Virus record (IMG/VR): IMGVR_UViG_3300032030_000040
Coordinates: 1 to 64,000 of that record
DNA: 64,000 bases
DNA from: a virus
Taxonomy: Duplodnaviria; Caudoviricetes
Strand: one strand, 5' to 3'
Below, one piece after another: positions 1 through 64,000 of the stretch (within the stretch, counting starts at the first letter, position 1; each line of letters begins with the position of its first letter). The translations under genes and the position numbers were made by a program. Below the pieces are notes generated by a model, which saw only the letters and a list, made by a program, of their open reading frames with translations, was not told where the DNA came from and ran no database searches.

Positions 1-830
1 CCAATGTAGAGGATGACAAAGGCAATAGGCATCAGGAACTAATCGGCTATACGGTATGCGACTTTGATACCTATCATCTGTTTTTCCTTCCTGTGAAGAT
101 TGTCACGGGAGTTGACGACGATCTGCGCAATATCCTCATGGATTTCTATGCTTTCCTTGACTGGAAAGGCCCGTTCCTGTCACCAAAGTCTCACTACGAT
201 TTTGAGTACCAGCTTGGAATCATGGATATGGAGGACGATTGTCAGATAGACCCTGAGCAGTCCGAAATGTGGACGGACGAATACAGGGATTGGGCAGAGT
301 CCTATGTTCATGGCGATATCAATAAAATCTTTGAAGAGATTGAGAACAGACGTCGCAAGTTTGCTGGGAATCCTGAAGGTCTGGTCAATAGGATATGCAA
401 GAATGTCAAGGCCTACGGGCAAAGCGGGAAGGCATATTACAAGACGGGGAAAGGACACCGTAACAAGGTGGCCACGCTGTTAGACCTTATCTATCAGGGA
501 ATCCAGATAACCCTTGAGGACAACCTGTTTAACTACGAGCTTCGGTTTATCAGGTACGAGCTTGGCGACGACAGTTTCTTTGACTGGGACGCAAACGATG
601 ACATGATGGACTTTGACCGCCAGTTTGCCCTCTGTTTTGCACTTGATGATGAAGACCCCGTTGTGGAAGGAACCATAGAGTGCCTGAATAACGATGCAGG
701 TAATTTTGGCGGCACTGTACTGATGGGAATAGAAAGATTCTCTGGTGAGAAGAAGATAAAGATGAAAACGGACTACCCCAAGAGGTGGAACGAGTGGTTT
801 GAGCAGTTTATAAAATACACCTATGAGTAA
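1..830 (+). CDS. PRTRC-cassette-associated protein (protein F-like position), 5'-truncated by the window
   Basis: The frame of ORF 93..830 is open back to the window start. It overlaps the E2-like gene and sits in the usual position before PRTRC protein B and ThiF. Confidence 0.55.
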   Translation, partial: NVEDDKGNRHQELIGYTVCDFDTYHLFFLPVKIVTGVDDDLRNILMDFYAFLDWKGPFLSPKSHYDFEYQLGIMDMEDDCQIDPEQSEMWTDEYRDWAESYVHGDINKIFEEIENRRRKFAGNPEGLVNRICKNVKAYGQSGKAYYKTGKGHRNKVATLLDLIYQGIQITLEDNLFNYELRFIRYELGDDSFFDWDANDDMMDFDRQFALCFALDDEDPVVEGTIECLNNDAGNFGGTVLMGIERFSGEKKIKMKTDYPKRWNEWFEQFIKYTYE

Positions 831-1527
831 GACGATAAAACGTATAACAGAAGTCTATGAGCCATTTGCAGCCATTGTTGCATATATGACTGGAGATACG
901 GACAGCAGCGAGAGAGGGTACTATCTCGAAAAGCGGAATATCCGTAATGGGAAGATGGGCGCAGGTAAGCCGTTGACCCAGAAGATGCTTGCAAGCATCA
1001 TTAAGACCGTACAGACAACATCAAGCCAGTTGGACTTGGGTATGTACGGCAGAGTACCGAGTAACGTGCTTTACTGCGACACCCGTATTGACCATGATAA
1101 ACTGGTATGGTATCACGGGCCAGAGGAAAGAAACGTTTTCTTCTCGAAGCCCCTGAATATTCCCAACGGGAAGATGAAGGTGCCAGGATTGGTGTACGTG
1201 GTGGCGAATGGAAAGATGAGACTGTACGCTTTCAAGGGCAAGCATCCAGCAGACAAGCTATACCATGCTCCATTCATGAATACAGCAGAGAATAGCGTCT
1301 GTCTGGGAAATGCGAAGGTGGAGAAGCCAGAAGAGCGTACCTTCGAGAATGTCATTGCCTATTGGGAGAAGATGTACTGGAACTCTGAGTTTAGTCACAT
1401 CTTAGGCGATAACCCTGTCAAGGGAAATCTTGCCGTCCTGACCAAAGAGCTTATCGAGACTGGCAAGGACTTCCCTACTGACGTGCTCGTTCCCGTAAAT
1501 GTCAAACTAAGCAATTTACTAAGATGA
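823..1527 (+). CDS. PRTRC system protein B / prokaryotic E2 family D protein
   Basis: Motifs GAGKPLT, LVWY, VPGLVY, LYHAPFMN..VCLGN and YWEKMYWNSEFSH; immediately upstream of ThiF. Confidence 0.8.
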   Translation: MSKTIKRITEVYEPFAAIVAYMTGDTDSSERGYYLEKRNIRNGKMGAGKPLTQKMLASIIKTVQTTSSQLDLGMYGRVPSNVLYCDTRIDHDKLVWYHGPEERNVFFSKPLNIPNGKMKVPGLVYVVANGKMRLYAFKGKHPADKLYHAPFMNTAENSVCLGNAKVEKPEERTFENVIAYWEKMYWNSEFSHILGDNPVKGNLAVLTKELIETGKDFPTDVLVPVNVKLSNLLR

Positions 1528-2297
1528 AGAAGAGACATTTTGCAGATAACTATATCATAAACCCGATGCACCCATTGACGGTGAACGTCATCGGTGCTGG
1601 CGGCACTGGCTGTCAGGTAGTGACAGCACTGGCACGTATCAACTGTGCCCTTCAGAGCCTTGGCCATACTGGTCTTGATGTCACGGTCTATGATGACGAT
1701 ATCGTTACGAGGGCAAACCTTGGCCGTCAGCTCTTCATGGTCTCTGAGGTGGGAGCCAACAAGGCAGACGTGCTGGTAACCAGAATCAACCGTTTCTTTG
1801 ATTTCGAGTGGGAGGCCGTGCCAGAGCGATATCCGAGTAAGGACGCCGACACGGTGGCGAACATCACAATTACCTGTGTGGATAATGTGAAGGCAAGGAT
1901 AGATATCGGTAAGCACCTCCGTAAGTGGAAGAACAAGGATAATGATGACAGAACGAGGGCATACTACTGGCTGGACTTCGGAAATACGGCAGACTCAGGT
2001 CAGGTCGTGCTTGGTACGGTGAATCCCATAGAGCAGCCGAGAAGCAAGAAGTTCGAGGTCGTGAAGGAGCTGCCTTGTGTTGACACGCTTTTCGACCTAA
2101 CGACAGTGGATGAGAAAGAAAGCGGGCCCAGCTGTTCACTGGCAGAAGCCCTTACCAAGCAGGACTTGTTCATTAACTCTACGCTCAGTCAGCTGGGCTG
2201 TGACCTTCTTTGGAAACTCATCAGCAAGGGTTCCGTCGAGCAGAACGGTCTCTTCCTGAATCTCAATACATCGAAAATGAATCCAATAAATATATAA
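1524..2297 (+). CDS. PRTRC system ThiF-family (E1-like) adenylyltransferase
   Basis: VIGAGGTG nucleotide-binding loop, DDDIVTRANLGRQLF, CVDNVKAR, YWLDFGN, PSCSLAEAL.KQDLFIN. Confidence 0.9.
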   Translation: MKKRHFADNYIINPMHPLTVNVIGAGGTGCQVVTALARINCALQSLGHTGLDVTVYDDDIVTRANLGRQLFMVSEVGANKADVLVTRINRFFDFEWEAVPERYPSKDADTVANITITCVDNVKARIDIGKHLRKWKNKDNDDRTRAYYWLDFGNTADSGQVVLGTVNPIEQPRSKKFEVVKELPCVDTLFDLTTVDEKESGPSCSLAEALTKQDLFINSTLSQLGCDLLWKLISKGSVEQNGLFLNLNTSKMNPINI

Positions 2298-2298
2298 T

Positions 2299-2502
2299 AT
2301 GTGTAAGAGCGAGAACTATAATTGGGTGCCTGTGACAGAAAAGAGAAGGCCTTTGTTCGCCATTGCGAAAGGGCCGTACCAGCAGGCTTGTGAAGAAGCA
2401 GAGAACCAGCATCTTGTTGCGAATCTCGTACCAAGGGAGCCTGGTGCAAGTATCACTCCAGATGATATCGGTGCAAGATTGTGTGTTGACTTTGAATTGT
2501 AA
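2299..2502 (+). CDS. small hypothetical protein
   Basis: Tightly packed between neighbours on the coding strand. Confidence 0.5.
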   Translation: MCKSENYNWVPVTEKRRPLFAIAKGPYQQACEEAENQHLVANLVPREPGASITPDDIGARLCVDFEL

Positions 2503-2505
2503 GAT

Positions 2506-3327
2506 ATGGAAACAGTAAAGGAAAAGGCAAAGGTCAACTACGTGCAGTTGGCAAATGGTGTTCATCCGCAAAAGGTAAGCCTGAGTCTCAGGGAGAGCAT
2601 AGCCGTTATGAAAGACTGCCGTGCAAGGGTGTGGTCGCAAGTCATTATACCCGTTCTGATAGCGGAAGCAGAGTTCATGAAGGTCTGGGATATATGTGAG
2701 GAACGAAAGGAAATCCGCTTCAATCGTGGTAAGTGGCTCAGGGGTACTCTTGCGAGTTTTGAGAAGTTCCGTGAATGGTTGAAAATGGCCGATCAGCACA
2801 CAAGGGCTCTGATAGACGACTACGCCATCCAAGTGCAGAAGAGAATAAAGCGTGAGCAGACGAGCCTGTTCGTGACCTTCAGACGATACTTTGAAGAGCA
2901 CGGCCAGAAAGACCTTGACTTCAAGGCTAATGTTCAGATGGTCTTGACGTACATTACGCTTGCCCGAGACCTGTTTGACGGCTTCTTTGACACATACCAG
3001 GAGAGGTTCGGAATAGACCTCCGGAAAGAATATCTTCCTGTACGGATAATAGATGCAGACCTTCAGTTCTCCAGATTTGCCGATGATGTCATACAGCCAT
3101 CGAGGAACGATTTGCACCCCTGCAAGAACTGGGCTTCAATTAAAGCATACGAAGAACTGATTGAAAAGCTGATGAGCGAGAAGATGCTGGATAAGGCAGG
3201 ACTGGAGGCTCTGAAGCTCAACAATGAAGATGAGTTCCTGAGTAAAATCGAGCGTGAGACCATGGGGTTCGAGAAGCTGAAAGAGAAATACAATGTCGGC
3301 TTAGACAAGCGGATAACGGGCAAATAA
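2506..3327 (+). CDS. hypothetical protein (helical)
   Basis: 273-aa ORF in operon context. Confidence 0.7.
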   Translation: METVKEKAKVNYVQLANGVHPQKVSLSLRESIAVMKDCRARVWSQVIIPVLIAEAEFMKVWDICEERKEIRFNRGKWLRGTLASFEKFREWLKMADQHTRALIDDYAIQVQKRIKREQTSLFVTFRRYFEEHGQKDLDFKANVQMVLTYITLARDLFDGFFDTYQERFGIDLRKEYLPVRIIDADLQFSRFADDVIQPSRNDLHPCKNWASIKAYEELIEKLMSEKMLDKAGLEALKLNNEDEFLSKIERETMGFEKLKEKYNVGLDKRITGK

Positions 3328-3427
3328 TTGTATATTTGATAAATTTTAGGCTAAAAATTTGTATATTTGATAAACTTTTCGTACCTTTGTCGTAGCAAAT
3401 AAGATAAACGTTTCAAAACAAGACATT
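3328..3427 (+). promoter_or_regulatory. Bacteroidetes-type promoter with ATATTTGATAAA operator-like box (two copies) and conserved leader
   Basis: TTTG 3358-3361, 20-nt spacer, TACCTTTG 3382-3389; GCAAATAAGATAA 3395-3407, then TTCAAAAC, then ATG 3428. Confidence 0.85.
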
Positions 3428-3718
3428 ATGAAGAAACTGATTTTGTTGGTAGCAGCCGTTATGATTGTCGGCTGTCACAGTCGGGAAAAGGGCGTCAGGA
3501 AAGAGGTCGAGAGCCGCAAGAAGATGGAAATGGTGATTAACGGTCATCAGTACTGGTTTCCTGTCGTGGGTTCTGTCTCAGGCCAGAGTCAAGGAACCGT
3601 TCAGCAGCTGGTGGAAGACCCAGACTGCCGACGCTGTGCCGAGATTCGGGACAGTATGCTTGGAGTCATCCGTGAGATTGTCCGTGAAGAAATCCGAAAC
3701 TCCAAAGAGTCTGAGTGA
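3428..3718 (+). CDS. small lipoprotein
   Basis: MKK-hydrophobic-IVGC lipobox. Confidence 0.65.
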   Translation: MKKLILLVAAVMIVGCHSREKGVRKEVESRKKMEMVINGHQYWFPVVGSVSGQSQGTVQQLVEDPDCRRCAEIRDSMLGVIREIVREEIRNSKESE

Positions 3719-4470
3719 TGGATAAGGAAAGTGTCATCAGCAAGATTCGCAAGCTCCTGAAGCTCCAGTTCAACGCTGAGAAGATTGGCAGCACTGGAGA
3801 GGCTTATCAAGCGGCTAAGATGGTCAGGAAGTTGCTCATGGAGTACAACCTTTCTATGGGCGATATCGGCAATGAAGATGAAAAACTGGGGGGGGCAAAA
3901 ATGAAAGAGTCGGAAGACATGACCCCTGCCGACAAGTACGGGAACCATTGGAAGAAGGCTTTGCTTCACGTCATTGCGGAGAACAACCTTTGCAGCCTCT
4001 ATACTCGGACGTACAACCAAAAGATGTTCATCATCGGTGCGGAAGAGAATGTGATTATCGTCAAGGAGTTCTACGACTATCTGCTGAAAGTATTCCGTCG
4101 TTTGGCCATCGAGCGATTCAACGAGGCACAGAACGAGGCAATGGCCAATGGCCAGAGATATACGGACAAAGGCCGGAACATCTTCATGCGCTCCTATCTC
4201 GAAGGCGTAAGCGTCGGCCTGCAGGAGAACTACGACAGCATGAAGCCAACCTCTGAGGAAACGGCTCTGGTTGTCTGTCACAAGGAAATGATAGAGGACT
4301 ATCTTTTCCAGCAGAACAACTACAAGATGGATAAGACCAAGCACCGCCAGCGCAGGCGTGAAGTCCTGGGTGAAGCCTATGAGCAGGGCCAGAAGGACGG
4401 AAGAGAGGTGAACCTGAACAAACAGCTTGGCAATAAGAATAAAGATGAACAACTAAAAATAGATTTCTGA
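3715..4470 (+). CDS. DUF2786-like domain protein
   Basis: N-terminal KIRKLLKL...EAYQAAKMVRKLLMEYNLS pattern and C-terminal AYEQGQKDG. Confidence 0.7.
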   Translation: MMDKESVISKIRKLLKLQFNAEKIGSTGEAYQAAKMVRKLLMEYNLSMGDIGNEDEKLGGAKMKESEDMTPADKYGNHWKKALLHVIAENNLCSLYTRTYNQKMFIIGAEENVIIVKEFYDYLLKVFRRLAIERFNEAQNEAMANGQRYTDKGRNIFMRSYLEGVSVGLQENYDSMKPTSEETALVVCHKEMIEDYLFQQNNYKMDKTKHRQRRREVLGEAYEQGQKDGREVNLNKQLGNKNKDEQLKIDF

Positions 4471-4471
4471 T

Positions 4472-4834
4472 ATGGGAACAAGAACAATTATCAATCAGTG
4501 CTCAGGCTCTATAAATATGAACGGCAAGGAGTACAAAAACATCAAGGGCACCATCGAGATTACGGACAGCGGAATCTTTGTTGATGGCAAGCCTATTGAG
4601 GAATACAAGGAACCGCCTGTATTCAAGATAGTCATCGAGGGCAGTGTGGAAACCATCGAGAGCGAAAACGCTGATGTGGAGGTCAAGGGCACTGTCACCA
4701 CCGTCAACTCAAAGAACGGAAACGTCACCTGTAGCAAGGTGCTGGGTAATGTCGAGACGAAGAACGGCAATGTCATGTGTGGCAGTGTTGGTGGAGAGGT
4801 AACGACAAAGAACGGAAACATAATGAGAGGATAG
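4472..4834 (+). CDS. beta-strand-repeat protein
   Basis: Repeated V-x-[ST]-KNGN-V units. Confidence 0.6.
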   Translation: MGTRTIINQCSGSINMNGKEYKNIKGTIEITDSGIFVDGKPIEEYKEPPVFKIVIEGSVETIESENADVEVKGTVTTVNSKNGNVTCSKVLGNVETKNGNVMCGSVGGEVTTKNGNIMRG

Positions 4835-4836
4835 CT

Positions 4837-5721
4837 ATGGAAGTGAATAATGAAATACTGGCCGAACTGAACGGCAAGGCACTTTACTCACCCAAGGGCG
4901 CAGCCCTCGAATATGCCGCCGTAGGCTGTAACTTTTACAAGGGCTGTCCCCATTCATGCGAGTACTGCTACCTGAAACGTGGTGTGCTGTCCCATGAGCT
5001 GGGCAGTACAGAGGTGAAGCTGAAAGCCTGTTTCAAGGATGAGATTCATGCAATGAAGGTATTCGTGAAGGAGCTGGAGGCCGACCTTGACTACATCAGG
5101 CAGACTGGTGTATTCTTCTCGTTCTCTACCGACCCAATGATAGATGAGACCAGAGACCTTACTTTGTCCGCAGTGATTGAATGTCTCGCTCACGGTGTGC
5201 CAGTGAAGATACTTACGAAAAACGCCTCATTCCTCAGTGACAAGAAGTTTGTCGATTTCGTGGACGGACTTGATGCAGACGTTCGTAGGAATGTTGCCTT
5301 TGGCTTTACGCTTACAGGCAGGGATGACATGGAACCACATGCTTCGCCAAACTACGAGCGCATACATACAATGAAACTCCTTCATCAGTTGAGCTTCAGG
5401 ACTTTTGCCAGCATCGAGCCGATTATTGACTTTGACAGTTCTTTCAGGATGATTCAGGATTCGGCTCTGTTCTGTGACCATTTCAAGATTGGCTTGCGAT
5501 CAGGCGTGAAGGATGACTACTACAATCCAGATGAGTGCGCATACTTTGTTGGCAAGGTGACAGGACTATGTGAACAGAGCAACTTCACTGTGTACTGGAA
5601 AGAGTCGATGCACAAGTATGTACGGAAGCACATGGCCAAGGACAATTTCGAGGTTGCCCTGTCAAGCAGTAATCATTTCGTGGATATGGACTATGACATT
5701 TTCAAGGAGGGCAGCGTATGA
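4837..5721 (+). CDS. radical SAM protein
   Basis: CxxxCxxC motif (GCPHSCEYCY), FSTDP, ILTKN, ASIEPI. ATG 4837 preferred as start. Confidence 0.85.
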   Translation: MEVNNEILAELNGKALYSPKGAALEYAAVGCNFYKGCPHSCEYCYLKRGVLSHELGSTEVKLKACFKDEIHAMKVFVKELEADLDYIRQTGVFFSFSTDPMIDETRDLTLSAVIECLAHGVPVKILTKNASFLSDKKFVDFVDGLDADVRRNVAFGFTLTGRDDMEPHASPNYERIHTMKLLHQLSFRTFASIEPIIDFDSSFRMIQDSALFCDHFKIGLRSGVKDDYYNPDECAYFVGKVTGLCEQSNFTVYWKESMHKYVRKHMAKDNFEVALSSSNHFVDMDYDIFKEGSV

Positions 5722-6785
5722 ATATCGAGCTAATTCCTTTGGGGCTTCCTCATGAAGAGAAGCAGCCAATAGTTATTGCAGGGCCTTGCTCTGCAGAGAG
5801 TGAAGTACAGGTAATGGAAACGGCCAAGCAGCTATACTTCAAGGGCTGTTCCATCTTCCGCGCAGGGGTATGGAAGCCGAGGACGAAGCCTGGCTGTTTT
5901 GAAGGCTGTGGCAAAGAAGCCCTTCCTTGGCTCAAGAAGGTAAGGGAAGAAACGGGGATGCAGGTAGCCATCGAGGTCGCCACTCCTGAGCACGTAGATT
6001 TGGCTCTGGCTCACCATATAGACATTCTCTGGATAGGTGCGAGAACTACCGCAAACCCGTTTGCCGTGCAAGCACTGGCAGATGCCATGAAGGGTATCGA
6101 GGTTCCCGTGTTGGTCAAGAATCCCGTGAACCCAGACCTTGAACTGTGGATTGGAGCCTTTGAACGTCTTGCAAGAGCCAACGTCCGGCGTTTGGGAGCC
6201 ATTCACAGAGGTTTCTCATCCTACGAGAACAAGCTGTATCGCAATGCCCCTATGTGGCAGATACCGATAGAGCTTCGCAGACGTATGCCAGACCTCCCCA
6301 TTCTGTGTGACCCGAGTCACATGGGAGGCAAGCGAGACCTTATAGCACCTATCAGCCAGCAGGCACTTGACATGGGCTTTGACGGTCTTTTCGTGGAGTC
6401 CCACTACAAGCCAGACACGGCGCTCAGTGATTCAGGACAGCAGATAACACCTGCCATCCTGAGCTATATCCTGTCACAGCTGACTGTCAGGAGCAAGACG
6501 TGGGGCAATGGTGGTCTCGGTGAGCTCCGCAGCCAGATAGACGAGATTGACACACAGCTGATAGAGCTGCTGGCCAAGCGCATGAAGATATGTCGGGAGG
6601 TCGGAGAGTTCAAGCGGAAGCGTGGCGTTCCTGTCTATCAGACGAAACGCTATGGTGAAATGATGGATAAGCGTGAGATAAACGGACAGCTGAACGGACT
6701 GAGAAAGGATTTCATTACTCACATATTCAGTCTTATCCATGAAGAGAGCGTAAGTGAACAAATTCAAATAGTAAATCAGAAATAA
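5718..6785 (+). CDS. bifunctional DAHP synthase / chorismate mutase (AroQ-type C-terminal domain)
   Basis: IAGPCSAES, RAGVWKPRT, WIGARTT, LCDPSH; C-terminal LRSQIDEIDTQLIELLAKRMKICREVGEFK...QTKR chorismate mutase domain. Confidence 0.93.
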   Translation: MNIELIPLGLPHEEKQPIVIAGPCSAESEVQVMETAKQLYFKGCSIFRAGVWKPRTKPGCFEGCGKEALPWLKKVREETGMQVAIEVATPEHVDLALAHHIDILWIGARTTANPFAVQALADAMKGIEVPVLVKNPVNPDLELWIGAFERLARANVRRLGAIHRGFSSYENKLYRNAPMWQIPIELRRRMPDLPILCDPSHMGGKRDLIAPISQQALDMGFDGLFVESHYKPDTALSDSGQQITPAILSYILSQLTVRSKTWGNGGLGELRSQIDEIDTQLIELLAKRMKICREVGEFKRKRGVPVYQTKRYGEMMDKREINGQLNGLRKDFITHIFSLIHEESVSEQIQIVNQK

Positions 6786-6786
6786 T

Positions 6787-7062
6787 ATGGAAAGGTCAGA
6801 AGTAAGAAAGAAAATTATTGAGTTTGCAGACAACAATGTCGGCATTGATGAATCCCTGAGTGACGAGCAGAAGGAGCAGCTGAGAATCGTTGAAGACCTC
6901 GGTGGCGACAGTCTTGATATGCTTGAGATAATCATGGATACAGAAAGGGAGTATGATATTACTGTCACAGACGAGGAAGGCAAAAGGTTGTTTGCTGACG
7001 ATCCGACTATTGGGGAAATCGTTGACTTCATGATGCAGAAGATATCTGAGCAGACTGAGTAA
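6787..7062 (+). CDS. acyl carrier protein
   Basis: Acidic 91 aa with DLGGDSLDMLEII phosphopantetheine-site motif and TIGEIVDF. Confidence 0.85.
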   Translation: MERSEVRKKIIEFADNNVGIDESLSDEQKEQLRIVEDLGGDSLDMLEIIMDTEREYDITVTDEEGKRLFADDPTIGEIVDFMMQKISEQTE

Positions 7063-7226
7063 TGGAGAAATCCAAGATATGCTGTGATGTGAAATGCGGA
7101 GTCCGTCTTGAGTGCGCTCTGTTCTCCCTGGCTCTTGATGTCAATTCGGGAAAGAACATCGGCGAGTACGATATTGTTCCAGCTGGCGAGTGTCACGGGA
7201 AATTCTATGAGAAGGCCAAGAAATAA
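7062..7226 (+). CDS. small Cys-rich protein (54 aa, not in ORF track)
   Basis: TAATG overlap with ACP; MEKSKICCDVKCGVRLEC...ECHGKFYEKAKK. Confidence 0.5.
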   Translation: MEKSKICCDVKCGVRLECALFSLALDVNSGKNIGEYDIVPAGECHGKFYEKAKK

Positions 7227-7237
7227 ACTCAGGGAGT

Positions 7238-7471
7238 ATGAAAATAGAGAATCTTGATACAGCCGTAAGGTATAAGGAACGAAGGGAGAATCTGCTGAAG
7301 GTGAAGTCACTGATAGAGAGGAATCCCTCTTCTGTCGTAGTGGAGTTGCACGAAAGCCGCCATGATGGTACCAAGAGTGAGAAAGTCCAAGACGACTGTC
7401 TCACTGGCATCATCCACAAATATTGCGAGGACACCCTCGCCTTGATTGATAAGGCTATCGAGCAGCTATGA
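7238..7471 (+). CDS. hypothetical protein
   Basis: Operon packing with ATGA overlap. Confidence 0.6.
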   Translation: MKIENLDTAVRYKERRENLLKVKSLIERNPSSVVVELHESRHDGTKSEKVQDDCLTGIIHKYCEDTLALIDKAIEQL

Positions 7472-8103
7472 GTATTCGCAAGAAGAGACGCAAGAAGGTC
7501 TGCCCCTGCTGTGGCCGTAAGCTATGGCTGAGAGACTTCTACAAGGACAGGTCTGGCAATATATCCACCTACTGCAAGGAGTGTGTGAAGGCCAAGAAAC
7601 GTGCTGAGTACGCTGCTGGCAGGAAGAAACCAGACGGTATCAGGATGGACTTTGCCACTGGCCGTGTCTATGAGAAGAACGGACTGAGCAAGCGGATATT
7701 CTGGAATAAGCAGATGTGCGATGACCTCAGACGACTCTATCCTACAACCAAGAACGACGAGCTTGCAGGATTGTTCGGTGTCAGTGTCCGCACCATGATA
7801 CGAAAGGCACGGGAGCTGGGCGTGGAGAAAGACAAGGACTGGATGCACGGCACCGTCATGAGCCACTTGAAGATGGCAAAGATGGAGTCGGACAGGCTTG
7901 GAAGGCCAGGCGGTTTCCCAAAGGGTGTTCACAGCAATCCCGACGGAGAGTTCAAGAAGGGACGTGTGGAAACGCCAGAGCAGAAGGAAAGGCGTGTTGC
8001 AGGTATGCTGGAGTATAACAGGAAGCATCCCGACAAGCTCAGGGAACGTGCAAAAAAGGCATGGGTGACAAGAAGAGAAAACCAAAATTTGAATATAGTA
8101 TGA
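7468..8103 (+). CDS. Zn-ribbon + HTH basic DNA-binding protein
   Basis: CPCC...YCKEC; NDELAGLFGVSVRTMIRKARELG HTH; FPKG/FKKG repeats. Confidence 0.65.
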   Translation: MSIRKKRRKKVCPCCGRKLWLRDFYKDRSGNISTYCKECVKAKKRAEYAAGRKKPDGIRMDFATGRVYEKNGLSKRIFWNKQMCDDLRRLYPTTKNDELAGLFGVSVRTMIRKARELGVEKDKDWMHGTVMSHLKMAKMESDRLGRPGGFPKGVHSNPDGEFKKGRVETPEQKERRVAGMLEYNRKHPDKLRERAKKAWVTRRENQNLNIV

Positions 8104-8209
8104 AACCAAACAACAAACCAATGGCCACCGTGAGTGACCGAAACAATGATTACCAGAACGACTGCTTTGTAGTTGACTGGGCGTGTACAAACAATAAAAT
8201 TGAAAAGTT

Positions 8210-8395
8210 ATGATTATCAAAGGAATTGCAGTTGCTATCCTGTGCATCATTATCGTGGGCCAGTGGATAGTCGGAGTGAGAGGCAACAGAAAAGAAGGCC
8301 TCGGGTGTATGATGAACGTCCTGATGACACTCTGGACGTTGATGCTGTTTGCTCTTCTGTATTTTGCAGGGTGCTTTGATTTCTCAGGTCAGTAA
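8210..8395 (+). CDS. small membrane protein (2 TM)
   Basis: Two hydrophobic segments in 61 aa. Confidence 0.5.
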   Translation: MIIKGIAVAILCIIIVGQWIVGVRGNRKEGLGCMMNVLMTLWTLMLFALLYFAGCFDFSGQ

Positions 8396-8411
8396 CAAAA
8401 CTTTCGGGACA

Positions 8412-8822
8412 ATGGAAAAACAAGAAGAGAAGCTAATCGAGGGGATTCTGGGTAAGGAGTTCCTTGCTGCAGCCAAGGAGTATGGCGCAAAGATGAAGTT
8501 GGCCGTAGGCGCTCAGGGTGCGAGTCCGAAGATTCAGGAGGCTATGGAGCGCCTGGCATCAGTGGCATTTGCCAAAGGTGGAGAACATCTGAAGAGCGTC
8601 ATGTGGACTGAGCTGGCAAAGAGATATCCCAAGCTCAATACATGGGTATTATGCAAGGGAGAGTCTGGCCGTATGTTCATGGCAAAGGTAGTGAAGGCTG
8701 GTGCTGGCAGTCTGAGGTTCCAAGACTACGACGGGGGAAAGACAGAGAAGGTGACTCACTGGATGGTCGTTCCTGAAATCGAAGAACAAGTGAAAGAAGC
8801 AAAAGAGGTGGCCATGAATTGA
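8412..8822 (+). CDS. DUF551-like phage protein
   Basis: W....RYP....VL...VTHWMVVPE motif; ATG 8412 preferred. Confidence 0.6.
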   Translation: MEKQEEKLIEGILGKEFLAAAKEYGAKMKLAVGAQGASPKIQEAMERLASVAFAKGGEHLKSVMWTELAKRYPKLNTWVLCKGESGRMFMAKVVKAGAGSLRFQDYDGGKTEKVTHWMVVPEIEEQVKEAKEVAMN

Positions 8823-8835
8823 GCCACCCCTTTTT
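8801..8835. terminator. bidirectional intrinsic terminator (better on the - strand)
   Basis: AAAAGAGGTGGC-10nt-GCCACCCCTTTTT. One stem position is G-U on the - strand but A-C on the + strand. Confidence 0.75.
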
Positions 8836-8957
8836 ACAAACAGAAGGTCCTACTCTCCCGAGCAAGACCGTTCCTATGCAAATAAGATAAATACCATTCA
8901 AAACTAAAACAATGATACCCGTGAAGGGCAAGATTGGTTAGATTAAATGTATCTATC
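8801..8957 (-). ncRNA. predicted ~155-nt antisense sRNA complementary to the shared operon leader
   Basis: Own promoter (8965-8995, -), hairpins with G-U pairs and a GGGA loop on the - strand, unstructured segment complementary to GCAAATAAGATAA...TTCAAAAC...ATG, and a terminator. Confidence 0.6.
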
Positions 8958-8964
8958 CGTAATG

Positions 8965-8995
8965 CAAAGGTACAATTTTTTATCGAATTTGCAAA
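8965..8995 (-). promoter_or_regulatory. leftward Bacteroidetes-type promoter
   Basis: On - strand: TTTG-CAAATTCGATAAAAAATTG(19 nt)-TACCTTTG. Confidence 0.75.
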
Positions 8996-9007
8996 ATTTT
9001 GAGTGAA

Positions 9008-9029
9008 ATTTGATAAAAAGTTATCAAAT
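9008..9029. promoter_or_regulatory. palindromic operator ATTTGATAA-N4-TTATCAAAT between divergent promoters
   Basis: Perfect 9-bp inverted repeat whose half-site is the box embedded in the seven repeated promoters. Confidence 0.7.
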
Positions 9030-9030
9030 A

Positions 9031-9062
9031 TTTGGCAATTTCCGTAGAAATGATTATTTTTG
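9031..9062 (+). promoter_or_regulatory. promoter of the tandem-HTH gene
   Basis: TTTG 9031-9034, 20-nt spacer, TATTTTTG 9055-9062. Confidence 0.7.
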
Positions 9063-9082
9063 CAAGGTAATAATTTGGAACT

Positions 9083-9487
9083 ATGATAAGAGAACGTATT
9101 TATCAGCAGATGTTGAAGCGTGGAGTGAACCAGACAACGCTCTGCAATGACCTCTGTCTGCAGGTGTCTAATTTCAATGCCTTCATCCGTGGCAACAGGT
9201 CTATGCCATTCAAGGACCTTGTGGCCGTGATGAAGTATCTTCGCCTGTCGGTAGCACCGAAAGGGACGGAGTTCACCAGTACGCCTCCGGAGAACATCAA
9301 CGAGATTTTCAGGAACCGCATCAAGCAGGGTGGCTTGAAGCTGGTGGAGGTGGAAGCTGCCTCCGGCATCAACAGAACAAGTATCTCCAGTATCATTACT
9401 GGAAAGCACGTCACGTCATCGAGGAACCTTGGGAAGCTCATGCAGGCTCTTGGTCTCGAAATCGTGCCGTTCAAGGCAACAGTTTAA
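9083..9487 (+). CDS. transcriptional regulator with two tandem XRE/Cro-like HTH domains (candidate repressor)
   Basis: GVNQTTLCNDL.LQVSNFNAFIRG and GLKLVEVEAASGINRTSISSIITG...LGKLMQALGL. Confidence 0.8.
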   Translation: MIRERIYQQMLKRGVNQTTLCNDLCLQVSNFNAFIRGNRSMPFKDLVAVMKYLRLSVAPKGTEFTSTPPENINEIFRNRIKQGGLKLVEVEAASGINRTSISSIITGKHVTSSRNLGKLMQALGLEIVPFKATV

Positions 9488-9504
9488 TTCAAAACAATAT
9501 CAGG

Positions 9505-10179
9505 ATGGAAATAGTAAGAAAGAAACTTGACGAGCTTATTCCAGCTGACTACAATCCAAGAAAGGATCTGCAGGAAGCCGATAAGGAATACCAGGACATC
9601 AAGAGTGGTATTCTGGAATACGGTCTTGTCATTCCGCTTATCATGAACAAGCGGACGGGCAACCTTGTGAATGGCCATCAGAGGCTAAAGGTGCTGAAAG
9701 ACCTCGGCTGGACTGAGGTAGAGGTCAGTATCGTGGATATGGACGAGAAGAAGGAGAAAGCCCTGAATCTCGCACTCAGTCGTATTGACGGTGACTTTGA
9801 CAACAAGGCACTGACAACTGTCATGGCAGAAGTCCGTGCTGCTGGCATCGACCCGATGACTCTTGGCTTCACGAAGTCAGAGGTTGAGAAGATGTTCCCA
9901 GCGCAGATGCAGGCTGAGAACCTGTTCGGTGACGACAAGGACAATCCCTTCAAGGACTTTGACAACAAGCCAGAGGAAACGGAGGTTGTCGCCATGGTCG
10001 GGAAGTACCGCTTCAGCATGGATAAGAGCAAGATGGAGGAAGTCATGGGTGATATCCGCTACCGCAATGGCTTTGTGAAGGAGAGTGTGGAGAAAGAAAT
10101 CAAGCTGAGATTATTCTATGGGAAAGAATGGGAAAAGCACCTCGCAGACGATGACGTTTCGGACGCTGAAGGTAAGTGA
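9505..10179 (+). CDS. ParB/Srx N-terminal domain protein
   Basis: PADYNPRK, LVNGHQRLKVL, EKALNLAL. Confidence 0.85.
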   Translation: MEIVRKKLDELIPADYNPRKDLQEADKEYQDIKSGILEYGLVIPLIMNKRTGNLVNGHQRLKVLKDLGWTEVEVSIVDMDEKKEKALNLALSRIDGDFDNKALTTVMAEVRAAGIDPMTLGFTKSEVEKMFPAQMQAENLFGDDKDNPFKDFDNKPEETEVVAMVGKYRFSMDKSKMEEVMGDIRYRNGFVKESVEKEIKLRLFYGKEWEKHLADDDVSDAEGK

Positions 10180-10768
10180 GATAGAAGAGGCCTTCTACAA
10201 TCCCCGTAAGGTGATGAAGAAAGGCAGTAAGAAATACGACAACCTCAAGAGCTCTCTGGAGGATTTCGGCTATGTCGAGCCTCTGGTGGTCAACGAGGTC
10301 AACAACCGCCTTATCTCTGGTCACCAGCGTTTGAACGTCTTGCGTGACATGGGGCAGGAAGAGGTGGAGGTGTCTATCGTCCATATTGAGGAAGAGGCAA
10401 GGGAGAAGGCCCTGAATATCCTGTTGAACAAAGTCAAGGGAAAGTGGGATAAGACCAAACTGGCCGATGTTCTCAAGTCCATTGGTGACGAGTACAATGC
10501 CCTTGACCTCGGATTCGAGGAAGGAGATATCGCAGAGTTCCTGAAGAACGATGACGATCTGGGCGTTGACGGAGCCAAGGCTGACGAAATGGATTCCGGC
10601 ATCAAGCTAAGGAAGGATGCAGCAGCCGTGGTTGTCGCCATTGCTGGTGTCCGTTTCAATATCCCAGCCCCAGAGTTTGCGGAGCTGGAGAAGGGGCTGA
10701 TAGAGCAGGGCTTCTTCAGTGAGAAGGAAATGAGTGAAGAACTTAAAAATAGATTTATTGCCGAATGA
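10118..10768 (+). CDS. ParB/Srx N-terminal domain protein (paralog; start may be ATG 10151)
   Basis: AFYNPRK, FGYVEPLVVN, ISGHQRL, EKALNILLNK. Confidence 0.85.
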   Translation: MGKNGKSTSQTMTFRTLKVSEIEEAFYNPRKVMKKGSKKYDNLKSSLEDFGYVEPLVVNEVNNRLISGHQRLNVLRDMGQEEVEVSIVHIEEEAREKALNILLNKVKGKWDKTKLADVLKSIGDEYNALDLGFEEGDIAEFLKNDDDLGVDGAKADEMDSGIKLRKDAAAVVVAIAGVRFNIPAPEFAELEKGLIEQGFFSEKEMSEELKNRFIAE

Positions 10769-12297
10769 TACAGATGGTAGCGCTGGATAAAATCCATGCA
10801 TCGACTTACAACCCACGAAAGTCAGACCCCAAGCGTCTTGACCTATTGGAGCTTTCCTTGCGGAAGCTCGGTTTCGTTTCTCCTATCGTCGTGGACCAGG
10901 GAGGCGAGATAATCTCTGGCCACCAGCGTAGCTTCGTGGCTTCAAGGATGGGTGTGAAGAGGGTACCTATCACCATTATCCCACGAATGACCCTTGATGA
11001 GCGTAAGAGTCTCAACATCGTGTTCAACCGTGCCACCAATGACCTGAAGCGCAGCGACACTTGCCAGACGGTAAAGGAGTATATCAGCAAGTATGACGTT
11101 GAAGCAATCGCCTCGGAGTTGCCAGACCTCACTCCAGATACTCCAGAGTTCTATCCGTGTATGTACACAAAGACTGGTGACAGTTTCGAGCTGTTGAAGA
11201 AGAACGCCGGAAAGGTAAACCAGTACGCTACGAATATGTACGGGAGCCTGGCACGAAAGAAGATTGAGCTGCCTACTGTCGTGGATGAGGAAGACAATGT
11301 GGTGAATGGAATCGGACGTGTCTGCTACTATGCCCAGCACAATGTCCGTCCTATTCCCATCTGCAGAATAACCAAAGCTCAGGCACAGTTCGCCAACCTC
11401 ATGCTGAACTACCTGACCATGGACTTCGATATCCAGAACCGTTATGCCGACACCCTCCGTCACAATTCCTTCATGAGAACGAGGAACACCCGTGCAGGAG
11501 GTCTTGGCTGTGGCTTCTACAAGGGACTGTGGCCACGCCTGAAATGTGTTGATACAATGATACTGGAAGGCCAGAAGAAGGATGAGTGGGTAGGACGTTT
11601 CGGTGACAGCATCGTTGACTTCGGTGCTGGAAAGCTCAACAACACCCGAATACTCAGGGAGAGCGGAATCCAGTGCTCTGCCTTTGAGCCGTACTTCATA
11701 GCCACTGGAGAGGAAATCAGCAAGACGGAGAGCTTGAAGATAGACCGCAAGTTCCTCGAAGAGATAGCGGACGGGCGCAAGTTCACCGCCATCTTCATTT
11801 CCTCTGTGTTCAACTCAGTACCCTTCATGGCTGACCGCATGGCCATTGCGACCATCTGTTCCGCACTGTCAAGCCCTGATACGATATGCGTATGCTGGAC
11901 TCAGGGTGTGAATGTCGGTAACAATGCCGCCATTTCAAGTAACGTGCAGAGCAAGACCGCCGCAGGTCAGATAACCTTCAATATTGACTACGAGCCGAAT
12001 GTGGTTCTGGGTGACTTCTCCAAGCTGCCGAAGGTGCAGAAGTACCATACCAACCGTGAGATATTCGATATCTTCAATCCTGTGTACGGCGATATCTACC
12101 GCCTTGACACCATTGACGGATATGTGTATATGGAGGCACGGGGCACCAGACTTGACGTGAACAATGCCGAGTACATGGAAAGGTTGCGCAAGGCCATAGA
12201 ATTTGAGTTTGACCTTCCCTATCCTGACGGAACCCGTGCAGGACTGGTTGACGAGGCCAAGGCTGCTTTCAGCAAACGTTTAGGAGTGCAGATTTGA
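10765..12297 (+). CDS. ParB-domain protein fused to a class I SAM-dependent transferase fold
   Basis: YNPRK...ISGHQR, a second degenerate ParB unit (VVNGIGR), and C-terminal IVDFGAGK, AFEPY, IFISSVFNSVPF. Confidence 0.75.
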   Translation: MIQMVALDKIHASTYNPRKSDPKRLDLLELSLRKLGFVSPIVVDQGGEIISGHQRSFVASRMGVKRVPITIIPRMTLDERKSLNIVFNRATNDLKRSDTCQTVKEYISKYDVEAIASELPDLTPDTPEFYPCMYTKTGDSFELLKKNAGKVNQYATNMYGSLARKKIELPTVVDEEDNVVNGIGRVCYYAQHNVRPIPICRITKAQAQFANLMLNYLTMDFDIQNRYADTLRHNSFMRTRNTRAGGLGCGFYKGLWPRLKCVDTMILEGQKKDEWVGRFGDSIVDFGAGKLNNTRILRESGIQCSAFEPYFIATGEEISKTESLKIDRKFLEEIADGRKFTAIFISSVFNSVPFMADRMAIATICSALSSPDTICVCWTQGVNVGNNAAISSNVQSKTAAGQITFNIDYEPNVVLGDFSKLPKVQKYHTNREIFDIFNPVYGDIYRLDTIDGYVYMEARGTRLDVNNAEYMERLRKAIEFEFDLPYPDGTRAGLVDEAKAAFSKRLGVQI

Positions 12298-12349
12298 TAA
12301 ATTATTCTCTCTGAAAATTTGTATATTTGATAAATTTTTTGTACCTTTG
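12292..12349 (+). promoter_or_regulatory. repeated promoter with ATATTTGATAAA box but without the conserved leader
   Basis: TTTG 12318-12321, 20-nt spacer, TACCTTTG 12342-12349; extra TTTGATAA at 12293-12300. Confidence 0.8.
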
Positions 12350-12382
12350 TAGAAGGAAAAATATAAAAATTGGAATATCAAA

Positions 12383-12877
12383 ATGAAAGATAGAATAATT
12401 CTGTTGGATTTGAACTACACGCTGGTAAGCAACCAGGAAAAGACTCGTATGATACGGCCTTTCTCTTCCCGTCTCAGGGCAGAGGAATACCGTAAGGACT
12501 TAATTGAGGCCATCAAGGAGAACCCCGTCATCATCATCACGGCCAGACCGTCATATCAGGGGCGGGAGTCTCTGGAGAACATTCAGAGGAAGACACGCTG
12601 GAACCCGATGGAGGCGTACTTCAATGACCTCAACCTCGATCCGCCTTCAATCAAAGAGAGCATCCTGGAGCGTTTCGTCTTTCCCAAGCACGGAAATGAC
12701 GGGAAGCTGTATTTTGCCGTGGAGAGCAATCCGAGAACGAGGGCTATGTATTACCGTCACGGAATCCCTGCGGAACCCTATGACAAGTTCATCCAGCGGT
12801 TCCCAGAGATTGTGTTGCGGATGACTAAAGACCCTGCACAGTTAGAATTATTCACAGATGAAACCGAATCAAAATAA
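12383..12877 (+). CDS. HAD-superfamily-like protein with variant motifs
   Basis: ILLDLNYTL (DxN), IITARP, AVESNP. Confidence 0.6.
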   Translation: MKDRIILLDLNYTLVSNQEKTRMIRPFSSRLRAEEYRKDLIEAIKENPVIIITARPSYQGRESLENIQRKTRWNPMEAYFNDLNLDPPSIKESILERFVFPKHGNDGKLYFAVESNPRTRAMYYRHGIPAEPYDKFIQRFPEIVLRMTKDPAQLELFTDETESK

Positions 12878-13607
12878 GAGTAAAGGCGAGAAAGGACAGG
12901 ACAATTATATCCCCACCCAGAAATGGGAGTTCAATAAAGAGGTGACAGACGTATTCCCCAATATGCTGTCTCGCTCCATCCCTGGCTATGACAGTATGCG
13001 AGAGCTCGTTTACCGCATGGCCAGAAACTTCGTGAAGGAAGGGACCAACGTCCTTGATATCGGTTGCTCCACTGGTATCTCGTCTGAGCTGCTAATCAAG
13101 AACTTTGGAGCCAAGTGTAACTTCGTCCTGACCGACGTAAGCGAGCCGATGATTGAGAAGTGCCGTGAGAAGTACGCCACTGAGATAAAGGACGGCTATG
13201 TAAACGTGAAGTACAGCGACCTTCGGGAGAAGCTGCCCGTAAAAGGCTGTTCCGTTATCCTGTCCTGCCTGACCATCCAGTTCACCCCTATTGAATACCG
13301 CCAGTTCATCTTCAAGAACATCTTCGAGTCCTTGGAGCCTGGCGGAGCCCTCATACTGGTGGAGAAGGTCATGGGAAACAGTGACGATATAGACCAAGTG
13401 CTTGTGAAGGAATACTATGATATCAAGCGTGACAACCAGTACACCGAGGAACAGATAAAGACCAAGCGCCGTAGTCTGGAGGGTTCACTGGTACCGCTGA
13501 CCATCAACATGAACGAGCAGCTGCTGAACATCAGTGGCTTCAGAAAGGTAGATACGTTCTGGAGATATCTGAACTTCGTGGCCCTCATAGCGATAAAGGA
13601 GAGATAG
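12858..13607 (+). CDS. cmoA: CmoA-like carboxy-S-adenosylmethionine synthase
   Basis: WEFNKEVTDVFPNMLSRSIPGY, VLDIGCSTG, LTIQF, LEPGGALILVEK, KRDNQYTEEQIKTKRRSLE and YLNF parallel E. coli CmoA along the full length, including the KR arginine. Confidence 0.85.
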   Translation: MKPNQNKSKGEKGQDNYIPTQKWEFNKEVTDVFPNMLSRSIPGYDSMRELVYRMARNFVKEGTNVLDIGCSTGISSELLIKNFGAKCNFVLTDVSEPMIEKCREKYATEIKDGYVNVKYSDLREKLPVKGCSVILSCLTIQFTPIEYRQFIFKNIFESLEPGGALILVEKVMGNSDDIDQVLVKEYYDIKRDNQYTEEQIKTKRRSLEGSLVPLTINMNEQLLNISGFRKVDTFWRYLNFVALIAIKER

Positions 13608-13610
13608 CCT

Positions 13611-14177
13611 ATGCCAGCACCAAAAGGAAACCAGTACTACAAGTTGGCAAAGGAAGCCCTTGGGCGCCCCCGTACCATCCCCACTGCCGAAGAGTTCACC
13701 GAAAGGTTCTTGGAATATGTGGCATGGAGCGAGGACAACCCCATCCTTGCCAAAAGGGCCTCACGAAGAGAAGGAGGGACAACGGTCAATGGAACCGCCA
13801 AAGACCCAGAGACCCGTCTGGACTCAGAATCAAAGCGCCGCCCACTCTCCATGTATGGCTTCTGTGCCTACCTCGGAGTGAGCAGGAAATGGTTTGAAAT
13901 GAGGCTCAAGATGCTGGAGGAAAAGGGCGATGAACGTACCGAAGAGGAAGAAGATTATTTTACCGCCATGTCACGCGCGAAGAGCATCATTGAAATGCAG
14001 CAGTACGACGGTGCCAGTGTTGGCGACTTCAACGCCACCCTTACCATGAGGGCGCTGGGACTTGGTGACAAGGTGGATATGACCAGCGACGGTGCGCCCA
14101 TACAGACTGCATTACCAATCATTAACATAATGAGAGACGAACGCTGTGCAGAAACAGGTGGACGTGAAGCTGAATGA
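13611..14177 (+). CDS. terminase small subunit (P22 gp3-like)
   Basis: MPAPKGNQY...GRPR, RPLSMYGFCAYLGV, QQYDGASVGDFNA; precedes the large subunit. Confidence 0.85.
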   Translation: MPAPKGNQYYKLAKEALGRPRTIPTAEEFTERFLEYVAWSEDNPILAKRASRREGGTTVNGTAKDPETRLDSESKRRPLSMYGFCAYLGVSRKWFEMRLKMLEEKGDERTEEEEDYFTAMSRAKSIIEMQQYDGASVGDFNATLTMRALGLGDKVDMTSDGAPIQTALPIINIMRDERCAETGGREAE

Positions 14178-15513
14178 CAAGCAGTTCGAGGCATATGACA
14201 TTCTTACCGACATGGATAACGGTGTCACAGAACTGTTATACGGAGGCGGCGCACGAGGCGGAAAAAGCTGGCTGGGCTGCTTCTGGCAGATAACCAATCG
14301 CCTGAAATATCCTAAATCCGTCGGCTTCATCTGCCGAGAGCAGCTTATCCAGCTCATGGATACCACCTTCAAGACCTTCCTTGAGGTGCTGGACTTCCTC
14401 GGACTGACACAGCAGGTCGTGTACAAAGGCGGCATGGTCAACAGCTTCTTCTTCCCGAATGGCTCGATGATTTACTTCCGCTCAGTGCAGTACAAGCCCA
14501 GAGACCCGAACTTCGACCGCTTCGGTTCGTACAGCATCACGGACCTGTTCGTGGATGAGAGTCAGGAGATAGCGGAGAAAGCCATCAACGTGCTCAGGGC
14601 TCGTTTCTCCCTGCTGGAAGGCCCGAACCCAGACGGTACGAAATGGCACGTCATCCCGAAGTCCATGTATAGCTGTAACCCTTCAAGGGGCTGGAACTAC
14701 ACCCAGTTCGTGAAACCAGCCAAGGACGGGACTCTTGCACCATTCAGGCGTTTCATCAAGGCTCTGCCGAAGGACAACCCGTATATCACTCAGGACTACA
14801 TCGACAACCTGTTACGCTCTGATAAGATAACCATCCAGCGACTCTACTACGGAAACTTCGAGTACGATGACGATCCGGCTTCGCTGATAGACTACGACGC
14901 ACTTGTTGACCTTTTCCACAACGAGCATATCCAGCAGGTGGGAGGTCGCAGCTGCTCAGCCGATATCGCAACAAAGGGACGTGACCGATTCGTTGCAGGC
15001 TCATGGATAGGGAATGTGTGCACCATCCGCATAGACAAGGAATACTCACCGTCGAAGGAGGTGCAGGAGGACTTGAAACAGCTGATGATAAAGGACTCCA
15101 TACCAAGGACGCTGACAGTGGTGGATGCCGACGGCGTAGGCTCGTTCCTGGAGTCGTACCTTGACGGTATCAAGGAGTTCCACGGAGGCGGTAAACCGCA
15201 AGACCCCCGTTATCAGAATCTCAGGGCTGAGTGTTACTTCAAGCTGGCAGAGCTGATAAACGCCAGAAGGATAAGGGTCATCTGTACCGATGAGCAGCGA
15301 GAGCGAATCATTGACGAGCTGGGCGCACTCAAGCAGGCACATATCGACAATGACGTTGGCAAGAAGGACGTCATCAAAAAAGACGAGTGGAAGACCCTGC
15401 TGGGTGGCAAATCCCCTGACTATTCGGATATGTTGATGATGGCCATGATATTCAGACGAGGCAAGGCAACGGCAGGCGCACAGGCCTCAGTGAAGATACG
15501 CAGTAATGAATGA
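14146..15513 (+). CDS. terminase large subunit
   Basis: Walker A YGGGARGGKS, Walker B LFVDESQE, SCNP, DNPY, nuclease ADIATKGRD and SPDYSD. Confidence 0.93.
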   Translation: MQKQVDVKLNDKQFEAYDILTDMDNGVTELLYGGGARGGKSWLGCFWQITNRLKYPKSVGFICREQLIQLMDTTFKTFLEVLDFLGLTQQVVYKGGMVNSFFFPNGSMIYFRSVQYKPRDPNFDRFGSYSITDLFVDESQEIAEKAINVLRARFSLLEGPNPDGTKWHVIPKSMYSCNPSRGWNYTQFVKPAKDGTLAPFRRFIKALPKDNPYITQDYIDNLLRSDKITIQRLYYGNFEYDDDPASLIDYDALVDLFHNEHIQQVGGRSCSADIATKGRDRFVAGSWIGNVCTIRIDKEYSPSKEVQEDLKQLMIKDSIPRTLTVVDADGVGSFLESYLDGIKEFHGGGKPQDPRYQNLRAECYFKLAELINARRIRVICTDEQRERIIDELGALKQAHIDNDVGKKDVIKKDEWKTLLGGKSPDYSDMLMMAMIFRRGKATAGAQASVKIRSNE

Positions 15514-15574
15514 CGGAGTTCAGTAACTCGATATGCAAATAAGGTGAATCCACCAAAATTAAAATGTAATTTTG
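15507..15574 (+). promoter_or_regulatory. candidate activator-dependent late promoter
   Basis: TGAAT-N6-GTTCA dyad (15507-15522) and TAATTTTG (15567-15574), no -33 TTTG; same spacing as 43655-43722. Confidence 0.5.
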
Positions 15575-15577
15575 AAC

Positions 15578-16174
15578 ATGAAGAAAAAAAAGAAGCGCAA
15601 GCAAGGGAAGAAAATGGACTGCCAATACAAGGCTTTCCTCATGCTCTTCCCATTTGCATCAAAGGAAGTCCAGAAGGAGCTGCTGGAGAGACTGAAGAAC
15701 CAGCCGAGGCCCGAAACCCTCTGTGGAAAGGAAGTTCCGACAAACCTGAATGGTATCAGCTACGGCACTTTGGACGACCTTCGCTCTTCGGCAGACGATG
15801 ACGACCCTGCAGGAGCCTGTGCCAAGGTGCTGTTGGGAGTCGAGCCGAAAGAGCTGCTGCTGGAGGACGTGAATGACGTCTTTGGCTTTACGAATTTCGT
15901 AACGAAGGAGCTCAAGCGTATCAACGAGCTTTTCAAGTCCATCAAGATACACTACTCCAGAGAAGAGATTGCAGCTGGCATCCGTGAGCTTGACTTCGGC
16001 AGCTTCGGAGTCCTTGACTGGTACGCTAAGCGAATGGGAATCACCAACCAGAACGAGGTGCGCAGCGTGGCATGGGTACGTATCTACCAGTGCATGAAGA
16101 ACGATGCGATGAACAACAACTTCGAGCGCAAGCTGAGTGAGCAGTACAGAATGAATGCAGGTAAACGCAAGTAG
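15578..16174 (+). CDS. phage protein, possible tail assembly protein
   Basis: First gene of the tail cluster; family not firmly recognised. Confidence 0.55.
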   Translation: MKKKKKRKQGKKMDCQYKAFLMLFPFASKEVQKELLERLKNQPRPETLCGKEVPTNLNGISYGTLDDLRSSADDDDPAGACAKVLLGVEPKELLLEDVNDVFGFTNFVTKELKRINELFKSIKIHYSREEIAAGIRELDFGSFGVLDWYAKRMGITNQNEVRSVAWVRIYQCMKNDAMNNNFERKLSEQYRMNAGKRK

Positions 16175-16178
16175 AGAT

Positions 16179-16688
16179 ATGGAAACGACATTGAAGAATA
16201 TTGCCGAACATGGCACGGTGGAGAAGAAAATCCACAAGATTGTTGACAGCATGGGTGCCGACGTCGCCTATCAGTTCATGAACTGGGCTCAGGCAAACGT
16301 GGAGCTTGACCGTGTGGATAAGCCATCGGTCATTTACATACTCCCACCTGCAGGGGAGCTTGATTTCGGCTGGGCTCAGGTCAAGGACAGACCCGATGCC
16401 CAGATTGCGTTTGTAGCCCCTACCGACTTCGACTTTGACGGAGAAGAGAACGATGACATCATCGAGCAGATGAAGCGGCTGTGCATCAGGTTCATAAAGA
16501 AACTGAATGAGAGTGGCCTGTTCGAGCAGATAGAGGGCAGACAGCCCTACCGTGTCCTGTACGACTACCTTGACAGGAACGTGACGGGAATTGTCATCGA
16601 GCCCAAGCTGAAAGAGGAACAGGGAATACTCATCTGCGGTGACAGTGAAGTGAGAACGGAAGACGTGCTGGAGAATGGAGGCGATTAG
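16179..16688 (+). CDS. virion morphogenesis protein (tail completion-like)
   Basis: Acidic 169-aa ORF in the tail cluster. Confidence 0.5.
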   Translation: METTLKNIAEHGTVEKKIHKIVDSMGADVAYQFMNWAQANVELDRVDKPSVIYILPPAGELDFGWAQVKDRPDAQIAFVAPTDFDFDGEENDDIIEQMKRLCIRFIKKLNESGLFEQIEGRQPYRVLYDYLDRNVTGIVIEPKLKEEQGILICGDSEVRTEDVLENGGD

Positions 16689-17175
16689 GGACATAGTAGT
16701 TAAGCACCTGAAGGTCGTGCAGGATGGTATCGCTGCCAACATGAAGCAGCAGAACCGCACGACATCTGGCCGATCCGTCGCTTCGCTCAGGATTGAGGAC
16801 GAAGGAACAGAAGGACTTGCCCGTGTCATGCTCACTGGTGACAAGCAGTGGGAGGTCATGGAGAGAGGTCGAGGACCAGGCAAGGTGCCTCACAACTTCT
16901 CGGACATCATCAAGGAGTGGATATTGAAGAAGGGCATAAGCTACCGTCAGTTCGCTCCGAAGAACGGGAATCCAGAGAGAGGTCTGCAAAGTCTGAGCTA
17001 CATGATAGCGCACAGCATCATGAAGAAGGGAACAAAGCTCCATCGTGACAAAGGCTACAATGACATCTTCGACACCCTTCTTGAAGAAGAGACTGAGAAG
17101 CTGGCACTGGAGGCAACGGGAATAGTTGAAACAGAAATTGACAAGATAAACGACAAAGACGATGAGAACAATTAA
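16675..17175 (+). CDS. neck / tail-completion-like protein
   Basis: TSGRSVASL, ERGRGPGKVP and IAHSIMKKGT motifs typical of neck proteins. Confidence 0.6.
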   Translation: MEAIRDIVVKHLKVVQDGIAANMKQQNRTTSGRSVASLRIEDEGTEGLARVMLTGDKQWEVMERGRGPGKVPHNFSDIIKEWILKKGISYRQFAPKNGNPERGLQSLSYMIAHSIMKKGTKLHRDKGYNDIFDTLLEEETEKLALEATGIVETEIDKINDKDDENN

Positions 17176-18088
17176 CATATCCGGCGGCGGGCTATCAGGG
17201 AGTGCGACCATTCCCGATGCGGTTGTCTATGCGTTCAATCCGAACTACGTGGAGCTGAGCCTGTCAGGGTTTACGGGAGTAGTGAAGCTCGTAGCCAGTA
17301 GCGGAGGCCGTGACTATGACATTGACGTGACCGTGTTCAACGGCAGCGCAAGGTGTTACGTGTCAAGGCTCCTGCAGCTGTTCTTTGATGACTACGTGAA
17401 TACCCGTTCAAAGAGTGTCACGCTGAGTATCAGGACAGAGGAAGGCGTGTCTGCTGGCTCTGAATCATGTATGGTGCTGTGGGCAGCTCTGGAGGCTGGG
17501 CTGGAGTACGGCTACTATCTTCCTGTAGTCAGTGACCGAAACGGAGGTGGAAAGAGACTGAGGGAAATCGTGTGGTTCACTGGACTGCCCTTCAAGGTCT
17601 CGCTGTTCTCTGCTTCGTCTGGAATAACAGAGGCAGACCCGTCAAGCGTCAACGATGCAGGGATAAGGCTCATCAGGGACAGCTCAATGGAAGGCACGTA
17701 CCTTCGCTGGATTGACAACTACGGCTTCTGGCAGTACTACCTCTTTGTCAACGGACAGCGAAAGAGCAAGAATAAACTGGGCAGCGTTACTGTCGATGCA
17801 GAATACTCCGTCGGCGGAGTGTTCCATCAGGCGCAGCGGCATACCCATATAGAGAACACGGACACTATCAAGTGTTGTGCCGTCAACCTCAGAAAAGAGA
17901 TTCTTGCCTATGTCGAGACTATCTACAAATCACCGCATATCGAGCTGTATGTGGGAAAGGTCAGCGGAACGGAGGTTTGGAAGCCCGTCACGATCGAGGC
18001 AGGGAATTTGACCGTGGCTGCTGACAGAAAGCTATATGATTACGAAATATCAGTTACTTTACCAGAAACTCAGGTACAGACAATATGA
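17162..18088 (+). CDS. tail/baseplate structural protein
   Basis: YLRWIDNYGFWQYYLF motif; precedes the large tail protein. Confidence 0.6.
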   Translation: MRTINISGGGLSGSATIPDAVVYAFNPNYVELSLSGFTGVVKLVASSGGRDYDIDVTVFNGSARCYVSRLLQLFFDDYVNTRSKSVTLSIRTEEGVSAGSESCMVLWAALEAGLEYGYYLPVVSDRNGGGKRLREIVWFTGLPFKVSLFSASSGITEADPSSVNDAGIRLIRDSSMEGTYLRWIDNYGFWQYYLFVNGQRKSKNKLGSVTVDAEYSVGGVFHQAQRHTHIENTDTIKCCAVNLRKEILAYVETIYKSPHIELYVGKVSGTEVWKPVTIEAGNLTVAADRKLYDYEISVTLPETQVQTI

Positions 18089-18267
18089 CATATGCAGAAT
18101 ATAAGAAAGTGAAGGTCGGTGGCCAGTGCGTCATCATCCAGACTGGAGAACCAGGAACGGTGCTTGCCGTGAACCGTGAGAAGGACGAAATACTCCTTTC
18201 GGCAAAACGTGTAGGCATGGGTTTAACGAAACTTTGGTATAATTACACTTTACTCGGGAAGATATGA
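18085..18267 (+). CDS. small SH3/KOW-like protein
   Basis: KVGGQCVIIQTGEPGTVLAV; ATGA overlaps on both sides. Confidence 0.45.
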   Translation: MTYAEYKKVKVGGQCVIIQTGEPGTVLAVNREKDEILLSAKRVGMGLTKLWYNYTLLGKI

Positions 18268-18392
18268 AGACAGCTTTTATTATCGCCGGAATACTGTTGC
18301 TCCTTTTTGTGGCATATATCCTCATCAGAATTGTGCTTATCGCTATCATCGTCTATGCAGACACCCTAAAACGTAAAGGTCTCAGAAAATGA
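18264..18392 (+). CDS. 42-aa single-pass membrane protein (not in ORF track)
   Basis: MKTAFIIAGILLLLFVAYILIRIVLIAIIVYADTLKRKGLRK; ATGA overlaps with both neighbours. Confidence 0.55.
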   Translation: MKTAFIIAGILLLLFVAYILIRIVLIAIIVYADTLKRKGLRK

Positions 18393-21300
18393 AGGAAGAG
18401 CTATACATCTATACGCCTGACGGGTCGAGGGAACTTCTTGACCTTCCAGTGCCGAGTGGCATAACGCTGAAATGGGTAAACAACCTGTTCAGCGATATTA
18501 GCAAGCTGACGTGTTCGCACAGCTACACGTTCAAGCTGCCGTTCACCCAGAGGAATATCCGTTTGCTGGATTTGGCCAACGATATCCGTCATCACTCGAA
18601 GATGATACGCAAGCGTGTGGATGCGGACTTCTACATCAATGGCGTGTGCCTTTGTCCCAATGCCAACCTGTACGTCTCAGAGGTCGGCGACAAGACTTTC
18701 AGCTGTGTGCTGACTTGGAGGGTACTCAAGGCCTTCGAGACTTTGAAGAGTTCAGGCATAACCCTCAACCAGCTCCCGTCACTCGGGCGTTTTATCTGGA
18801 GAGACGATGATGACGAGTTCCAGTACGGGGGCCTTTCAAACAAGCTGGGTAACATGGACGATATCCTGTACCCAGACTATGATGCTGGCATCCCCCATGA
18901 GACGGGAACACCGCCGAAGCCCGTGGTACCCGTGTACCGTCTGATACAGATGATAAATGAGAAGTTTGGCGTGAAGTTCGAGATAGGCAGGCAGATATCA
19001 CGGGGCATGGGACTGCTGCCGCTGGCCAACTTCAATAACAAGGACTACTATGGCCGTGCCGTATATGATGACTACGTGACCTATGGTGTCGTGCCTATCA
19101 CGGGAACGAAGCCGTTCCTCTCTGAGAGGTACGTGGCCAAGGAAATCAACCTCATAAACCTTTCCTATGCGATACAGGACGGCTCTTTCCAGCAGGAAGG
19201 TAGCTTCCGAAAGTTCACCAGCAGGGAGGATGACAAGAAATACTGGAGGGAATACGAGAACTGGCGCGACATCAATGTGAGCAAGCGCCACTATTGGGGA
19301 GGAATCGCCACCTTGAACGGAAACAGGAACGATACCGTTGTCGTGCCTTACTGGAATGAGTTCATCGGCTCTGACCGTCTGAGGACGTCAAGCAGGGAAA
19401 CGGCCTGCTCGGAGATAAAGGTGCAAGAGCTGAATATGTGGAAGTCGTGGTCTCAGGGCGGCTATTACTCTGGACGCTATGACGGCAAGGACGTGTGCTA
19501 TGCCAAGCGTACCGTCGAGGGGTATATGCTGACAGGAGGCAACAAGTACCCTAACGATCTGGTCACGCTGAAGCTGGAGGCTCAGTGTGAGATACGTGGT
19601 ACCGCCACCGTAGTCGTTAAGAAGTCCGCTGTTCAGGAAGGCCGTGTGCCTGACCGTGAGTACTGGTGGATATACCTTGTTGAAGCGACGAAGGATGAGA
19701 ACGATGAAGTGTCTCTCGATACCAAGTCAGACGATGGTGACGACTGGATAGGCCTGCGTTCCATCAGCAGGGAAGAGACGGCAACGGAATACATCTATCA
19801 TTTCGACTTTGGCGTAGAGTACGAAGCCAGACGCCTGAATGTGGAAGCCATCGAGGAAGGTTCCCTTGGCTACCTGTTCTGGTCCGGCTATGAGTACACC
19901 CCACCCGAGGACACCACCAGAGACCTGCAGACCATCTACGACGATGAGGGCAATGAACTGCCTGATACCCTCGTTGCAGGCTATGACAACGTAAACTGGC
20001 CGGAAGTGGACTTCACGGATAGGTTCAATGCCGATGACGTCCGTTTCGGGTTCCTGAAGATTGCCAGCATTACCCCGTCTCTGGAGGCCATCACGAAGAT
20101 TCCAGTCGAAATGAACATCACCGAGAATCTTCCGCCAATCAACTGCTTCGACTTCATCAAGGACGTGTTCTACATGAACGGAGCCCTTCCCCGTGTCGAG
20201 AAGGACGGTAAGACCATCGTGGCCATGTACTACAACCAGCTCCGTGACAGGATGCTGTCTGGCGACTGCCTTGACTGGTCTGACAAGCTGCTGAGCGGAA
20301 AGACTCAGGCAGACCTATCGAAATACGAGAATACTAACTTCGGCCAGAAGAATTACTTTGAAATGGCCTACAGCCGACGCAGCAAGACCGAAGAGGAAAA
20401 GCGTGACGAGCTGGAGCTGTACGGAGAGGGCTACGGGACGGTAGGCATAGAGGACTCCCTGCTTGCAGAGGGAAAGTCCCTCTATCAGTCGAAGTTCTTC
20501 CCTGGCTTGCGTCAGGATATCGCCTATCCGAATGTCGTTACAGGCAGGACCATCAAGACGTGGGACGGTGAGAAGCACGTCGTGACGACCACCAACCCGT
20601 TATATGGCATCATGAACTACAGAGCCCTTGACCCGACATTTGAGGAAACGAAGGATATCAGCAAGCGCCCGATGTTGAAGAGCAAGGGGGTGGACTTCAA
20701 GCATATCCGCATGAACGCCTTCGAGCCGTTTGAGAACATCGACAGGCTCTTCGGCTACCTCGGTTCCATACTGGAGAACTACACTTGCGTCAAGGAGAAG
20801 ATGATGCTGACCGAGTTTGACCTTAGAGACTTCAATGAGTCCGTGCCTGTGTATCTGCACAAGTACAATGCTTTCTTCGCCGTGAGCAGCATCCAGAGAG
20901 ACAAGGCTGGCGTGTGTACGGTGGAGCTGGTGGCTCTTCCCTATGTCAAGCCGACATACGAACAGGGCGAGAGCACGGACGTAGAGACGGTGAGCTTTGA
21001 GCACGCCCTGAAAAGCGGCTTCCTGTCGTTCACCCTCAACTTGAAGAGGACATACACATCGAATCCGTGTCCGCTGGTCTTTGACCTGTACGTGAACAAT
21101 CAGAATGAGGGATGGAGTACCAGCGGAAACACCCTCAGCGAACCGTACTTCTATACGGACAATGCAGGCCATCAGGACGGCAGGTGTTACCTGTCTCAGT
21201 GGGTAAGCCCGTACAACGATTCATGGGACGGGAACCCCTATACGCTGAAACTCTATGTCGCTGAGAAGGTGCGCTACACCATCAAGAAGATTGTGGGCTT

Positions 21301-23713
21301 CGATACTGAGTACGAAGAGACGCTGGAGGCAGGGCTGAAGGTCTATTATGATGACGTTCTGCTGGCACCAGGCGAGCATACGAAGACCTTCACTCAGGCA
21401 GAGGACGGCCAGTACCATGTAATCAAGTTCGCCTTTGACATCTATAACAGGGAAGGTGAGCTGATTCATGAATACCGAAAGAAGCTCTACTACTTCGTCT
21501 ATACCGTGGATAAGTCCGTCATCAATGACGACTGGGGCGAAGAGCATCAGGGCGAGACCATTGTCAAGGTGAATGATGTCACCGTCTCTGGCCCTGCTGT
21601 CATATCCAACAAGACCGCCCAGGCATATGCTCTGGCCTATACGCCGTCCTATGCCAACGTGACGGCTGCAAGCGTGGAGGTCACGGCAGACAAGGATAGC
21701 GTCACCGTAAGCGACGTGAGCACATCAGGATTCAAGCTGACTGCAAACACCATGTCGCCGACGGAAGAGACGGTCACGCTGACCATCAGGACTACACTGA
21801 CAGACAACTCATCCTTTGAGGTCACCCATAGCGTGAAGCTGCAGGGATTGTATCTGGCCATCGACGGTGCGGCAGGCTACGAGGCTCCGAACGGAACGGG
21901 TACGCAGAAATACACAATCAAGACACAGCCGACTCCAAAGGCGCTGACCGTGAAGAGTGTCACTTCATCGAACAAGGCCGTAGTGGTCAGTGACGTCACG
22001 AACTCCGGCTTCACGCTGGGAGTGACGAATATCTCCAGCGACCAGGAAACCGTAGTCACGGTGGTTGCCGAATGTGATAGTGAAGAGCTGACAGCGACAA
22101 AGGAGGTCGTTTTCTCCTACAAGAACTCATGGAATCCCGATATCCTTGACACCGAGGGCGTGATGATTGTCGATATCAACGGAATGTTCTGGACGAAGAA
22201 GGAGTGGAAGAACTCCGGCGTATTCAATGAGGATGCGGACGGAATAGCCTTGTCTGACGGCACACATCGCTTCATGATGTCGAAGAAAACCGTGGAGGTT
22301 GTTATAGGCGGATATCGAGAGACGGGGATGACACCAACCGAGACGGGCTTCATCATCAACAGCGAGGGAACACTTGTCAGTGGCCAGTTCACCACAACCG
22401 ACAAGACACAGGCTCTTACCGACTTCAACGGGAAGGCGAATACCGATGCCATCATAGCACAGATTAGCGACTCTACCGTAGGACAGGTGAAGTCCGGCTA
22501 TTTCCCAAGCGGTGTGGGCAGCTACCTTGCTACTGTAGGACAGCTGAACATGATAAAGAACAAGCTGAGCCTTGTCAATGACCTTCTGACCACCATAGGC
22601 GGTGAGAGGTTTGACACGTCAAACGGAGGTGGAGAGACGAGTTCCACACAGTATAACGACAAACAGGAGTGGCGAATGACGCACAACGCCTACGGTGAGC
22701 TGCTGCTGAATACAGCAACAAAGAACGAGAAAAGGCGTGTTCATCCCGTCGCTGACGTGAGACAGGTGGAGAGGATAAACTTTGCCAGTCTGTCCGCAAA
22801 CGGTGATGACGGCGTGACTGGTACCGTCGGCCAGAGCAAGACCGTCCAGTACACCTTCGCTACCGATCCAGCAGGAGCTACCATTACGGATATCAGTGTT
22901 GTCTCTGGAAGCTCTGTCGTTACGATAAGCGACGTGACTGCTGCAGGGTTCAAGGCTACGGCCACCATCAGGAACAATGACAAGGTGAAGATTACCATCC
23001 GTGCAAGGGTGAATGGTCTGATGAAGCAGATAGAGAGATACCTGCTGATAGTGGCCGAGGGTAACGTCCCCATCGACACTACGAGGCTTGACCAGAACCA
23101 GTCGCTCATTGTCGATACCGACCTGAACTTCTACACCGTAGAAGAGTGGAAGGCGAGCGGCAAGAGCAATGACGTAGCAGAAGGAGTGGCTTTCTCAGAT
23201 GGCACTCATCGTTTCATCATTGCCAAGAAAGGCGTTAAGTATTCCGGCGGAATGTGGATGAGCCTTGCCTTCGGCGGTTCTGGTGTGAAGATAGCAGGTC
23301 TGGAATACGGCAAGAGCTGGGACGGCTTGGGGAACACTCAGAAGATTATTGCCTCTGTCACGGAGTCAGACGGATATTACAAGACGGAGCCGTACAGTGC
23401 TGCCGCCTTTGTTGCTGACTTTGACGCTTTCCCGTCGGGGAAGAAGGGCTATCTGCCTGCAGCAATGCAATTCGAGGCGATATCCAAGGAAGCCACCTTG
23501 AAGAAGGTCAACAAGCTTGTCGAGGCCATCGGTGGCGACCCACTGATTACACAAGGGCTATCATCCTACTGGACTTCCGACATCATGGAGGATGACAACT
23601 ATCCGAACAAGTACGCCTACATCTGGTGCCAGATTTACAGTTATGGCTATATCACCTATACACAGCGTTCAAACAAGAACGTTGCCCGTATATTCAGAGA
23701 ACTCGAAAAATAA
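18389..23713 (+). CDS. large tail/baseplate protein with Ig-like repeats and two C-terminal lectin-like repeats
   Basis: 1774 aa; three V-x-V-SDV-x-x-xGF units; duplicated IVD...EWK.SG..N..A.G.A.SDGTHRF domain; adjacent to the tape measure. Confidence 0.75.
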   Translation: MKEELYIYTPDGSRELLDLPVPSGITLKWVNNLFSDISKLTCSHSYTFKLPFTQRNIRLLDLANDIRHHSKMIRKRVDADFYINGVCLCPNANLYVSEVGDKTFSCVLTWRVLKAFETLKSSGITLNQLPSLGRFIWRDDDDEFQYGGLSNKLGNMDDILYPDYDAGIPHETGTPPKPVVPVYRLIQMINEKFGVKFEIGRQISRGMGLLPLANFNNKDYYGRAVYDDYVTYGVVPITGTKPFLSERYVAKEINLINLSYAIQDGSFQQEGSFRKFTSREDDKKYWREYENWRDINVSKRHYWGGIATLNGNRNDTVVVPYWNEFIGSDRLRTSSRETACSEIKVQELNMWKSWSQGGYYSGRYDGKDVCYAKRTVEGYMLTGGNKYPNDLVTLKLEAQCEIRGTATVVVKKSAVQEGRVPDREYWWIYLVEATKDENDEVSLDTKSDDGDDWIGLRSISREETATEYIYHFDFGVEYEARRLNVEAIEEGSLGYLFWSGYEYTPPEDTTRDLQTIYDDEGNELPDTLVAGYDNVNWPEVDFTDRFNADDVRFGFLKIASITPSLEAITKIPVEMNITENLPPINCFDFIKDVFYMNGALPRVEKDGKTIVAMYYNQLRDRMLSGDCLDWSDKLLSGKTQADLSKYENTNFGQKNYFEMAYSRRSKTEEEKRDELELYGEGYGTVGIEDSLLAEGKSLYQSKFFPGLRQDIAYPNVVTGRTIKTWDGEKHVVTTTNPLYGIMNYRALDPTFEETKDISKRPMLKSKGVDFKHIRMNAFEPFENIDRLFGYLGSILENYTCVKEKMMLTEFDLRDFNESVPVYLHKYNAFFAVSSIQRDKAGVCTVELVALPYVKPTYEQGESTDVETVSFEHALKSGFLSFTLNLKRTYTSNPCPLVFDLYVNNQNEGWSTSGNTLSEPYFYTDNAGHQDGRCYLSQWVSPYNDSWDGNPYTLKLYVAEKVRYTIKKIVGFDTEYEETLEAGLKVYYDDVLLAPGEHTKTFTQAEDGQYHVIKFAFDIYNREGELIHEYRKKLYYFVYTVDKSVINDDWGEEHQGETIVKVNDVTVSGPAVISNKTAQAYALAYTPSYANVTAASVEVTADKDSVTVSDVSTSGFKLTANTMSPTEETVTLTIRTTLTDNSSFEVTHSVKLQGLYLAIDGAAGYEAPNGTGTQKYTIKTQPTPKALTVKSVTSSNKAVVVSDVTNSGFTLGVTNISSDQETVVTVVAECDSEELTATKEVVFSYKNSWNPDILDTEGVMIVDINGMFWTKKEWKNSGVFNEDADGIALSDGTHRFMMSKKTVEVVIGGYRETGMTPTETGFIINSEGTLVSGQFTTTDKTQALTDFNGKANTDAIIAQISDSTVGQVKSGYFPSGVGSYLATVGQLNMIKNKLSLVNDLLTTIGGERFDTSNGGGETSSTQYNDKQEWRMTHNAYGELLLNTATKNEKRRVHPVADVRQVERINFASLSANGDDGVTGTVGQSKTVQYTFATDPAGATITDISVVSGSSVVTISDVTAAGFKATATIRNNDKVKITIRARVNGLMKQIERYLLIVAEGNVPIDTTRLDQNQSLIVDTDLNFYTVEEWKASGKSNDVAEGVAFSDGTHRFIIAKKGVKYSGGMWMSLAFGGSGVKIAGLEYGKSWDGLGNTQKIIASVTESDGYYKTEPYSAAAFVADFDAFPSGKKGYLPAAMQFEAISKEATLKKVNKLVEAIGGDPLITQGLSSYWTSDIMEDDNYPNKYAYIWCQIYSYGYITYTQRSNKNVARIFRELEK

Positions 23714-23721
23714 CATAGGAC

Positions 23722-26700
23722 ATGGCAGACGAAAGAGTAAAAATCATAGACATTCAGGTAAGGTACCAAGATGCTGTCGAGGGCCTTGCCAAGTTCCGTT
23801 CCTCACTGGCTGAAGCCCGTAAGTACCAGGCCGACTTGAAGAAGGAGTTGAAGGCTGGTACCATCACTCAGGAACAGTATGAGAGCAGCATGGCCGCAAG
23901 CAATGTGTATATCCATCAGCAGAGCGAGCAGATGCGCACACTGTCTAAGCAGGTAAACAACCAGATAAAGGCTACCCGTGAGCAGGAGGGGAGCCTGAAA
24001 CAGCTCAGGGCAGAGCTATCCAACGCCACTCAGAAATGGGATGCCATGAGCCGTGCAGAGCGTGAATCCGCAAAAGGTCATGAGCTGAAAGACCATATCA
24101 ACCAGATAACGTCTGAGCTGAAAGGTGCAGAGGAAGAGACACAGCGTTTCTACCGTAACGTGGGTAACTACAAGAGTGCCACAGAAGGTCTTGAGACCAT
24201 CCGCATGAAGGTGGCCGATATCGGCAAGCAGATGTTGTTGGCTCTGGGAGGCGGAAGCCTGCTGGCTTTCTCCAAGGACGTGTTGCAGGTCACAAGGGAC
24301 TTTCAGGACGGTATGGCCAGAGTCCGTGCTGTCACCAATGCGTCTGCAGAGGATATGAAGATGATGACCGACGAGGCCCGAAAGATGGGACGTGAGACCA
24401 TCTATCATGCCACAGATGCGGCAAAGGCCATGGAGAACCTTGCCCGTGGCGGCTTCGATGCAACAGAGGCGACAACGGCACTGTCACGAACCCTGCAGCT
24501 GGCTCAGGCAAACACGATCAGCCTTGATGAAGCCAGTGACCTTATGATTCGCACCATGCGAGGCTTTGCCCTTCCAATTAGTGAGGAAGAAATGGTACAC
24601 GCCAATGACGTGCTATCCAAGACCGCCGCCAGTTCTGCCACAAACGTCATAGAGCTGGGAGAGGCCCTGAAGAACGCCGCACCATTCGGCCATGCGCTTA
24701 ACCAGAGCGTCGAGGAAGTCAATGCCGCCCTTGGTGTGCTGGCAGACGTCGGTGTGCGTGGTGCCGATGCAGGTACCGCCCTTCGTATGGTCATCCTTGG
24801 CCTGTCATCACCAACAGCCAAGCAGCAGAAGGTTTTCAAGGAGTTCGGTATTGAGATAAACCAGCAGTCCTTAGAGACGGAGGGCCTGACAAAGACCCTG
24901 CAGAGATTAAAGGACAGTGGAATCATGGAGGCTTCCAATTCCGCAGAGCTGCTGGCCAACGTTTTCGGACGTCGCTGTACTCCGCAGGTCATGGCACTCG
25001 TCGGCAACATTGACAGACTGGGTGAGAAGCTGGGGACGCTGAATGAGGCTCAGGGAACGACGGAACGTATGTTCGAGCAGTCCTACAGTAACGTGTCTCA
25101 GTCCATCTTCTCCCTGTCATCCGCATGGGAGTCATTCAAGATATCCTTGGGTGAGAGCAACAGCGAAGCACTTGTCTCTCCTATTCAGGGACTCACAGAG
25201 GGTGTGCGCTGGCTGGAAGAGCATTTGCCAGAGGTCGGCCACTTGCTCATTACACTCCTTGCATCCATCAGCTTTGCAAGGCTGGTCAAGGAGGCTCAGG
25301 CTTCCTTTGTGACCATCCGCAACTCAGCAGTAAGCAACGCAGAGGCAGCATCCACTACCGTCCGTAACCTCCAGAATCAGGAGATTACCCTACGCAAGAC
25401 CGTAGCAGCCCAAGAGGTTGCTCTGGAAAGCGCATCAGGCACGGAGCGTACCATGCTGGAGGCGAAGGTACTGGCCAACAAACGCCAGTTGGCAGAGACA
25501 GAGAAGGCTCTTGTGAAGGCTAAGCTGACAGAGATACAGACATGGGAAACGGCAGCAGCCGTGAACTCTGGTAATGCCTGGAAGTCCGCAATGGCCGCAG
25601 CGAGTGTCGCCGTAAGCGGTTTCGTCACAGCAGCCAAGGTAGCCTTGAAGAGCTTCATCTTCACGGCTGTCATCATGCTTGCCTTTGAAGCACTGCAGAA
25701 ACTATTCTCTCTCATGGGTGACGGCAACAGCTGGTTCGGTAAGCTGACATCAGCCGTGACGGACTTCATCAAGCAGGGATTGAACTGGCTCATCAAACAG
25801 CTAAAGGCCATTTCCGACTGGTTCTCCGAGTTCATGGAGAACAGCCGACTGATGCAGGCCGCACTTGTCATCATCAAGACCGATATCGCTGTCATCGGTG
25901 CCGTGTTCAAGACCGTGTGGACTATCTTCAAGACAGGCCTGAAACAGATATGGGAGGGCTTCAAACTCCTTGCTGGAATTATCGGCAGCGTAGGCACAGC
26001 CCTTGAAGGACTGCTGACATTAAACTGGACTCAGATGAAAAGAGGCTTGCAGGGTGTGGCCAATTCCGTTACGAACTTCCTGAAGGGAACAGTCCAGAAC
26101 GCCAAGGATGCAGGAACGGAGATTGCCGACAATGTGGTGAGTGCCTATAACTCTACCGTCGATGCCATTGACAAGGCTGGAAAGAGCAAGGCATTTGGAG
26201 GCGGTGGCTCATCTGTACCCGCCCCAGCATCGAAGCCTACAGGCACCCCGTCGGGAAAGACCCCAGACAAGGCCGTTGCGGAAGAGTCAGAGAAGGAAAG
26301 TGACAAGCCCAAGACCAAGTACGCTGAGGACGCCAAGAAGGCCAAGCAGGACTGGGATGAAGCCAAGGCTGAGTACCAGCGTATCATCAAGGACCAGAAC
26401 GCCACCACTGAGGAAGTCCTTGCAGCACGTAAGGCCATGCAGGAGGCTCAGAAAGCCTATGAGGACTTGACGGGTACCAAGCAGGGCAAGGGTGGAAAGT
26501 CCGGCAGACAAGACAACACAGCCAAGAAGCAGGCAGAGCTTGAACGGAAGGCTTTCGAGGAAGCAGAGAAGGCCATGCTTGACCTGATGAAAGATACAGC
26601 AGCCAAGCGTCGTGCTCAGCTGGAGAAGCAATATAACGATGAGATACGCAAGCTCACCGTTCGCCTGAATACCGAGAAGAACCTGACGGAAGCAGCAAAG

Positions 26701-28038
26701 GAAGCCATTCGCAGGACTATTCTCTTGAAGGAGCAGAAGAAGAACGAGGAACTGCAGAAGCTCGATGAGAAGGAGCTGGAGCGTCAGATACAGGAGCAGC
26801 AGAAGCTCACGGAGTCCCGTCTGTCTGTTGTTCAGAAGGGAAGCTGGCAGGAACTCCAGTTGAAGAAAGACCAGCTCAACGAGCAGCTACGCCTGAATCA
26901 GATCGCTCTCCAGAGAGAGAAGGAGGACAGGATGGCTGATGCCGAAGAGAAGGTACGCCAGGCAGAGGAACAGTACGGTGTCGAGTCCACTATGGCCTAT
27001 GAAGCCGCTCAGGAGAAACTTGCCGTCGAGCAGGAGTTTGCGGAGCGTATGGCCAACATCAGGGAGAAGGCCCGTCAGGATGACCTTGCTCTTGATGACC
27101 AGTACCGCCAACAGCTCATCCAGCAGCGTGAGCTGGCTTTCCAGAACGAGGCCACGCAGTTCGAGATATGGAGTGAAGAGTGGAAGCTGGCAGACATGGC
27201 AGACAAGGATGAGTACATCGAGCGTGAGCTTGGCTTCCAGCAGTTGAACCTTGACGTAGTTCAGGACGGAGAGCTGGCCGTTCTTGCTGTCCGTCAGCAG
27301 GCCGCACAGGAGAAATACGAGGCCGTTGTGAGGGCTGGCCAGATGGAGGGTGAGACGATGGAGCAGTACCGCCAGAGGGAACTTGCAGCAGAGAAGGCCA
27401 AGGTGGATGCCAAGCTGGCTTTCCAGAACGCAGAGATAAAGAACCGCAAGGCTTACTACCAGTCCATGCGTACCCTGTCAAACAGCCTTGTCTCTCTTAC
27501 TGCCGCCATCGGTGAGAGTGACGAGAACTTTGCCCGTCTGAGTAAGATTATCACTCTGGCACAGATTACCATTGATACGGGTCGTGCCATATCCGCAGGT
27601 GTGGCCAGCGCTTCGGCTCTTCCATACCCTGCCAACCTTGCTGCCATTGCCACGACGATTGCCACCGTCCTTGCGAACATCGCCACGGCTGTAAGTACCG
27701 TCAAGTCGGCAAACTTCGCTCAGGGCGGTAAGGTTACAGGACCAGGCACGGGAACCAGTGACAGCATACCAGCGAACCTGTCAAACGGCGAGTTCGTCAT
27801 GACTGCAAAGGCCACAAGGATATTCGAGCCCCTTCTTGCGGCCATGAATGATATCGGTGCTGGTGTGGTACCCATGCAGGCCACCAACGCATACCGTGAC
27901 TATAATATGCCTACCGATGAGCTGACCGAGAGCTTCAAGGAGGCTGCAGAGTCCATCCATCCCGTTGTCTCTGTCGTGGAGATTGCAGAGCGCCAGAGAG
28001 AGGTGGAGGTCGTAGAGACACTTGACAACATTGAATAA
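23722..28038 (+). CDS. tail tape measure protein (TP901-type core)
   Basis: GVLADVGVRGADAGTALR, long Ala-rich and coiled-coil regions, C-terminal FAQGGKVTGPGTGTSDSIPANLSNGEFV. Confidence 0.93.
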   Translation: MADERVKIIDIQVRYQDAVEGLAKFRSSLAEARKYQADLKKELKAGTITQEQYESSMAASNVYIHQQSEQMRTLSKQVNNQIKATREQEGSLKQLRAELSNATQKWDAMSRAERESAKGHELKDHINQITSELKGAEEETQRFYRNVGNYKSATEGLETIRMKVADIGKQMLLALGGGSLLAFSKDVLQVTRDFQDGMARVRAVTNASAEDMKMMTDEARKMGRETIYHATDAAKAMENLARGGFDATEATTALSRTLQLAQANTISLDEASDLMIRTMRGFALPISEEEMVHANDVLSKTAASSATNVIELGEALKNAAPFGHALNQSVEEVNAALGVLADVGVRGADAGTALRMVILGLSSPTAKQQKVFKEFGIEINQQSLETEGLTKTLQRLKDSGIMEASNSAELLANVFGRRCTPQVMALVGNIDRLGEKLGTLNEAQGTTERMFEQSYSNVSQSIFSLSSAWESFKISLGESNSEALVSPIQGLTEGVRWLEEHLPEVGHLLITLLASISFARLVKEAQASFVTIRNSAVSNAEAASTTVRNLQNQEITLRKTVAAQEVALESASGTERTMLEAKVLANKRQLAETEKALVKAKLTEIQTWETAAAVNSGNAWKSAMAAASVAVSGFVTAAKVALKSFIFTAVIMLAFEALQKLFSLMGDGNSWFGKLTSAVTDFIKQGLNWLIKQLKAISDWFSEFMENSRLMQAALVIIKTDIAVIGAVFKTVWTIFKTGLKQIWEGFKLLAGIIGSVGTALEGLLTLNWTQMKRGLQGVANSVTNFLKGTVQNAKDAGTEIADNVVSAYNSTVDAIDKAGKSKAFGGGGSSVPAPASKPTGTPSGKTPDKAVAEESEKESDKPKTKYAEDAKKAKQDWDEAKAEYQRIIKDQNATTEEVLAARKAMQEAQKAYEDLTGTKQGKGGKSGRQDNTAKKQAELERKAFEEAEKAMLDLMKDTAAKRRAQLEKQYNDEIRKLTVRLNTEKNLTEAAKEAIRRTILLKEQKKNEELQKLDEKELERQIQEQQKLTESRLSVVQKGSWQELQLKKDQLNEQLRLNQIALQREKEDRMADAEEKVRQAEEQYGVESTMAYEAAQEKLAVEQEFAERMANIREKARQDDLALDDQYRQQLIQQRELAFQNEATQFEIWSEEWKLADMADKDEYIERELGFQQLNLDVVQDGELAVLAVRQQAAQEKYEAVVRAGQMEGETMEQYRQRELAAEKAKVDAKLAFQNAEIKNRKAYYQSMRTLSNSLVSLTAAIGESDENFARLSKIITLAQITIDTGRAISAGVASASALPYPANLAAIATTIATVLANIATAVSTVKSANFAQGGKVTGPGTGTSDSIPANLSNGEFVMTAKATRIFEPLLAAMNDIGAGVVPMQATNAYRDYNMPTDELTESFKEAAESIHPVVSVVEIAERQREVEVVETLDNIE

Positions 28039-28059
28039 TAACATAATTCACGATTCTAA

Positions 28060-28293
28060 ATGACACGATTTGAACTACTGAAAGCAAACAAGACGTTGAT
28101 CGAGACGTTAGTAGAGAACTCTATTGATGTGAAGGACATCGAATACCTCAAGCTCGTAGAGGAATTTAAGGACCTGAAAGCCAAGCACCACAAGGTGGGC
28201 TATATCGTCTGTCACCTCAGCGAGAAGTACGGGAAGAGCGAGAGAGGTATCTACAAGATTATCGACAGGATGACAAAGCGTGTGAAGCTATGA
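28060..28293 (+). CDS. small HTH protein, Mor/C-activator-like
   Basis: C-terminal LSEKYGKSERGIYKII HTH. Confidence 0.55.
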   Translation: MTRFELLKANKTLIETLVENSIDVKDIEYLKLVEEFKDLKAKHHKVGYIVCHLSEKYGKSERGIYKIIDRMTKRVKL

Positions 28294-29042
28294 AGTACTT
28301 CAATACCATTGAGAAGAGCCAGTTGTTCTATGGCAACAACATTGAAGTGATGGATGACCTGCCAGCATACAGCATCGACCTGATAGTGACAGACCCACCC
28401 TATAACTTCACCAAGGCCAACTGTACGAAGATGTATAAGGAAACGTCCAAGAAGCTGATGTCGAAGTCCGGCCTGTATGACTATGATGACGAGACGGAAG
28501 AGTGTCGTATCAAGGCTGGCTTCGGCAGGGAGGATATCTACCGATGGCTGAACATGACACCAAGGCTGATGAAGAAGATGAACGCTTACATCTTCTGCTC
28601 AGAGGTTCAGGTTCCCATCTATGCCGAATGGGCAGAAGAGAACGCCTGCAAGTTTTCAATCCTGGTATGGGAGAAGCCGCTGACGATTATCAGCAAGAGC
28701 CGTTTTTCCCAGAACGCAGAGTTCATTGTCCGCATCTATGATGACGGAACGGCCCTCAATAAGCTGGAGGACTGTGAGCAGTACAACCGCATCCTTCATT
28801 TCCCCGTGGTCACTAAGAAGCTGACACCGACCCAGAAGCCCGTTGACCTCATGGCAAGGCTTATCAGCCTGTCATCACCAGTCGGGGGTGTGGTACTTGA
28901 CCCGTTCCTTGGTTCAGGAACGACAGCCGTAGCGGCTCAGAGGCTTGGGCGTAAGTACATCGGCATAGAAAAGAATCAGCGGTTCTACCGCATTGCAGAG
29001 AACCGCCTGAAAGAAGAGTGTGTGCAGATGGAGCTATTCTGA
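28290..29042 (+). CDS. orphan N6-A/N4-C DNA methyltransferase (beta class)
   Basis: IDLIVTDPPY, PTQKP, VLDPFLGSGTT, YIGIE. Confidence 0.9.
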   Translation: MKYFNTIEKSQLFYGNNIEVMDDLPAYSIDLIVTDPPYNFTKANCTKMYKETSKKLMSKSGLYDYDDETEECRIKAGFGREDIYRWLNMTPRLMKKMNAYIFCSEVQVPIYAEWAEENACKFSILVWEKPLTIISKSRFSQNAEFIVRIYDDGTALNKLEDCEQYNRILHFPVVTKKLTPTQKPVDLMARLISLSSPVGGVVLDPFLGSGTTAVAAQRLGRKYIGIEKNQRFYRIAENRLKEECVQMELF

Positions 29043-29492
29043 GACCTCCCACGTCTTGCAAGAGAAGATTCTTTCAAGTTCCTCACGCTTCTGTCTGGAA
29101 TAGTCTGTTTCCTGTCCCTTTGACGAAACGTATTCCTGACCGAGCATGAGGATATCGCCAGAGACGAAGCCGTAGGTTTGCATTAGGTGAAGGTCATCAT
29201 CCTTGGTGAAGTTGTGAGCAGCCATATACCAACCATGATAGTCGCCTCCTTTGCCGAATCCGTATAGGTGGAAGTCTGGGGAGTCCTTGAAGGACATGAG
29301 CTTGTTATACAGATTCTTGCAGCGTCTCAGTACTGCATCATCGGCAGTGTTGATGGTCTTGACTGCTGGGGCTTCAGTCTGAACAGGGGGAGCTTGCTCG
29401 ATAGACGAATGAGAGAAGAGAGCAGGTACGAGGGAAATGGCGACCCAGATGCCGACCACCCACAGAATGATTTTCTTTGTTTTCTTTGTCAT
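29034..29492 (-). CDS. membrane-anchored moron-like protein
   Basis: Only convincing minus-strand gene; ATG 29492, MTKKTKK-TM helix; own TACCTTTG at 29518-29525 (-). Confidence 0.7.
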   Translation of the reverse strand: MTKKTKKIILWVVGIWVAISLVPALFSHSSIEQAPPVQTEAPAVKTINTADDAVLRRCKNLYNKLMSFKDSPDFHLYGFGKGGDYHGWYMAAHNFTKDDDLHLMQTYGFVSGDILMLGQEYVSSKGQETDYSRQKREELERIFSCKTWEVSE

Positions 29493-29566
29493 AGCTGGAG
29501 AGTTTGAAATCTGGCCGCAAAGGTAGTAATTTTTTTCTGTTTTCAAGCAAACTTTCTCCCTATTTA

Positions 29567-29642
29567 TTTGCTTATTTGATAAACTTTTTGTATCTTTGTA
29601 ATAGCAAATAAGATAAGTAACAATATTCAAAACTTTGGCAAT
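29567..29642 (+). promoter_or_regulatory. repeated promoter + conserved leader
   Basis: TTTG 29567-29570, TATTTGATAAA, TATCTTTG 29591-29598, GCAAATAAGATAA 29604-29616, TTCAAAACTT. Confidence 0.85.
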
Positions 29643-29918
29643 ATGACAATCGAAGAGACAAAATCAGCTGCTTATAACAGCATCAAGAACCAGTTGGACG
29701 CTGCCATTGCAAACGGAAGCATCCTGAGTATCAAGGGACTCAAGAAGGCTATTGCGGATATCAAGAAGCGTATCAAGGCCGTTGAGTTCGGAAGTGCTTT
29801 CGCCTCCAGTATGGAAGAACTGCATAAGGCAGAGCTGGCCATTGCCAACCTGTCAGGGCAGAAGCAGGCATACCAGGAGAAACTTGACTGGATAAACGAG
29901 AGAATCAAGAACGCATAA
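29643..29918 (+). CDS. hypothetical coiled-coil protein
   Basis: First gene after the promoter/leader. Confidence 0.7.
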
Positions 29919-29929
29919 ATCATACGACT

Positions 29930-30550
29930 ATGGCAAATAAGTTTTTCAGCGTGGAGCTCTACAGCTCCCAGAACGGAGAGATAGTAAGCATCGTGACCAG
30001 CGCACAGCTTGGGGAGAAGGTATCTACCTTTGAAGAGATTCAGGACTACTGCATCGAGCAGGCCAACCGTCATAAGTGCAAGGGGGCAGTCCGCAATGAG
30101 TACGGCATTAAGGCGCTGGACTTCAACTACAGCCCGTCATGCGAGAACAACATCTGCTTCTGCTATGATGAGAATATCCTGCAGGAGTTCATCAAGGCTC
30201 ACCCAGAGCGCAAGACCGTATCAATCAATCCCGTCATGGCGCAGTTCCAACAGTTAAAGGAGAAGCATTCAGACGCATTACTGCTGTTCCGCTTGGGTGA
30301 CTTCTATGAAGCATACGAGGATGATGCACAGATATGCGCAAAGACCCTCGGAATCACGCTAACGAAACGTAGTTCTGACAATATACGGATGGCTGGTTTC
30401 CCACACCATGCGCTTGACACATACCTTCCGAAGCTCGTAAGGGCTGGCTACAGGATTGCCATTTGCGAAAGTGTGGAAAACCAGAGACAGAATAAGGCGA
30501 TCAAGCGAGGTATCACTGAATTAGTAACCCCAAATACAGCAAAACAATGA
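29930..30550 (+). CDS. protein with stand-alone MutS domain I (mismatch-recognition)
   Basis: [26 protein letters not shown]...LGITLTKR...[27 protein letters not shown]. Confidence 0.85.
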
Positions 30551-31107
30551 GTAAGAAGTGGATATTCCAAGACATTAAGGACGCTCAGGAACAGGTGCTT
30601 TATCGCACCTCTTCCAATGAGCCGATGAAGGAAATGCAGAACAACCTCGAAGCCTATTATGCACGGCTGAGAGAGAAGGTTGAGCCAGAGACATACGTCC
30701 GTTATGAGCTTTGGAAGTGCGATATCTACGTTGACATGGAGTACATCATCTTGGTCACTGAAGCCATCTATGGTGACAAGGTGAGCCGTGAGCAGGTCAC
30801 GGGCTGGGTGTTCAAGCACATCGAGAAGCAGCATTACATCACTGACCAAGACAAGGAGATAAAGAAGATGGCCTATCTTCGGTCACTGTCCTTCAGGGTA
30901 TCGTACATCAAGGGGACTGAGCACTATTCACAGCTGGCCAACTACCAAGGAGCGTTTGACCTCCTGAATGGCAGGCTGCAATACTTCGGAGTGACGAGGG
31001 ACGCCAAGGCAGCAGCCCTCAGAGCCTTTGAGGAAAAGTGCCTTTCCGACGACTGGCATTTCCCGTATGAAGCCGGAGTAATCACCATCACGAAGGCCGA
31101 CGGCTAA
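30547..31107 (+). CDS. hypothetical protein
   Basis: ATGA overlap, 186 aa. Confidence 0.65.
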
Positions 31108-31145
31108 TAAAAAATAGTAGAAATGATAAGTTTTTAGGCAAAAAG

Positions 31146-31218
31146 TTTGCATATTTGATAAAATTTGCGTACCTTTGCCGTAGCAAATAAGATAAGTAAC
31201 ATCAAAACTAATAACATT
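31146..31218 (+). promoter_or_regulatory. repeated promoter + conserved leader
   Basis: TTTG 31146-31149, ATATTTGATAAA, TACCTTTG 31170-31177, GCAAATAAGATAA 31183-31195. Confidence 0.85.
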
Positions 31219-31506
31219 ATGGCAAGTAAGGTCTACGAGAACACCGCCAGGCGTATTGTCGCATACAGCGACGACGGGGCTTTCAAGCTAATCGCCACAC
31301 GCAGGGCAAACAAGACTGAGCGTTTCGGACGTGTCGCCTTCGTCGGCTCGTTCTGGACGTTAGAGACATTCCAACGGAATGGTGCTTCCTTTCAGCCCTG
31401 TGTCTTTCAGGGACTACCCTCTCGATTCGATTTGAAGCAGGACGTCATCGACCAGCTCAGGAACTCCGTTAGATTTACTCAGGCCTACAAAGAACTATCC
31501 GTATGA
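31219..31506 (+). CDS. hypothetical protein (start re-assigned to ATG 31219)
   Basis: The track start at 31165 lies inside the promoter; ATG 31219 follows the conserved leader. Confidence 0.65.
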   Translation: MASKVYENTARRIVAYSDDGAFKLIATRRANKTERFGRVAFVGSFWTLETFQRNGASFQPCVFQGLPSRFDLKQDVIDQLRNSVRFTQAYKELSV

Positions 31507-33116
31507 ACATCTTTACAGACAACCCAGATTTCTATCCTACCCCTGTGTCTGTCATCGAGCAGATGATGATGGGTGAGGACTTTATCGGAAAGACAATTCT
31601 TGAACCGTCAGCAGGTAAGGGCAACATCGTTGACTGGCTGAAAGGACATGGCGCAGGTCAGGTCATAGCCTGTGAGAATGACCCGAATATCCGCAAGCTC
31701 CTTGACGGAAAATGTGAGGTCATTGCCAATGACTTCCTGACGGTCACGCCAGAAATGGTGAGCCACATAGACATGATAGTTATGAATCCTCCCTTCAGCA
31801 AGGGTGCCGAGCATATTCTTCATGCCTACGAGATAGCGCCTCCAGGCTGCACCATTACCGCACTGTGCAACAGCGAGACGGTGAACGGGTATAGCCGATA
31901 CGACAAGAACCAGCGCCTTGTTGAGCTGATAGAGAACGAAGGCCGGGCAGAAAGCCTTGGCGCAGTCTTTGAGCATGACGCAGAGAGGCGTACCCGTTGC
32001 TATGTGAGCATGGTCAAGCTCTACAAGCACGGAGAGGGTGACAATGAGTTTGCAGGCTATTTCTTCTCGCAGTACGATGAGGACATGGCCAACGCCAATC
32101 AGCGTGAAGGCATCATGCCGTATAACTTCATCAGGGAACTGGTGAACCGTTACGTATCAGCCGTGAAGATGTTCGATGACGTAATGGAGGCTACCAAGCG
32201 TATCAATGAGGCTGCTACCTATGTGGAATACGTCGATGATGTGAAGTCAACAGGTGAGCCGTGTAAACGTAAGGTCGAGTACGGATATCTGCCTGTTCAG
32301 TTCAAGGCCGTCACCAGTGATGACAGGGCAACGACAGTCAGTCACTCAGGATATCGCAAGGCTCTTCAGAAGTACTATTGGCGTATCATCTTTGACAAGC
32401 TGAATATGCAGAAGTATGCAACGACCAAGCTCCATGAGCAGATAAACAAGTTCATCGAGGACAGCAAGAGTGCGCCCTTCACTATGGCCAACATCTACAG
32501 AATCATTGATATCGTCATTCAGACGACAGGGCAGCGTATGATGTCGGCTCTTGAAGAGGCTTTCGATACTATCTGTTCCTTCTCTGCTGAGAACTCAGGG
32601 GCAGGTGAGAAATGGAAGACAAACGCGAACTATATGGTCAACCGCAAGTTCATCGTGCCTTGGATGACGGAATACGAGCACTACGGCTGTAAGGAGGAAT
32701 ATGTGCGTCTTTCCTATAGCGGAAACCGAAATAAGATGGAGGACGTATGCAAGGCTCTCTGCTATCTTACTGGAGTGGACTATGATTCAATCAAGGACCT
32801 GTCAACGACAGCCGAGCGTGCTCATATGTTTGGGAGCCGTTACATCGGACAGTCGTGGGGTGAGTGGTTCGATTGGGGCTTCTTCCGTTGCAAGGCATAC
32901 AAGAAGGGAACCATGCACTTTGAGTTTCTGGATGAAGAGGTCTGGGAGAGGTTCAACTACGAAGTGGCTGTATATAAATCCAAGACCAAGGGATGGGACT
33001 TGCCTAAGAAGACCCATAAGGAGCGCAAGAAGCCTGAGCGCAAGAAGAAAGAGGCAGCACCAGTGGCAGAGCCAGACGGCCAGCTTGTTATGTTCGGAGA
33101 AATGGCAACAGTATAA
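31503..33116 (+). CDS. N6-adenine methyltransferase fused to DUF4942-like domain
   Basis: DFYPTP, ILEPSAGKG, IVMNPPF; C-terminal WKTN...FFRCKAYKKGTMHFEF. Confidence 0.8.
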   Translation: MNIFTDNPDFYPTPVSVIEQMMMGEDFIGKTILEPSAGKGNIVDWLKGHGAGQVIACENDPNIRKLLDGKCEVIANDFLTVTPEMVSHIDMIVMNPPFSKGAEHILHAYEIAPPGCTITALCNSETVNGYSRYDKNQRLVELIENEGRAESLGAVFEHDAERRTRCYVSMVKLYKHGEGDNEFAGYFFSQYDEDMANANQREGIMPYNFIRELVNRYVSAVKMFDDVMEATKRINEAATYVEYVDDVKSTGEPCKRKVEYGYLPVQFKAVTSDDRATTVSHSGYRKALQKYYWRIIFDKLNMQKYATTKLHEQINKFIEDSKSAPFTMANIYRIIDIVIQTTGQRMMSALEEAFDTICSFSAENSGAGEKWKTNANYMVNRKFIVPWMTEYEHYGCKEEYVRLSYSGNRNKMEDVCKALCYLTGVDYDSIKDLSTTAERAHMFGSRYIGQSWGEWFDWGFFRCKAYKKGTMHFEFLDEEVWERFNYEVAVYKSKTKGWDLPKKTHKERKKPERKKKEAAPVAEPDGQLVMFGEMATV

Positions 33117-33134
33117 ATCTAAAACCAATAGAGT

Positions 33135-33824
33135 ATGGCAATGTTAAAACAAATCACCTTTACTGGTATCGGTGTCGAAACCGATCTGAAAGTGTTGAAA
33201 GAGATTCAGGACGAATACCCACTTGTAGAATGGGGAGTCTTGTTGAGTAAGAACTGGCAGGAGAACGGGCCTCGCTTCTTCGACCCGTCACAGTTGAACA
33301 ACCTACGCTGGCAGGGGTTGAATCTTTCCTGTCATCTGTGTGGTTCTGCAGCCAGAGCCGTTGTAAGCGAGAACTGGGAGCCTGCATTTGAGGTGACACG
33401 GGGAATGTTCGGACTGTTCCAGAGGTGCCAAGTGAACATCAGCATGGAGCAACCGAATGACAAGACACAGTATATGCGTCCGCCCATCGACCTTAGCGAG
33501 CTTATCATCCAGCAGAAATCAGCTGGAGCCATGAACATCTTCAACGCAATCAAGAACCGCACGAAGATGTCCGTGTTGCTCGATGCCTCCGGAGGCCGTG
33601 GCATAGATACGCCAGTCAAGCCGTTAAACATTCCTGGCTTGAAGGTTGGATATGCTGGAGGTCTGAATCCTGATAACGTAGGCGAAAAGCTTGAGTACCT
33701 TATGGAGAATGTCGAAGGCGAGTTCTGGATTGATATGGAAAGCGGAGTGAGGACTGATGACCGTTTCGATATCGACAAGTGCGTTAGTGTCCTGCAGACG
33801 TGCCAGAAGATTATGGAGGGCTGA
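33135..33824 (+). CDS. phosphoribosylanthranilate-isomerase-like TIM-barrel protein
   Basis: LLDASGGRG, GYAGGLNPDNV, WIDMESGVRT. Confidence 0.7.
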   Translation: MAMLKQITFTGIGVETDLKVLKEIQDEYPLVEWGVLLSKNWQENGPRFFDPSQLNNLRWQGLNLSCHLCGSAARAVVSENWEPAFEVTRGMFGLFQRCQVNISMEQPNDKTQYMRPPIDLSELIIQQKSAGAMNIFNAIKNRTKMSVLLDASGGRGIDTPVKPLNIPGLKVGYAGGLNPDNVGEKLEYLMENVEGEFWIDMESGVRTDDRFDIDKCVSVLQTCQKIMEG

Positions 33825-33826
33825 GT

Positions 33827-33970
33827 ATGGTCAAGGAGAGAATCTGCTATTTCTGCAAGAAGTGTGAGAACGTCGGAATGTTCAGCCCTGATTACCAGTG
33901 CAAGGACTCCGGCAAGAAAGTAGAAAGCTCTGACTCATGTTCTGAGTGGGAAGATTACGAAGAGAAATAA
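33827..33970 (+). CDS. 47-aa Cys-rich protein (not in ORF track)
   Basis: MVKERICYFCKKCEN...QC...DSCSEWE. Confidence 0.5.
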   Translation: MVKERICYFCKKCENVGMFSPDYQCKDSGKKVESSDSCSEWEDYEEK

Positions 33971-34065
33971 TTTTTAGTAGTTGCTTGCTGCCTGGGGTCG
34001 TCTGCCTGTCTTGATTAACGGCATGACTAAGTGGACGGCCCCTTTACAGCGAAAACCGAAATGAA

Positions 34066-34572
34066 ATGAAGGAATATACAATCAACGTAAGAACAGACGG
34101 GAGCGCCGTTATAGCGTCAGACCCGTGGAGTCACAGTTGCGAACTGGATGCAGACCCATTCGTTTACAAGGAAGGGATGAAGGTTGTCGATATCTTCAGT
34201 GAAGTTGTGACGATTAAGGAGATTCTAAAGTTCCCTCCTTCAAGGCCTGGCTGTTGTCCTGAGTGGAATATCCGAGTTGAGGAAAACGGGAATACCTACC
34301 GTTATACCGAGATTGCAGGCCCGTTTGTCTGTGAACTTACCAAAGAGCAACTCGATAGGCTGGTAGGAAAGAAGGAAGAGTCAAAGGAACGTGCTGATGG
34401 CGTTTTCGAGGTCGGCGATATCGTCAAGACCAAGAAGGGTATCATGGTTCCTATTATCGACAAGGGAGAGATAAAGTCTGTGCTGTCTGGCGGATGGTAT
34501 GAAGTCATCCATGACGGTTTCATGACCAATGTAAGAGGTACGGCTATGGAGCTGTTTTGCAAACCAAAGTAG
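34066..34572 (+). CDS. hypothetical protein
   Basis: 168-aa ORF in the accessory region. Confidence 0.6.
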   Translation: MKEYTINVRTDGSAVIASDPWSHSCELDADPFVYKEGMKVVDIFSEVVTIKEILKFPPSRPGCCPEWNIRVEENGNTYRYTEIAGPFVCELTKEQLDRLVGKKEESKERADGVFEVGDIVKTKKGIMVPIIDKGEIKSVLSGGWYEVIHDGFMTNVRGTAMELFCKPK

Positions 34573-34841
34573 AGTGGATATGGAGGCGTTAGAGGCAATA
34601 GGCTTAGTGGCAGGTGGAGTGCTTTGTATCATTCTGGCATTAGCAGATATCCTGTTCATCCTGATAACAATCAATTCAGGAAAACTGGAATATGGGAAAA
34701 GGAAGTAATCAGGTCTGTATGCAATGTGAGACGGCCTTCAATGCCATCAATGGGCGTTTCTGTCGGAAGCTCAACGGGTATGTTGAGTATGCCAAAGAGC
34801 CGCCATGTGGGAAAGTCGAGTCAAACCAAAAGCAATGAGAT

Positions 34842-35195
34842 ATGAATAAAGTCAAGCATCTTAAAATGGTCACTTGTTCATGGTTCCCCATGAAGGGTTA
34901 TGTGGCAATAACCATCCTTCGCTGGATGATTGTCAGGAAAGAGTATGTCAACAAGGTTTCTCCGATAGTGAAGAACCATGAGGACATTCACTATGCACAG
35001 GAGCGAGAGCTGTGGTATATCGGTTTCTATCTTATGTACGTGCTGATGTTCGCCTGGAACTTCCTGAAGATATGGAACTGGAGTAAGGCCTACCGTGCCA
35101 TACCGTTTGAGGTGGAAGCGTATGCCAATGCAATGAACCTTGGATATCTGGAAAGCAGAAAACGTTTCGCATGGAAGAAAGGAGGTCAGGGATGA
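34842..35195 (+). CDS. zincin-like small protein
   Basis: NHEDIHYAQ (HExxH) and IPFEVEAY. Confidence 0.65.
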   Translation: MNKVKHLKMVTCSWFPMKGYVAITILRWMIVRKEYVNKVSPIVKNHEDIHYAQERELWYIGFYLMYVLMFAWNFLKIWNWSKAYRAIPFEVEAYANAMNLGYLESRKRFAWKKGGQG

Positions 35196-35337
35196 TTTGC
35201 ACATTCTGCAGGGGCATAGGCTGTCTGTTGAAGAACGGTTGCCTACGCTGGTTGAGGAACCCTCTTCCAGCAGACAAAGACGATCATGCAATAGACAAGT
35301 GTGATGAGGAATCGAGGGACTTATATGTAACGAAGGA

Positions 35338-35993
35338 ATGATGATGGAGAAAGCAGGGAATCAGCAGACTAACGGGAGCATCGAGAACAGGAACCCTGTC
35401 AATGCTCAGGAAGGCATGGAGCTGTTTGTCCTTGGCTATCGTAAGGCCATGAAGGACGTGAAGGCCAGGCTCCTTGCATCGAGGCGTAAGATGGTGGAAG
35501 CCTACGGGAAGAGTCTCGGGACGGTTCCAGACAAGGAGGCTTACCATGGAGCGACGGCTATCATGGCTCTGGAGGTTGAAATGCTCATAGAGGAATTGGG
35601 GAAGGTAGCTGTATGAAGGTACACCGTTTCATGTCTGAGGGGGAATATCTGAAGCTGCTGTCTGGCGAAATGCTCTATAATGACAGCAGGCATGAAGGAT
35701 GGCTGACAACGAGCGTTGGCTTCTGCTTCTTCACGGAAGACCCAGACGATGCCATTCATTGGCTGAGTGGTGTTACAGACCCAGAGTATTGTGTCACGAT
35801 GGAGATTGACGAGAGGTGCCTGAAAAAGTCTGTAGGCCATTATCGCAATCCAGATGGTGGAGCAATAGATAAGACGGAATACAGTTGCATCTTCTATTCG
35901 CTGAAGACCGCAAGGATTCTAAACGTCACGGAGAAATACAGGGACAGGGCAGAGCTCAGGAAGATACTTAGAGAGTTAGGTGTTCTGCCATAA
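35338..35993 (+). CDS. two hypothetical proteins (35338..35616, 35613..35993)
   Basis: ATGA-coupled ORFs. Confidence 0.55.
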
Positions 35994-36030
35994 AAAACTT
36001 GTAATTTTCCCGAAAAAACTTGCCTAAAAA

Positions 36031-36107
36031 TTTGCATATTTGATAAATTCTTTGTACCTTTGAAGTAGCAAATAAGATAAGTTATTCACATTCAAAACTT
36101 CAAGATT
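36031..36107 (+). promoter_or_regulatory. repeated promoter + conserved leader
   Basis: TTTG 36031-36034, ATATTTGATAAA, TACCTTTG 36055-36062, GCAAATAAGATAA 36068-36080, TTCAAAACTT. Confidence 0.85.
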
Positions 36108-36446
36108 ATGGCAAGTACAGTTAAAAACATCGAGAGTGCAAACAAGAGTTTGGTAATGAAGGCAGCTTGGGCTATCCTCAAGAAAGCCGAGGTAAGAACG
36201 TTGAGCGAGGCCATGAAGCAGGCTTGGAAGGCCGTCAAGTTGAAGGTTGCTATGGCCAAGGGCGTAGTGAAGTTCCAGTACCGCAAGGCCAGTGGCGAGA
36301 TTCGTACAGCTATCGGTACCCTGAAATCAGGTGTGGTCAACTATGAGCCGAAGGGTACAACCCGTAAGCCGTGCTACTCTACCGTCGCCTATTGGGACAT
36401 CGAGAAGAAGGGCTTCCGTTCGTTCTGCATCAGCCACTTAATCTAA
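36108..36446 (+). CDS. DUF2693/WYL_2-like SH3 beta-barrel protein
   Basis: VKFQYRKASGEIRTAIGTL...AYWDIEKKGFRSF. Confidence 0.75.
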   Translation: MASTVKNIESANKSLVMKAAWAILKKAEVRTLSEAMKQAWKAVKLKVAMAKGVVKFQYRKASGEIRTAIGTLKSGVVNYEPKGTTRKPCYSTVAYWDIEKKGFRSFCISHLI

Positions 36447-36447
36447 T

Positions 36448-38186
36448 ATGGGAAAGAAGATAAGGAAAGTCGCTAACGGTGTGGAGCTATGGGAAAACGC
36501 CCTGCTCCTCATCCGTTGCCCTAAATGCGGAAAGGAGAACTGGGCACCGCATGTAGCCTCTGGCACCTGTATTTGGTGCGGCTATGATGCAAGGGAGTTA
36601 TTAACACAAGAAGAAAAGGAGAAATTATCATGATACAGAAAGTAAAGCAGCAGTATTACGAAATGGGCTTTCACCTGATGTCGGGTGTGCTCGTTGATGA
36701 GACATTAGCACCGCAACTGGAGGCTGTTCTGTCTGAGACTCGTGAAAAGGTAAAGAAGCTTGTCCTTGAAAACAAGGAGCATATTCTTGAAACCAATTCA
36801 TGCACCGTCTATCCCAAAGGTAAGAGTACAGAAGTTTCCATGTCTATGCCGAAGGGAATATTTGACCTTGGTCTTAAAGGGAAGTTCAAAATAATGGATA
36901 GTGCCCTGGGCATCAATAAGGTCGAGCACGTCTTTGTGTCTGACGAGAGAAGCGAGGAAAAGGTAAAGGCTTTCGCTCAGAGAGCCATCGAAGACGATCT
37001 GGATGCGAAAGGAGGTTCCCTATGAGCAACACGAAGAACGTCCGGCTTGCCATGATTGACGAGCTGGTGACAAGGAACGACGCTAATGTGCGGATGATAA
37101 ACGCCAGAGCGTCACAGTCACGCAAGCCGATGCCTGACGATGACCGCAAAAGGTGTCAGGAGCTACGCAAGGCCAACACATGGCTGGGCAAGGCGAGGTA
37201 CAGCATAGTTCAGGCTATCGCTGGAGCAGGCACCGAAGAGCCGAATCCCATCACGAAGCCCATACTTGCCGTGCGCTGTCATGAGTGCGGAGCAACCTAT
37301 CTTGGCATTGCTCTTGCGTATGGTGTGGACTCGCAGCGTTCTCAGGAAATCATGCAGGCCGTGGCTGATGGTGACGAGGTGTTCATCACAGAGAACGTGC
37401 ATCTGGAGGCGTGTAAGTGCCAGAAGCCGAAGGTTGACCCACAGAGCAGGATGGATAAGGATATCTGTACGGTATGCCGTCATTGCCTGTCCTGTATGTG
37501 TGGTGAAGAGTTCGAGGACTGTAAACTGAAGGAGGCTCATGGATAAGGACGTAAAGCTGTCCTTCTCCCAGCTAAGCAAGATGAAGCACGCCGTAGGGCT
37601 GAACAACATCAATAAGCTGCCGAAGGACGGGAAGTATTCAGCTTACAGGAATTTCTATGCGACACAGAAGGAGGACGTGGATTGGGAAGAGCTTGTGAAG
37701 ATAGGCCTTGCCACCCGTCGCTTCATAGAGTGGAACAAGGAGTATTACTATAATGTCAGTCAGGCTGGGCTTGACTATCTGGGGAAGTTATTTGGTATAA
37801 CCATAAAGGAAATGAAATAGAAAAGTATGATTAAGGATAGTATGTTTTTCGCAGAGCGAACGATAGACGAGTACCGTGATATCAGTTTGCCAAAAGTCGT
37901 GAAAGAGTACCTATTATTCAAGGGTACCCGCAACAAGAAAGGCGAGGCTGTCAACCAGAGAGTACGTCCGAAAGACCTGTGTAGTTCTGCTTTGTTCGTT
38001 TACAAGCTGAAGGACAATGCTACGAACAAGTCCGCAGTGGTGTACTATTGCGAGAGGGCAGCAAGAAGAATGGGTTCCATGGATGGCGAGTTTATTGTTA
38101 TCAATGAAGAGTTCTGGAATGAGTGCGATAAATACAACAACAAAATGACTCAGGGAAGAGACAGAAAGGAGGATAGTCATGGATAA
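36448..38186 (+). CDS. run of small accessory genes (36448..36633 Zn ribbon, 36630..37025, 37022..37546, 37539..37820, 37827..38186)
   Basis: Overlapping or abutting ORFs; CxxC pairs in several. Confidence 0.55.
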
Positions 38187-38850
38187 GTTCATGTTCAACG
38201 AGCGCTTTGGCTTGCAATCAGCAGCCATCGACGGGACAAAGACCGACACCAGACGGATTGAGAAAAGCCTGGCCGTTCTGCCTACAGAACTTGGAGAGGG
38301 TGAATACATGATACCCCATCTGGAGAACGACAGGTTTATCGTAAGGAAGTACTGGAAGGGTGCGCTTCTCGATACCTATACGATAGTGCCGAGGTTCAAG
38401 GTGGGTGATGTTGTGGCCATAGCCCAGAGATACAGTGAGTTCCTTTTGTTCAATCATGCCGTGATGGAAAAAGGAAAGCAAACGACTGCAGGAACCACAA
38501 AAGGCTGGAACAACAAGATGTTCGTGAAGGCTGAGCTTATGCCAAATCGTGTCGAGATTACGAATGTCCGGCTTCAGAGGCTTCAGGATATCAGCGACGA
38601 GGATTGCTTGCATGAGGGAATCAAGGAACATTACCCATATGTAAAATGGAATCCTAATGACAAACTGAAGTCCTACAGGTTCAGAGATAAGAAATCAAAG
38701 TACGGTTACTATCAGCTGTCACCAGTGCGTGACTGTTTCGCAGAGTTTATCAATCGCGTCAGCGGTAAAGGGACATGGGAACGTAACCCGTGGGTTCTGG
38801 CATATTCATTCAAAAGAATCGAAAACAATGGCCAAGAAAGTAAAGAGTAA
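38179..38850 (+). CDS. ASCH/PUA-like phage protein
   Basis: GTKTDTRR, ITNVRLQRLQDISDEDCLHEGI, WERNPWV. Confidence 0.7.
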   Translation: MDKFMFNERFGLQSAAIDGTKTDTRRIEKSLAVLPTELGEGEYMIPHLENDRFIVRKYWKGALLDTYTIVPRFKVGDVVAIAQRYSEFLLFNHAVMEKGKQTTAGTTKGWNNKMFVKAELMPNRVEITNVRLQRLQDISDEDCLHEGIKEHYPYVKWNPNDKLKSYRFRDKKSKYGYYQLSPVRDCFAEFINRVSGKGTWERNPWVLAYSFKRIENNGQESKE

Positions 38851-40512
38851 GTTCCTCATCATCGAGGGCAAGTGTAGCGAGTTCCTGGAAATCGACTTTG
38901 GAGCTGGCGGAGAGACGACGCAGGGCGTTGTAACAGAAGGCCCGTTCAAGGGCTGTGGCTTTATCTCAGTCGGAGGTGGTGGTTTCATGTGCTGTGATGA
39001 CTGCAACAGAGGAATCCTACCGTCAGAGACCTGCTATTATGTGGCCGTGCTCAACCGTATATTCTGCAAGGAGTGTTTTGAGGACTGGCACCAGAGGGCG
39101 ACCTACTATCAGGAGGATGCGCCAAGCGAGAGAAGGAACTATGCAGTGACGGCTTCCAAGTTGGCCAGTATCGGAATCGAGATAGAAGAAGAGTCATGAA
39201 CAAGCCTACAGACGATCAGGTACGCTGGATGGTTCGCCACCCTATTACGACTATTCTATCCTTCGTGTTTGAACTGCCGTTCTATATACTGGAGCTGATG
39301 GAATGGCTCTTGTTAAAAGCGGAAACCAAGGAACAACGTATAATAAGAATCAAGGTGCAAAGAGCAATAGCATATTACATAATAAGGTTTTTCAGATATT
39401 TAGAGTCATGAATACAAGTATAGCAAACAAGGCCATGCTCCGCTTTGCCAAGGAGTATGCACAGAAGAACTGGCTACTCGAAGGATGGGTAAGACCAGAT
39501 GATTTCTGGGCAAACAAGGTTGAAAAGTTCCTGCATCCAGAGAAGCCGCAGGTGATTGAGGTGAGCTTCGTTGCTCCAGTCTTTGATGAAGACAGGGAGA
39601 AGGGGGACTACTGGAAGATTCCGAGAGTGAGGATTGACAGCTATTGGGGACACCCACGGCTCAATGTGGTTGACAAGGAACATAACTTCTGCTGTATCTC
39701 CTATGACCGAGAGACCAACAAATTCAAGGAAGGTCAGTTCTGGGGAGAGCACGGACTGGAGCTTGCTCAGCGAGTCAAGGCAAAAATAGAGTTGTATATC
39801 CAGATGATGAAGGACGGTTACGATATGCAGATAGAACAACAAAAGCAATAGAATATGAAGAACTTACCAGAAAGCATCTTCCTCAACTTAGGAGAACTGT
39901 CTGAGGAAGATTTCAGAGAGACCGATTTTGCGGAGGCCCGCAAGGAGTGGGAAATAACGTGGTGTGAAGACAAGGTGCATGAACACGACATCGAGTATGT
40001 CCGCAAGGACCTGGCAGAAGGTTCCAAGTGGCACAGGTACGATGAAGAGAAGCCCACGAAGGAGCTGAGTGCCTTAGTGGTTCATTCAGATACGAGTTTC
40101 GCCATCCGCTATACCATCAAGGACAGAAAGGGGAACTATGCCCTGCCAAAGAGCGAGAGAGGCTATGCGCCCTTGTTCTGGATGGAGGTGCCACAGATAC
40201 CAGAGGAACTAAATAGAAGGAGAAAGTAATATGGGACATGACCAGCCACAGATGCGGTTTTTTGCCGCAGAGCTTCGCAGGGAGCTCGAGAGGACAGCAG
40301 TGGAAGGCTGCTATTGTGAAGTCGAGGACTACAATGACGGCACGGACGTACCGAAAATCAAGGTGAAGTCGAGTGCGCTCAATCCTGACCAGGCTTCTTT
40401 GTTCTGTCTTGATGAAGTGGTAGAGTACTGCACCGCAAACGAGTTGCATCACTATGTGACAGTAGAACAGCAGCTGAGCGGGACAGTCATACCAATCATC
40501 GTAATCTTCTGA
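38828..40512 (+). CDS. run of small accessory genes (38828..39199, 39196..39411, 39408..39851, 39855..40229, 40231..40512)
   Basis: Coupled ORFs on the coding strand. Confidence 0.5.
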
Positions 40513-40585
40513 CGGCAGTTGCGCTTCCTCAGTACTTACCTTATTTGCTACATGGGAAGTTTTGAATGAGGGGAAGCAGCCGTCT

Positions 40586-40612
40586 GGGGCATCCGCTTTG
40601 GGTGCCCCTTTT
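40586..40612 (+). terminator. intrinsic terminator
   Basis: GGGGCATCC-GCTTT-GGGTGCCCC-TTTT. Confidence 0.75.
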
Positions 40613-40650
40613 CTAAAAAAGTTGTCGAACAAAATGAAGGAGAAATAGAA

Positions 40651-41428
40651 ATGGCAAGCAAACAGGAATCTCTTCAGGAATACTTTCTTATGGCAAAGGA
40701 GATCGCCAGACAGGAAAAGAGTCTCGGCATTGAGCATTGGGACTTCATTTCCATCGAGAGGGACGGTGACAAGGCAGGCGAGTATGTCAGGCTCTATCAC
40801 TACGACCTTCCGAGGCAGATTGCGGAGAAGTACGACTGGGTTGTACGGTGGCGTGCTGCAAAGCTCCAGTGCCAATACCCTCGCTATGGTGTGCGCATCT
40901 ACCATTCCCCATACAAGAAGGTGATGGGCGTGAACATCGGTATGCAAAAGGATATCGACACCTTTGTAGCTGCCAAGGCACAGTACACCAAGCAGAAGCG
41001 TATTCTTGACACCTACATATCTGAGCAGAAGGTAATGAACATTTTCTTCAGCGAAGACACGGACCAGGAGGTAATCAGGATAAAGGCCAAGCTCGAAGTT
41101 AAGAGAGAAAACATCGAACAGGCAGAGGCAAGGCTTATCGAGAAGGTTAAACAATTCAAATCACAGCAACATGGGAAGACCTCAGTCTAACGGACTTATA
41201 GAACTCGTTGATTCCAAGAGCGAGAATAGCGGATTTTTCTGCATACAGCTGGTGAGCTATCTCAACGAGGAAAGAAAGATGGGTACGCCAGAGTATGCCG
41301 ACTTGTGGGAAATAAGGTTCTCGCAGGCCAAGAACCATAATTGCGCATACAAGGACAAATGCCCCATCTTTGCAAAGACCAAGGCAAAGAAGTCACACGT
41401 ACCGATCCAACTGCAGCTTGATTTCTAA
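40651..41428 (+). CDS. two hypothetical proteins (40651..41190, 41171..41428)
   Basis: Overlapping ORFs. Confidence 0.6.
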
Positions 41429-41492
41429 AACACTATCGGGAGTCGATGCCTGAAAATTTCTTGTAATTTCCCCGAAAAAATATGCCTAAAAA

Positions 41493-41568
41493 CTTGCATA
41501 TTTGATAAACTTTTTGTACCTTTGTAATAGCAAATAAGATAAATACAAACTTTCAAAACTTAGGAATC
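41493..41568 (+). promoter_or_regulatory. repeated promoter + conserved leader
   Basis: CTTG 41493-41496, ATATTTGATAAA, TACCTTTG 41517-41524, GCAAATAAGATAA 41530-41542, TTCAAAACTT. Confidence 0.85.
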
Positions 41569-41898
41569 ATGCAGAAAATTAGTTTGAAGAAAGAGACAAT
41601 CAAGGCCATCGCAGACCGAATCAACGGTACTGAAGCCTCTGGCCAGTTGACAACTGTCACTGATGCGGAGTTCGAGCAGGACGGTTTCCTTATCATGGTA
41701 GATTACGAGGTCTATGGTGAGTGGCGTGACCAACAGATGAGACACAGCGAGGTTCCCTATAACAACATCGAGGACCTGTCAGGCTGGGAGCGTGACGGTG
41801 CAGCCATCAGCTTCATCAATGCCTATGGGGATGACGGTGAAGACGTGGAGATTGCCCAGAGCGACCTTGATGCCCTGATGGAAGAGATAGCAGCTTAA
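41569..41898 (+). CDS. highly acidic small protein
   Basis: 109 aa, D/E-rich; first gene after the leader. Confidence 0.65.
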   Translation: MQKISLKKETIKAIADRINGTEASGQLTTVTDAEFEQDGFLIMVDYEVYGEWRDQQMRHSEVPYNNIEDLSGWERDGAAISFINAYGDDGEDVEIAQSDLDALMEEIAA

Positions 41899-41949
41899 CT
41901 GAGGACAGGGGGCTTGCTCCCTTTCTCTTCACCATAAAATCAGAGAAGA

Positions 41950-42285
41950 ATGAAACTATACATTGCAACACCAATCAACTCCAGAACGGAGAAGACGTTA
42001 GAAGAGAAGAAACGTGCGGCCAAGCACCGAATAAATCTCCTGAAGGAAATCATCAGCAGCGATATGCGCTTCAGAAAGTATGACAAGCTGGTGAGCACCT
42101 TTGACATCAAGCAGATTATCAGCACGACTACTGAGGAAGTGGCATTAGGCCACTGTGTGACGGCAGTCCTTCAGAGCGATGCCATCTATCTCGATCACGG
42201 CTGGAACGCCAGTAACGGGTGTAACCTCGAATACCGAGCAGCTAAGATTTACGGGAAGGCTATTTACGAACACGATAAAATGTAA
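41950..42285 (+). CDS. DUF4406 / nucleoside deoxyribosyltransferase-like protein
   Basis: KLYIATPI...DAIYL..GW..SNGCNLE..AA. Confidence 0.7.
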   Translation: MKLYIATPINSRTEKTLEEKKRAAKHRINLLKEIISSDMRFRKYDKLVSTFDIKQIISTTTEEVALGHCVTAVLQSDAIYLDHGWNASNGCNLEYRAAKIYGKAIYEHDKM

Positions 42286-42290
42286 GCATT

Positions 42291-42776
42291 ATGAACAAAG
42301 AGACTATTCAGGGATTCACCGTAGAGTGTTACGACAGCTGGAAGTTCTGTCAGGATGAAGAGCAGAACAAGGTGGTGGCACAGCTTCCTCATCTGGCATA
42401 CGATGAGCTGCTGCATCACCGGAGCATGGAGCGTGGTAAGGTGTATCGGGCACAGCTGACGCTCGACGTGTCTAATCAGGATATGGAGGTGCCGATGAAG
42501 CCCGCATACCTTGGGGAAATGTTCAAGCACAACTTCGTCGAGACCACCGACAAGAAGAATGTCTTTGTCGGCTGGATAGTAAGGACTCGGACGAACTACA
42601 GCGATAAGGACAGCCTGACGTTCTATCTTGAGCACCCAGGCCCAGGAATACAGAGGTGGTGCGGAATCTGTTTCGGTTACGGAATGTTCTGGCATCCCAT
42701 GCCATCGACTATGCTCATGGATAGCACCCCACTTAACACCCCATTGAAATGCTTATTGACCATCGAGTTAATATAG
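42291..42776 (+). CDS. hypothetical protein
   Basis: 161-aa ORF. Confidence 0.6.
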   Translation: MNKETIQGFTVECYDSWKFCQDEEQNKVVAQLPHLAYDELLHHRSMERGKVYRAQLTLDVSNQDMEVPMKPAYLGEMFKHNFVETTDKKNVFVGWIVRTRTNYSDKDSLTFYLEHPGPGIQRWCGICFGYGMFWHPMPSTMLMDSTPLNTPLKCLLTIELI

Positions 42777-42818
42777 AGACACAGCGCCATGCGCTGGAAT
42801 TTGCTAAGTTTTGAAGTT

Positions 42819-42857
42819 GTAGCTGCTCGTCAGGGATGATAGGCAGCTACATTTTTT
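42819..42857 (+). terminator. intrinsic terminator
   Basis: GTAGCTGC...GCAGCTAC followed by ATTTTTT. Confidence 0.75.
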
Positions 42858-42913
42858 AACGTGGATTTGCTTACATATTTTAACGTTATTCTTCAAAACT
42901 TTCTGGCCGAAAA

Positions 42914-42990
42914 CTTGCATATTTGATAAACTTTTTGTACCTTTGAAGTAGCAAATAAGATAAGTAACAACAATTCAAAACTTCAAAATT
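42914..42990 (+). promoter_or_regulatory. repeated promoter + conserved leader
   Basis: CTTG 42914-42917, ATATTTGATAAA, TACCTTTG 42938-42945, GCAAATAAGATAA 42951-42963, TTCAAAACTT. Confidence 0.85.
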
Positions 42991-43557
42991 ATGGCAAATA
43001 CTTGTTTTACGGACTACACGTTTGTAGGAGAGCCAGAGAAAGCGAAGAAGCTGCTGGCAGATTTGAAGAGAGTCATTAACACCAAGCGTAAGGATTTAGG
43101 TCCTGACACCTACCTGTCTGAAAGCGACTGGCTGGGATGGATAGTAAGGGACTTGCTTGGCAAGGATGAGAAGGCCGACAATATCCATTGTGGGGGGACG
43201 TTCTATCTGGAGGATGAGCTGACCAATAACGAGGTACGCTTTACGACGGCGACACGCTGGACGCCCTGCAGGGAAATGTTCAAGATGCTTGCAGAGAAGT
43301 ACGGCCTTGACCATTACTACTACGCAGAGGAAATCGGCTGTGAGCTGCTGGAAACCAATGACGACCAAGGAATGTACTATACCAACCGCTACATGGTCAC
43401 TGGCTCAGACATCGAGGACCAGTATTTCGATACCAAGGAAGATGTGCTGGCCATGCTCAAGGAAGAGCTCGGCAAGGATTTCGGTAGCTGGGAGGAAATG
43501 AGAGCCGATGAAGAGAATACCTACGAATACAATGTTTATGAGATAGACGTAGTGTAA
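42991..43557 (+). CDS. acidic YubB/DUF1281-like protein
   Basis: MANTC..., F.TATRWTP, YYAEEIGC pattern. Confidence 0.55.
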   Translation: MANTCFTDYTFVGEPEKAKKLLADLKRVINTKRKDLGPDTYLSESDWLGWIVRDLLGKDEKADNIHCGGTFYLEDELTNNEVRFTTATRWTPCREMFKMLAEKYGLDHYYYAEEIGCELLETNDDQGMYYTNRYMVTGSDIEDQYFDTKEDVLAMLKEELGKDFGSWEEMRADEENTYEYNVYEIDVV

Positions 43558-43603
43558 TTATCCATAGGCGAAAAAGAATCCGTGAGGACACTTTGAGCAA
43601 CCG

Positions 43604-43642
43604 CAAGACCGCCAAGGCAAAGGGCTTTGAGCGGTCTTTTTT
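43604..43642 (+). terminator. intrinsic terminator
   Basis: AAGACCGC...GCGGTCTT followed by TTTT. Confidence 0.7.
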
Positions 43643-43654
43643 GGTGTCTGGTAC

Positions 43655-43722
43655 TGCACGTTTGAGTTCACCGCTTTGCGAGACAGAAATCCCTTCACCT
43701 ATTTCATTTATACTTAATTTTG
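43655..43722 (+). promoter_or_regulatory. candidate activator-dependent late promoter of the head operon
   Basis: TGCAC-N6-GTTCA (43655-43670) and TAATTTTG (43715-43722). Confidence 0.5.
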
Positions 43723-43750
43723 CTATCGTAAACCAAAGTATCAGGAAAAA

Positions 43751-45106
43751 ATGGCAAAACTATGCATTTACAACGAAATCGTTGATGAGGAAACCAAGGT
43801 GATGTACCAAGACTGGTACGGAACCGACGGCGTATGCTTCAAGGATATCCATGAGTTCCTTGACTCCATGAAGGATGATGACGGTGACATAGACATTCGT
43901 CTGCACTGCCCAGGCGGTGACTGTATCGAAGGCTGGGCTATCTATGACGCTCTCCGTACATCGGGTAAGAACATCACGGCGACCATCGACGGTGAGTGCT
44001 CGTCAATGGCGACCATCGTTCTTCTGGCAGCTCCCAAGGAGCGCCGTTTCGGTAACAAGAACGCAAGGCTGTGCATCCACAACCCTGCTGTTGCCTATCT
44101 CGACTTGTGGCCAGGTGACCGTCTCACAGCCGATGAGCTGGAGCAGCTGAAGAGCAAGCTGACGGCACAGCAGATGTCGCTTGTTGAGGAACAGAACAAA
44201 ATCCTTGACCTCTATGTAGAGCGCACGGGCTCAGACCGCAGCGCACTGCAGGCCCTCATGAATGAGGACAAATATGTTGATATGGATAAGGCTATCGAGC
44301 TTGGCTTCATATCATCTACCGTGGAGCCTAATACAGCATCCAAACATAACAAAAACAACAAGAAAATGAAAGTTTCGATTGAAAACAGAACGTTGGCAAA
44401 GCTGCTGTCAATGGCAGGAGTAGCCAAGATTGAGGACGTTGCAGTTCTCGATCAGAAAATTACCGCCGCTGACGGTTCCGAATTTACCGTAGAGCGCGAA
44501 GATGGTGACCCGCAGGTAGGCGACAAGGCTTATCCAAACGGCACGTACACTCTCGACGACGGTACCGTTGTCGTAGTCTCTGATGAAGTCATCGAGAGCA
44601 TCACGCCCGCCGATGATAATAATGATGAGGATATTAACTCCTTGAAGCAGCAGGTGGCTGACCTGACTGCACAGGTAGAGACCCTGACCAGCGAGAAGGA
44701 GGCTCTGGCCTCTGAGAAGGAAGCTCTTGAGGCAGACAAGACAGCTTTGGAGAGTCAGGTGTCAGCACTGACTACCGACAAGGAGAATCTGACAGCCGCC
44801 GTTAGCACCCTGACTTCCGAGAAGGAAGCCTTGGCAAGCGACAAGGCCGCTCTGGAGGCTGAGAAGACCACTCTCACCGAGGCTCAGAAGAGCGAGGAAG
44901 AGATTGCTATTCTCGACATCGTGAACAACGCCGGAGGCAAGGCATGGCTGGAGGCTGTTTCCAAGATGAAGTCCACCTTCCACACTGGTAACCGCTCTTT
45001 CCAAGAGCATCAGGGTGGCGGACAGCATGAGGGCGAGACCAAGACCCAGAAGATGCTCCGTGAGCAGCGTGAGCGTCAGGAGGCTAAGCGCAACGCTCGT
45101 AAATAA
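43751..45106 (+). CDS. ClpP-type prohead protease with coiled-coil scaffold extension
   Basis: LHCPGGD..EGWAIYDAL, CSSMAT, IHNP, AIELGF; heptad repeats LTSEKEALASEKEAL. Confidence 0.9.
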   Translation: MAKLCIYNEIVDEETKVMYQDWYGTDGVCFKDIHEFLDSMKDDDGDIDIRLHCPGGDCIEGWAIYDALRTSGKNITATIDGECSSMATIVLLAAPKERRFGNKNARLCIHNPAVAYLDLWPGDRLTADELEQLKSKLTAQQMSLVEEQNKILDLYVERTGSDRSALQALMNEDKYVDMDKAIELGFISSTVEPNTASKHNKNNKKMKVSIENRTLAKLLSMAGVAKIEDVAVLDQKITAADGSEFTVEREDGDPQVGDKAYPNGTYTLDDGTVVVVSDEVIESITPADDNNDEDINSLKQQVADLTAQVETLTSEKEALASEKEALEADKTALESQVSALTTDKENLTAAVSTLTSEKEALASDKAALEAEKTTLTEAQKSEEEIAILDIVNNAGGKAWLEAVSKMKSTFHTGNRSFQEHQGGGQHEGETKTQKMLREQRERQEAKRNARK

Positions 45107-45142
45107 TCAAGAATGTTAAACAAATTAAACCCATAGTGAATT

Positions 45143-46237
45143 ATGAATTTCGAACAGTACACTGTAGACAATGGTGCAATAAGAGACCTCAATGAGCTCA
45201 TATTCACCTCTGTGTTCAACGACCCTGACTTGGAGCGTGTCATCACTCCAATGACGAAGGTTGAGGACGGTAAGAAGCTGGGCTATGTTGACCGCATGGG
45301 CGACGTAGGTACGGCTGGTTCTGGTTGCGACCCCACCTATACCAAGGTGGAGATTTCGGGCTACGAAAAGGTATGGGAGCTGGGCGATTGGGAAATCCCC
45401 AAAAGCATCTGCTACAAGGAGCTGGAGCCCACCATCGCACGTTACGGTATGAAGGAAGGTACGGAGCGTGCCGACCTGCAGGACACCCCGTATTGGGATA
45501 AGTTCCTCATGCCTCTTCTGAAGAGCGCCATCAACGATATGTTCTGGCGTCTGGCATGGTTCGGTGACAAGAACGCCAAGCACACCACCGACGGCGGTGT
45601 CATCACCGAGGGCATTGACCTGAAGCTGCTCACCGTCTGTGACGGTCTGTGGAAGCGTCTGGAGACCATCATTGCCGCTCATCCCAGCCAGCAGATTGAG
45701 ATTACCGCCAACCAGCAGGCTACCTATACGGAGCAGAAGACCGCTCTCCGTGCCAAGGGCTATGCCATCGGTATCATGGACGACCTGCTGAGCGAGGCCG
45801 ATAGCCGTATCTTCGACAAGGAAGACCACGCTATCTTCATGACCAACTCTCTCTTCAAGGCCCTGCGTAACGACGTGAAGAATGTGAACAACATTCAGAT
45901 GCCTGTCGAGAAAATCATGTCCGGCATCCAGCTCTCTGAGTACGATGGTCATCCCGTGATTGTCATCGACATCTGGGACCGCATGATTAAGAAGTACGAG
46001 ACCGTTACAACGACCTCTGGCGAGGGCTCAAGCGCCGTGACCACCTCTAAGCTGAACTGTCCTCACCGTGCAGTCCTGGCTTCGCCCCAGAACCTCTTCG
46101 TAGGTACATCTGACAAGGACCGCATGGCCTCTCTGACCGTGAAGTTCGATGACCGCAAGCGTGACAACTTCATCTATGCAGCCTCTAACCTCGGTACTCT
46201 CATCGGTGAGGACGAGCTGGTACAGGTTGCTATGTAA
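45143..46237 (+). CDS. major capsid protein
   Basis: 364 aa, directly after the protease, strong codon bias, RLAWFGD...DGLWK motif. Confidence 0.8.
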   Translation: MNFEQYTVDNGAIRDLNELIFTSVFNDPDLERVITPMTKVEDGKKLGYVDRMGDVGTAGSGCDPTYTKVEISGYEKVWELGDWEIPKSICYKELEPTIARYGMKEGTERADLQDTPYWDKFLMPLLKSAINDMFWRLAWFGDKNAKHTTDGGVITEGIDLKLLTVCDGLWKRLETIIAAHPSQQIEITANQQATYTEQKTALRAKGYAIGIMDDLLSEADSRIFDKEDHAIFMTNSLFKALRNDVKNVNNIQMPVEKIMSGIQLSEYDGHPVIVIDIWDRMIKKYETVTTTSGEGSSAVTTSKLNCPHRAVLASPQNLFVGTSDKDRMASLTVKFDDRKRDNFIYAASNLGTLIGEDELVQVAM

Positions 46238-46263
46238 TGTGTAACCCCTAAAAAGATACGTGT

Positions 46264-46878
46264 ATGGAACTATGTGATTTCAAACTTGCTCAGGACGTTG
46301 CAGGCTCTTGCGAGAATCCGCAGGTCGCTGGCTTGAAGAACACTGGTTATCTCATCAACTACGATGATATCGACTGGGACCAGCTCGCCAAGAATGCTGA
46401 TAATCCTAATATCGTCGAGACACTGCTCTTGCTGTCTGGCAAGCGTGCCTATAAGGTTGTGGTGCCTGGCAACACTCCTTTCACTGGCACCAACGTTGCC
46501 ATGACTCAGGGCACATACCGTAATAAGTTCACCAAGACGGCTGCAATGGTTGTCCTGAACAGTGGTCCTGACGTTTCCAAGAACATCATCGACCAGCTGG
46601 CCAACGGACGCTTTGTGTTCATCTTCGAGAACAAGTTCCAAGGTGCCGACCACAAGAACACCTTCGAGATTTACGGTCTGGAGCAGGGTCTTGCTGCAAA
46701 CGAGATTTCCAATGACAAGTATTCTGAGGAAACAGACGGTGGATGGGCAGTTTCCCTCCAAGAGACAAACGCCCCGTCAAGTGGTATGTTCTTCTTCAAG
46801 ACGGATATCGCCACTACCCGTGCTGCCCTTGTATCTCTCGCTACAGGTAATACAAATAATACAGATAATAACGGCTAA
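46264..46878 (+). CDS. major tail (tube) protein, probable
   Basis: 204 aa, GRFVFIFENK...FEIYGLEQGL, strong codon bias. Confidence 0.65.
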   Translation: MELCDFKLAQDVAGSCENPQVAGLKNTGYLINYDDIDWDQLAKNADNPNIVETLLLLSGKRAYKVVVPGNTPFTGTNVAMTQGTYRNKFTKTAAMVVLNSGPDVSKNIIDQLANGRFVFIFENKFQGADHKNTFEIYGLEQGLAANEISNDKYSEETDGGWAVSLQETNAPSSGMFFFKTDIATTRAALVSLATGNTNNTDNNG

Positions 46879-46899
46879 GAGCTAACATAAAATAGCGTT

Positions 46900-47721
46900 A
46901 TGGCTGATTATGAGAAAACCCTGAAAACGCTTGAAGAAATGAGAAGTCGGTTTGAATCCGGCTTCTCGTCTTCCGATAGAGTGACTATTGAACAGCTCTA
47001 CTTGCAGATATGCGGTAAGAGAGTTCGCAATACAGGCTGTCGTGACTGTTATCGTGATGCCTATATTGAAATCAGAAGTAAACTTAAAATTTTAGGAAAG
47101 ATGCCAAAGAAAGCTAATTACGTGCTGAAGGCTGGTGCTATCATCCATCCGCAGGGCACAAGCAAGTTTTACAGCCTGAACAACTGCCCCGATGAGGTAG
47201 CAGAAGAGTTGCTGGCTAAGTACCCGTCTGAAATCTCGAAGTTCGAGACCTTCCCCACCGATTGGGAGAGCCGTGTGAAGGCTCGCAAGGAAGGGACTGC
47301 CGTAGAGCCCACCAAGGAAGAGCTCAAGGCTGAGATTGACAAGCTCAACGCAACAATCGAGACCAAGGAGAAGGAGATTGAAGAGCTGAAAACCGCCGCA
47401 GACAACAGCGAGGCTGAGATTGAGATTGAGACCCTGAAGGCCGATCTTGCAACAGCCAACGAGAAGCTGGAGAAGTGCAAGGCCGAGGCTCAGGAAGAGG
47501 TGAAGTCTCTCAACAAGACCATCGCTGACCTCAAGCTGCAGCTGACCGATGCAGGCACTGAGTCGGAGAAGAAGGACGCAGAACTCAAGAAGGTCGCTGC
47601 TGAGCTGGCCGAGGCCAAGGCCAAGGACGCAGACCAGAGCGCAAAGATTGAGGCTCTGCAGAATGAGCTCGAAGCTGCCAAGAAGGCTGCTGAGCCAAAG
47701 AAAGAGACTGAGAAGAAGTAA
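46900..47721 (+). CDS. hypothetical protein with CxxC and long coiled coil
   Basis: GCRDCYRD; E/K/A-rich C-terminal half. Confidence 0.65.
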   Translation: MADYEKTLKTLEEMRSRFESGFSSSDRVTIEQLYLQICGKRVRNTGCRDCYRDAYIEIRSKLKILGKMPKKANYVLKAGAIIHPQGTSKFYSLNNCPDEVAEELLAKYPSEISKFETFPTDWESRVKARKEGTAVEPTKEELKAEIDKLNATIETKEKEIEELKTAADNSEAEIEIETLKADLATANEKLEKCKAEAQEEVKSLNKTIADLKLQLTDAGTESEKKDAELKKVAAELAEAKAKDADQSAKIEALQNELEAAKKAAEPKKETEKK

Positions 47722-47743
47722 TTGATTAGCCCATTGCCTATAT

Positions 47744-48919
47744 ATGAATATCAATAACGTACAGCGTTCAAAGAAACGTTTCGACACATCGTACCTAAGC
47801 AATCTTGGAATCCAAGCATACGGTAAGGATAATCTGTACCCACAAAGGATGAATGACCTCATCCGATGCAGTGCAACTGGCGGAACGTGCTGTGACCGCT
47901 ATCAGGCGTTCATAGAAGGCAATGGGCTGAACAATACTATTTTTGCGGAATATGAGTGCAACCGCATGGGCCAGACCGTTGACGATATCTATAGTCTCGT
48001 CGCTCAGGACATGGCGCAGCATCATGGGTTTGCCCTTCATGTGAACTATAACATGATGTGTCAGATTGTGGAAGTCACTCATGTACCGTTTATGCAGTGC
48101 AGGCTCGAAGAAGAGACTGAGGACGGCAAGGTGGTGCATATCGCCGTGCATCCAGACTGGAGTGGCCACAAGACTCGTAAGGGCAAGCCTATCAAGGTCA
48201 GCAAGGAGAACGTCAAGAAGATTTATACCTTCAACCCACGCAAGGAGGTCGTGCTGTCTCAGATAGTGGCCTCTGGCGGCATAGAGAATTACAGGGGACA
48301 AATACTGTGGTTCTCCATGGACGGCAAGTGGGAGTACCCCATACCCATCTATGACAAGGTGGTGACGTGTCTATCTACAGATGAAGGACTGGATAACGTG
48401 AAGTACCGCAATGTCCGTAACAATTTCCTTATGTCTGGTATGCTCGTCCATAAGAAGGGCTCAACGCTGGGCATCGACGATGAGGGGAACCCCATCAAGG
48501 AAGACAACAACAGTGATGTCAGCGAGAGTCTGAACATCTTCCAAGGTGACGAGAACGCCTGTGCTATCATGGACGTTACGATTCAGCAGGAGGAAGACAA
48601 GCCTGATTTCGTCCGTTTCGAGGCCAACAATTTCGATGGCAAGTTCAAGACAACGGATGAAAGCGTCATCAGCCGTATCTATTCGGCTTTCGGGCAGGAG
48701 CCTTGGTACCGCATCAGGAACGGTAGCCTTGGATTTTCCAGCGAGATACTGTCTGAGGCATACGAATACTACAATTCCTATGTCAGCAAGGAGCGCCGTG
48801 CCATAAGCCGTGCATTAAAACGTATCTTCGATTTCTGGTATGAGCAGGCAAATCCTTCTGGCGACTATGAGGTACAGCCATTGGTATATGTGAACAATAA
48901 AAAGGAGGACGACAAATGA
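47744..48919 (+). CDS. portal protein
   Basis: AYGKDNLYPQ, FIEGNG, YPIPIY, NNFLMSGML, IYSAFGQ; size and context fit a portal. Confidence 0.8.
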   Translation: MNINNVQRSKKRFDTSYLSNLGIQAYGKDNLYPQRMNDLIRCSATGGTCCDRYQAFIEGNGLNNTIFAEYECNRMGQTVDDIYSLVAQDMAQHHGFALHVNYNMMCQIVEVTHVPFMQCRLEEETEDGKVVHIAVHPDWSGHKTRKGKPIKVSKENVKKIYTFNPRKEVVLSQIVASGGIENYRGQILWFSMDGKWEYPIPIYDKVVTCLSTDEGLDNVKYRNVRNNFLMSGMLVHKKGSTLGIDDEGNPIKEDNNSDVSESLNIFQGDENACAIMDVTIQQEEDKPDFVRFEANNFDGKFKTTDESVISRIYSAFGQEPWYRIRNGSLGFSSEILSEAYEYYNSYVSKERRAISRALKRIFDFWYEQANPSGDYEVQPLVYVNNKKEDDK

Positions 48920-49455
48920 AACACCTGCTGAAACCAGAAGAACTACGAAAGCTCGGACGGCCTATCGGAAAGGTCGCCGATGACAAGTTGACAGCCTTCA
49001 TTACGGAGGCTGAGCAGCTTCATATAAAGCCAATCCTCGGTGACAAGCTCTTCCTGGAGTTACTTGATGAAGCCGAGAAAGAAGATGGCGGAGAAAAGAA
49101 TGAAACCTTACAGATGCTGTTGAACGGTGGCACGTATAAGGTCAAGGAGGGTACGGAGAACGAAAGCCCGTGTTCCTTTACTGGTCTGAAGGTGGCAATG
49201 TCTTACTTCGTCTATGCTCAGAACCTCATGGTGGGGGATATCGAGAGTACACGCTACGGCTCTGTCATCAAGAACGGTGACTATTCCAATCATGTGTCAT
49301 CAAAGGAGCGTTCGGACGCTTACAACAATACGCTGGAGGTGGCTAACAGCTACCTCAAGGAGTGTGTGGCCTACTGCAAGGAGAAAAAGCTGATACAGTC
49401 TGCAGGGAAGGCCACGGCAAAAATCGGTGGAGTCATCATTAAGAAAATCGGTTAG
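48916..49455 (+). CDS. head-tail connector-like protein
   Basis: FITEAEQLHIKPILGDKLF, GLKVAMSYFVYA; follows the portal. Confidence 0.65.
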   Translation: MKHLLKPEELRKLGRPIGKVADDKLTAFITEAEQLHIKPILGDKLFLELLDEAEKEDGGEKNETLQMLLNGGTYKVKEGTENESPCSFTGLKVAMSYFVYAQNLMVGDIESTRYGSVIKNGDYSNHVSSKERSDAYNNTLEVANSYLKECVAYCKEKKLIQSAGKATAKIGGVIIKKIG

Positions 49456-49458
49456 TGT

Positions 49459-51702
49459 ATGATTGATATTCGCAGTTTGCTCAATGGAGGTTTGGATGCT
49501 TTCGGAAAAACATCTTCCGAGAGGTGGAAACTTCTTGTGCAGGCTGTGATAGAGCTTCAGAACCGTAAGTTCAGCGGAGGCTCTTCATCATCCTATTCAA
49601 ACAACAATGGCTCCGGAAGCGGCTCTGGGGACGGTTCGGGTAGTGGTGACGGTTCAACTGTCGAGAGAGCAGAAGAGGCCAATCATGCGAAAGAGGCAGA
49701 CCACGCAAAGGAAGCCGATCATGCCAAAAACGCTGATTATGCCAATAACATCAATGCAGATTCTTCTTTCTTCAAGCAATGGCTAAGAAGGGATGCAGAG
49801 GACTTCGCAGAAGAGGAAATAGGATTTCTGAAAGGTCTTTGGATAAAAGCCAAGGGGCTGTTTGGTATTGACAAGGACGGTAACGCAAAACTGAGCAGCG
49901 TCAAAGTCATCAACACCCTTAATGTGGATGGTGAGACCATCCTAAAACAGACGACCATCGGCAATTATGAGAAGGATATCTATGTAGGCATAGGTTCCAG
50001 AGAGGGAATCCGCATGAATCCAGACGGAAGCATTATCGCCCGTTCGCTGGAGCTGAGCGAATCCCTTCAGGTACCAATGATAAAATACAATTCCATCGAG
50101 GTGCTTTCTGGTACCAGATGGGACTCTGCAGGTAAGGGTCGTGTAAAGGAGGTTATCTACGTTGACGAGAACACCCACACCTGTCAGTTCGTGCTTGACC
50201 TGAACGACGGAGAGCCTGGCGAGTTCGTGGTAAACGATATCCTGAGAGGCTTCTGGCACAACATGGACGGAACGAAGAACGCAACGGCCAACACCGATGA
50301 CCATCACGGCAACATCACCCGTGCTGGCTTCATGTCTATCTACTGCCGTGTGATTGCTGTGGCCGATGTAGTGGAGCGTACCGATGACGAGGCGACTACC
50401 TATGTAGCAAAGGACGCAGGCTATAAGCCGCAGGTCGATGACGTCATTCTGGCTAACGGCCTTGTGACCGTTCAGGTACGCCAGTTCTCGACAGACCCCG
50501 AAAGGTGGTCACCATATCCTGAGAAGTGGTCAGTGCTCAGTGTCAGCGGATTCTTTGGTACCGACCATCCAGAGCGTCAGAACTTCTTCGTATATACCAC
50601 TTCATATATGGCCCGATTCCAAGGGGTCAACACATGGGAGTGGGAAGACCATACCTTCATGGGTGGCTGGGGCGACCTTACGGGCTTCACGATGATGGAA
50701 CTTGGAGAGGACGGCCAGACTGTCTATCGTAAGGAGTTCAACGGTGAGGGCTTCGTGACCAAGGACGCACACATCTACGGAATACTGGAGCAGTTCACCC
50801 GTTTCTCTGACCGCATAGAAATCATCCTGTCCCATCCCGACGGAACGATTGCAGAGGGTGAAGATGTCAAGGCTGAGTTTGCCTTGAAGACTATGGATGA
50901 CGAGCTCATCACTGGCGGCTACATGATGACGATAACAAGGCAGTCCGGCGACGCAGAGGCCGATACCCTTTGGAACGAGCGAATGGAGGGAGAATACCCA
51001 GACGGAATACCGCAGGCGCTCTACTTCCATTTTGCGGACGTTCCTGAGCACGGTGCGGTGTTCGTGGTTGTCGGGAAGCGTCAGGTGCAGACCGAGGACG
51101 GATATGACACCTATACCACTTCTGCCTCTTTCGTGCTGTCCCGTGCAGTCATTCAGGAGGACTTCAAGGGGGAATGGAACCCGAATACCACCTACACCCG
51201 TTCAGGCAGGGTCTATCCTACCGTGACGTGGGGAGGTTGCAAGTGGTATCTGGCTGCAGAGTCAAGCAAGGGTGAAGAGCCCTATCCTGGCTCATCGGTA
51301 TGGAAGATGCTCTATGGAGTCACAGACCTCGAAATCCGCTTCTTTGACTCCAACGGCTTGCGTATCACATCATCACAGCAGGTGCCAGGCAATGTTGACC
51401 TCTATCTCAATCCTCGCCTTTTCTGTGGGAACTTCGACATCACGGGGCTGCTGAATGACTCAGACTGGACGTGGGAGCGTTACAGTGGAAACTATGACGA
51501 GAAGGTTGACAGCCGTTCGGAAGAAGACAGGCAGGCAGACCAAGGGTGGCCTTCACTCCACTGGCAGGAGAGGACACCGACACGCCAGATACGCATCATG
51601 AACGAGGATATGCCGCCGATATGGGGAAGTGGTCCTGTGGTGAACTTCATCGTGACGGCTGTCTATGACGGTATCGAGATTCCGAATATAGTATCAATAT
51701 AA
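49459..51702 (+). CDS. tail/fibre-associated structural protein
   Basis: 747 aa; GS linker, (EADHAK)n repeat, FKGEWNP...VTWGGCKW module. Confidence 0.65.
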   Translation: MIDIRSLLNGGLDAFGKTSSERWKLLVQAVIELQNRKFSGGSSSSYSNNNGSGSGSGDGSGSGDGSTVERAEEANHAKEADHAKEADHAKNADYANNINADSSFFKQWLRRDAEDFAEEEIGFLKGLWIKAKGLFGIDKDGNAKLSSVKVINTLNVDGETILKQTTIGNYEKDIYVGIGSREGIRMNPDGSIIARSLELSESLQVPMIKYNSIEVLSGTRWDSAGKGRVKEVIYVDENTHTCQFVLDLNDGEPGEFVVNDILRGFWHNMDGTKNATANTDDHHGNITRAGFMSIYCRVIAVADVVERTDDEATTYVAKDAGYKPQVDDVILANGLVTVQVRQFSTDPERWSPYPEKWSVLSVSGFFGTDHPERQNFFVYTTSYMARFQGVNTWEWEDHTFMGGWGDLTGFTMMELGEDGQTVYRKEFNGEGFVTKDAHIYGILEQFTRFSDRIEIILSHPDGTIAEGEDVKAEFALKTMDDELITGGYMMTITRQSGDAEADTLWNERMEGEYPDGIPQALYFHFADVPEHGAVFVVVGKRQVQTEDGYDTYTTSASFVLSRAVIQEDFKGEWNPNTTYTRSGRVYPTVTWGGCKWYLAAESSKGEEPYPGSSVWKMLYGVTDLEIRFFDSNGLRITSSQQVPGNVDLYLNPRLFCGNFDITGLLNDSDWTWERYSGNYDEKVDSRSEEDRQADQGWPSLHWQERTPTRQIRIMNEDMPPIWGSGPVVNFIVTAVYDGIEIPNIVSI

Positions 51703-51717
51703 CCAAAGAATAAGATT

Positions 51718-52146
51718 ATGGCAAAGTTATCATTCACAAACAGTCCGCATGGATTTATCTCAGACACCTTTGAAGGTGGTGTGAGCTTGCAGTGTATCTT
51801 CGCTGGCAACGCCAAGCACGTACTGTTTCTTGAGACAAGACTTTCAAGCGAGCTGCCTTGGACGCTTCACAGAAGCATTGTCATAAAGGCGCAGCAGGTC
51901 ATTAACGTAGTGTATGCTGCAGAGGGGCAGGAGTACCGACTTCGCTGTGGCACGGAGCCCGAGTCTGTTGACACGTCGAAGCTCAAGAACACGGGAGGCG
52001 GTTCTGGCTCAGGCTCAGGTGGCGATGAGGAAATGGACTTCGAGCCAGAGGACTTTGACGGAATCGGAGAGGATGAAGCCCGTAGCATCGTCGCAGACGC
52101 AATAGCTGCTGCAGAAGGCGGCGGCTCACAGGGTGGAGAGCCCTGA
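51718..52146 (+). CDS. small structural protein
   Basis: GS linker and C-terminal PEDF..IG..EA..IVA.AIAAAE motif. Confidence 0.6.
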   Translation: MAKLSFTNSPHGFISDTFEGGVSLQCIFAGNAKHVLFLETRLSSELPWTLHRSIVIKAQQVINVVYAAEGQEYRLRCGTEPESVDTSKLKNTGGGSGSGSGGDEEMDFEPEDFDGIGEDEARSIVADAIAAAEGGGSQGGEP

Positions 52147-52220
52147 TAACGGTAGACTGAAACTGGAGCAATCCAGACAGTATATTATTCACTTTATTTA
52201 TTAACTAAATTTCAAGTTTT

Positions 52221-52883
52221 ATGACAAAAGCTGAAATTCTCGCAGCTCTGAAGCAGTTGCTGAGCAAGGCGGACTTTACCGCCGCCATGAACGACCTTGC
52301 AGTATGGGTGCAGGGCAAGTTTACAACCCTCAAAGGCCTCATTGAAGACAATGTAGTCAGTGTGACCGAAGCCGCCAACGCCACCTCTGGCAGCGTGAAG
52401 ACCTTCGACGTCCAGAACGCAAAGGGTGTGTCTCTTGGCAAGGTAGAGGTTCCCGCCGACCTGTCGGACTACGACAACACCACTTCTGACTTCCAGAGTG
52501 GCGCAGAGGTTGATGCCAAGATTGCCGCTGAGATTGGTAAGGTTTACAAGCCTGCCGGAAGTCTCGCTGCTGATGGTGTCGTATCAAGTCTGCTTGTTGC
52601 CGCTAACCTTGGCAAGGTTTACAACCTCTCTGAGGACGTGACAACCGACTCAGACTGGGTTGACGGTGCTGGTCACACAGTGAAGGCTGGTACGAACATC
52701 GTCATTGCAGAGGTTGACAACGAGGGTACTCCTGCTTACAAGTTCGATGCGCTGACCTTCGCTCTCGACCTGTCGAACTACCTGCAGCCCGAGGACTTCG
52801 AGACCATCGGTGCTACAGAGGCAAAGGCCATCGTTGCAGCAGCTATCGCAGCTGCCGAGACTCCTGCTCAGAGCGGCGACTAA
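52221..52883 (+). CDS. structural (head/tail decoration-like) protein
   Basis: Strong codon bias; VYKPAGS...GKVYN module; shares a C-terminal motif with the upstream gene. Confidence 0.6.
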   Translation: MTKAEILAALKQLLSKADFTAAMNDLAVWVQGKFTTLKGLIEDNVVSVTEAANATSGSVKTFDVQNAKGVSLGKVEVPADLSDYDNTTSDFQSGAEVDAKIAAEIGKVYKPAGSLAADGVVSSLLVAANLGKVYNLSEDVTTDSDWVDGAGHTVKAGTNIVIAEVDNEGTPAYKFDALTFALDLSNYLQPEDFETIGATEAKAIVAAAIAAAETPAQSGD

Positions 52884-52968
52884 TCTCTCGACCAAGGCAA
52901 GGTGTGGGGAACGTCCCCTGCCTTGCTTCTTATGCTTTTTCAAGTAAGGAACCGTAAAGAACAAAGAA

Positions 52969-53644
52969 ATGACAAAGGCACAATTCTCATATTTTCTGGC
53001 CTTCATTCAACTTGTCTGTCAAGAGCTCTGGAAAAGCGCCTTATCGAAGTATGCCACGAAAGCGGAGAACGCTGCTGTAAGTGACCGAATCACTCAGATA
53101 GAGGCCAACGAAGGAGCATTGATTCTGGCGGTTGACTTTGAAACAGGCTGTTTGGTACAGGTAGGCTCAGTGAACGGAACGTTCGGAGTTGACTACGAGA
53201 CGGGGTATCTGACGTTTGAACCAGCGCCGACCCAATCCCAAGAGCAAAACGAATCTGAATAAATACAAAACGCAATAGATTATGTTATACTTACAGAAGA
53301 TTTTGGCACTGAGCAAGGGAACCTATTCAGATTCCCAGACCTACGACATTCTGGACTTCGTGCAGGTAGGCCCAGCCATCTATCAGTCCAAGAAGCCAAA
53401 CAACCAAGGCCATGCGGTCACAGATACCGAATGGTGGAAACTGCACTTTGACTTGGGAGAGGCTATTGCAGCAGCTACCAATGTCAACAGTCCTCAGACG
53501 CATACCGCAGCACAGATTTCAAGACTCATGTGCATCGGTACTGACGGACAGCCTAAGAGCATCACTCCAAAGGAGTTGATAGACTATGTAATCAAGGAAC
53601 TTCTCGACTACGACCTCATAGCAAGGGATAAGCCGACAACATAA
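52969..53644 (+). CDS. two small tail-associated proteins (52969..53262, 53282..53644)
   Basis: ORFs in the tail-fibre cluster. Confidence 0.55.
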
Positions 53645-53654
53645 CGACTGACCT

Positions 53655-54833
53655 ATGAGAAAGCTCAACAACTCACAGCCGTTATCCGTTACGACCATCT
53701 ACAGGCCGCTCACCACGTCGCTGAAGATCGTGTCAATAGGGGAATTACCGACCACGCAGTTCTACTATCAGTCTGCAAGGGAGTGGTTCCCTGACCACAC
53801 GAAGAATCCAGTCTATGACGAGAACGGGCTGCAGCAGGATGGTATCTTGCGTCTCAAAGCCGACTATTTCCTTCAGGATGAGGATGACCTTCTCGACACC
53901 TCTACTATCACACCGCAAATCTACTGGTTCGTCAATGGCCAGCAGGTAAACAACCCTGATACGTCGAGGGACTATTACAATGTCGGGAACGACCTGTATG
54001 TGAAGAAGAACCTCACCCACCTTGAAGCCGCTACGATACGGTGTGACGTGGAGTTTACCGACCCACGTAACTCACAGAGAATCGTTCTCAGTGACACGCT
54101 CGTACTCAATGCCGTGCTGAAAGCCAAGGATGCCTGGCAGATAAACCTCCTTTGTGACAGGACACGCAAGCACTATCCCATCACATCTACGCAGACAGTC
54201 TATGACTTCGAGGCAGAGGTGCGTGAGGGTGCTATCCTGAGAAACAATGAGGTATCGTGGTTCTGGGACTATTCTCTTGACAACGGTAAGACGTTCAAGA
54301 CCATCAACTCTGACTGCCTGTGGTATGTAAGAGGACTGAAGACAAATAAGCTGACTGTCGATATGGACTATATTGAGAACCTGATGGTACGCTGCCGCAT
54401 CGGAAGCACCAAGACCAAGACGGCTCCAGATATGCCCAACGAGGCGACGGTCTCAATGGCGTGGAGGTGGCCAGCCCTGAAGCCAGAGGTATTCAGCTAT
54501 GGAGGAAACCGCATCTTTGCTGAGAACGCAAGTATGCGTTTCGGCTTCTTCGTCCATGTGCCCAAGCACAGCGACATGACGGAAGCCCAGAAGCAGCACT
54601 GGCTCACAACAAGCTGGGTGGTACGCAGGCAGGGAAGCACGGCGGCTCCTGTTGTGCTCAACGAGCACGGCATGGAGGTGGAAATCGCACAGCGTTTCTT
54701 GACAAATAACGCGCTGGGAAAGTTCATCCCAGACCCTCAGATTGGAGTACGTGGCGTGTATGACGTGGTGGCTTTTCATGACGGACAACTGATAGAGCTT
54801 TCCAACGGACAGACATTTGCCATACGTAAATAA
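53655..54833 (+). CDS. tail-associated Ig-like protein
   Basis: 392 aa, beta-rich; directly upstream of the DGR target. Confidence 0.6.
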   Translation: MRKLNNSQPLSVTTIYRPLTTSLKIVSIGELPTTQFYYQSAREWFPDHTKNPVYDENGLQQDGILRLKADYFLQDEDDLLDTSTITPQIYWFVNGQQVNNPDTSRDYYNVGNDLYVKKNLTHLEAATIRCDVEFTDPRNSQRIVLSDTLVLNAVLKAKDAWQINLLCDRTRKHYPITSTQTVYDFEAEVREGAILRNNEVSWFWDYSLDNGKTFKTINSDCLWYVRGLKTNKLTVDMDYIENLMVRCRIGSTKTKTAPDMPNEATVSMAWRWPALKPEVFSYGGNRIFAENASMRFGFFVHVPKHSDMTEAQKQHWLTTSWVVRRQGSTAAPVVLNEHGMEVEIAQRFLTNNALGKFIPDPQIGVRGVYDVVAFHDGQLIELSNGQTFAIRK

Positions 54834-54861
54834 AAGTATTTACCTATTAAAAAGATTTCAT

Positions 54862-56103
54862 ATGATTAAGTCAAAAACAGAACTTGCATCTGGTGAGGGG
54901 ATTTCAAAAGTCCTTTGTGTCACCAACCTCGGCAACGTCTTTGAGGCAACGCCGGAGGAACTGGGTAATGCCCAGACCCCTTCAACGGTCATCGGTGCTT
55001 TAGCCACCAATTTCACGCTGGAGGAAAACAGCAATCCAGCCTTCACGCTCAACAACCGTGGAGCTGCTGAGCTCTATCAGGCCCAGATGGGCGGTTATAT
55101 GTTCCTTATCAAGGACGGAAAGGTTTACGCTGCCAAGCTGAACAGCGGAAACTGGGACTATTTCGCAGACGGCACTCAAGTAGCAGACGCCTCGAAGTTC
55201 GAGACGATGGTGCACGTTCCTGACTGTAACTTCAAGGGTGAGGGCAAGCACCTGAATTTCGGTGGCCTCGTTCCTGTTGACGGTGGTGAGGTGTTCGATT
55301 CTCCGCACTGGGTAGGAGCATACGAGATGTATGTCGATGGAAGCAACAAGGGTCACTCACGTCCCGATGTCGCTCCTGCTCACTCTAAGACCATGAGCGC
55401 ATTTTGGAATTGCGCACAGAACCTCGGTTCTGAGTTCGGTCTGGCCAACTATGGTTTCCACTGCCTGATTAACGCTCTGTACCAGGCACGTTACGGCAAT
55501 CTCAATTCTCAGGAGACAATCGGTGCTGGATTCCAGCACTCTTCATGGGAAGCTGCCCGTGACGTTCCTATGGGTCTGCTCCGTGCTCTTGGTGACGGCT
55601 CAGGTAAGGTTCTCTTCAATAACGCAACGCTGGGCGACCAGTACCCCGTGAAGCTCTTCGGCTTCGAGGACCTGTGGGGAAAGCTCTGGGAGTTCCGTCC
55701 TGGCATCCGCTTCTACATGGACGGTGCCACACGTAAGGCTGTTGTCTATAAGGGCAATGTCGTGAGCAACACTGCTACAGGCCGTGAGTTCGAGTGTGGA
55801 TGCACTGGCTCCAGCGGTGCTTATATCCGCTCAATGGAGTGTGGCCAGTATTGGGATATGATTGCACGTAGTACCAGCGGTGCAGGTGCTTCTACCTACT
55901 ACTGTGACGGCTATTGGTTCGCTGATAGTGGAGAGCTGCTGGGCGTTGGGGGTCGCGCGAGTGCTGGCGCTCTTTGCGGTCTTGCGTGCTCGTACTCGAA
56001 TAACGACTTCTCGGACTCGAGGCCGCACATCGGCGCTCGGTTGGCCTTCTACGGAGAACCGGAAATCGTGAGCGGTGCAAAACTTGTGGCCTTGGCTGGA
56101 TAG
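54862..56103 (+). CDS. DGR target protein (C-type-lectin-fold receptor-binding/tail protein)
   Basis: FGFEDLWGKLWEF, YYCDGYW and GG...G..CGL...IGARLAF CLec-type end; contains the VR. ATG 54862 preferred. Confidence 0.9.
   Translation: MIKSKTELASGEGISKVLCVTNLGNVFEATPEELGNAQTPSTVIGALATNFTLEENSNPAFTLNNRGAAELYQAQMGGYMFLIKDGKVYAAKLNSGNWDYFADGTQVADASKFETMVHVPDCNFKGEGKHLNFGGLVPVDGGEVFDSPHWVGAYEMYVDGSNKGHSRPDVAPAHSKTMSAFWNCAQNLGSEFGLANYGFHCLINALYQARYGNLNSQETIGAGFQHSSWEAARDVPMGLLRALGDGSGKVLFNNATLGDQYPVKLFGFEDLWGKLWEFRPGIRFYMDGATRKAVVYKGNVVSNTATGREFECGCTGSSGAYIRSMECGQYWDMIARSTSGAGASTYYCDGYWFADSGELLGVGGRASAGALCGLACSYSNNDFSDSRPHIGARLAFYGEPEIVSGAKLVALAG
55933..56052 (+). repeat. DGR variable repeat (VR)
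   Basis: Gap-free 120-nt match to 56473..56592 (offset 540) with 18 differences, all opposite TR adenines. Confidence 0.97.
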
Positions 56104-56134
56104 GCCAAGAGCCAGCAAGTCGCTGAACGGAAAA

Positions 56135-56158
56135 CGGATTGGGGCGTAAGCCCCTCCG
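56135..56158 (+). other. hairpin downstream of VR (candidate DGR homing hairpin)
   Basis: CGGA-tt-GGGGC-GTAA-GCCCC-TCCG. Confidence 0.55.
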
Positions 56159-56472
56159 CTTCCTTTCAATGGGAATAATAACAAACAGAAAAAGTAACAA
56201 TTTAAAAAAGTCGCATTTGGAGAGAGAGCCGTTTCGCAGAAACATCACTTGAAGGATGCTTGAACTAAGAAGAAAACTGGGGCTGAAAAGGCTATGACAG
56301 CGGTCTGGCTTTCCAGAACACGAAGAAAGAAAAGACATTGTGCCTGCCGTTGCGTGAGGTTTTTACCTTCTACTACGTCTCGGAGGAACAGGCACATAGG
56401 GCAGACGAAAGAGAAAAGTCCCATGCTGCTTCGAGAGGCACGGGATTCTGCCCGAAAAGGCGATACATCGTG

Positions 56473-56592
56473 GAGCTGCTGAACGTTGGGGGTAACGCGA
56501 ATAATGGCGCTAATTGCGGTCTTGCGTACTCGAACTCGAATAACGACTTCTCGAACTCGAGGACGAACATCGGCGCTCGGTTGAAATTATAC
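56473..56592 (+). repeat. DGR template repeat (TR)
   Basis: A-rich copy of the VR with ten AAY codons in the target frame; lies upstream of the RT. Confidence 0.97.
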
Positions 56593-56848
56593 ACTATAAA
56601 TAAAAAGAATTACACTGTCCAACGAGAAATCCAAGGACACGCGATTGAGCCTACTCGATGGAGGGCATACAGGTAAGTCCCGACAGAGTGAACATAAAAG
56701 GCGTAGGGTATGAGGGCATGAAGCCCAACAGAGTCCCCTCACGTAAGTAAGCAATACAGTTGTACGTATATACCGAACACCTGAGAGCCGAGAAGTGTAG
56801 AAGGCCTGGCCATAGAAAGCCGATCAGCCCAAGGCAGAGAAAAGACGA

Positions 56849-58216
56849 ATGGCAGAAGTCGAACTGGCATACAAGCGCAAGGCTCGCCTGAGAGGTAAGA
56901 ACCGCAAGGTGAGAATCGAGCAGGTTTACGACATGCAGAACCTCATAGCTGCTGACCATGAAGCCCGCAAGGGGAAGCGTGGCCATAAGGGTGTGCGTGA
57001 GTTCGACAAAGACAAGGATGGTAACTTCCTGCTTCTTCAGCAGATGATTAAGGAAGGAACCTACCACACGTCGCCAGGCCATGAGTGCGTCCGCCACTGT
57101 CCCTGTGGAAAGGACAGGCTGCTGCATAAGCTGCCGTACTTCCCAGACCACATAGACCATCATGCGCTCATGCAGGTTATCATGCCAGTGCTGCTGAAGT
57201 ATTACTACTATGACTCTGCAGCCAGTATCAAGGGGAAGGGTATGCACTTTGCAGCCCGTAGGACGGAACGATGGATAGACGAGAACAAGGACGCCGGAAG
57301 GCTGTACTATGCCAAGCTGGACTTCGTGAAGTTCTACCACCTCATTAACCAGCTGCTTATCTACGAGTTCCTTTGCAGTATCTTCGGCAACAAGGGAATC
57401 CGTTACCTTCTCTGGGAGGTGGTGACGGCCTGTGAGCAAGGGCTGGGAATCGGGCTCTATCCCATCCAGCCTATCGCCAATGCCTATACTTGTCCGCTTT
57501 GCCGCCTGCTGATGCGGAAGTTCCGTGTCAGGATAGAGATATACTGTGACGATATCCTTATCATGTCACGCTGGAAGAAAGAGGTCTGGAGAGCCGTGAA
57601 TTTCGTTCAGTGGTATGCGAGGGAGGTCATGCGCCAACCTCTTCATGACAATATCGGAGTCCAGATTATCGACACCACTCGCAGGGTGGACTTCGTGGGC
57701 TATCAGTATTTCTTCTGCCACACTCTTCTTCGCAAGAAGATGAAGTGCAAGTTCAAGCAGCGCATGAGCCAGCTGAAGGACGAAATGCTCCGCTATCAGG
57801 TGGCCACATCTTACAAGGGGTGGATGATGCACTGTGACGGCTACAACCTCTGGTGTGCAGTGATGAAGATGAAGTCATTCAAAGAACTGGGAGTTCCCAC
57901 CTTTGAGAAGAAGGATGCCGACGGCAAGCGGATGCTTGAAGGTACCCGTGTGTCGATGGAGTCTCTTGAAGGCCATGAGATAGCTTTCCTTGATGTCGAG
58001 TTTGATGTAAGGTCTAAGTATGACGGCAAGAAGAACGAACCGAAATTCTCCGCTGTCGTGCAGGTTGAGGAATACGGAAAGAAGAAAAAGTTCTTCACCA
58101 ACAATCCCAAGCTGCAGGACACGCTTAGATACGTGAAAGATAACGGAATGTTCCCCTTCAAGGGTACGCTGGTGCCCATCAACAAGACGGGACTGCCCGA
58201 CTACGAGATTCAGTAA
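56849..58216 (+). CDS. DGR reverse transcriptase with C-terminal extension
   Basis: KDRLLHKLPYFPDHIDHHA, SIKGKG, KLDFVKFY, GLGIGLYPIQ, YCDD, VDFVGY. Confidence 0.95.
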   Translation: MAEVELAYKRKARLRGKNRKVRIEQVYDMQNLIAADHEARKGKRGHKGVREFDKDKDGNFLLLQQMIKEGTYHTSPGHECVRHCPCGKDRLLHKLPYFPDHIDHHALMQVIMPVLLKYYYYDSAASIKGKGMHFAARRTERWIDENKDAGRLYYAKLDFVKFYHLINQLLIYEFLCSIFGNKGIRYLLWEVVTACEQGLGIGLYPIQPIANAYTCPLCRLLMRKFRVRIEIYCDDILIMSRWKKEVWRAVNFVQWYAREVMRQPLHDNIGVQIIDTTRRVDFVGYQYFFCHTLLRKKMKCKFKQRMSQLKDEMLRYQVATSYKGWMMHCDGYNLWCAVMKMKSFKELGVPTFEKKDADGKRMLEGTRVSMESLEGHEIAFLDVEFDVRSKYDGKKNEPKFSAVVQVEEYGKKKKFFTNNPKLQDTLRYVKDNGMFPFKGTLVPINKTGLPDYEIQ

Positions 58217-58238
58217 TAACCCATAAAATTAGTTCAAG

Positions 58239-58913
58239 ATGGAAATTAAGAAAATTGAGTTCAACGAGCGTCCTTCGCTTATCGAGCAGGAAGGCTCAGT
58301 AGTCCGTATCAACTTCGACGTCGAGAAAGGTACGGTAGTAGTAAACAATGGTGCCGAGGGTGAAGAGCCAGAGACAAGGGAGATTTTCCTTGCTCACATC
58401 ATCCGTGTTCCACAGCCTCTTACCTTGGAGCATATCAAGGCAGCTCTGGAGGGCAAGGGCTTCGATGCCTACAAGTCAGAGGCCGTGGCTGCTGAGGTCA
58501 TGATGGAAACCATGAAGGGCTTCGGCAACGAAGAGAAGGCTCTGGCCTACGCTAAGCAGATGGTCATTGCGAAGATTTCCGCCTACGACAAGTCGGATGC
58601 TGTGAACCAGTTCACCTACAACGGTGTACCGATGTGGCTTGACAAGGAAATGCGTAACGGTCTTATCGCCCGTCTCAATGCTGAGAAGGCCGTGGGTAAG
58701 ACAGAGACGACGCTGTGGCTTGACATAGCTCCGTTCTCCCTCGCTATTGACGATGCGCTGTCATTGCTCACAGCTCTTGAGGTCTATGCTTCTGAGTGCT
58801 TCGACAAGACTGCAGCACACAAGTCCGTCGTAGCTAATATGGAGAGTATCGAGGACGTGCTGGCCTACGACTATACAGACGGTTATCCAAGCAACCCCGT
58901 ATTCGGTGAGTAA
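58239..58913 (+). CDS. DUF4376-like tail-fibre-associated protein
   Basis: ISAYDKSDAVNQF, MWLDKEMRNGL, LEVYASECFDKTAAHK, YDYTDGYP. Confidence 0.7.
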   Translation: MEIKKIEFNERPSLIEQEGSVVRINFDVEKGTVVVNNGAEGEEPETREIFLAHIIRVPQPLTLEHIKAALEGKGFDAYKSEAVAAEVMMETMKGFGNEEKALAYAKQMVIAKISAYDKSDAVNQFTYNGVPMWLDKEMRNGLIARLNAEKAVGKTETTLWLDIAPFSLAIDDALSLLTALEVYASECFDKTAAHKSVVANMESIEDVLAYDYTDGYPSNPVFGE

Positions 58914-58918
58914 GCCCT

Positions 58919-59422
58919 ATGATGACGTATCTTCTCATATCCGCCTTGCTGGTCGTGCTCTATCTGGGTGCGGCCACATGGCGGTTGCGGAAGCTGCCAG
59001 ACAGCGTTTCCGCATTGGTCTATGACCTTCCCAAGAAATGGCAGTGGGTGTGGTCTGCATGGCTGGCACTGGTGACGGTTCTCTTGGCTCCGGCTCTTAC
59101 TGAGGCCATGCCGTCCGAGTGGTATGCCATCGCTGCGCATATCTTCATCATATGCCTCGCCATGACAGCAGCCATGCCTCTTGTTCCTGGAAGTCACAAC
59201 AGGGCGCACTACGGACTCAGTATAGCTGCAGGGATTTTCTCTCAGGTGTGCGTGGCCATCATCGGCCCGTGGTGGCTACTTGTATGGCTCCTGTTCGTGG
59301 GGATTTTCTGCTATGCCATCACGGGGAAGGATAAGTCTGTCTTTGACGGTAAGGGCGTACTCGTCATTGAGATTATATGCTCTCTGTCTCTGATAGGGTG
59401 CCTGATTTGGAAACTAATGTAA
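58919..59422 (+). CDS. multi-pass membrane protein
   Basis: Five to six hydrophobic segments; LPDSVSALVY motif. Confidence 0.65.
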   Translation: MMTYLLISALLVVLYLGAATWRLRKLPDSVSALVYDLPKKWQWVWSAWLALVTVLLAPALTEAMPSEWYAIAAHIFIICLAMTAAMPLVPGSHNRAHYGLSIAAGIFSQVCVAIIGPWWLLVWLLFVGIFCYAITGKDKSVFDGKGVLVIEIICSLSLIGCLIWKLM

Positions 59423-59441
59423 AACTAAAAAGTACGAAGAC

Positions 59442-60524
59442 ATGAATGCTATCAGTAATCATTTTGCCATCACTGCACTGCAGGAAGGCGTGACCGTTCA
59501 GGGCTCCTTGCGTATCAACGGAACGCTGGCACAGAACTGGAACCCTCGCACGGGTGTACCCATCCCGAACTGGAAGGCAGACGCCTCTACACGTCCGTCA
59601 ATCTATCCAGTCATCCGTAAGGGCTCAGTATATATGACCCGCAACCAGATTAACAACGCAAAGTGGTACTATAACGGTCTGGAGATTTTCGATACAAACG
59701 GCAACTGCAAAATCAAGGACTCTGCAGGCGATCCGATGTTCGAGCTTGGCACTACGACTGTAGAGCTGAACGGTGTGTCGTATTCTCTGGATAAGCTGAC
59801 CATCATAGGAAACGTGGCCAGCGAGGGCAATACCGATATCGACACTATCAGCTATCAGGGCAGCGTGGAGCTGAACGGAAAGCAGATAGCCTTCCCGTTG
59901 TGTTCTGTGGATATCAAGATTTCCCAGATGTCAACGACGGGATATCTGGGTCTGTTGTCGCCTGAGAGTGCCATCATCAGCGAGAAGGGGCAGAGCGTCG
60001 ATATCACGGCTACGCTGTATGACGATGCAGGACAGCAGCCTACGACATGGTTTGCCAAGTGGTTCGATGCTGGTACTGGCTCTGAAATCACAGCAGCCCG
60101 TGGTAAGAAGAAGCTCACCATTACTGAGGCTCAGGTGACGGACAATCTGGTCATCCGCTGTGACTTCTATACGGACAGCGCCTACACGAACAAGGTCACG
60201 TCGGCCTTTGCGTCCATTGATGACACACAGGACCCAGAGTATCTGTATGTGTCGCTGAACGGAAGCAATTCTGACTTCAGTGGCCAGCTGTCACCAGGCG
60301 AGAGCTGTACCGTCACCATGTGGGTAGCCACCATGGAGGACAGCACGGCAATCAACACTGGCTATTCGAGATTCGACGTGAAGTTCTACGACGGCAATCA
60401 GGCCGAGATAGTGTCAGGGACACCGAATGTCAGCGTCAGCAACAGCAAGGGCCAGACGACTATCACGTATGACTTTGTGGCTTCGCACGGCTATAAGATT
60501 GTCGGCATTGTCACAGCTCAGTAA
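59442..60524 (+). CDS. tail structural protein (Ig-like)
   Basis: 360 aa, S/T/G-rich, IDDTQDP motif. Confidence 0.65.
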   Translation: MNAISNHFAITALQEGVTVQGSLRINGTLAQNWNPRTGVPIPNWKADASTRPSIYPVIRKGSVYMTRNQINNAKWYYNGLEIFDTNGNCKIKDSAGDPMFELGTTTVELNGVSYSLDKLTIIGNVASEGNTDIDTISYQGSVELNGKQIAFPLCSVDIKISQMSTTGYLGLLSPESAIISEKGQSVDITATLYDDAGQQPTTWFAKWFDAGTGSEITAARGKKKLTITEAQVTDNLVIRCDFYTDSAYTNKVTSAFASIDDTQDPEYLYVSLNGSNSDFSGQLSPGESCTVTMWVATMEDSTAINTGYSRFDVKFYDGNQAEIVSGTPNVSVSNSKGQTTITYDFVASHGYKIVGIVTAQ

Positions 60525-60555
60525 CCAATATGTATTACCTCTAAACAAGTAGTAG

Positions 60556-63500
60556 ATGCAACCACTCATATCAAACACCTTTTCCGTGTCAGCCCTCAAG
60601 GAAGGTAAGGATGCCTATGTCCTTGACCTGACAAATCAGATGAACTCTATTCCCGTGGATGCAAACGGTAAGGTGACGTATGCCACTACACTCACAACCG
60701 TAGCCCGTATCATGAAAGGTGCGGACTACGTGCGTGAGAACATCGGCCTGCCGTCTGCCAGTTCCCTGAAAATCGGTGATGTCACTCCGACGGTCACGAA
60801 CAACGGGGGACTCGTCACGATAGAATGGAAGTTCACGACGGCCCACACACTGACATCTGAGAGGTATGTCAAGACCATTCAGATGACCCATGACGGTAAG
60901 TCGTATTCAGCAGACTATGTTGCGAGGACGGATAAGAGCGGTGCTATCTACGACCTTCTGACATCCATGACAGAGGTTCCTTTTGTCAGGGATTCAGACT
61001 ACAAGCTCATACCAGAGAAGCAGACCATCTATTGCGGTTACACCAAGAACCAGAACGGCACGATAACGTCCTTCAACGGAAAGACAGCCAGCCACTTGTC
61101 AAACATCGACAGCAAGTACTACATCTATTACCGCATGGTAAACGGGGACGGTACGTTCGGAAGCTGGACGAACATGACCACAAGCGGTATCGAGGTGAAG
61201 AACAGCGACACCTACGCAGGTATTGAGTTTGTCTTTTCTTCTGCAACAGCCAAGGCGAATGTGGCAGACTCCAACATCATAGACCGTGAGACGGTGCCTA
61301 TCGTCAGGCAGAGTGAACGTGGCTACGGTATCGTCACATCGGTACAGCGTGACAACTTCACGGAAGCACAGTGGAACACGGACCCAGGCTATGGCGTGGT
61401 AGGCCATGAAGAGACGTGGGACAGCACAAGTGGCATCAGGAATAACGCTCGCATCGGTGACCTCTTTACTGTAGTAGGAAAGGCCACCGACACGGGTAAC
61501 GGCCACACGGCCACTTACCGATGCACGAACAGCAGTGGCAATCTGAAGGGTATCTGTATTGCCCACCAGATTGCGAAGGCTGGTGAGACGGCTTTCACGG
61601 CTGACATATCAAACGAGGCAGACCTCTTCGGTACCGATGCAAGCGGAAAGGTCATCGAGGCCCAGCAGAGAAGCACGAAAGGCCACCTGTTCTATGGCAC
61701 GAAGCGCCAGACGCTAAGTGAGAACCCGACGGTGAGCCTTACATACGCATCAAGCGGAAGCGCAGTTCCTTCAACGGTAGCTGCTGCAACCACCCTGACG
61801 GGTAAAGACACGGAAGAGGCGGATATTACAATAACCTTGAAGGCCAATCAGACGATTACGGATGCCATCTATGCGGATATCACTCTCAAGTGTGATAAAG
61901 GTACAAAGGTTTGTCGTTTCACGCTGAAGCCTGTCAAGTCAGGAAGTAACGGTGTCAGTCCTGAGCTGTGGCAGCTCGCTCTTGACAAGGATGACCTCTC
62001 TTTCAGCCGAAATGATGACAACTCGCTTTCTCCTGACAGCATTACCCTCCATGCCTATGCGGAAAAGACCGTAGGGGCAACGACTACCAAGCACACGTCA
62101 GCCGTAACAGGTCTGTCTATCAGCTGGGGCTATGATGAGGAAGACGCACAGGAAACGGATAAGGCTATCGGAACGGCTATCTCCGTCAGCAATTCAACGG
62201 CTGCATCCAAGCGTTTTGTGTGGGTAGAGCTCTACCAGAGTGGAGTGTCTGGATGGATAGACCGTGAGACGGTGCCTATCAACAAGGACGGTAAGGTAGG
62301 TGAGACAGGTAACGGTATCAAGTCAGTAACGTTATACAGAATGTTCACCATGGTATTCTCTGCCCCGTCGATAACCGATAGCGGATGGATAAGCGAGAAC
62401 AACAGCAACTACCCGACACCTTCAGGACTGACCAAGGAGAAGAGATACCTGTGGCAGAAGAAGGTAACGACATACGAAAAGACCAGCACGACCTACGAGA
62501 TATCGCTGGTGGCTCAACTGGATTCGGGAATCTGTGAGAACCTTCTGGAAGATACGGGCTTCAATTCTGAGGGACAGATGGAAGCCTGGGAGCTTATATC
62601 GAAATACGTTCCAGACTCCCTTACAGTCGAAAGTGGGGCTGGTATCAAGAATGGTACTCAGGGCCATAACGCATACTATGACAAGACCGCCTACGGTTCC
62701 GACAAGCTGACATACAAGGAAGTCCTGAAGCAGAAGGTTTGGGAGTATGGAACGAATGGCATCAAGAAGATAGAGTATTCGGAATGGTACACCTTCTCGT
62801 TCTGGGTGAAGGGAACATCATACACGAAGCTCAACACCTATATTTATCCGAGCTGTGTCAATCAGAGTGCGGATTTCTATATTGACGGTGTGAAGCAGTC
62901 ATCGGCTCCATCAGACGCAGGTGTGAGCTGGAACGTTACGGGAAGCTGGGTAAGGCACTCCGTGACCTTCAAGACCAAGAACTCGTTCTATAATTCGTCT
63001 GCGGCAGAATATTCTACTCAAGCCGTACTGTTCCGGCTTTTGCCTGCAGGGACCTCTTACAATGAGGTTTACATCTGTATGCCGAAGCTGGAGAAGAATA
63101 CCATTGCCACCGATTGGGTGGAGCATACCAATGACCGCATGGCAGACGATATCCAGCACGTCTTTGTAGGAGAGTGGTCAAGCGGAACCACATACTTCTA
63201 CGGCGGCGGTACTGGAGTGCGTCATGTAGTCCGTGCGAGGAAGTCCGCAACTGGAGCCAAGACCTATTTCCGTATGAAGAAGCGCACGACGAGTCAGGGC
63301 TACTACTCCATCAAGGAACCGTACAGCGATACGGCATATTGGGAGCAGGCCGACTACTTGAAGTTCGTGGCCACTGATTTCCTGCTTGCGGAGGAAATAG
63401 AGACCGACAAGCTGACTGTCACAAAAATCAAGGGAAAGAACAACTGTTTTGTGGTCGATGGTGACGGAAATGTGACTGCAAACTCTGGAACATTCAAGAA

Positions 63501-64000
63501 TGTAAAGATACAGAGTGGAGAAATAGCTGGATTCAAGATTAGCGGTACGGGGCTGACCAACGACCCGTTTACGAATGATGCTTATGTTATCTTCAGGAAT
63601 GATGCTCGAAAAGCCTTTGCGGGTATTGGTGGTAATGTTCTTCCTGCTGCCACTGGTTTACGTGCGGTCGCTCGTTTTGAAAATGAAGATCAGAATAACT
63701 ATTGGGGGCTTGGTGCGAACTATGCAATGATTCTGTCTGCCAAGAATGCAGATAGAAACTATGCTTATGCAGGTAGCGGTCATGGAGTCCTGAACGGTCA
63801 CGTCGTCGGCTATCAACTGAACGATTTCACGCCTTCATCCTCATTGAATGTGATTGACCCGAATAAAGGAAAGTATGTGCTGGTGAGAGGGTCTTACGGC
63901 ACTTGCTATCTGCCTACATTGTCGGTATGCCAAAACTTCCTTGGAGTTGGAACATCGGCAAAATTTGCCTTTGATTTGTATGTGGTAGGTGCATCAGGAA
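60556..64000 (+). CDS. long tail fibre / host-specificity protein, 3'-truncated (absent from ORF track)
   Basis: ATG 60556 (MQPLISNTFSVSALKEGKDAY...). The frame is open where I translated it, including the last codons. Repeated IDRETVPI, ENLLEDT.F...YTFSFWVKG...PKLEK carbohydrate-binding-like module. Confidence 0.85.
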   Translation, partial: MQPLISNTFSVSALKEGKDAYVLDLTNQMNSIPVDANGKVTYATTLTTVARIMKGADYVRENIGLPSASSLKIGDVTPTVTNNGGLVTIEWKFTTAHTLTSERYVKTIQMTHDGKSYSADYVARTDKSGAIYDLLTSMTEVPFVRDSDYKLIPEKQTIYCGYTKNQNGTITSFNGKTASHLSNIDSKYYIYYRMVNGDGTFGSWTNMTTSGIEVKNSDTYAGIEFVFSSATAKANVADSNIIDRETVPIVRQSERGYGIVTSVQRDNFTEAQWNTDPGYGVVGHEETWDSTSGIRNNARIGDLFTVVGKATDTGNGHTATYRCTNSSGNLKGICIAHQIAKAGETAFTADISNEADLFGTDASGKVIEAQQRSTKGHLFYGTKRQTLSENPTVSLTYASSGSAVPSTVAAATTLTGKDTEEADITITLKANQTITDAIYADITLKCDKGTKVCRFTLKPVKSGSNGVSPELWQLALDKDDLSFSRNDDNSLSPDSITLHAYAEKTVGATTTKHTSAVTGLSISWGYDEEDAQETDKAIGTAISVSNSTAASKRFVWVELYQSGVSGWIDRETVPINKDGKVGETGNGIKSVTLYRMFTMVFSAPSITDSGWISENNSNYPTPSGLTKEKRYLWQKKVTTYEKTSTTYEISLVAQLDSGICENLLEDTGFNSEGQMEAWELISKYVPDSLTVESGAGIKNGTQGHNAYYDKTAYGSDKLTYKEVLKQKVWEYGTNGIKKIEYSEWYTFSFWVKGTSYTKLNTYIYPSCVNQSADFYIDGVKQSSAPSDAGVSWNVTGSWVRHSVTFKTKNSFYNSSAAEYSTQAVLFRLLPAGTSYNEVYICMPKLEKNTIATDWVEHTNDRMADDIQHVFVGEWSSGTTYFYGGGTGVRHVVRARKSATGAKTYFRMKKRTTSQGYYSIKEPYSDTAYWEQADYLKFVATDFLLAEEIETDKLTVTKIKGKNNCFVVDGDGNVTANSGTFKNVKIQSGEIAGFKISGTGLTNDPFTNDAYVIFRNDARKAFAGIGGNVLPAATGLRAVARFENEDQNNYWGLGANYAMILSAKNADRNYAYAGSGHGVLNGHVVGYQLNDFTPSSSLNVIDPNKGKYVLVRGSYGTCYLPTLSVCQNFLGVGTSAKFAFDLYVVGASG

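Follow-up and report, generated by a model that had tools for sequence, protein, structure and literature searches.

A rumen Bacteroidales phage cassette that joins a CmoA-like protein to a ParB-fused transferase may direct carboxy-SAM-based modification of nucleic acid

We propose that a region next to the terminase genes of a rumen Bacteroidales phage holds a module for nucleic-acid modification that relies on carboxy-SAM and brings its own source of the precursor, a reading to which we assign a probability of about one half, and that the phage DNA is probably marked by a route unlike that of the one published system. The stretch of DNA analysed (the window) covers the first 64 kb of a phage genome that is complete, measures 97.9 kb (97,912 bases) and has terminal repeats; a 95%-identical copy of the phage lies on a contig that was assigned to the bin of a rumen Bacteroidales MAG. 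The cassette comprises, in this order, two short ParB genes, a gene for a ParB-fused class I transferase (ParBX), a HAD-like gene and a CmoA-like gene, followed by the terminase genes; a bifunctional DAHP synthase-chorismate mutase (DAHPS-CM) is encoded upstream. An earlier reading of the window, made from the letters alone (the sequence-only reading), had named these genes, and all were confirmed as open frames with family matches; the coordinates below refer to the window and its + strand. The interpretation it had offered is partly supported, and the comparative evidence favours both links that it had drawn, that of ParBX to carboxy-SAM and that of DAHPS-CM to prephenate.

The CmoA-like protein (12858..13607, 249 aa) is likely a carboxy-SAM synthase that uses SAM and prephenate. 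Its best family is CmoA TIGR00740 (167.3 bits, E 4.6e-49, 226 of 239 model positions), with a score that lies below the curated cut-off; even so, it outscores the validated phage enzyme SpCmoA (PMC12783734), for which this model gives only 115.6 bits. Across its full length the protein can be aligned with the E. coli CmoA structure 4gek (E 8e-37). It retains Y44, D67, G69, S71, D93, D121 and F142, and most ligand-binding residues are kept, whereas Asn132 of the E. coli enzyme is replaced by Cys. Residues K203-R204 align with K198-R199 of E. coli CmoA, in agreement with the sequence-only reading, which had described a full-length gene keeping the arginine of this pair. However, Arg199 is conserved neither in all CmoA homologues of the cassette nor in SpCmoA, and hence is a weak marker. 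As that reading also had it, the gene sits just before the terminase: the small subunit gene (13611..14177) follows and, together with the large subunit gene (14146..15513), a conserved neighbour, forms the downstream boundary of the cassette (GP3_package, 44 bits; phrog_606; PBSX-type terminase match).

In E. coli, CmoA and CmoB constitute the tRNA cmo5U pathway, in which CmoB is a class I transferase that selects carboxy-SAM by contacting its carboxylate through Lys, Tyr and Arg (PMC3663124, PMC4482062), and binds it ∼500-fold tighter than SAM (PMC4482062). Unlike in E. coli, no CmoB was found in the window, as had been noted before, or in the whole genome, and no tRNA genes were found in the phage. 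The MAG with the near-identical phage contig belongs to a family from which 101 genomes were sampled; CmoB was found in none of them and the CmoA cut-off was reached in none. The likely host lineage appears not to make carboxy-SAM, a rare cofactor.

ParBX (10765..12297, 510 aa; phrog_5475, E 3e-106) has more than 800 homologues, and in Pfam it matches ParB_N and, weakly, Methyltransf_23. The motifs DFGAG (residues 285-289) and SSVFNSVP (346-353) were present exactly as previously quoted, and in an alignment of 43 homologues every one of their columns is either invariant or conserved to at least 90%. D285-F-G-A288 and E308 are invariant, and throughout the segment 346-354 conservation is complete or no lower than 90%. 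The protein begins with a ParB/Srx domain (∼1-110); a class I SAM-transferase fold occupies residues ∼220-465, and the C-terminal part is helical. We read the stretch ∼130-215 as a putative second ParB-like region, since it carries an invariant N-G-x-G-R motif. In the AlphaFold2 model (pLDDT 89), residues 1-89 resemble sulfiredoxin and KorB (Z ∼10), and the transferase fold matches class I methyltransferases with Z of 12-13. Its closest folds are small-molecule and tRNA methyltransferases (e.g. METTL6 and Trm9), none of which stands out as the best; the listed fold matches include no DNA methyltransferase, so that the fold gives no pointer to DNA. CmoB family models did not match ParBX. The protein belongs neither to the C5-cytosine enzymes nor to the N6/N4 amino-methyltransferases, and its product is therefore probably not 5-carboxymethylcytosine.

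The HAD-like and short ParB genes had previously been treated as by-standers, but they proved to be near-constant members of the cassette. Both short ParB proteins match ParB_N only in Pfam: protein 1 (9505..10179, 224 aa) scores 25.9 bits, just below the cut-off of 26.3, and protein 2 (10118..10768, 216 aa) scores 28.7 bits; its gene overlaps that of protein 1 by 62 nt and that of ParBX by 4 nt. PHROGs ParB families match these genes (E 1e-36), protein 1 belonging to phrog_620 (E 3e-37). Protein 1 carries no recognised DNA-binding domain, and its homologues hold the equivalent position in distant phages. The short ParB genes directly upstream of ParBX in cassette loci amount to 65 distinct sequences, in whose alignment the NPR and G..R columns are invariant. 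We propose that protein 1 is an accessory or activator of the transferase. A comparable short phage protein, ParB176, is required by the thymine dioxygenase 5mYOX176 for activity on double-stranded DNA (PMC13229309). Like ParB176, the present protein is short, has a nucleotide-binding N-domain and no obvious DNA-binding domain, and is encoded beside a candidate DNA-modifying enzyme; here, however, the enzyme is a SAM-type transferase rather than a dioxygenase, and there are up to four ParB-type domains per cassette. Phage DNA methyltransferases fused to ParB-N (phrog_498; CDD ParB_N_like_MT) are related known systems.

The HAD-like protein (12383..12877, 164 aa; phrog_32036, E 4e-56) has a capless HAD fold (model pLDDT 92) with an Asp-x-Asn variant of motif I; D9-L-N11-x-T13, T53-A-R-P, K91 and E114-S-N-P are invariant. 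Its fold is nearest to the 3′-phosphatase domain of polynucleotide kinase-phosphatases (T4 Pnkp phosphatase, Z 15.2 and 14.3; Pnkp1, Z 14.1), whereas generic HADs reach at most Z 12.2.

Dozens of phage contigs that are unrelated to one another have this set of genes, hence its grouping is far beyond chance, and it is a widespread mobile module. Among 80 IMG/VR viral loci found with ParBX, the CmoA-like gene was present in 78, the HAD-like gene in 75 and a C5 methyltransferase in one; most of the CmoA and HAD misses fell on short contigs in which the cassette runs into the contig end. A CmoA-like gene adjoined ParBX in all cultured-phage records with a full-length ParBX (14/14); cultured carriers of the cassette include Gordonia phage Evaa, Pseudomonas phages SM1 and PaMx31, and Aeromonas phage HJ05. 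The order of cassette and terminase is kept in distant phages, as ParB-ParB-ParBX-CmoA-terminase is found on a Lachnospiraceae genome contig (ParBX 48% and CmoA 45% identical) and on a second contig whose ParBX cluster is source-named 'Myoviridae sp.' (ParBX 48% identical).

A phage precedent for carboxy-SAM-dependent cytosine modification, mentioned in the sequence-only reading, does exist: in Synechococcus phage S-B43, CmoA-CmoX-CmoY makes 5-carboxymethylcytosine and its glycine amide, and the authors of that study report no candidates for N6-adenine or N4-cytosine carboxymethyltransferases with CmoA (PMC12783734). When 80 loci were recovered with CmoA as the query, 59 had a C5 methyltransferase of the CmoX type, 7 had ParBX, 14 had neither and none had both. 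Since the two types share none of these CmoA loci, it seems that ParBX takes the place of CmoX in using carboxy-SAM; our proposal that it is a carboxy-SAM-dependent transferase would fit both this exclusion and the 78/80 co-occurrence with CmoA. The present phage resembles S-B43 in having a CmoA homologue without CmoB, in the frequent ParB-N accessory genes and in the presumed logic, in which carboxy-SAM is made and its carboxymethyl group is then passed to DNA. It differs in that neither a C5 methyltransferase nor an asparagine-synthase-like ligase was found in its complete genome, that transfer is assigned to a candidate in which ParB domains are joined to a class I domain of Methyltransf_23 type, that the constant extra partner is a PNKP-like HAD protein instead of CmoY, and that a prephenate-supplying enzyme is encoded by the phage itself. 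Prephenate availability was listed as an open question by the authors of PMC12783734.

DAHPS-CM (5718..6785) comprises a type I-beta DAHP synthase core (residues 14-248) and an AroQ-type chorismate mutase (270-348), both above the Pfam cut-offs (DAHP_synth_1, 138 bits; CM_2, 84.6 bits). It shares this domain order and 64-66% full-length identity with chromosomal enzymes of Prevotellaceae (Prevotella/Segatella), which NCBI names bifunctional 3-deoxy-7-phosphoheptulonate synthase/chorismate mutase type II. Its metal, PEP and chorismate mutase residues are those invariant in 109 host sequences. Unlike the host enzymes, the phage copies fall on long branches, outside the clade of 78 host sequences in the tree, and several host-conserved positions are altered in all of them (e.g. 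W236L, T305P, G320E). We conclude that this is a host-derived auxiliary gene, and propose that it supplies prephenate to the CmoA-like enzyme.

Under the proposed scheme, DAHPS-CM would raise host shikimate flow and pull chorismate to prephenate, with the six intermediate steps supplied by the host. The CmoA-like enzyme would likely convert SAM and prephenate to carboxy-SAM, which the class I domain of ParBX may bind in order to transfer the carboxymethyl group to phage DNA, although the assignment of DNA as acceptor, and of the atom modified, is our inference. By analogy, the ParB/Srx domains of ParBX and the two short ParB paralogues would bring the enzyme to double-stranded DNA or activate it there, and the substrate of the HAD-like obligate partner may be a phosphate, on nucleic acid or on a nucleotide, that is tied to the reaction. 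From the position of the cassette immediately before the terminase genes, the mark is taken to be made on replicated DNA around packaging, where it would protect from host nucleases; an anti-restriction role is presumed.

The link from DAHPS-CM to the cassette is where the scheme meets its strongest competitor. DAHPS-CM could instead be an independent auxiliary metabolic gene serving aromatic amino acids or other shikimate output, with the cassette running on host prephenate; we consider this possible, if rather doubtful. The gene lies 6 kb upstream of the CmoA-like gene with unrelated genes between, reproduces the architecture of a host housekeeping enzyme without change, and is missing both in the close relative L005 and in ∼70 other cassette loci. 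It is therefore no core component of the module, and co-occurrence of the three genes, which the sequence-only reading had suggested as a check, holds for cmoA and ParBX but not for DAHPS-CM. In the window, L003 and L004 (= L092), it is flanked by genes with which it might work: one for a radical SAM protein (4777..5721; C57-x3-C61-x2-C64, a CxxxCxxC motif; distant match to the PA0069 family, NF033668, 42.8 bits, far under the cut-off) and, directly after it, one for an acyl-carrier-protein-like product with a DSL serine motif (6787..7062; TIGR00517, 44.2 bits, under the cut-off; PP-binding, 29.7 bits). In L093, too, a gene lies upstream of it, of 296 aa and without family call. L005 has a radical SAM homologue without DAHPS-CM. 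Against independence, DAHPS-CM abuts the cassette in the sister clade L006-L010, where neither flanking gene has a match. Furthermore, every recovered phage contig with DAHPS-CM and enough flank also has the cassette. Gene fusions bear on the same point: a CM_2::CmoA fusion occurs inside a ParBX-HAD-CmoA cassette on a 95-kb phage contig (ParBX 39% identical), and a CmoA::CM_1 fusion directly follows a DAHP synthase gene. Two non-homologous chorismate mutase folds are thus fused to CmoA homologues, and the prephenate link gains support from these gene arrangements, even though DAHPS-CM itself is not constant.

A different doubt concerns the acceptor. The carboxymethyl group might go to host tRNA or rRNA, to a packaging or ParB protein, or to a free nucleotide or small molecule, as the small-molecule and tRNA enzymes nearest to ParBX would allow. 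NUDIX fusions occur among the CmoA homologues, and other homologues adjoin nucleotide-metabolism genes in cultured phages (e.g. Afa-NA1, SM1), a hint that part of these systems may act at the level of nucleotides; the enzymes matched by the HAD-like fold also work on RNA ends. We nevertheless regard a non-DNA acceptor as unlikely, given the four methyltransferase-associated ParB/Srx domains of the cassette, its constant position beside the terminase genes, the mutual exclusion of ParBX and the proven DNA carboxymethyltransferase type as CmoA partners, and the lack of phage tRNA genes and of CmoB in the sampled host family. The polynucleotide 3′-phosphatase likeness of the HAD-like protein, and the fusion of other CmoA homologues to a C5 DNA methylase or UDG-superfamily domain, were also counted for DNA. 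Less probable still is that ParBX is an ordinary SAM methyltransferase and that CmoA serves mainly to deplete SAM in the host, or to produce carboxy-SAM that inhibits SAM-dependent host defences, with DAHPS-CM fuelling the drain. SAM depletion by phage CmoA was raised as an open possibility in PMC12783734, and a pure sink would also profit from precursor supply; but a sink would need no near-obligate link to one transferase and one HAD-like protein (78/80, 75/80), the clean swap between ParBX and CmoX would not be expected of it, and S-B43 demonstrably uses the cofactor for transfer (PMC12783734).

The phage genome also encodes a separate CcrM-like N6/N4 methyltransferase of ordinary type, which could be the true DNA modifier and was counted against the carboxy-SAM module. 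Directly upstream of the ParB genes lies a gene for an HTH_3 (Cro/C1-type) protein (9083..9487; Pfam HTH_3, 34.6 bits), with 70-86% identity in L003-L010 and no match in the other cassette loci, so that its conservation is limited to the phage clade of the window; it may be a regulator and not a core cassette part. Finally, one of the seven copies of repeat family D1 within the window (12291..12367, 69% identity to the reference copy) lies between the ParBX and HAD-like genes, and we read it as promoter-like on account of its Bacteroidota-type TTTG and TAnnTTTG elements, which follow the known Bacteroidota consensus.

The virus record is 97,912 bases long, carries direct terminal repeats and is rated complete; the window is its first 64 kb, and nearly all genes lie on the + strand. 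All the genes named in the sequence-only reading were recovered by profile and family matches at their coordinates. A DAHP synthase fused to an AroQ chorismate mutase (DAHPS-CM; 5718-6785, + strand; Pfam, 138 and 84.6 bits, each domain over its cut-off) precedes a cassette on the same strand, in which two short ParB-N proteins, ParB1 (9505-10179) and ParB2 (10118-10768), both identified by PF02195 (ParB_N) and PHROGs, are followed by the 510-aa ParBX (10765-12297; a ParB-N domain and then a weak Methyltransf_23 match; phrog_5475, function unknown), a HAD-like protein (12383-12877; phrog_32036) and a CmoA-like protein (12858-13607; TIGR00740). The small and large terminase subunits, assigned by family matches, come next (13611-15513, + strand). 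No tRNA genes were found in the complete 97.9-kb genome, and megablast with 5718-13607 gave no match among 50,697 phage records. A repeat of about 77 nt is present in seven copies in the window (at 3331, 12291, 29540, 31119, 36004, 41466 and 42887), and from its Bacteroidota-typical TTTG and TAnnTTTG elements it is read as promoter-like. The copy at 12291 stands between ParBX and the HAD-CmoA-terminase genes.

The CmoA-like protein matched TIGR00740 with 167.3 bits (E 4.6e-49, model positions 14-239 of 239), below the equivalog cut-off of 193.3 bits. This cut-off is not a functional limit, because SpCmoA, a proven phage enzyme (PMC12783734), scores 115.6 bits on the same model. By its profile score, the window protein is filed as a phage-type CmoA homologue and not as a tRNA-pathway equivalog. 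The E. coli CmoA structure (4gek) was matched over its whole length with E 8e-37. In the E. coli enzyme the SAM-binding residues have been defined, and Arg199 forms a salt bridge to the cofactor carboxylate (PMC3663124). The window protein has R204 at the position of R199 and retains Y44, D67, G69, S71, D93, D121 and F142, and E. coli Asn132 and Asn90 are replaced by Cys137 and Val94. The arginine of the "KR" pair, which the sequence-only reading had pointed out, is present, but it is a weak marker, since the Arg199 column varies among the cassette CmoA homologues and in SpCmoA; it is the preceding Lys that is invariant. No HAD::CmoA fusion was found among 33 longer CmoA homologues, whose N-terminal extensions are mostly unrelated to one another and to the HAD-like protein.

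The first account of DNA modification by way of carboxy-SAM dates from December 2025 and has one transferase type, the C5-cytosine enzyme CmoX (PMC12783734). In that phage system CmoA makes carboxy-SAM, CmoX (a C5-cytosine methyltransferase homologue with an SPPC motif and Arg350) makes 5-carboxymethylcytosine, and CmoY, an amide ligase resembling asparagine synthase, forms the glycine amide; no adenine-N6 or cytosine-N4 carboxymethyltransferase candidates were found with CmoA (PMC12783734). The window shares with this system a phage CmoA homologue and ParB-N accessory genes, but CmoX and CmoY are missing from its complete genome: PF00145, which matched 12 of 14 reference genomes in a control search, found nothing in the 97.9 kb even at E up to 1, and PF00733 (asparagine synthase) had no match in the complete genome either. 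ParBX, the candidate transferase, differs in type from the C5 precedent, as had been proposed.

On ParB_N (cut-off 26.3 bits) ParB2 and ParBX scored 28.7 and 27.0 bits, and ParB1 25.9, just under the cut-off; the ParB proteins matched PHROGs ParB families at E 1e-22 to 1e-37. In the AlphaFold2 model of ParBX (pLDDT 89), residues 1-89 are predicted to resemble sulfiredoxin (Z 10.2) and KorB (Z 9.9, rmsd 1.8), and the G-H-Q-R motif of the ParB/Srx domain is invariant. The region at about 130-215, which has an invariant N-G-x-G-R motif, is read as a second ParB-like domain. Residues from about 220 to 465 have a class I transferase fold (3sm3, Z 12.9; METTL6, Z 12.7 over about 220-463), and D285-F-G-A-G289 (motif I) and E308 (the acidic residue after strand 2) are invariant in 43 ParBX homologues. 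The invariant K290, R358, K423 and K426 are candidate residues for a contact to the carboxylate of carboxy-SAM. The Methyltransf_23 match reached 25.7 bits against a cut-off of 27. When the full model was searched with Foldseek and VIA-align, many class I methyltransferases were tied at Z 10-13, with no clear best relative and no DNA methyltransferase among the matches listed; those at Z 12-13 included many small-molecule and tRNA methyltransferases. Against the sequences of solved structures, ParBX matched in its ParB domain only, whether used singly or as a profile, and the transferase part had no hit; an Atlas look-up of the transferase domain returned Methyltransf_23-type leads only. ParBX was not matched by the DNA amino-methyltransferase family PF01555, whose sole match in the genome (105 bits) is a separate CcrM-like N6/N4 enzyme at 28290-29042, the only classical DNA methyltransferase encoded there. 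As modelled, the fold does not reveal anything firm about substrate or acceptor. The N-S-V-P-F segment was considered as a variant of (S/N/D)PP(F/Y) and dropped, as it fits an ordinary post-strand-4 segment of the Methyltransf_11/23 type. A complex prediction for ParBX with the short ParB at 10118-10768 scored 0.01, which speaks neither for nor against an interaction. On double-stranded DNA, a phage DNA thymine dioxygenase is known to be activated by a short phage ParB (PMC13229309), and by analogy that system may offer a parallel for the short ParB genes of the cassette.

Homologues of ParBX, about 510-525 residues long, form more than 800 clusters, and the family is seen in phages of Bacteroidales, Lachnospiraceae, Pseudomonas, Aeromonas and Gordonia. 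On a Lachnospiraceae genome contig the order is ParB, ParB, ParBX and CmoA-like gene, and then putative packaging genes (portal, capsid); a contig with a ParBX cluster named "Myoviridae sp." by its source has the same order and then terminase and portal genes recognised by Pfam. ParBX of both contigs is 48% identical to the window copy, and the CmoA homologue of the Lachnospiraceae locus is 45% identical to that of the window and scores 174 bits on TIGR00740. Among cultured phages, Gordonia phage Evaa has ParB, ParBX, phosphatase, methyltransferase and terminase genes, and Aeromonas phage HJ05 and the Pseudomonas SM1/PaMx31 group are further carriers of the cassette.

In a sample of 80 IMG/VR loci fetched with the ParBX profile, a CmoA-like gene was present in 78, a HAD-like gene in 75 and a C5 methyltransferase in only one. 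The loci without a CmoA-like or HAD-like gene are mostly short contigs on which the cassette reaches the contig end. A short ParB gene (65 distinct sequences) lies immediately upstream of ParBX in this sample. Judged from these loci, the ParBX-CmoA cassette is a conserved mobile module. We then considered 80 viral loci obtained with a CmoA query, and hence not selected for ParBX. A C5 methyltransferase adjoined CmoA in 59 of them and ParBX in seven, both were present in none, and neither in 14. So clean a replacement would be expected if ParBX takes the role of CmoX, and this alternation is the strongest single argument for ParBX as a user of carboxy-SAM. ParB_N was also found upstream of the C5 methyltransferase in most of the CmoX-type loci.

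The 14 loci with neither ParBX nor a nearby C5 methyltransferase (within L096-L164) include some with long flanks (L109, L120, L125 and L143), and other acceptor enzymes may serve CmoA there. In the homologues P0172, P0219 and P0182, CmoA-like domains were found fused to NUDIX, a UDG-superfamily domain or a C5 DNA methylase, and in the cultured Alcaligenes phage Afa-NA1 CmoA adjoins NUDIX, dTMP kinase and thymidylate synthase genes. These fusions and neighbours are hints of further kinds of carboxy-SAM use.

Carboxy-SAM made by the phage could alternatively be passed to a host CmoB, as in the CmoA-CmoB tRNA cmo5U pathway, with which the cassette has a CmoA homologue in common. The CmoB of that pathway is missing here: PF08003 matches nothing in the window, as the sequence-only reading had noted, or in the complete phage genome, and TIGR00452 had no match in 101 genomes sampled from the family of the metagenome-assembled genome (MAG) that carries the phage contig. 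Given this lack of CmoB in the sampled genomes of what is the likely host family, it is unlikely that the cassette feeds a host CmoB. CmoA above the cut-off was likewise found in none of the 101 genomes, and there were three full-length sub-threshold CmoA matches, one of which is the phage contig itself. Two loci (L261 and L262, from genomes G101 and G039 of this family) have a full-length CmoA-like gene of about 164 bits, 32-33% identical to that of the window, with no ParBX or HAD-like gene within 1.5 kb.

The model of the HAD-like protein (pLDDT 92) was closest to 3′-phosphatase domains, those of T4 Pnkp (Z 15.2 and 14.3; for the former, 125 residues superposed at rmsd 2.3) and Pnkp1 (Z 14.1), as against at most 12.2 for generic HADs. 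Its family profile gave no meaningful match among solved structures. Motif I reads D9-L-N11-Y-T13, with the second Asp replaced by Asn invariantly in 21 homologues, so that the canonical DxDx(T/V) with both aspartates is not present. The model thus suggests a HAD-fold, PNKP-phosphatase-like protein of uncertain activity. The ends of nucleic acids are the substrates of its fold relatives, in keeping with a nucleic-acid target.

The source of prephenate for CmoA was raised as a question by the authors of PMC12783734, and DAHPS-CM had been proposed to supply it. The protein shares 64-66% identity with the bifunctional enzyme that Prevotella, Segatella and their relatives encode on the chromosome. 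Cys24, Lys53, Arg55, His201 and Glu227, and the chorismate mutase residues equivalent to E. coli R11, R28, K39, R51, S84 and Q88, are the same as in 109 host sequences; both activities are probably intact, since all catalytic residues that are invariant in the hosts are kept. The NCBIfam equivalog NF009239 scored 192.8 bits against a cut-off of 279. A tree of phage and host enzymes, built without an outgroup, has three groups and is compatible with one or several captures from hosts. Two oversized homologues (P0277 and P0279) were rejected as fusions, as they have internal duplications and are probably assembly artefacts. DAHPS-CM is flanked by a radical SAM gene (4777-5721; CxxxCxxC, distant PA0069-family match) and an ACP-like gene (6787-7062; DSL serine), a trio that is syntenic in some relatives and separable in others.

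By its distribution, DAHPS-CM does not belong to the core of the module: it is restricted to the phage clade of the window (59-86% identity), is missing in the close relative L005, and was not found within 10 kb of about 70 other cassettes. The expected co-occurrence holds for CmoA with ParBX and is confined to this clade for DAHPS-CM. The proposal of prephenate supply is nevertheless favoured by other loci. In the sister clade (L006-L010) the DAHPS-CM gene immediately adjoins the cassette; a 316-aa CM_2::CmoA fusion lies inside a cassette with ParBX (39% identical), HAD and CmoA on a 95-kb phage contig; and on a short contig a CmoA::CM_1 fusion, with the unrelated AroH fold (139.7 bits), comes immediately after a DAHP synthase gene. 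These three independent arrangements link chorismate mutase, with or without DAHP synthase, to phage-type CmoA. Viral contigs gave no match to the CM_2::CmoA fusion protein as query. Since two non-homologous chorismate mutase folds are fused to CmoA, there is good evidence from gene architecture that in some hosts the synthesis of carboxy-SAM is limited by the supply of prephenate. The phage encodes only the first committed and the last step, so the host would have to provide the six steps between.

These results indicate, at the level of gene linkage, that a second, unrelated transferase family partners phage CmoA. The observation behind the sequence-only reading is confirmed, and its interpretation as a carboxy-SAM pathway is partly supported, by the strong comparative evidence of the near-obligate linkage of CmoA and ParBX, the exclusive alternation with CmoX and the fusion proteins, whereas we infer that DNA would be the acceptor, carboxy-SAM the cofactor and anti-restriction the role. 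To the full reading we assign a probability of about 0.35. ParBX would then be the founder of a second family of natural DNA carboxymethyltransferases, widespread among phages of gut and rumen, and would act at a position other than C5 of cytosine, which could be a ring nitrogen, an exocyclic amine or an oxygen of another base, giving a DNA modification so far unseen in nature. In some phages DAHP synthase and chorismate mutase would divert host shikimate flow to the cofactor, and the PNKP-like HAD protein and the ParB/Srx domains would join in the chemistry itself, beyond DNA access. If this chemistry holds, it would reveal a new natural mark on DNA and provide a new enzyme scaffold with which carboxylate handles could be attached to DNA, and it would be an example of a phage that uses a host aromatic-pathway enzyme for cofactor synthesis. 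The prephenate-source question becomes testable with at least three chorismate mutase-CmoA arrangements, and the cultured phages (Evaa, HJ05, SM1/PaMx31) make experiments straightforward.

Metagenomes of 13 studies, from the gut of sheep, goat and bovine animals, contain the phage DNA. In a rumen Bacteroidales MAG, which has its own DAHPS-CM gene elsewhere, one of the binned contigs (134 kb) includes the first 20 kb of the phage at 95% identity. This contig (C1 of genome G001, locus L180; 134,199 bases) is 36 kb longer than the 97.9-kb record, and promoter-like repeats go on past the mapped genome start; either a concatemer assembly or a longer relative could account for this. The cassette is covered by contigs of metatranscriptome libraries from three ruminant-gut studies, which are not counted as expression, as transcription cannot be read from contigs and such libraries may hold DNA. 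The contigs of one run break at 12284/12332, at the promoter-like repeat, and a contig of another run bridges it.

Elsewhere in the genome, a 568-aa frame at position 80584 has a separate, strong canonical ParB_N match (80584-80874, 103 bits), and two adjacent, very long + strand open frames (18389-23713 and 23722-28038) encode 1774 and 1438 aa. The window also has a Prok-E2_D gene (823-1527) and a ThiF/E1-like gene (1524-2297), and in relatives PRTRC_E and Prok_Ub genes come before this pair, which together looks like a phage-borne PRTRC-type ubiquitin-like conjugation cassette.

Follow-up and report, generated by a model that had tools for sequence, protein, structure and literature searches.

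In an uncultured phage of gut and rumen Bacteroidales, the 260 bases that separate the end of a rightward operon from a gene for a regulator with two helix-turn-helix (HTH) domains carry the signals of a leftward non-coding RNA. We judge it moderately probable that this putative minus-strand anti-leader RNA pairs with a leader shared by the phage operons and represses them. The window analysed is the first 64 kb of a complete virus record of 97,912 bp with direct terminal repeats, and window positions are used throughout, the same numbering being carried on into the rest of the genome. Nearly all of the genes of this genome are oriented rightward. The contigs on which relatives of clade A (see below) carry the small-RNA locus include some binned with Bacteroidaceae, Bacteroidales and Prevotella MAGs, and no tyrosine or serine integrase was found in the phage genome or on the phage-bearing MAG contigs. 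The elements of the locus and of its immediate surroundings are listed below, where the ‘box’ is the 13-nt word GCAAATAAGATAA.

Ending at 8822, + strand: upstream rightward operon.
8801–8834, both strands: second terminator hairpin, 13 bp, bidirectional, with the stop codon of the upstream gene (8820–8822) within its loop.
8836–8877, − strand: conserved terminator, with an extended stem AUAGGA/UUCUGU, a 10-bp stem (8869–8860/8855–8846), a GGGA (GNRA) loop (8859–8856) and then a U-rich tract.
8878–8884, − strand: exposed seed UAUUUGC (7–8 nt with the adjoining U), complementary to the first bases of the box.
8878–8914, − strand: anti-leader of 37 nt, the exact complement of a full leader copy that reads on the + strand as the box (8878–8890), a second box TTCAAAAC and an ATG (8912–8914).
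8885–8958, − strand: hairpin 1, whose 5′ arm pairs with the distal part of the anti-leader in single-sequence and consensus folds.
8930–8916, − strand: apical small hairpin of hairpin 1 (UGCCC/GGGUA).
8965–8995, − strand: small-RNA promoter, with a −33 element TTTG (8995–8992), a 19-nt spacer and a −7 element TACCTTTG (8972–8965).
9008–9029: perfect palindrome ATTTGATAA-aaag-TTATCAAAT with 9-bp arms, between the divergent promoters of the small RNA and of the HTH operon; its columns are invariant in relatives.
9031–9062, + strand: promoter of the HTH operon (TTTG, 20 nt, TATTTTTG), without the box.
9083–9487, + strand: regulator gene, 134 aa, two HTH domains (Pfam HTH_3, HTH_31, HTH_26).

The small-RNA promoter fits the consensus of the Bacteroides primary sigma factor σABfr (PMC7366714), with a predicted start near 8960. 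Its −7 box and the A-tract with TTTG are conserved in all of the clade A relatives described below, and the −7 box reads TA[CT]CTTTG in 15 of 15 locus variants. The approximately 120 nt that follow contain no conserved ORF: the only long minus-strand frame (8931–8677, with a TTG start) is broken in the aligned relatives by 1-nt indels, so that no credible ORF remains at the locus. The first-pass annotation had proposed a leftward consensus promoter at 8965–8995 and a terminator at 8801–8835 bounding a stretch without ORFs, and as sequence features these are confirmed, with one correction. The hairpin at 8801–8834 is real, but it is bidirectional, it is present in the relative L001 and missing in L002, L009 and L010, and the conserved terminator is the GNRA hairpin at 8836–8877. 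As the stop codon of the upstream operon sits in the loop of the 8801–8834 hairpin, this second terminator also serves that operon. The loop of the conserved terminator is GGGA, GUGA or GCGA in all variants, which makes it a GNRA loop on the minus strand only, and its stem pairs change on both sides among relatives. The predicted RNA is thus about 120 nt long (8960 to approximately 8838), or about 165 nt if read on to the second terminator. A promoter and an intrinsic terminator of its own around a short non-coding stretch are what is expected of a trans-encoded base-pairing sRNA, and from them we infer its transcription. In four metatranscriptome runs (assembled contigs, depth 2–11) the flanking genes are covered by contigs that end at 8859 and near 9089–9105 and leave 8860–9088 uncovered; such contigs carry no strand, end or level information, and short structured RNAs are often lost from them.

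The two strands of the locus differ greatly in their ability to fold. The minus strand reaches −65.7 kcal/mol (z −8.0), compared with −36.8 kcal/mol (z −3.0) for the plus strand, which shows A–C mismatches at the sites of the minus-strand G–U pairs; the earlier observation that the G–U pairs of the stems work only on the minus strand is thus borne out. The same asymmetry is seen in three relatives (minus/plus −45.8/−30.4, −39.8/−24.9 and −44.0/−32.5 kcal/mol). The small hairpin at 8930–8916, the 10-bp hairpin with a GGGA loop at 8869–8846 and the hairpin at 8834–8801, all described previously, are found again on this strand. The segment between the first two of them had been described as open. 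It is indeed the reverse complement of the leader, but its 37 nt are not open: in the minimum-energy and consensus folds most of the anti-leader forms the 3′ arm of the long imperfect hairpin 1, paired with the 5′ arm of the RNA itself, and only approximately 8884–8878 is unpaired. This 5′ arm is a degenerate copy of the leader without the first eight bases of the box, starting at about box position 9. Neither the single-sequence fold nor the consensus fold of either clade pairs the seed (8884–8878), which lies between hairpin 1 and the terminator stem; clade B has the same hairpin 1 architecture. The exposed seed looks like a toehold, and since most of the anti-leader is sequestered, pairing with a leader would need strand displacement. 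An exposed seed complementary to targets encoded elsewhere is a second property of trans-encoded sRNAs, and here the targets number 12–13.

These targets share a uniform arrangement. The box GCAAATAAGATAA is found perfectly 13 times in the 97.9-kb genome, on the + strand every time and with zero perfect copies on the other strand. Seven of these copies lie in the window, all on the + strand (3395, 8878, 29604, 31183, 36068, 41530 and 42951); when up to two mismatches are allowed, 11 matches are obtained against 1.1 expected, a count that none of 100 shuffles reaches. With the exception of 8878, all of the window copies (six) stand behind the shared promoter and ahead of an ATG, and the earlier statement that the box is perfect in these six leaders holds. 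Genome-wide, 11 copies sit five bases behind a near-identical promoter TTTGCATATTTGATAAAC...TACCTTTG, which therefore puts the box at about +2 of the transcript, and each of them is followed by the second conserved word TTCAAAAC and then by an ATG. With one mismatch, the copy at 83519 is a twelfth that is linked to a promoter. The two perfect boxes without a promoter are the 8878–8914 copy and 96497, which lies between the first and second genes of an operon, ahead of a real 214-aa gene; a promoterless leader copy before an internal gene fits an RNA-level module. The targets are dispersed over 93 kb, and the six in the window are the following (from box to ATG, with the net binding energies explained below).

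3395–3430, + strand: target leader 1, net −15.9 kcal/mol.
29604–29645, + strand: target leader 2, net −21.0 kcal/mol.
31183–31221, + strand: target leader 3, net −21.7 kcal/mol.
36068–36110, + strand: target leader 4, net −17.4 kcal/mol.
41530–41571, + strand: target leader 5, net −19.4 kcal/mol.
42951–42993, + strand: target leader 6, net −17.1 kcal/mol; its operon extends to the genes for the head protease (43751) and the portal (47744).

The description of these transcription units as early operons is not supported, since the operon behind 42951 includes the head protease and portal genes; the PHROGs assigned to the first genes behind the leaders are all of unknown function, and thus no timing class can be given to them. 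The leaders at 78085 and 96497 are interrupted by a stable hairpin (GGCCA-N7-TGGCC), inserted after the box and ahead of the TTCAAAAC word. At 12318–12349 and 88491–88522 there are two more promoters of the phage type, which have a TTTGATAA element and no box after them; the box is therefore not an obligatory part of the promoter.

Pairing between the RNA and the leaders was evaluated as net binding, that is, the energy of the cofolded dimer minus those of both monomers, a difference that includes the cost of opening hairpin 1. Net binding ranges from −15 to −22 kcal/mol for 11 of the 13 leaders, and is weaker for 64728 (−8.9 kcal/mol) and 96497 (−9.6 kcal/mol). Random 51-mers of the same genome (n = 150) give −3.0 ± 2.1 kcal/mol with a minimum of −12 kcal/mol. 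For the six leaders singled out by the first-pass annotation as partners of the RNA, the cofold values of −15.9 to −21.7 kcal/mol, against −3.0 for random sequences, agree with its proposal. RNAduplex energies were dropped as uninformative, random controls reaching about −30 kcal/mol by this measure. Most of the predicted duplexes span the leader from base 2 to the start codon or close to it. It should be noted that these energies are not independent evidence, because the locus holds a paralogue of the leader and complementarity to it is automatic.

Outside the window, at 88490–88592 (L022:10490–10592), two promoters stand face to face with starts about 16 nt apart, the leftward one driving a 161-aa gene. 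A 28-nt stretch of the rightward leader (genome position 88565) is identical to 8868–8895 at 24 of 28 positions and includes 16 nt perfectly complementary to the small RNA (AUUUGCAUAGGAACGG), with a predicted net binding of −19 to −20 kcal/mol. This leader could be one more target of the RNA, or else the paralogue that gave rise to the small-RNA locus; the stretch was not found in the 76%-complete relative G001.

We then turned to related phages, which were sought with the regulator protein and an 18-base word in viral, metagenome and genome collections. This gave 15 distinct variants of the locus, on viral, metagenome and MAG contigs, which fall into two phage clades: clade A, from sheep, deer and cattle gut or rumen material, and clade B, made up of 85–87-kb human-gut phages with one extra gene between the locus and the regulator gene. 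The regulator gene itself is kept at 70–86% identity in relatives. No variant lacks the −7 box, the long hairpin or the terminator hairpin with its GNRA loop, and each keeps the same seed unpaired. The clade A consensus fold is again stronger on the minus strand (−30.0 kcal/mol, 41 pairs) than on the plus strand (−14.1 kcal/mol, 26 pairs). In this clade 90.5% of the alignment cells are paired, compared with 39–45% once partners have been slid. Two-sided changes occur in six pairs, hairpin 1 shows compensatory changes, and none of 500 shuffles reaches the observed covariation score. For clade B, two-sided changes affect four pairs of the terminator, and seven G–U pairs never vary. The suggestion to look for covariation in related phages has therefore been followed up with a positive outcome, namely compensatory changes and invariant G–U pairs on the minus strand in both clades. 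A conserved structure with covariation on the transcribed strand is a third property of trans-encoded sRNAs, seen here in few and related sequences. Because the sample is small and related, the support from covariation for a selected minus-strand structure is good but not overwhelming. Finally, and more telling than the binding energies, the anti-leader follows the leaders of its own clade: beyond the box, its tail matches the leader consensus of that clade (TTCAAAAC in clade A, ATCACTTAAAA..CTAAACATT in clade B), with alignment scores for own versus other clade of 12.6 versus 5.7 in G005 (clade B) and 10.8–11.5 versus 8.0 in G000 (clade A).

Neither the locus nor the RNA has a DNA match among deposited phage genomes. 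Judged by its portal protein (56% identity), Bacteroides phage BS-TP3 is the nearest cultured phage, and the box is present in it at chance level only; no cultured model was thus found. The literature searched contains no description of this small RNA or of the combination of promoter and leader word. In one sheep-rumen Bacteroidaceae MAG (G006; L166–L171 and L174–L177), which also holds a phage contig with the small-RNA locus, there are about 21 copies of a long palindromic repeat with arms of ACGGATTT units and a loop that contains the 13-mer box beside TTGATAA. This repeat is nearly absent from 200 other genomes of Bacteroidaceae searched, and the extra perfect boxes in this MAG probably represent a chance 13-mer amplified by a lineage-specific palindromic repeat; they were set aside.

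The alternative that fares best takes the 13-bp box primarily as a DNA operator of a phage regulator, most plausibly of the adjacent two-HTH protein; the 8878 copy would be one more operator in a divergent control region, and the minus-strand RNA would be incidental or otherwise employed. We regard this as possible though rather doubtful. The box is identical at 10 of 13 positions to GCATATTTGATAA, an element overlapping the −33 region of every leader promoter, and the two are 34 bp apart in ten cases in G000 and eight in G001. In clade B a third copy is found 33 bp further upstream, giving pairs of boxes 66–67 bp apart that flank the promoter. Such pairs of perfect boxes are found in G005 (L012–L016), for example at reverse-complement positions 10508/10575, 16581/16647 and 41111/41178, with the −33 box-like element midway between them, so that three phased direct repeats are formed. 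A distance of 66–67 bp around a promoter is reminiscent of the spacing of lac O3/O1. The whole family of direct repeats, G[CT][AG]WAT[ATC][ATC]GATAA, comprises 28 forward copies and one reverse copy in G000 and 35 forward and no reverse copies in G005; the sole reverse copy of this relaxed word in G000 is in the small-RNA promoter. The copies are phased by 33–34 bp, and some of them are untranscribed and overlap the −33 region, an argument for a protein that binds DNA. Sites repeated at a fixed, helically phased distance around promoters, as seen here, are expected of an Xre/Cro-type operator set. Moreover, the box is invariant between clades whose HTH proteins are 71% identical. Such strict conservation of 13 nt would be more usual for a site recognized by a protein than for a 37-nt RNA duplex, and it counts against the RNA model. 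The half-site TTGATAA of the conserved perfect palindrome at 9008–9029, between the divergent promoters, is found again in every leader promoter, and this palindrome is likely to be an operator of the HTH protein. A protein with two tandem HTH domains would suit an asymmetric site, and the nearest solved structures are weakly alike (E 0.11). Directly 3′ of the HTH gene, at 9505–12297, are three successive genes with ParB-like N-terminal domains, the last of which is fused to a methyltransferase domain.

On the other hand, an operator needs 13 bp only, whereas the locus keeps a whole 37-nt leader with its ATG and with a tail that tracks the clade, which a pure 13-bp operator would not need. This reading also leaves unexplained the minus-strand −7 box, the GNRA terminator, the pairs that form as G–U on the minus strand only and the compensatory changes. 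The box at 96497, internal to an operon, has no promoter to regulate, and the small-RNA promoters of relatives have no −33 box-like element. The two readings are nevertheless compatible, and both layers may exist; a parallel reading of the same box word at the DNA level is probable. A stronger version, which we consider unlikely, is that the 13-base word is read twice, as DNA by the tandem-HTH protein at phased promoter sites and as RNA by a toehold-gated anti-leader at the 5′ ends of transcripts, forming a two-layer lock on almost the whole genome.

It is very improbable that the locus is an inert remnant, either an inverted duplication of promoter and leader or the leader of a lost gene, kept similar to the other leaders by gene conversion. 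It does look like an inverted leader duplication, because the 5′ arm of the RNA is a degenerate leader behind a leader-type promoter, and the 24/28 paralogue in the leader at 88565 is in keeping with such an origin. However, two clades and 15 variants have kept the locus near the same regulator gene, and the conservation of promoter, seed and terminator in both clades makes an inert remnant unlikely; the stems, too, still pair through two-sided changes. The possibility raised at the outset that 8878–8914 is what is left of the leader of a gene deleted here was followed in the relatives, none of which has a gene after the corresponding leader copy. A function of the plus strand, where the copy at 8878–8914 is a complete leader with an ATG and could, when read through, be a decoy for a leader-binding factor or lead to translation of a nine-codon frame, is scarcely credible, as this copy sits behind a + strand terminator, the short frames after it are wholly different in relatives (MIPVKGKIG, MMPE and MNLDR) and the plus strand folds poorly.

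How would an anti-leader RNA act? The host-type (σABfr) constitutive promoter at 8995–8965 would drive a stable leftward non-coding RNA, whose free seed (U)UAUUUGC would nucleate at the 5′ end of the mRNA, on the initial bases of the box GCAAAUAA. The perfect leader of the mRNA would then displace the weaker intramolecular arm, rich in G–U pairs and mismatches, by a toehold-style strand displacement, and the duplex would extend from the 5′ end towards the start codon, masking the A-rich unstructured leader. Bacteroidota do not have Shine–Dalgarno sites, and their ribosomes need unstructured A-rich leaders (PMC7366714). The duplex should consequently block ribosome loading, and may invite duplex-specific cleavage. 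As its promoter has no box, the neighbouring HTH operon would escape. Since one RNA gene faces about 12 target promoters, the RNA is probably a stoichiometric brake or threshold on nearly all of the operons, which seems likelier than complete silencing. The first-pass annotation had presented the locus as a trans-acting silencer of early operons: the structured RNA bounded by a promoter and a terminator and built around a leader complement stands, whereas the open anti-leader gives way to a sequestered one and the restriction to early operons is dropped. The sequences themselves show the anatomy of the locus, its conservation and covariation, the strand asymmetry and the complementarity; pairing in vivo, repression as the direction of the effect, and its timing are inferred.

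The closest known counterparts in mechanism are GibS and FopS of Bacteroides thetaiotaomicron, from the same host phylum and likewise from an Hfq-less and Shine–Dalgarno-less background, which repress translation by pairing at the 5′ translation initiation region of polycistronic mRNAs (PMC7366714, PMC11697453). Like the phage RNA, they have their own σABfr promoter and an intrinsic terminator. They are, however, encoded on the chromosome and not by a phage, they carry their seeds in a long unstructured 5′ end and not behind a toehold, and they address host metabolic operons through partial complementarity, whereas the phage RNA would address a uniform leader tag. It does not belong to the GibS family (Rfam RF04182; 26.4 bits against a gathering score of 115, E 0.56), and neither FopS (RF04319) nor phage antisense families such as C4 gave an Rfam match at E up to 10 in 8000–10000; Rfam matches on the locus are all below threshold and at chance level.

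Among phages, the C4 RNA of P1/P7 and the CI RNA of P4 are phage-encoded antisense RNAs that repress phage genes through short repeated target words, alongside a protein repressor. They are excised from the very transcript that they control and act on one operon of a temperate phage. Unlike them, the small RNA described here is served by a promoter of its own, would act on about 12 dispersed targets and has a toehold fold, in a phage without an integrase; it is not processed from a controlled transcript with targets in the same operon, as the immunity RNAs are. The resemblance to C4 and CI that had been pointed out is a functional analogy at most, given that no integrase was found, that the RNA has a promoter of its own and that its targets extend over 93 kb. 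P22 Sar and λ OOP are short antisense RNAs of phages, each transcribed from its own promoter to its own terminator, and they mask or destabilize a phage mRNA. They are cis-encoded opposite a single target, whereas the RNA studied here is predicted to act in trans on many leaders, and the + strand copy opposite to it is a promoterless, decoy-like paralogue of the leader. Lastly, the operator sets of phage repressors and lac O1/O3-type loops are built from DNA words that are repeated in phase and flank promoters, and a regulator gene stands beside a palindromic site. The phased words and the palindrome adjacent to the regulator are shared with the present case; a structured transcript and a full-length complement of the leader are not accounted for by such systems. 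On balance, we would class the feature as a putative phage trans-antisense RNA, with a uniform leader tag on a dozen operons and a toehold-like fold as its distinctive characters. A reverse transcriptase gene (phrog_1423) at 56849–58216, amid the tail genes, suggests that this phage also carries a diversity-generating retroelement.

Very little is known of how phages of gut and rumen Bacteroidales regulate their genes, and the literature searched describes no regulatory RNA encoded by such phages. The prediction is a sharp one that reporters could test at little cost, given that seed and box are both short and invariant. If it is true, a single RNA fitted to a leader tag shared by a dozen operons would control a 98-kb genome very compactly, and RNA-based control would be shown to work on Shine–Dalgarno-less leaders in phages. 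The 13-nt tag, the matching toehold RNA and probably a matching DNA-binding protein would also provide parts for the engineering of Bacteroides. Should the word be read at both levels, the two-layer lock could serve a carrier state or the timing of gene expression in a phage without an integrase.
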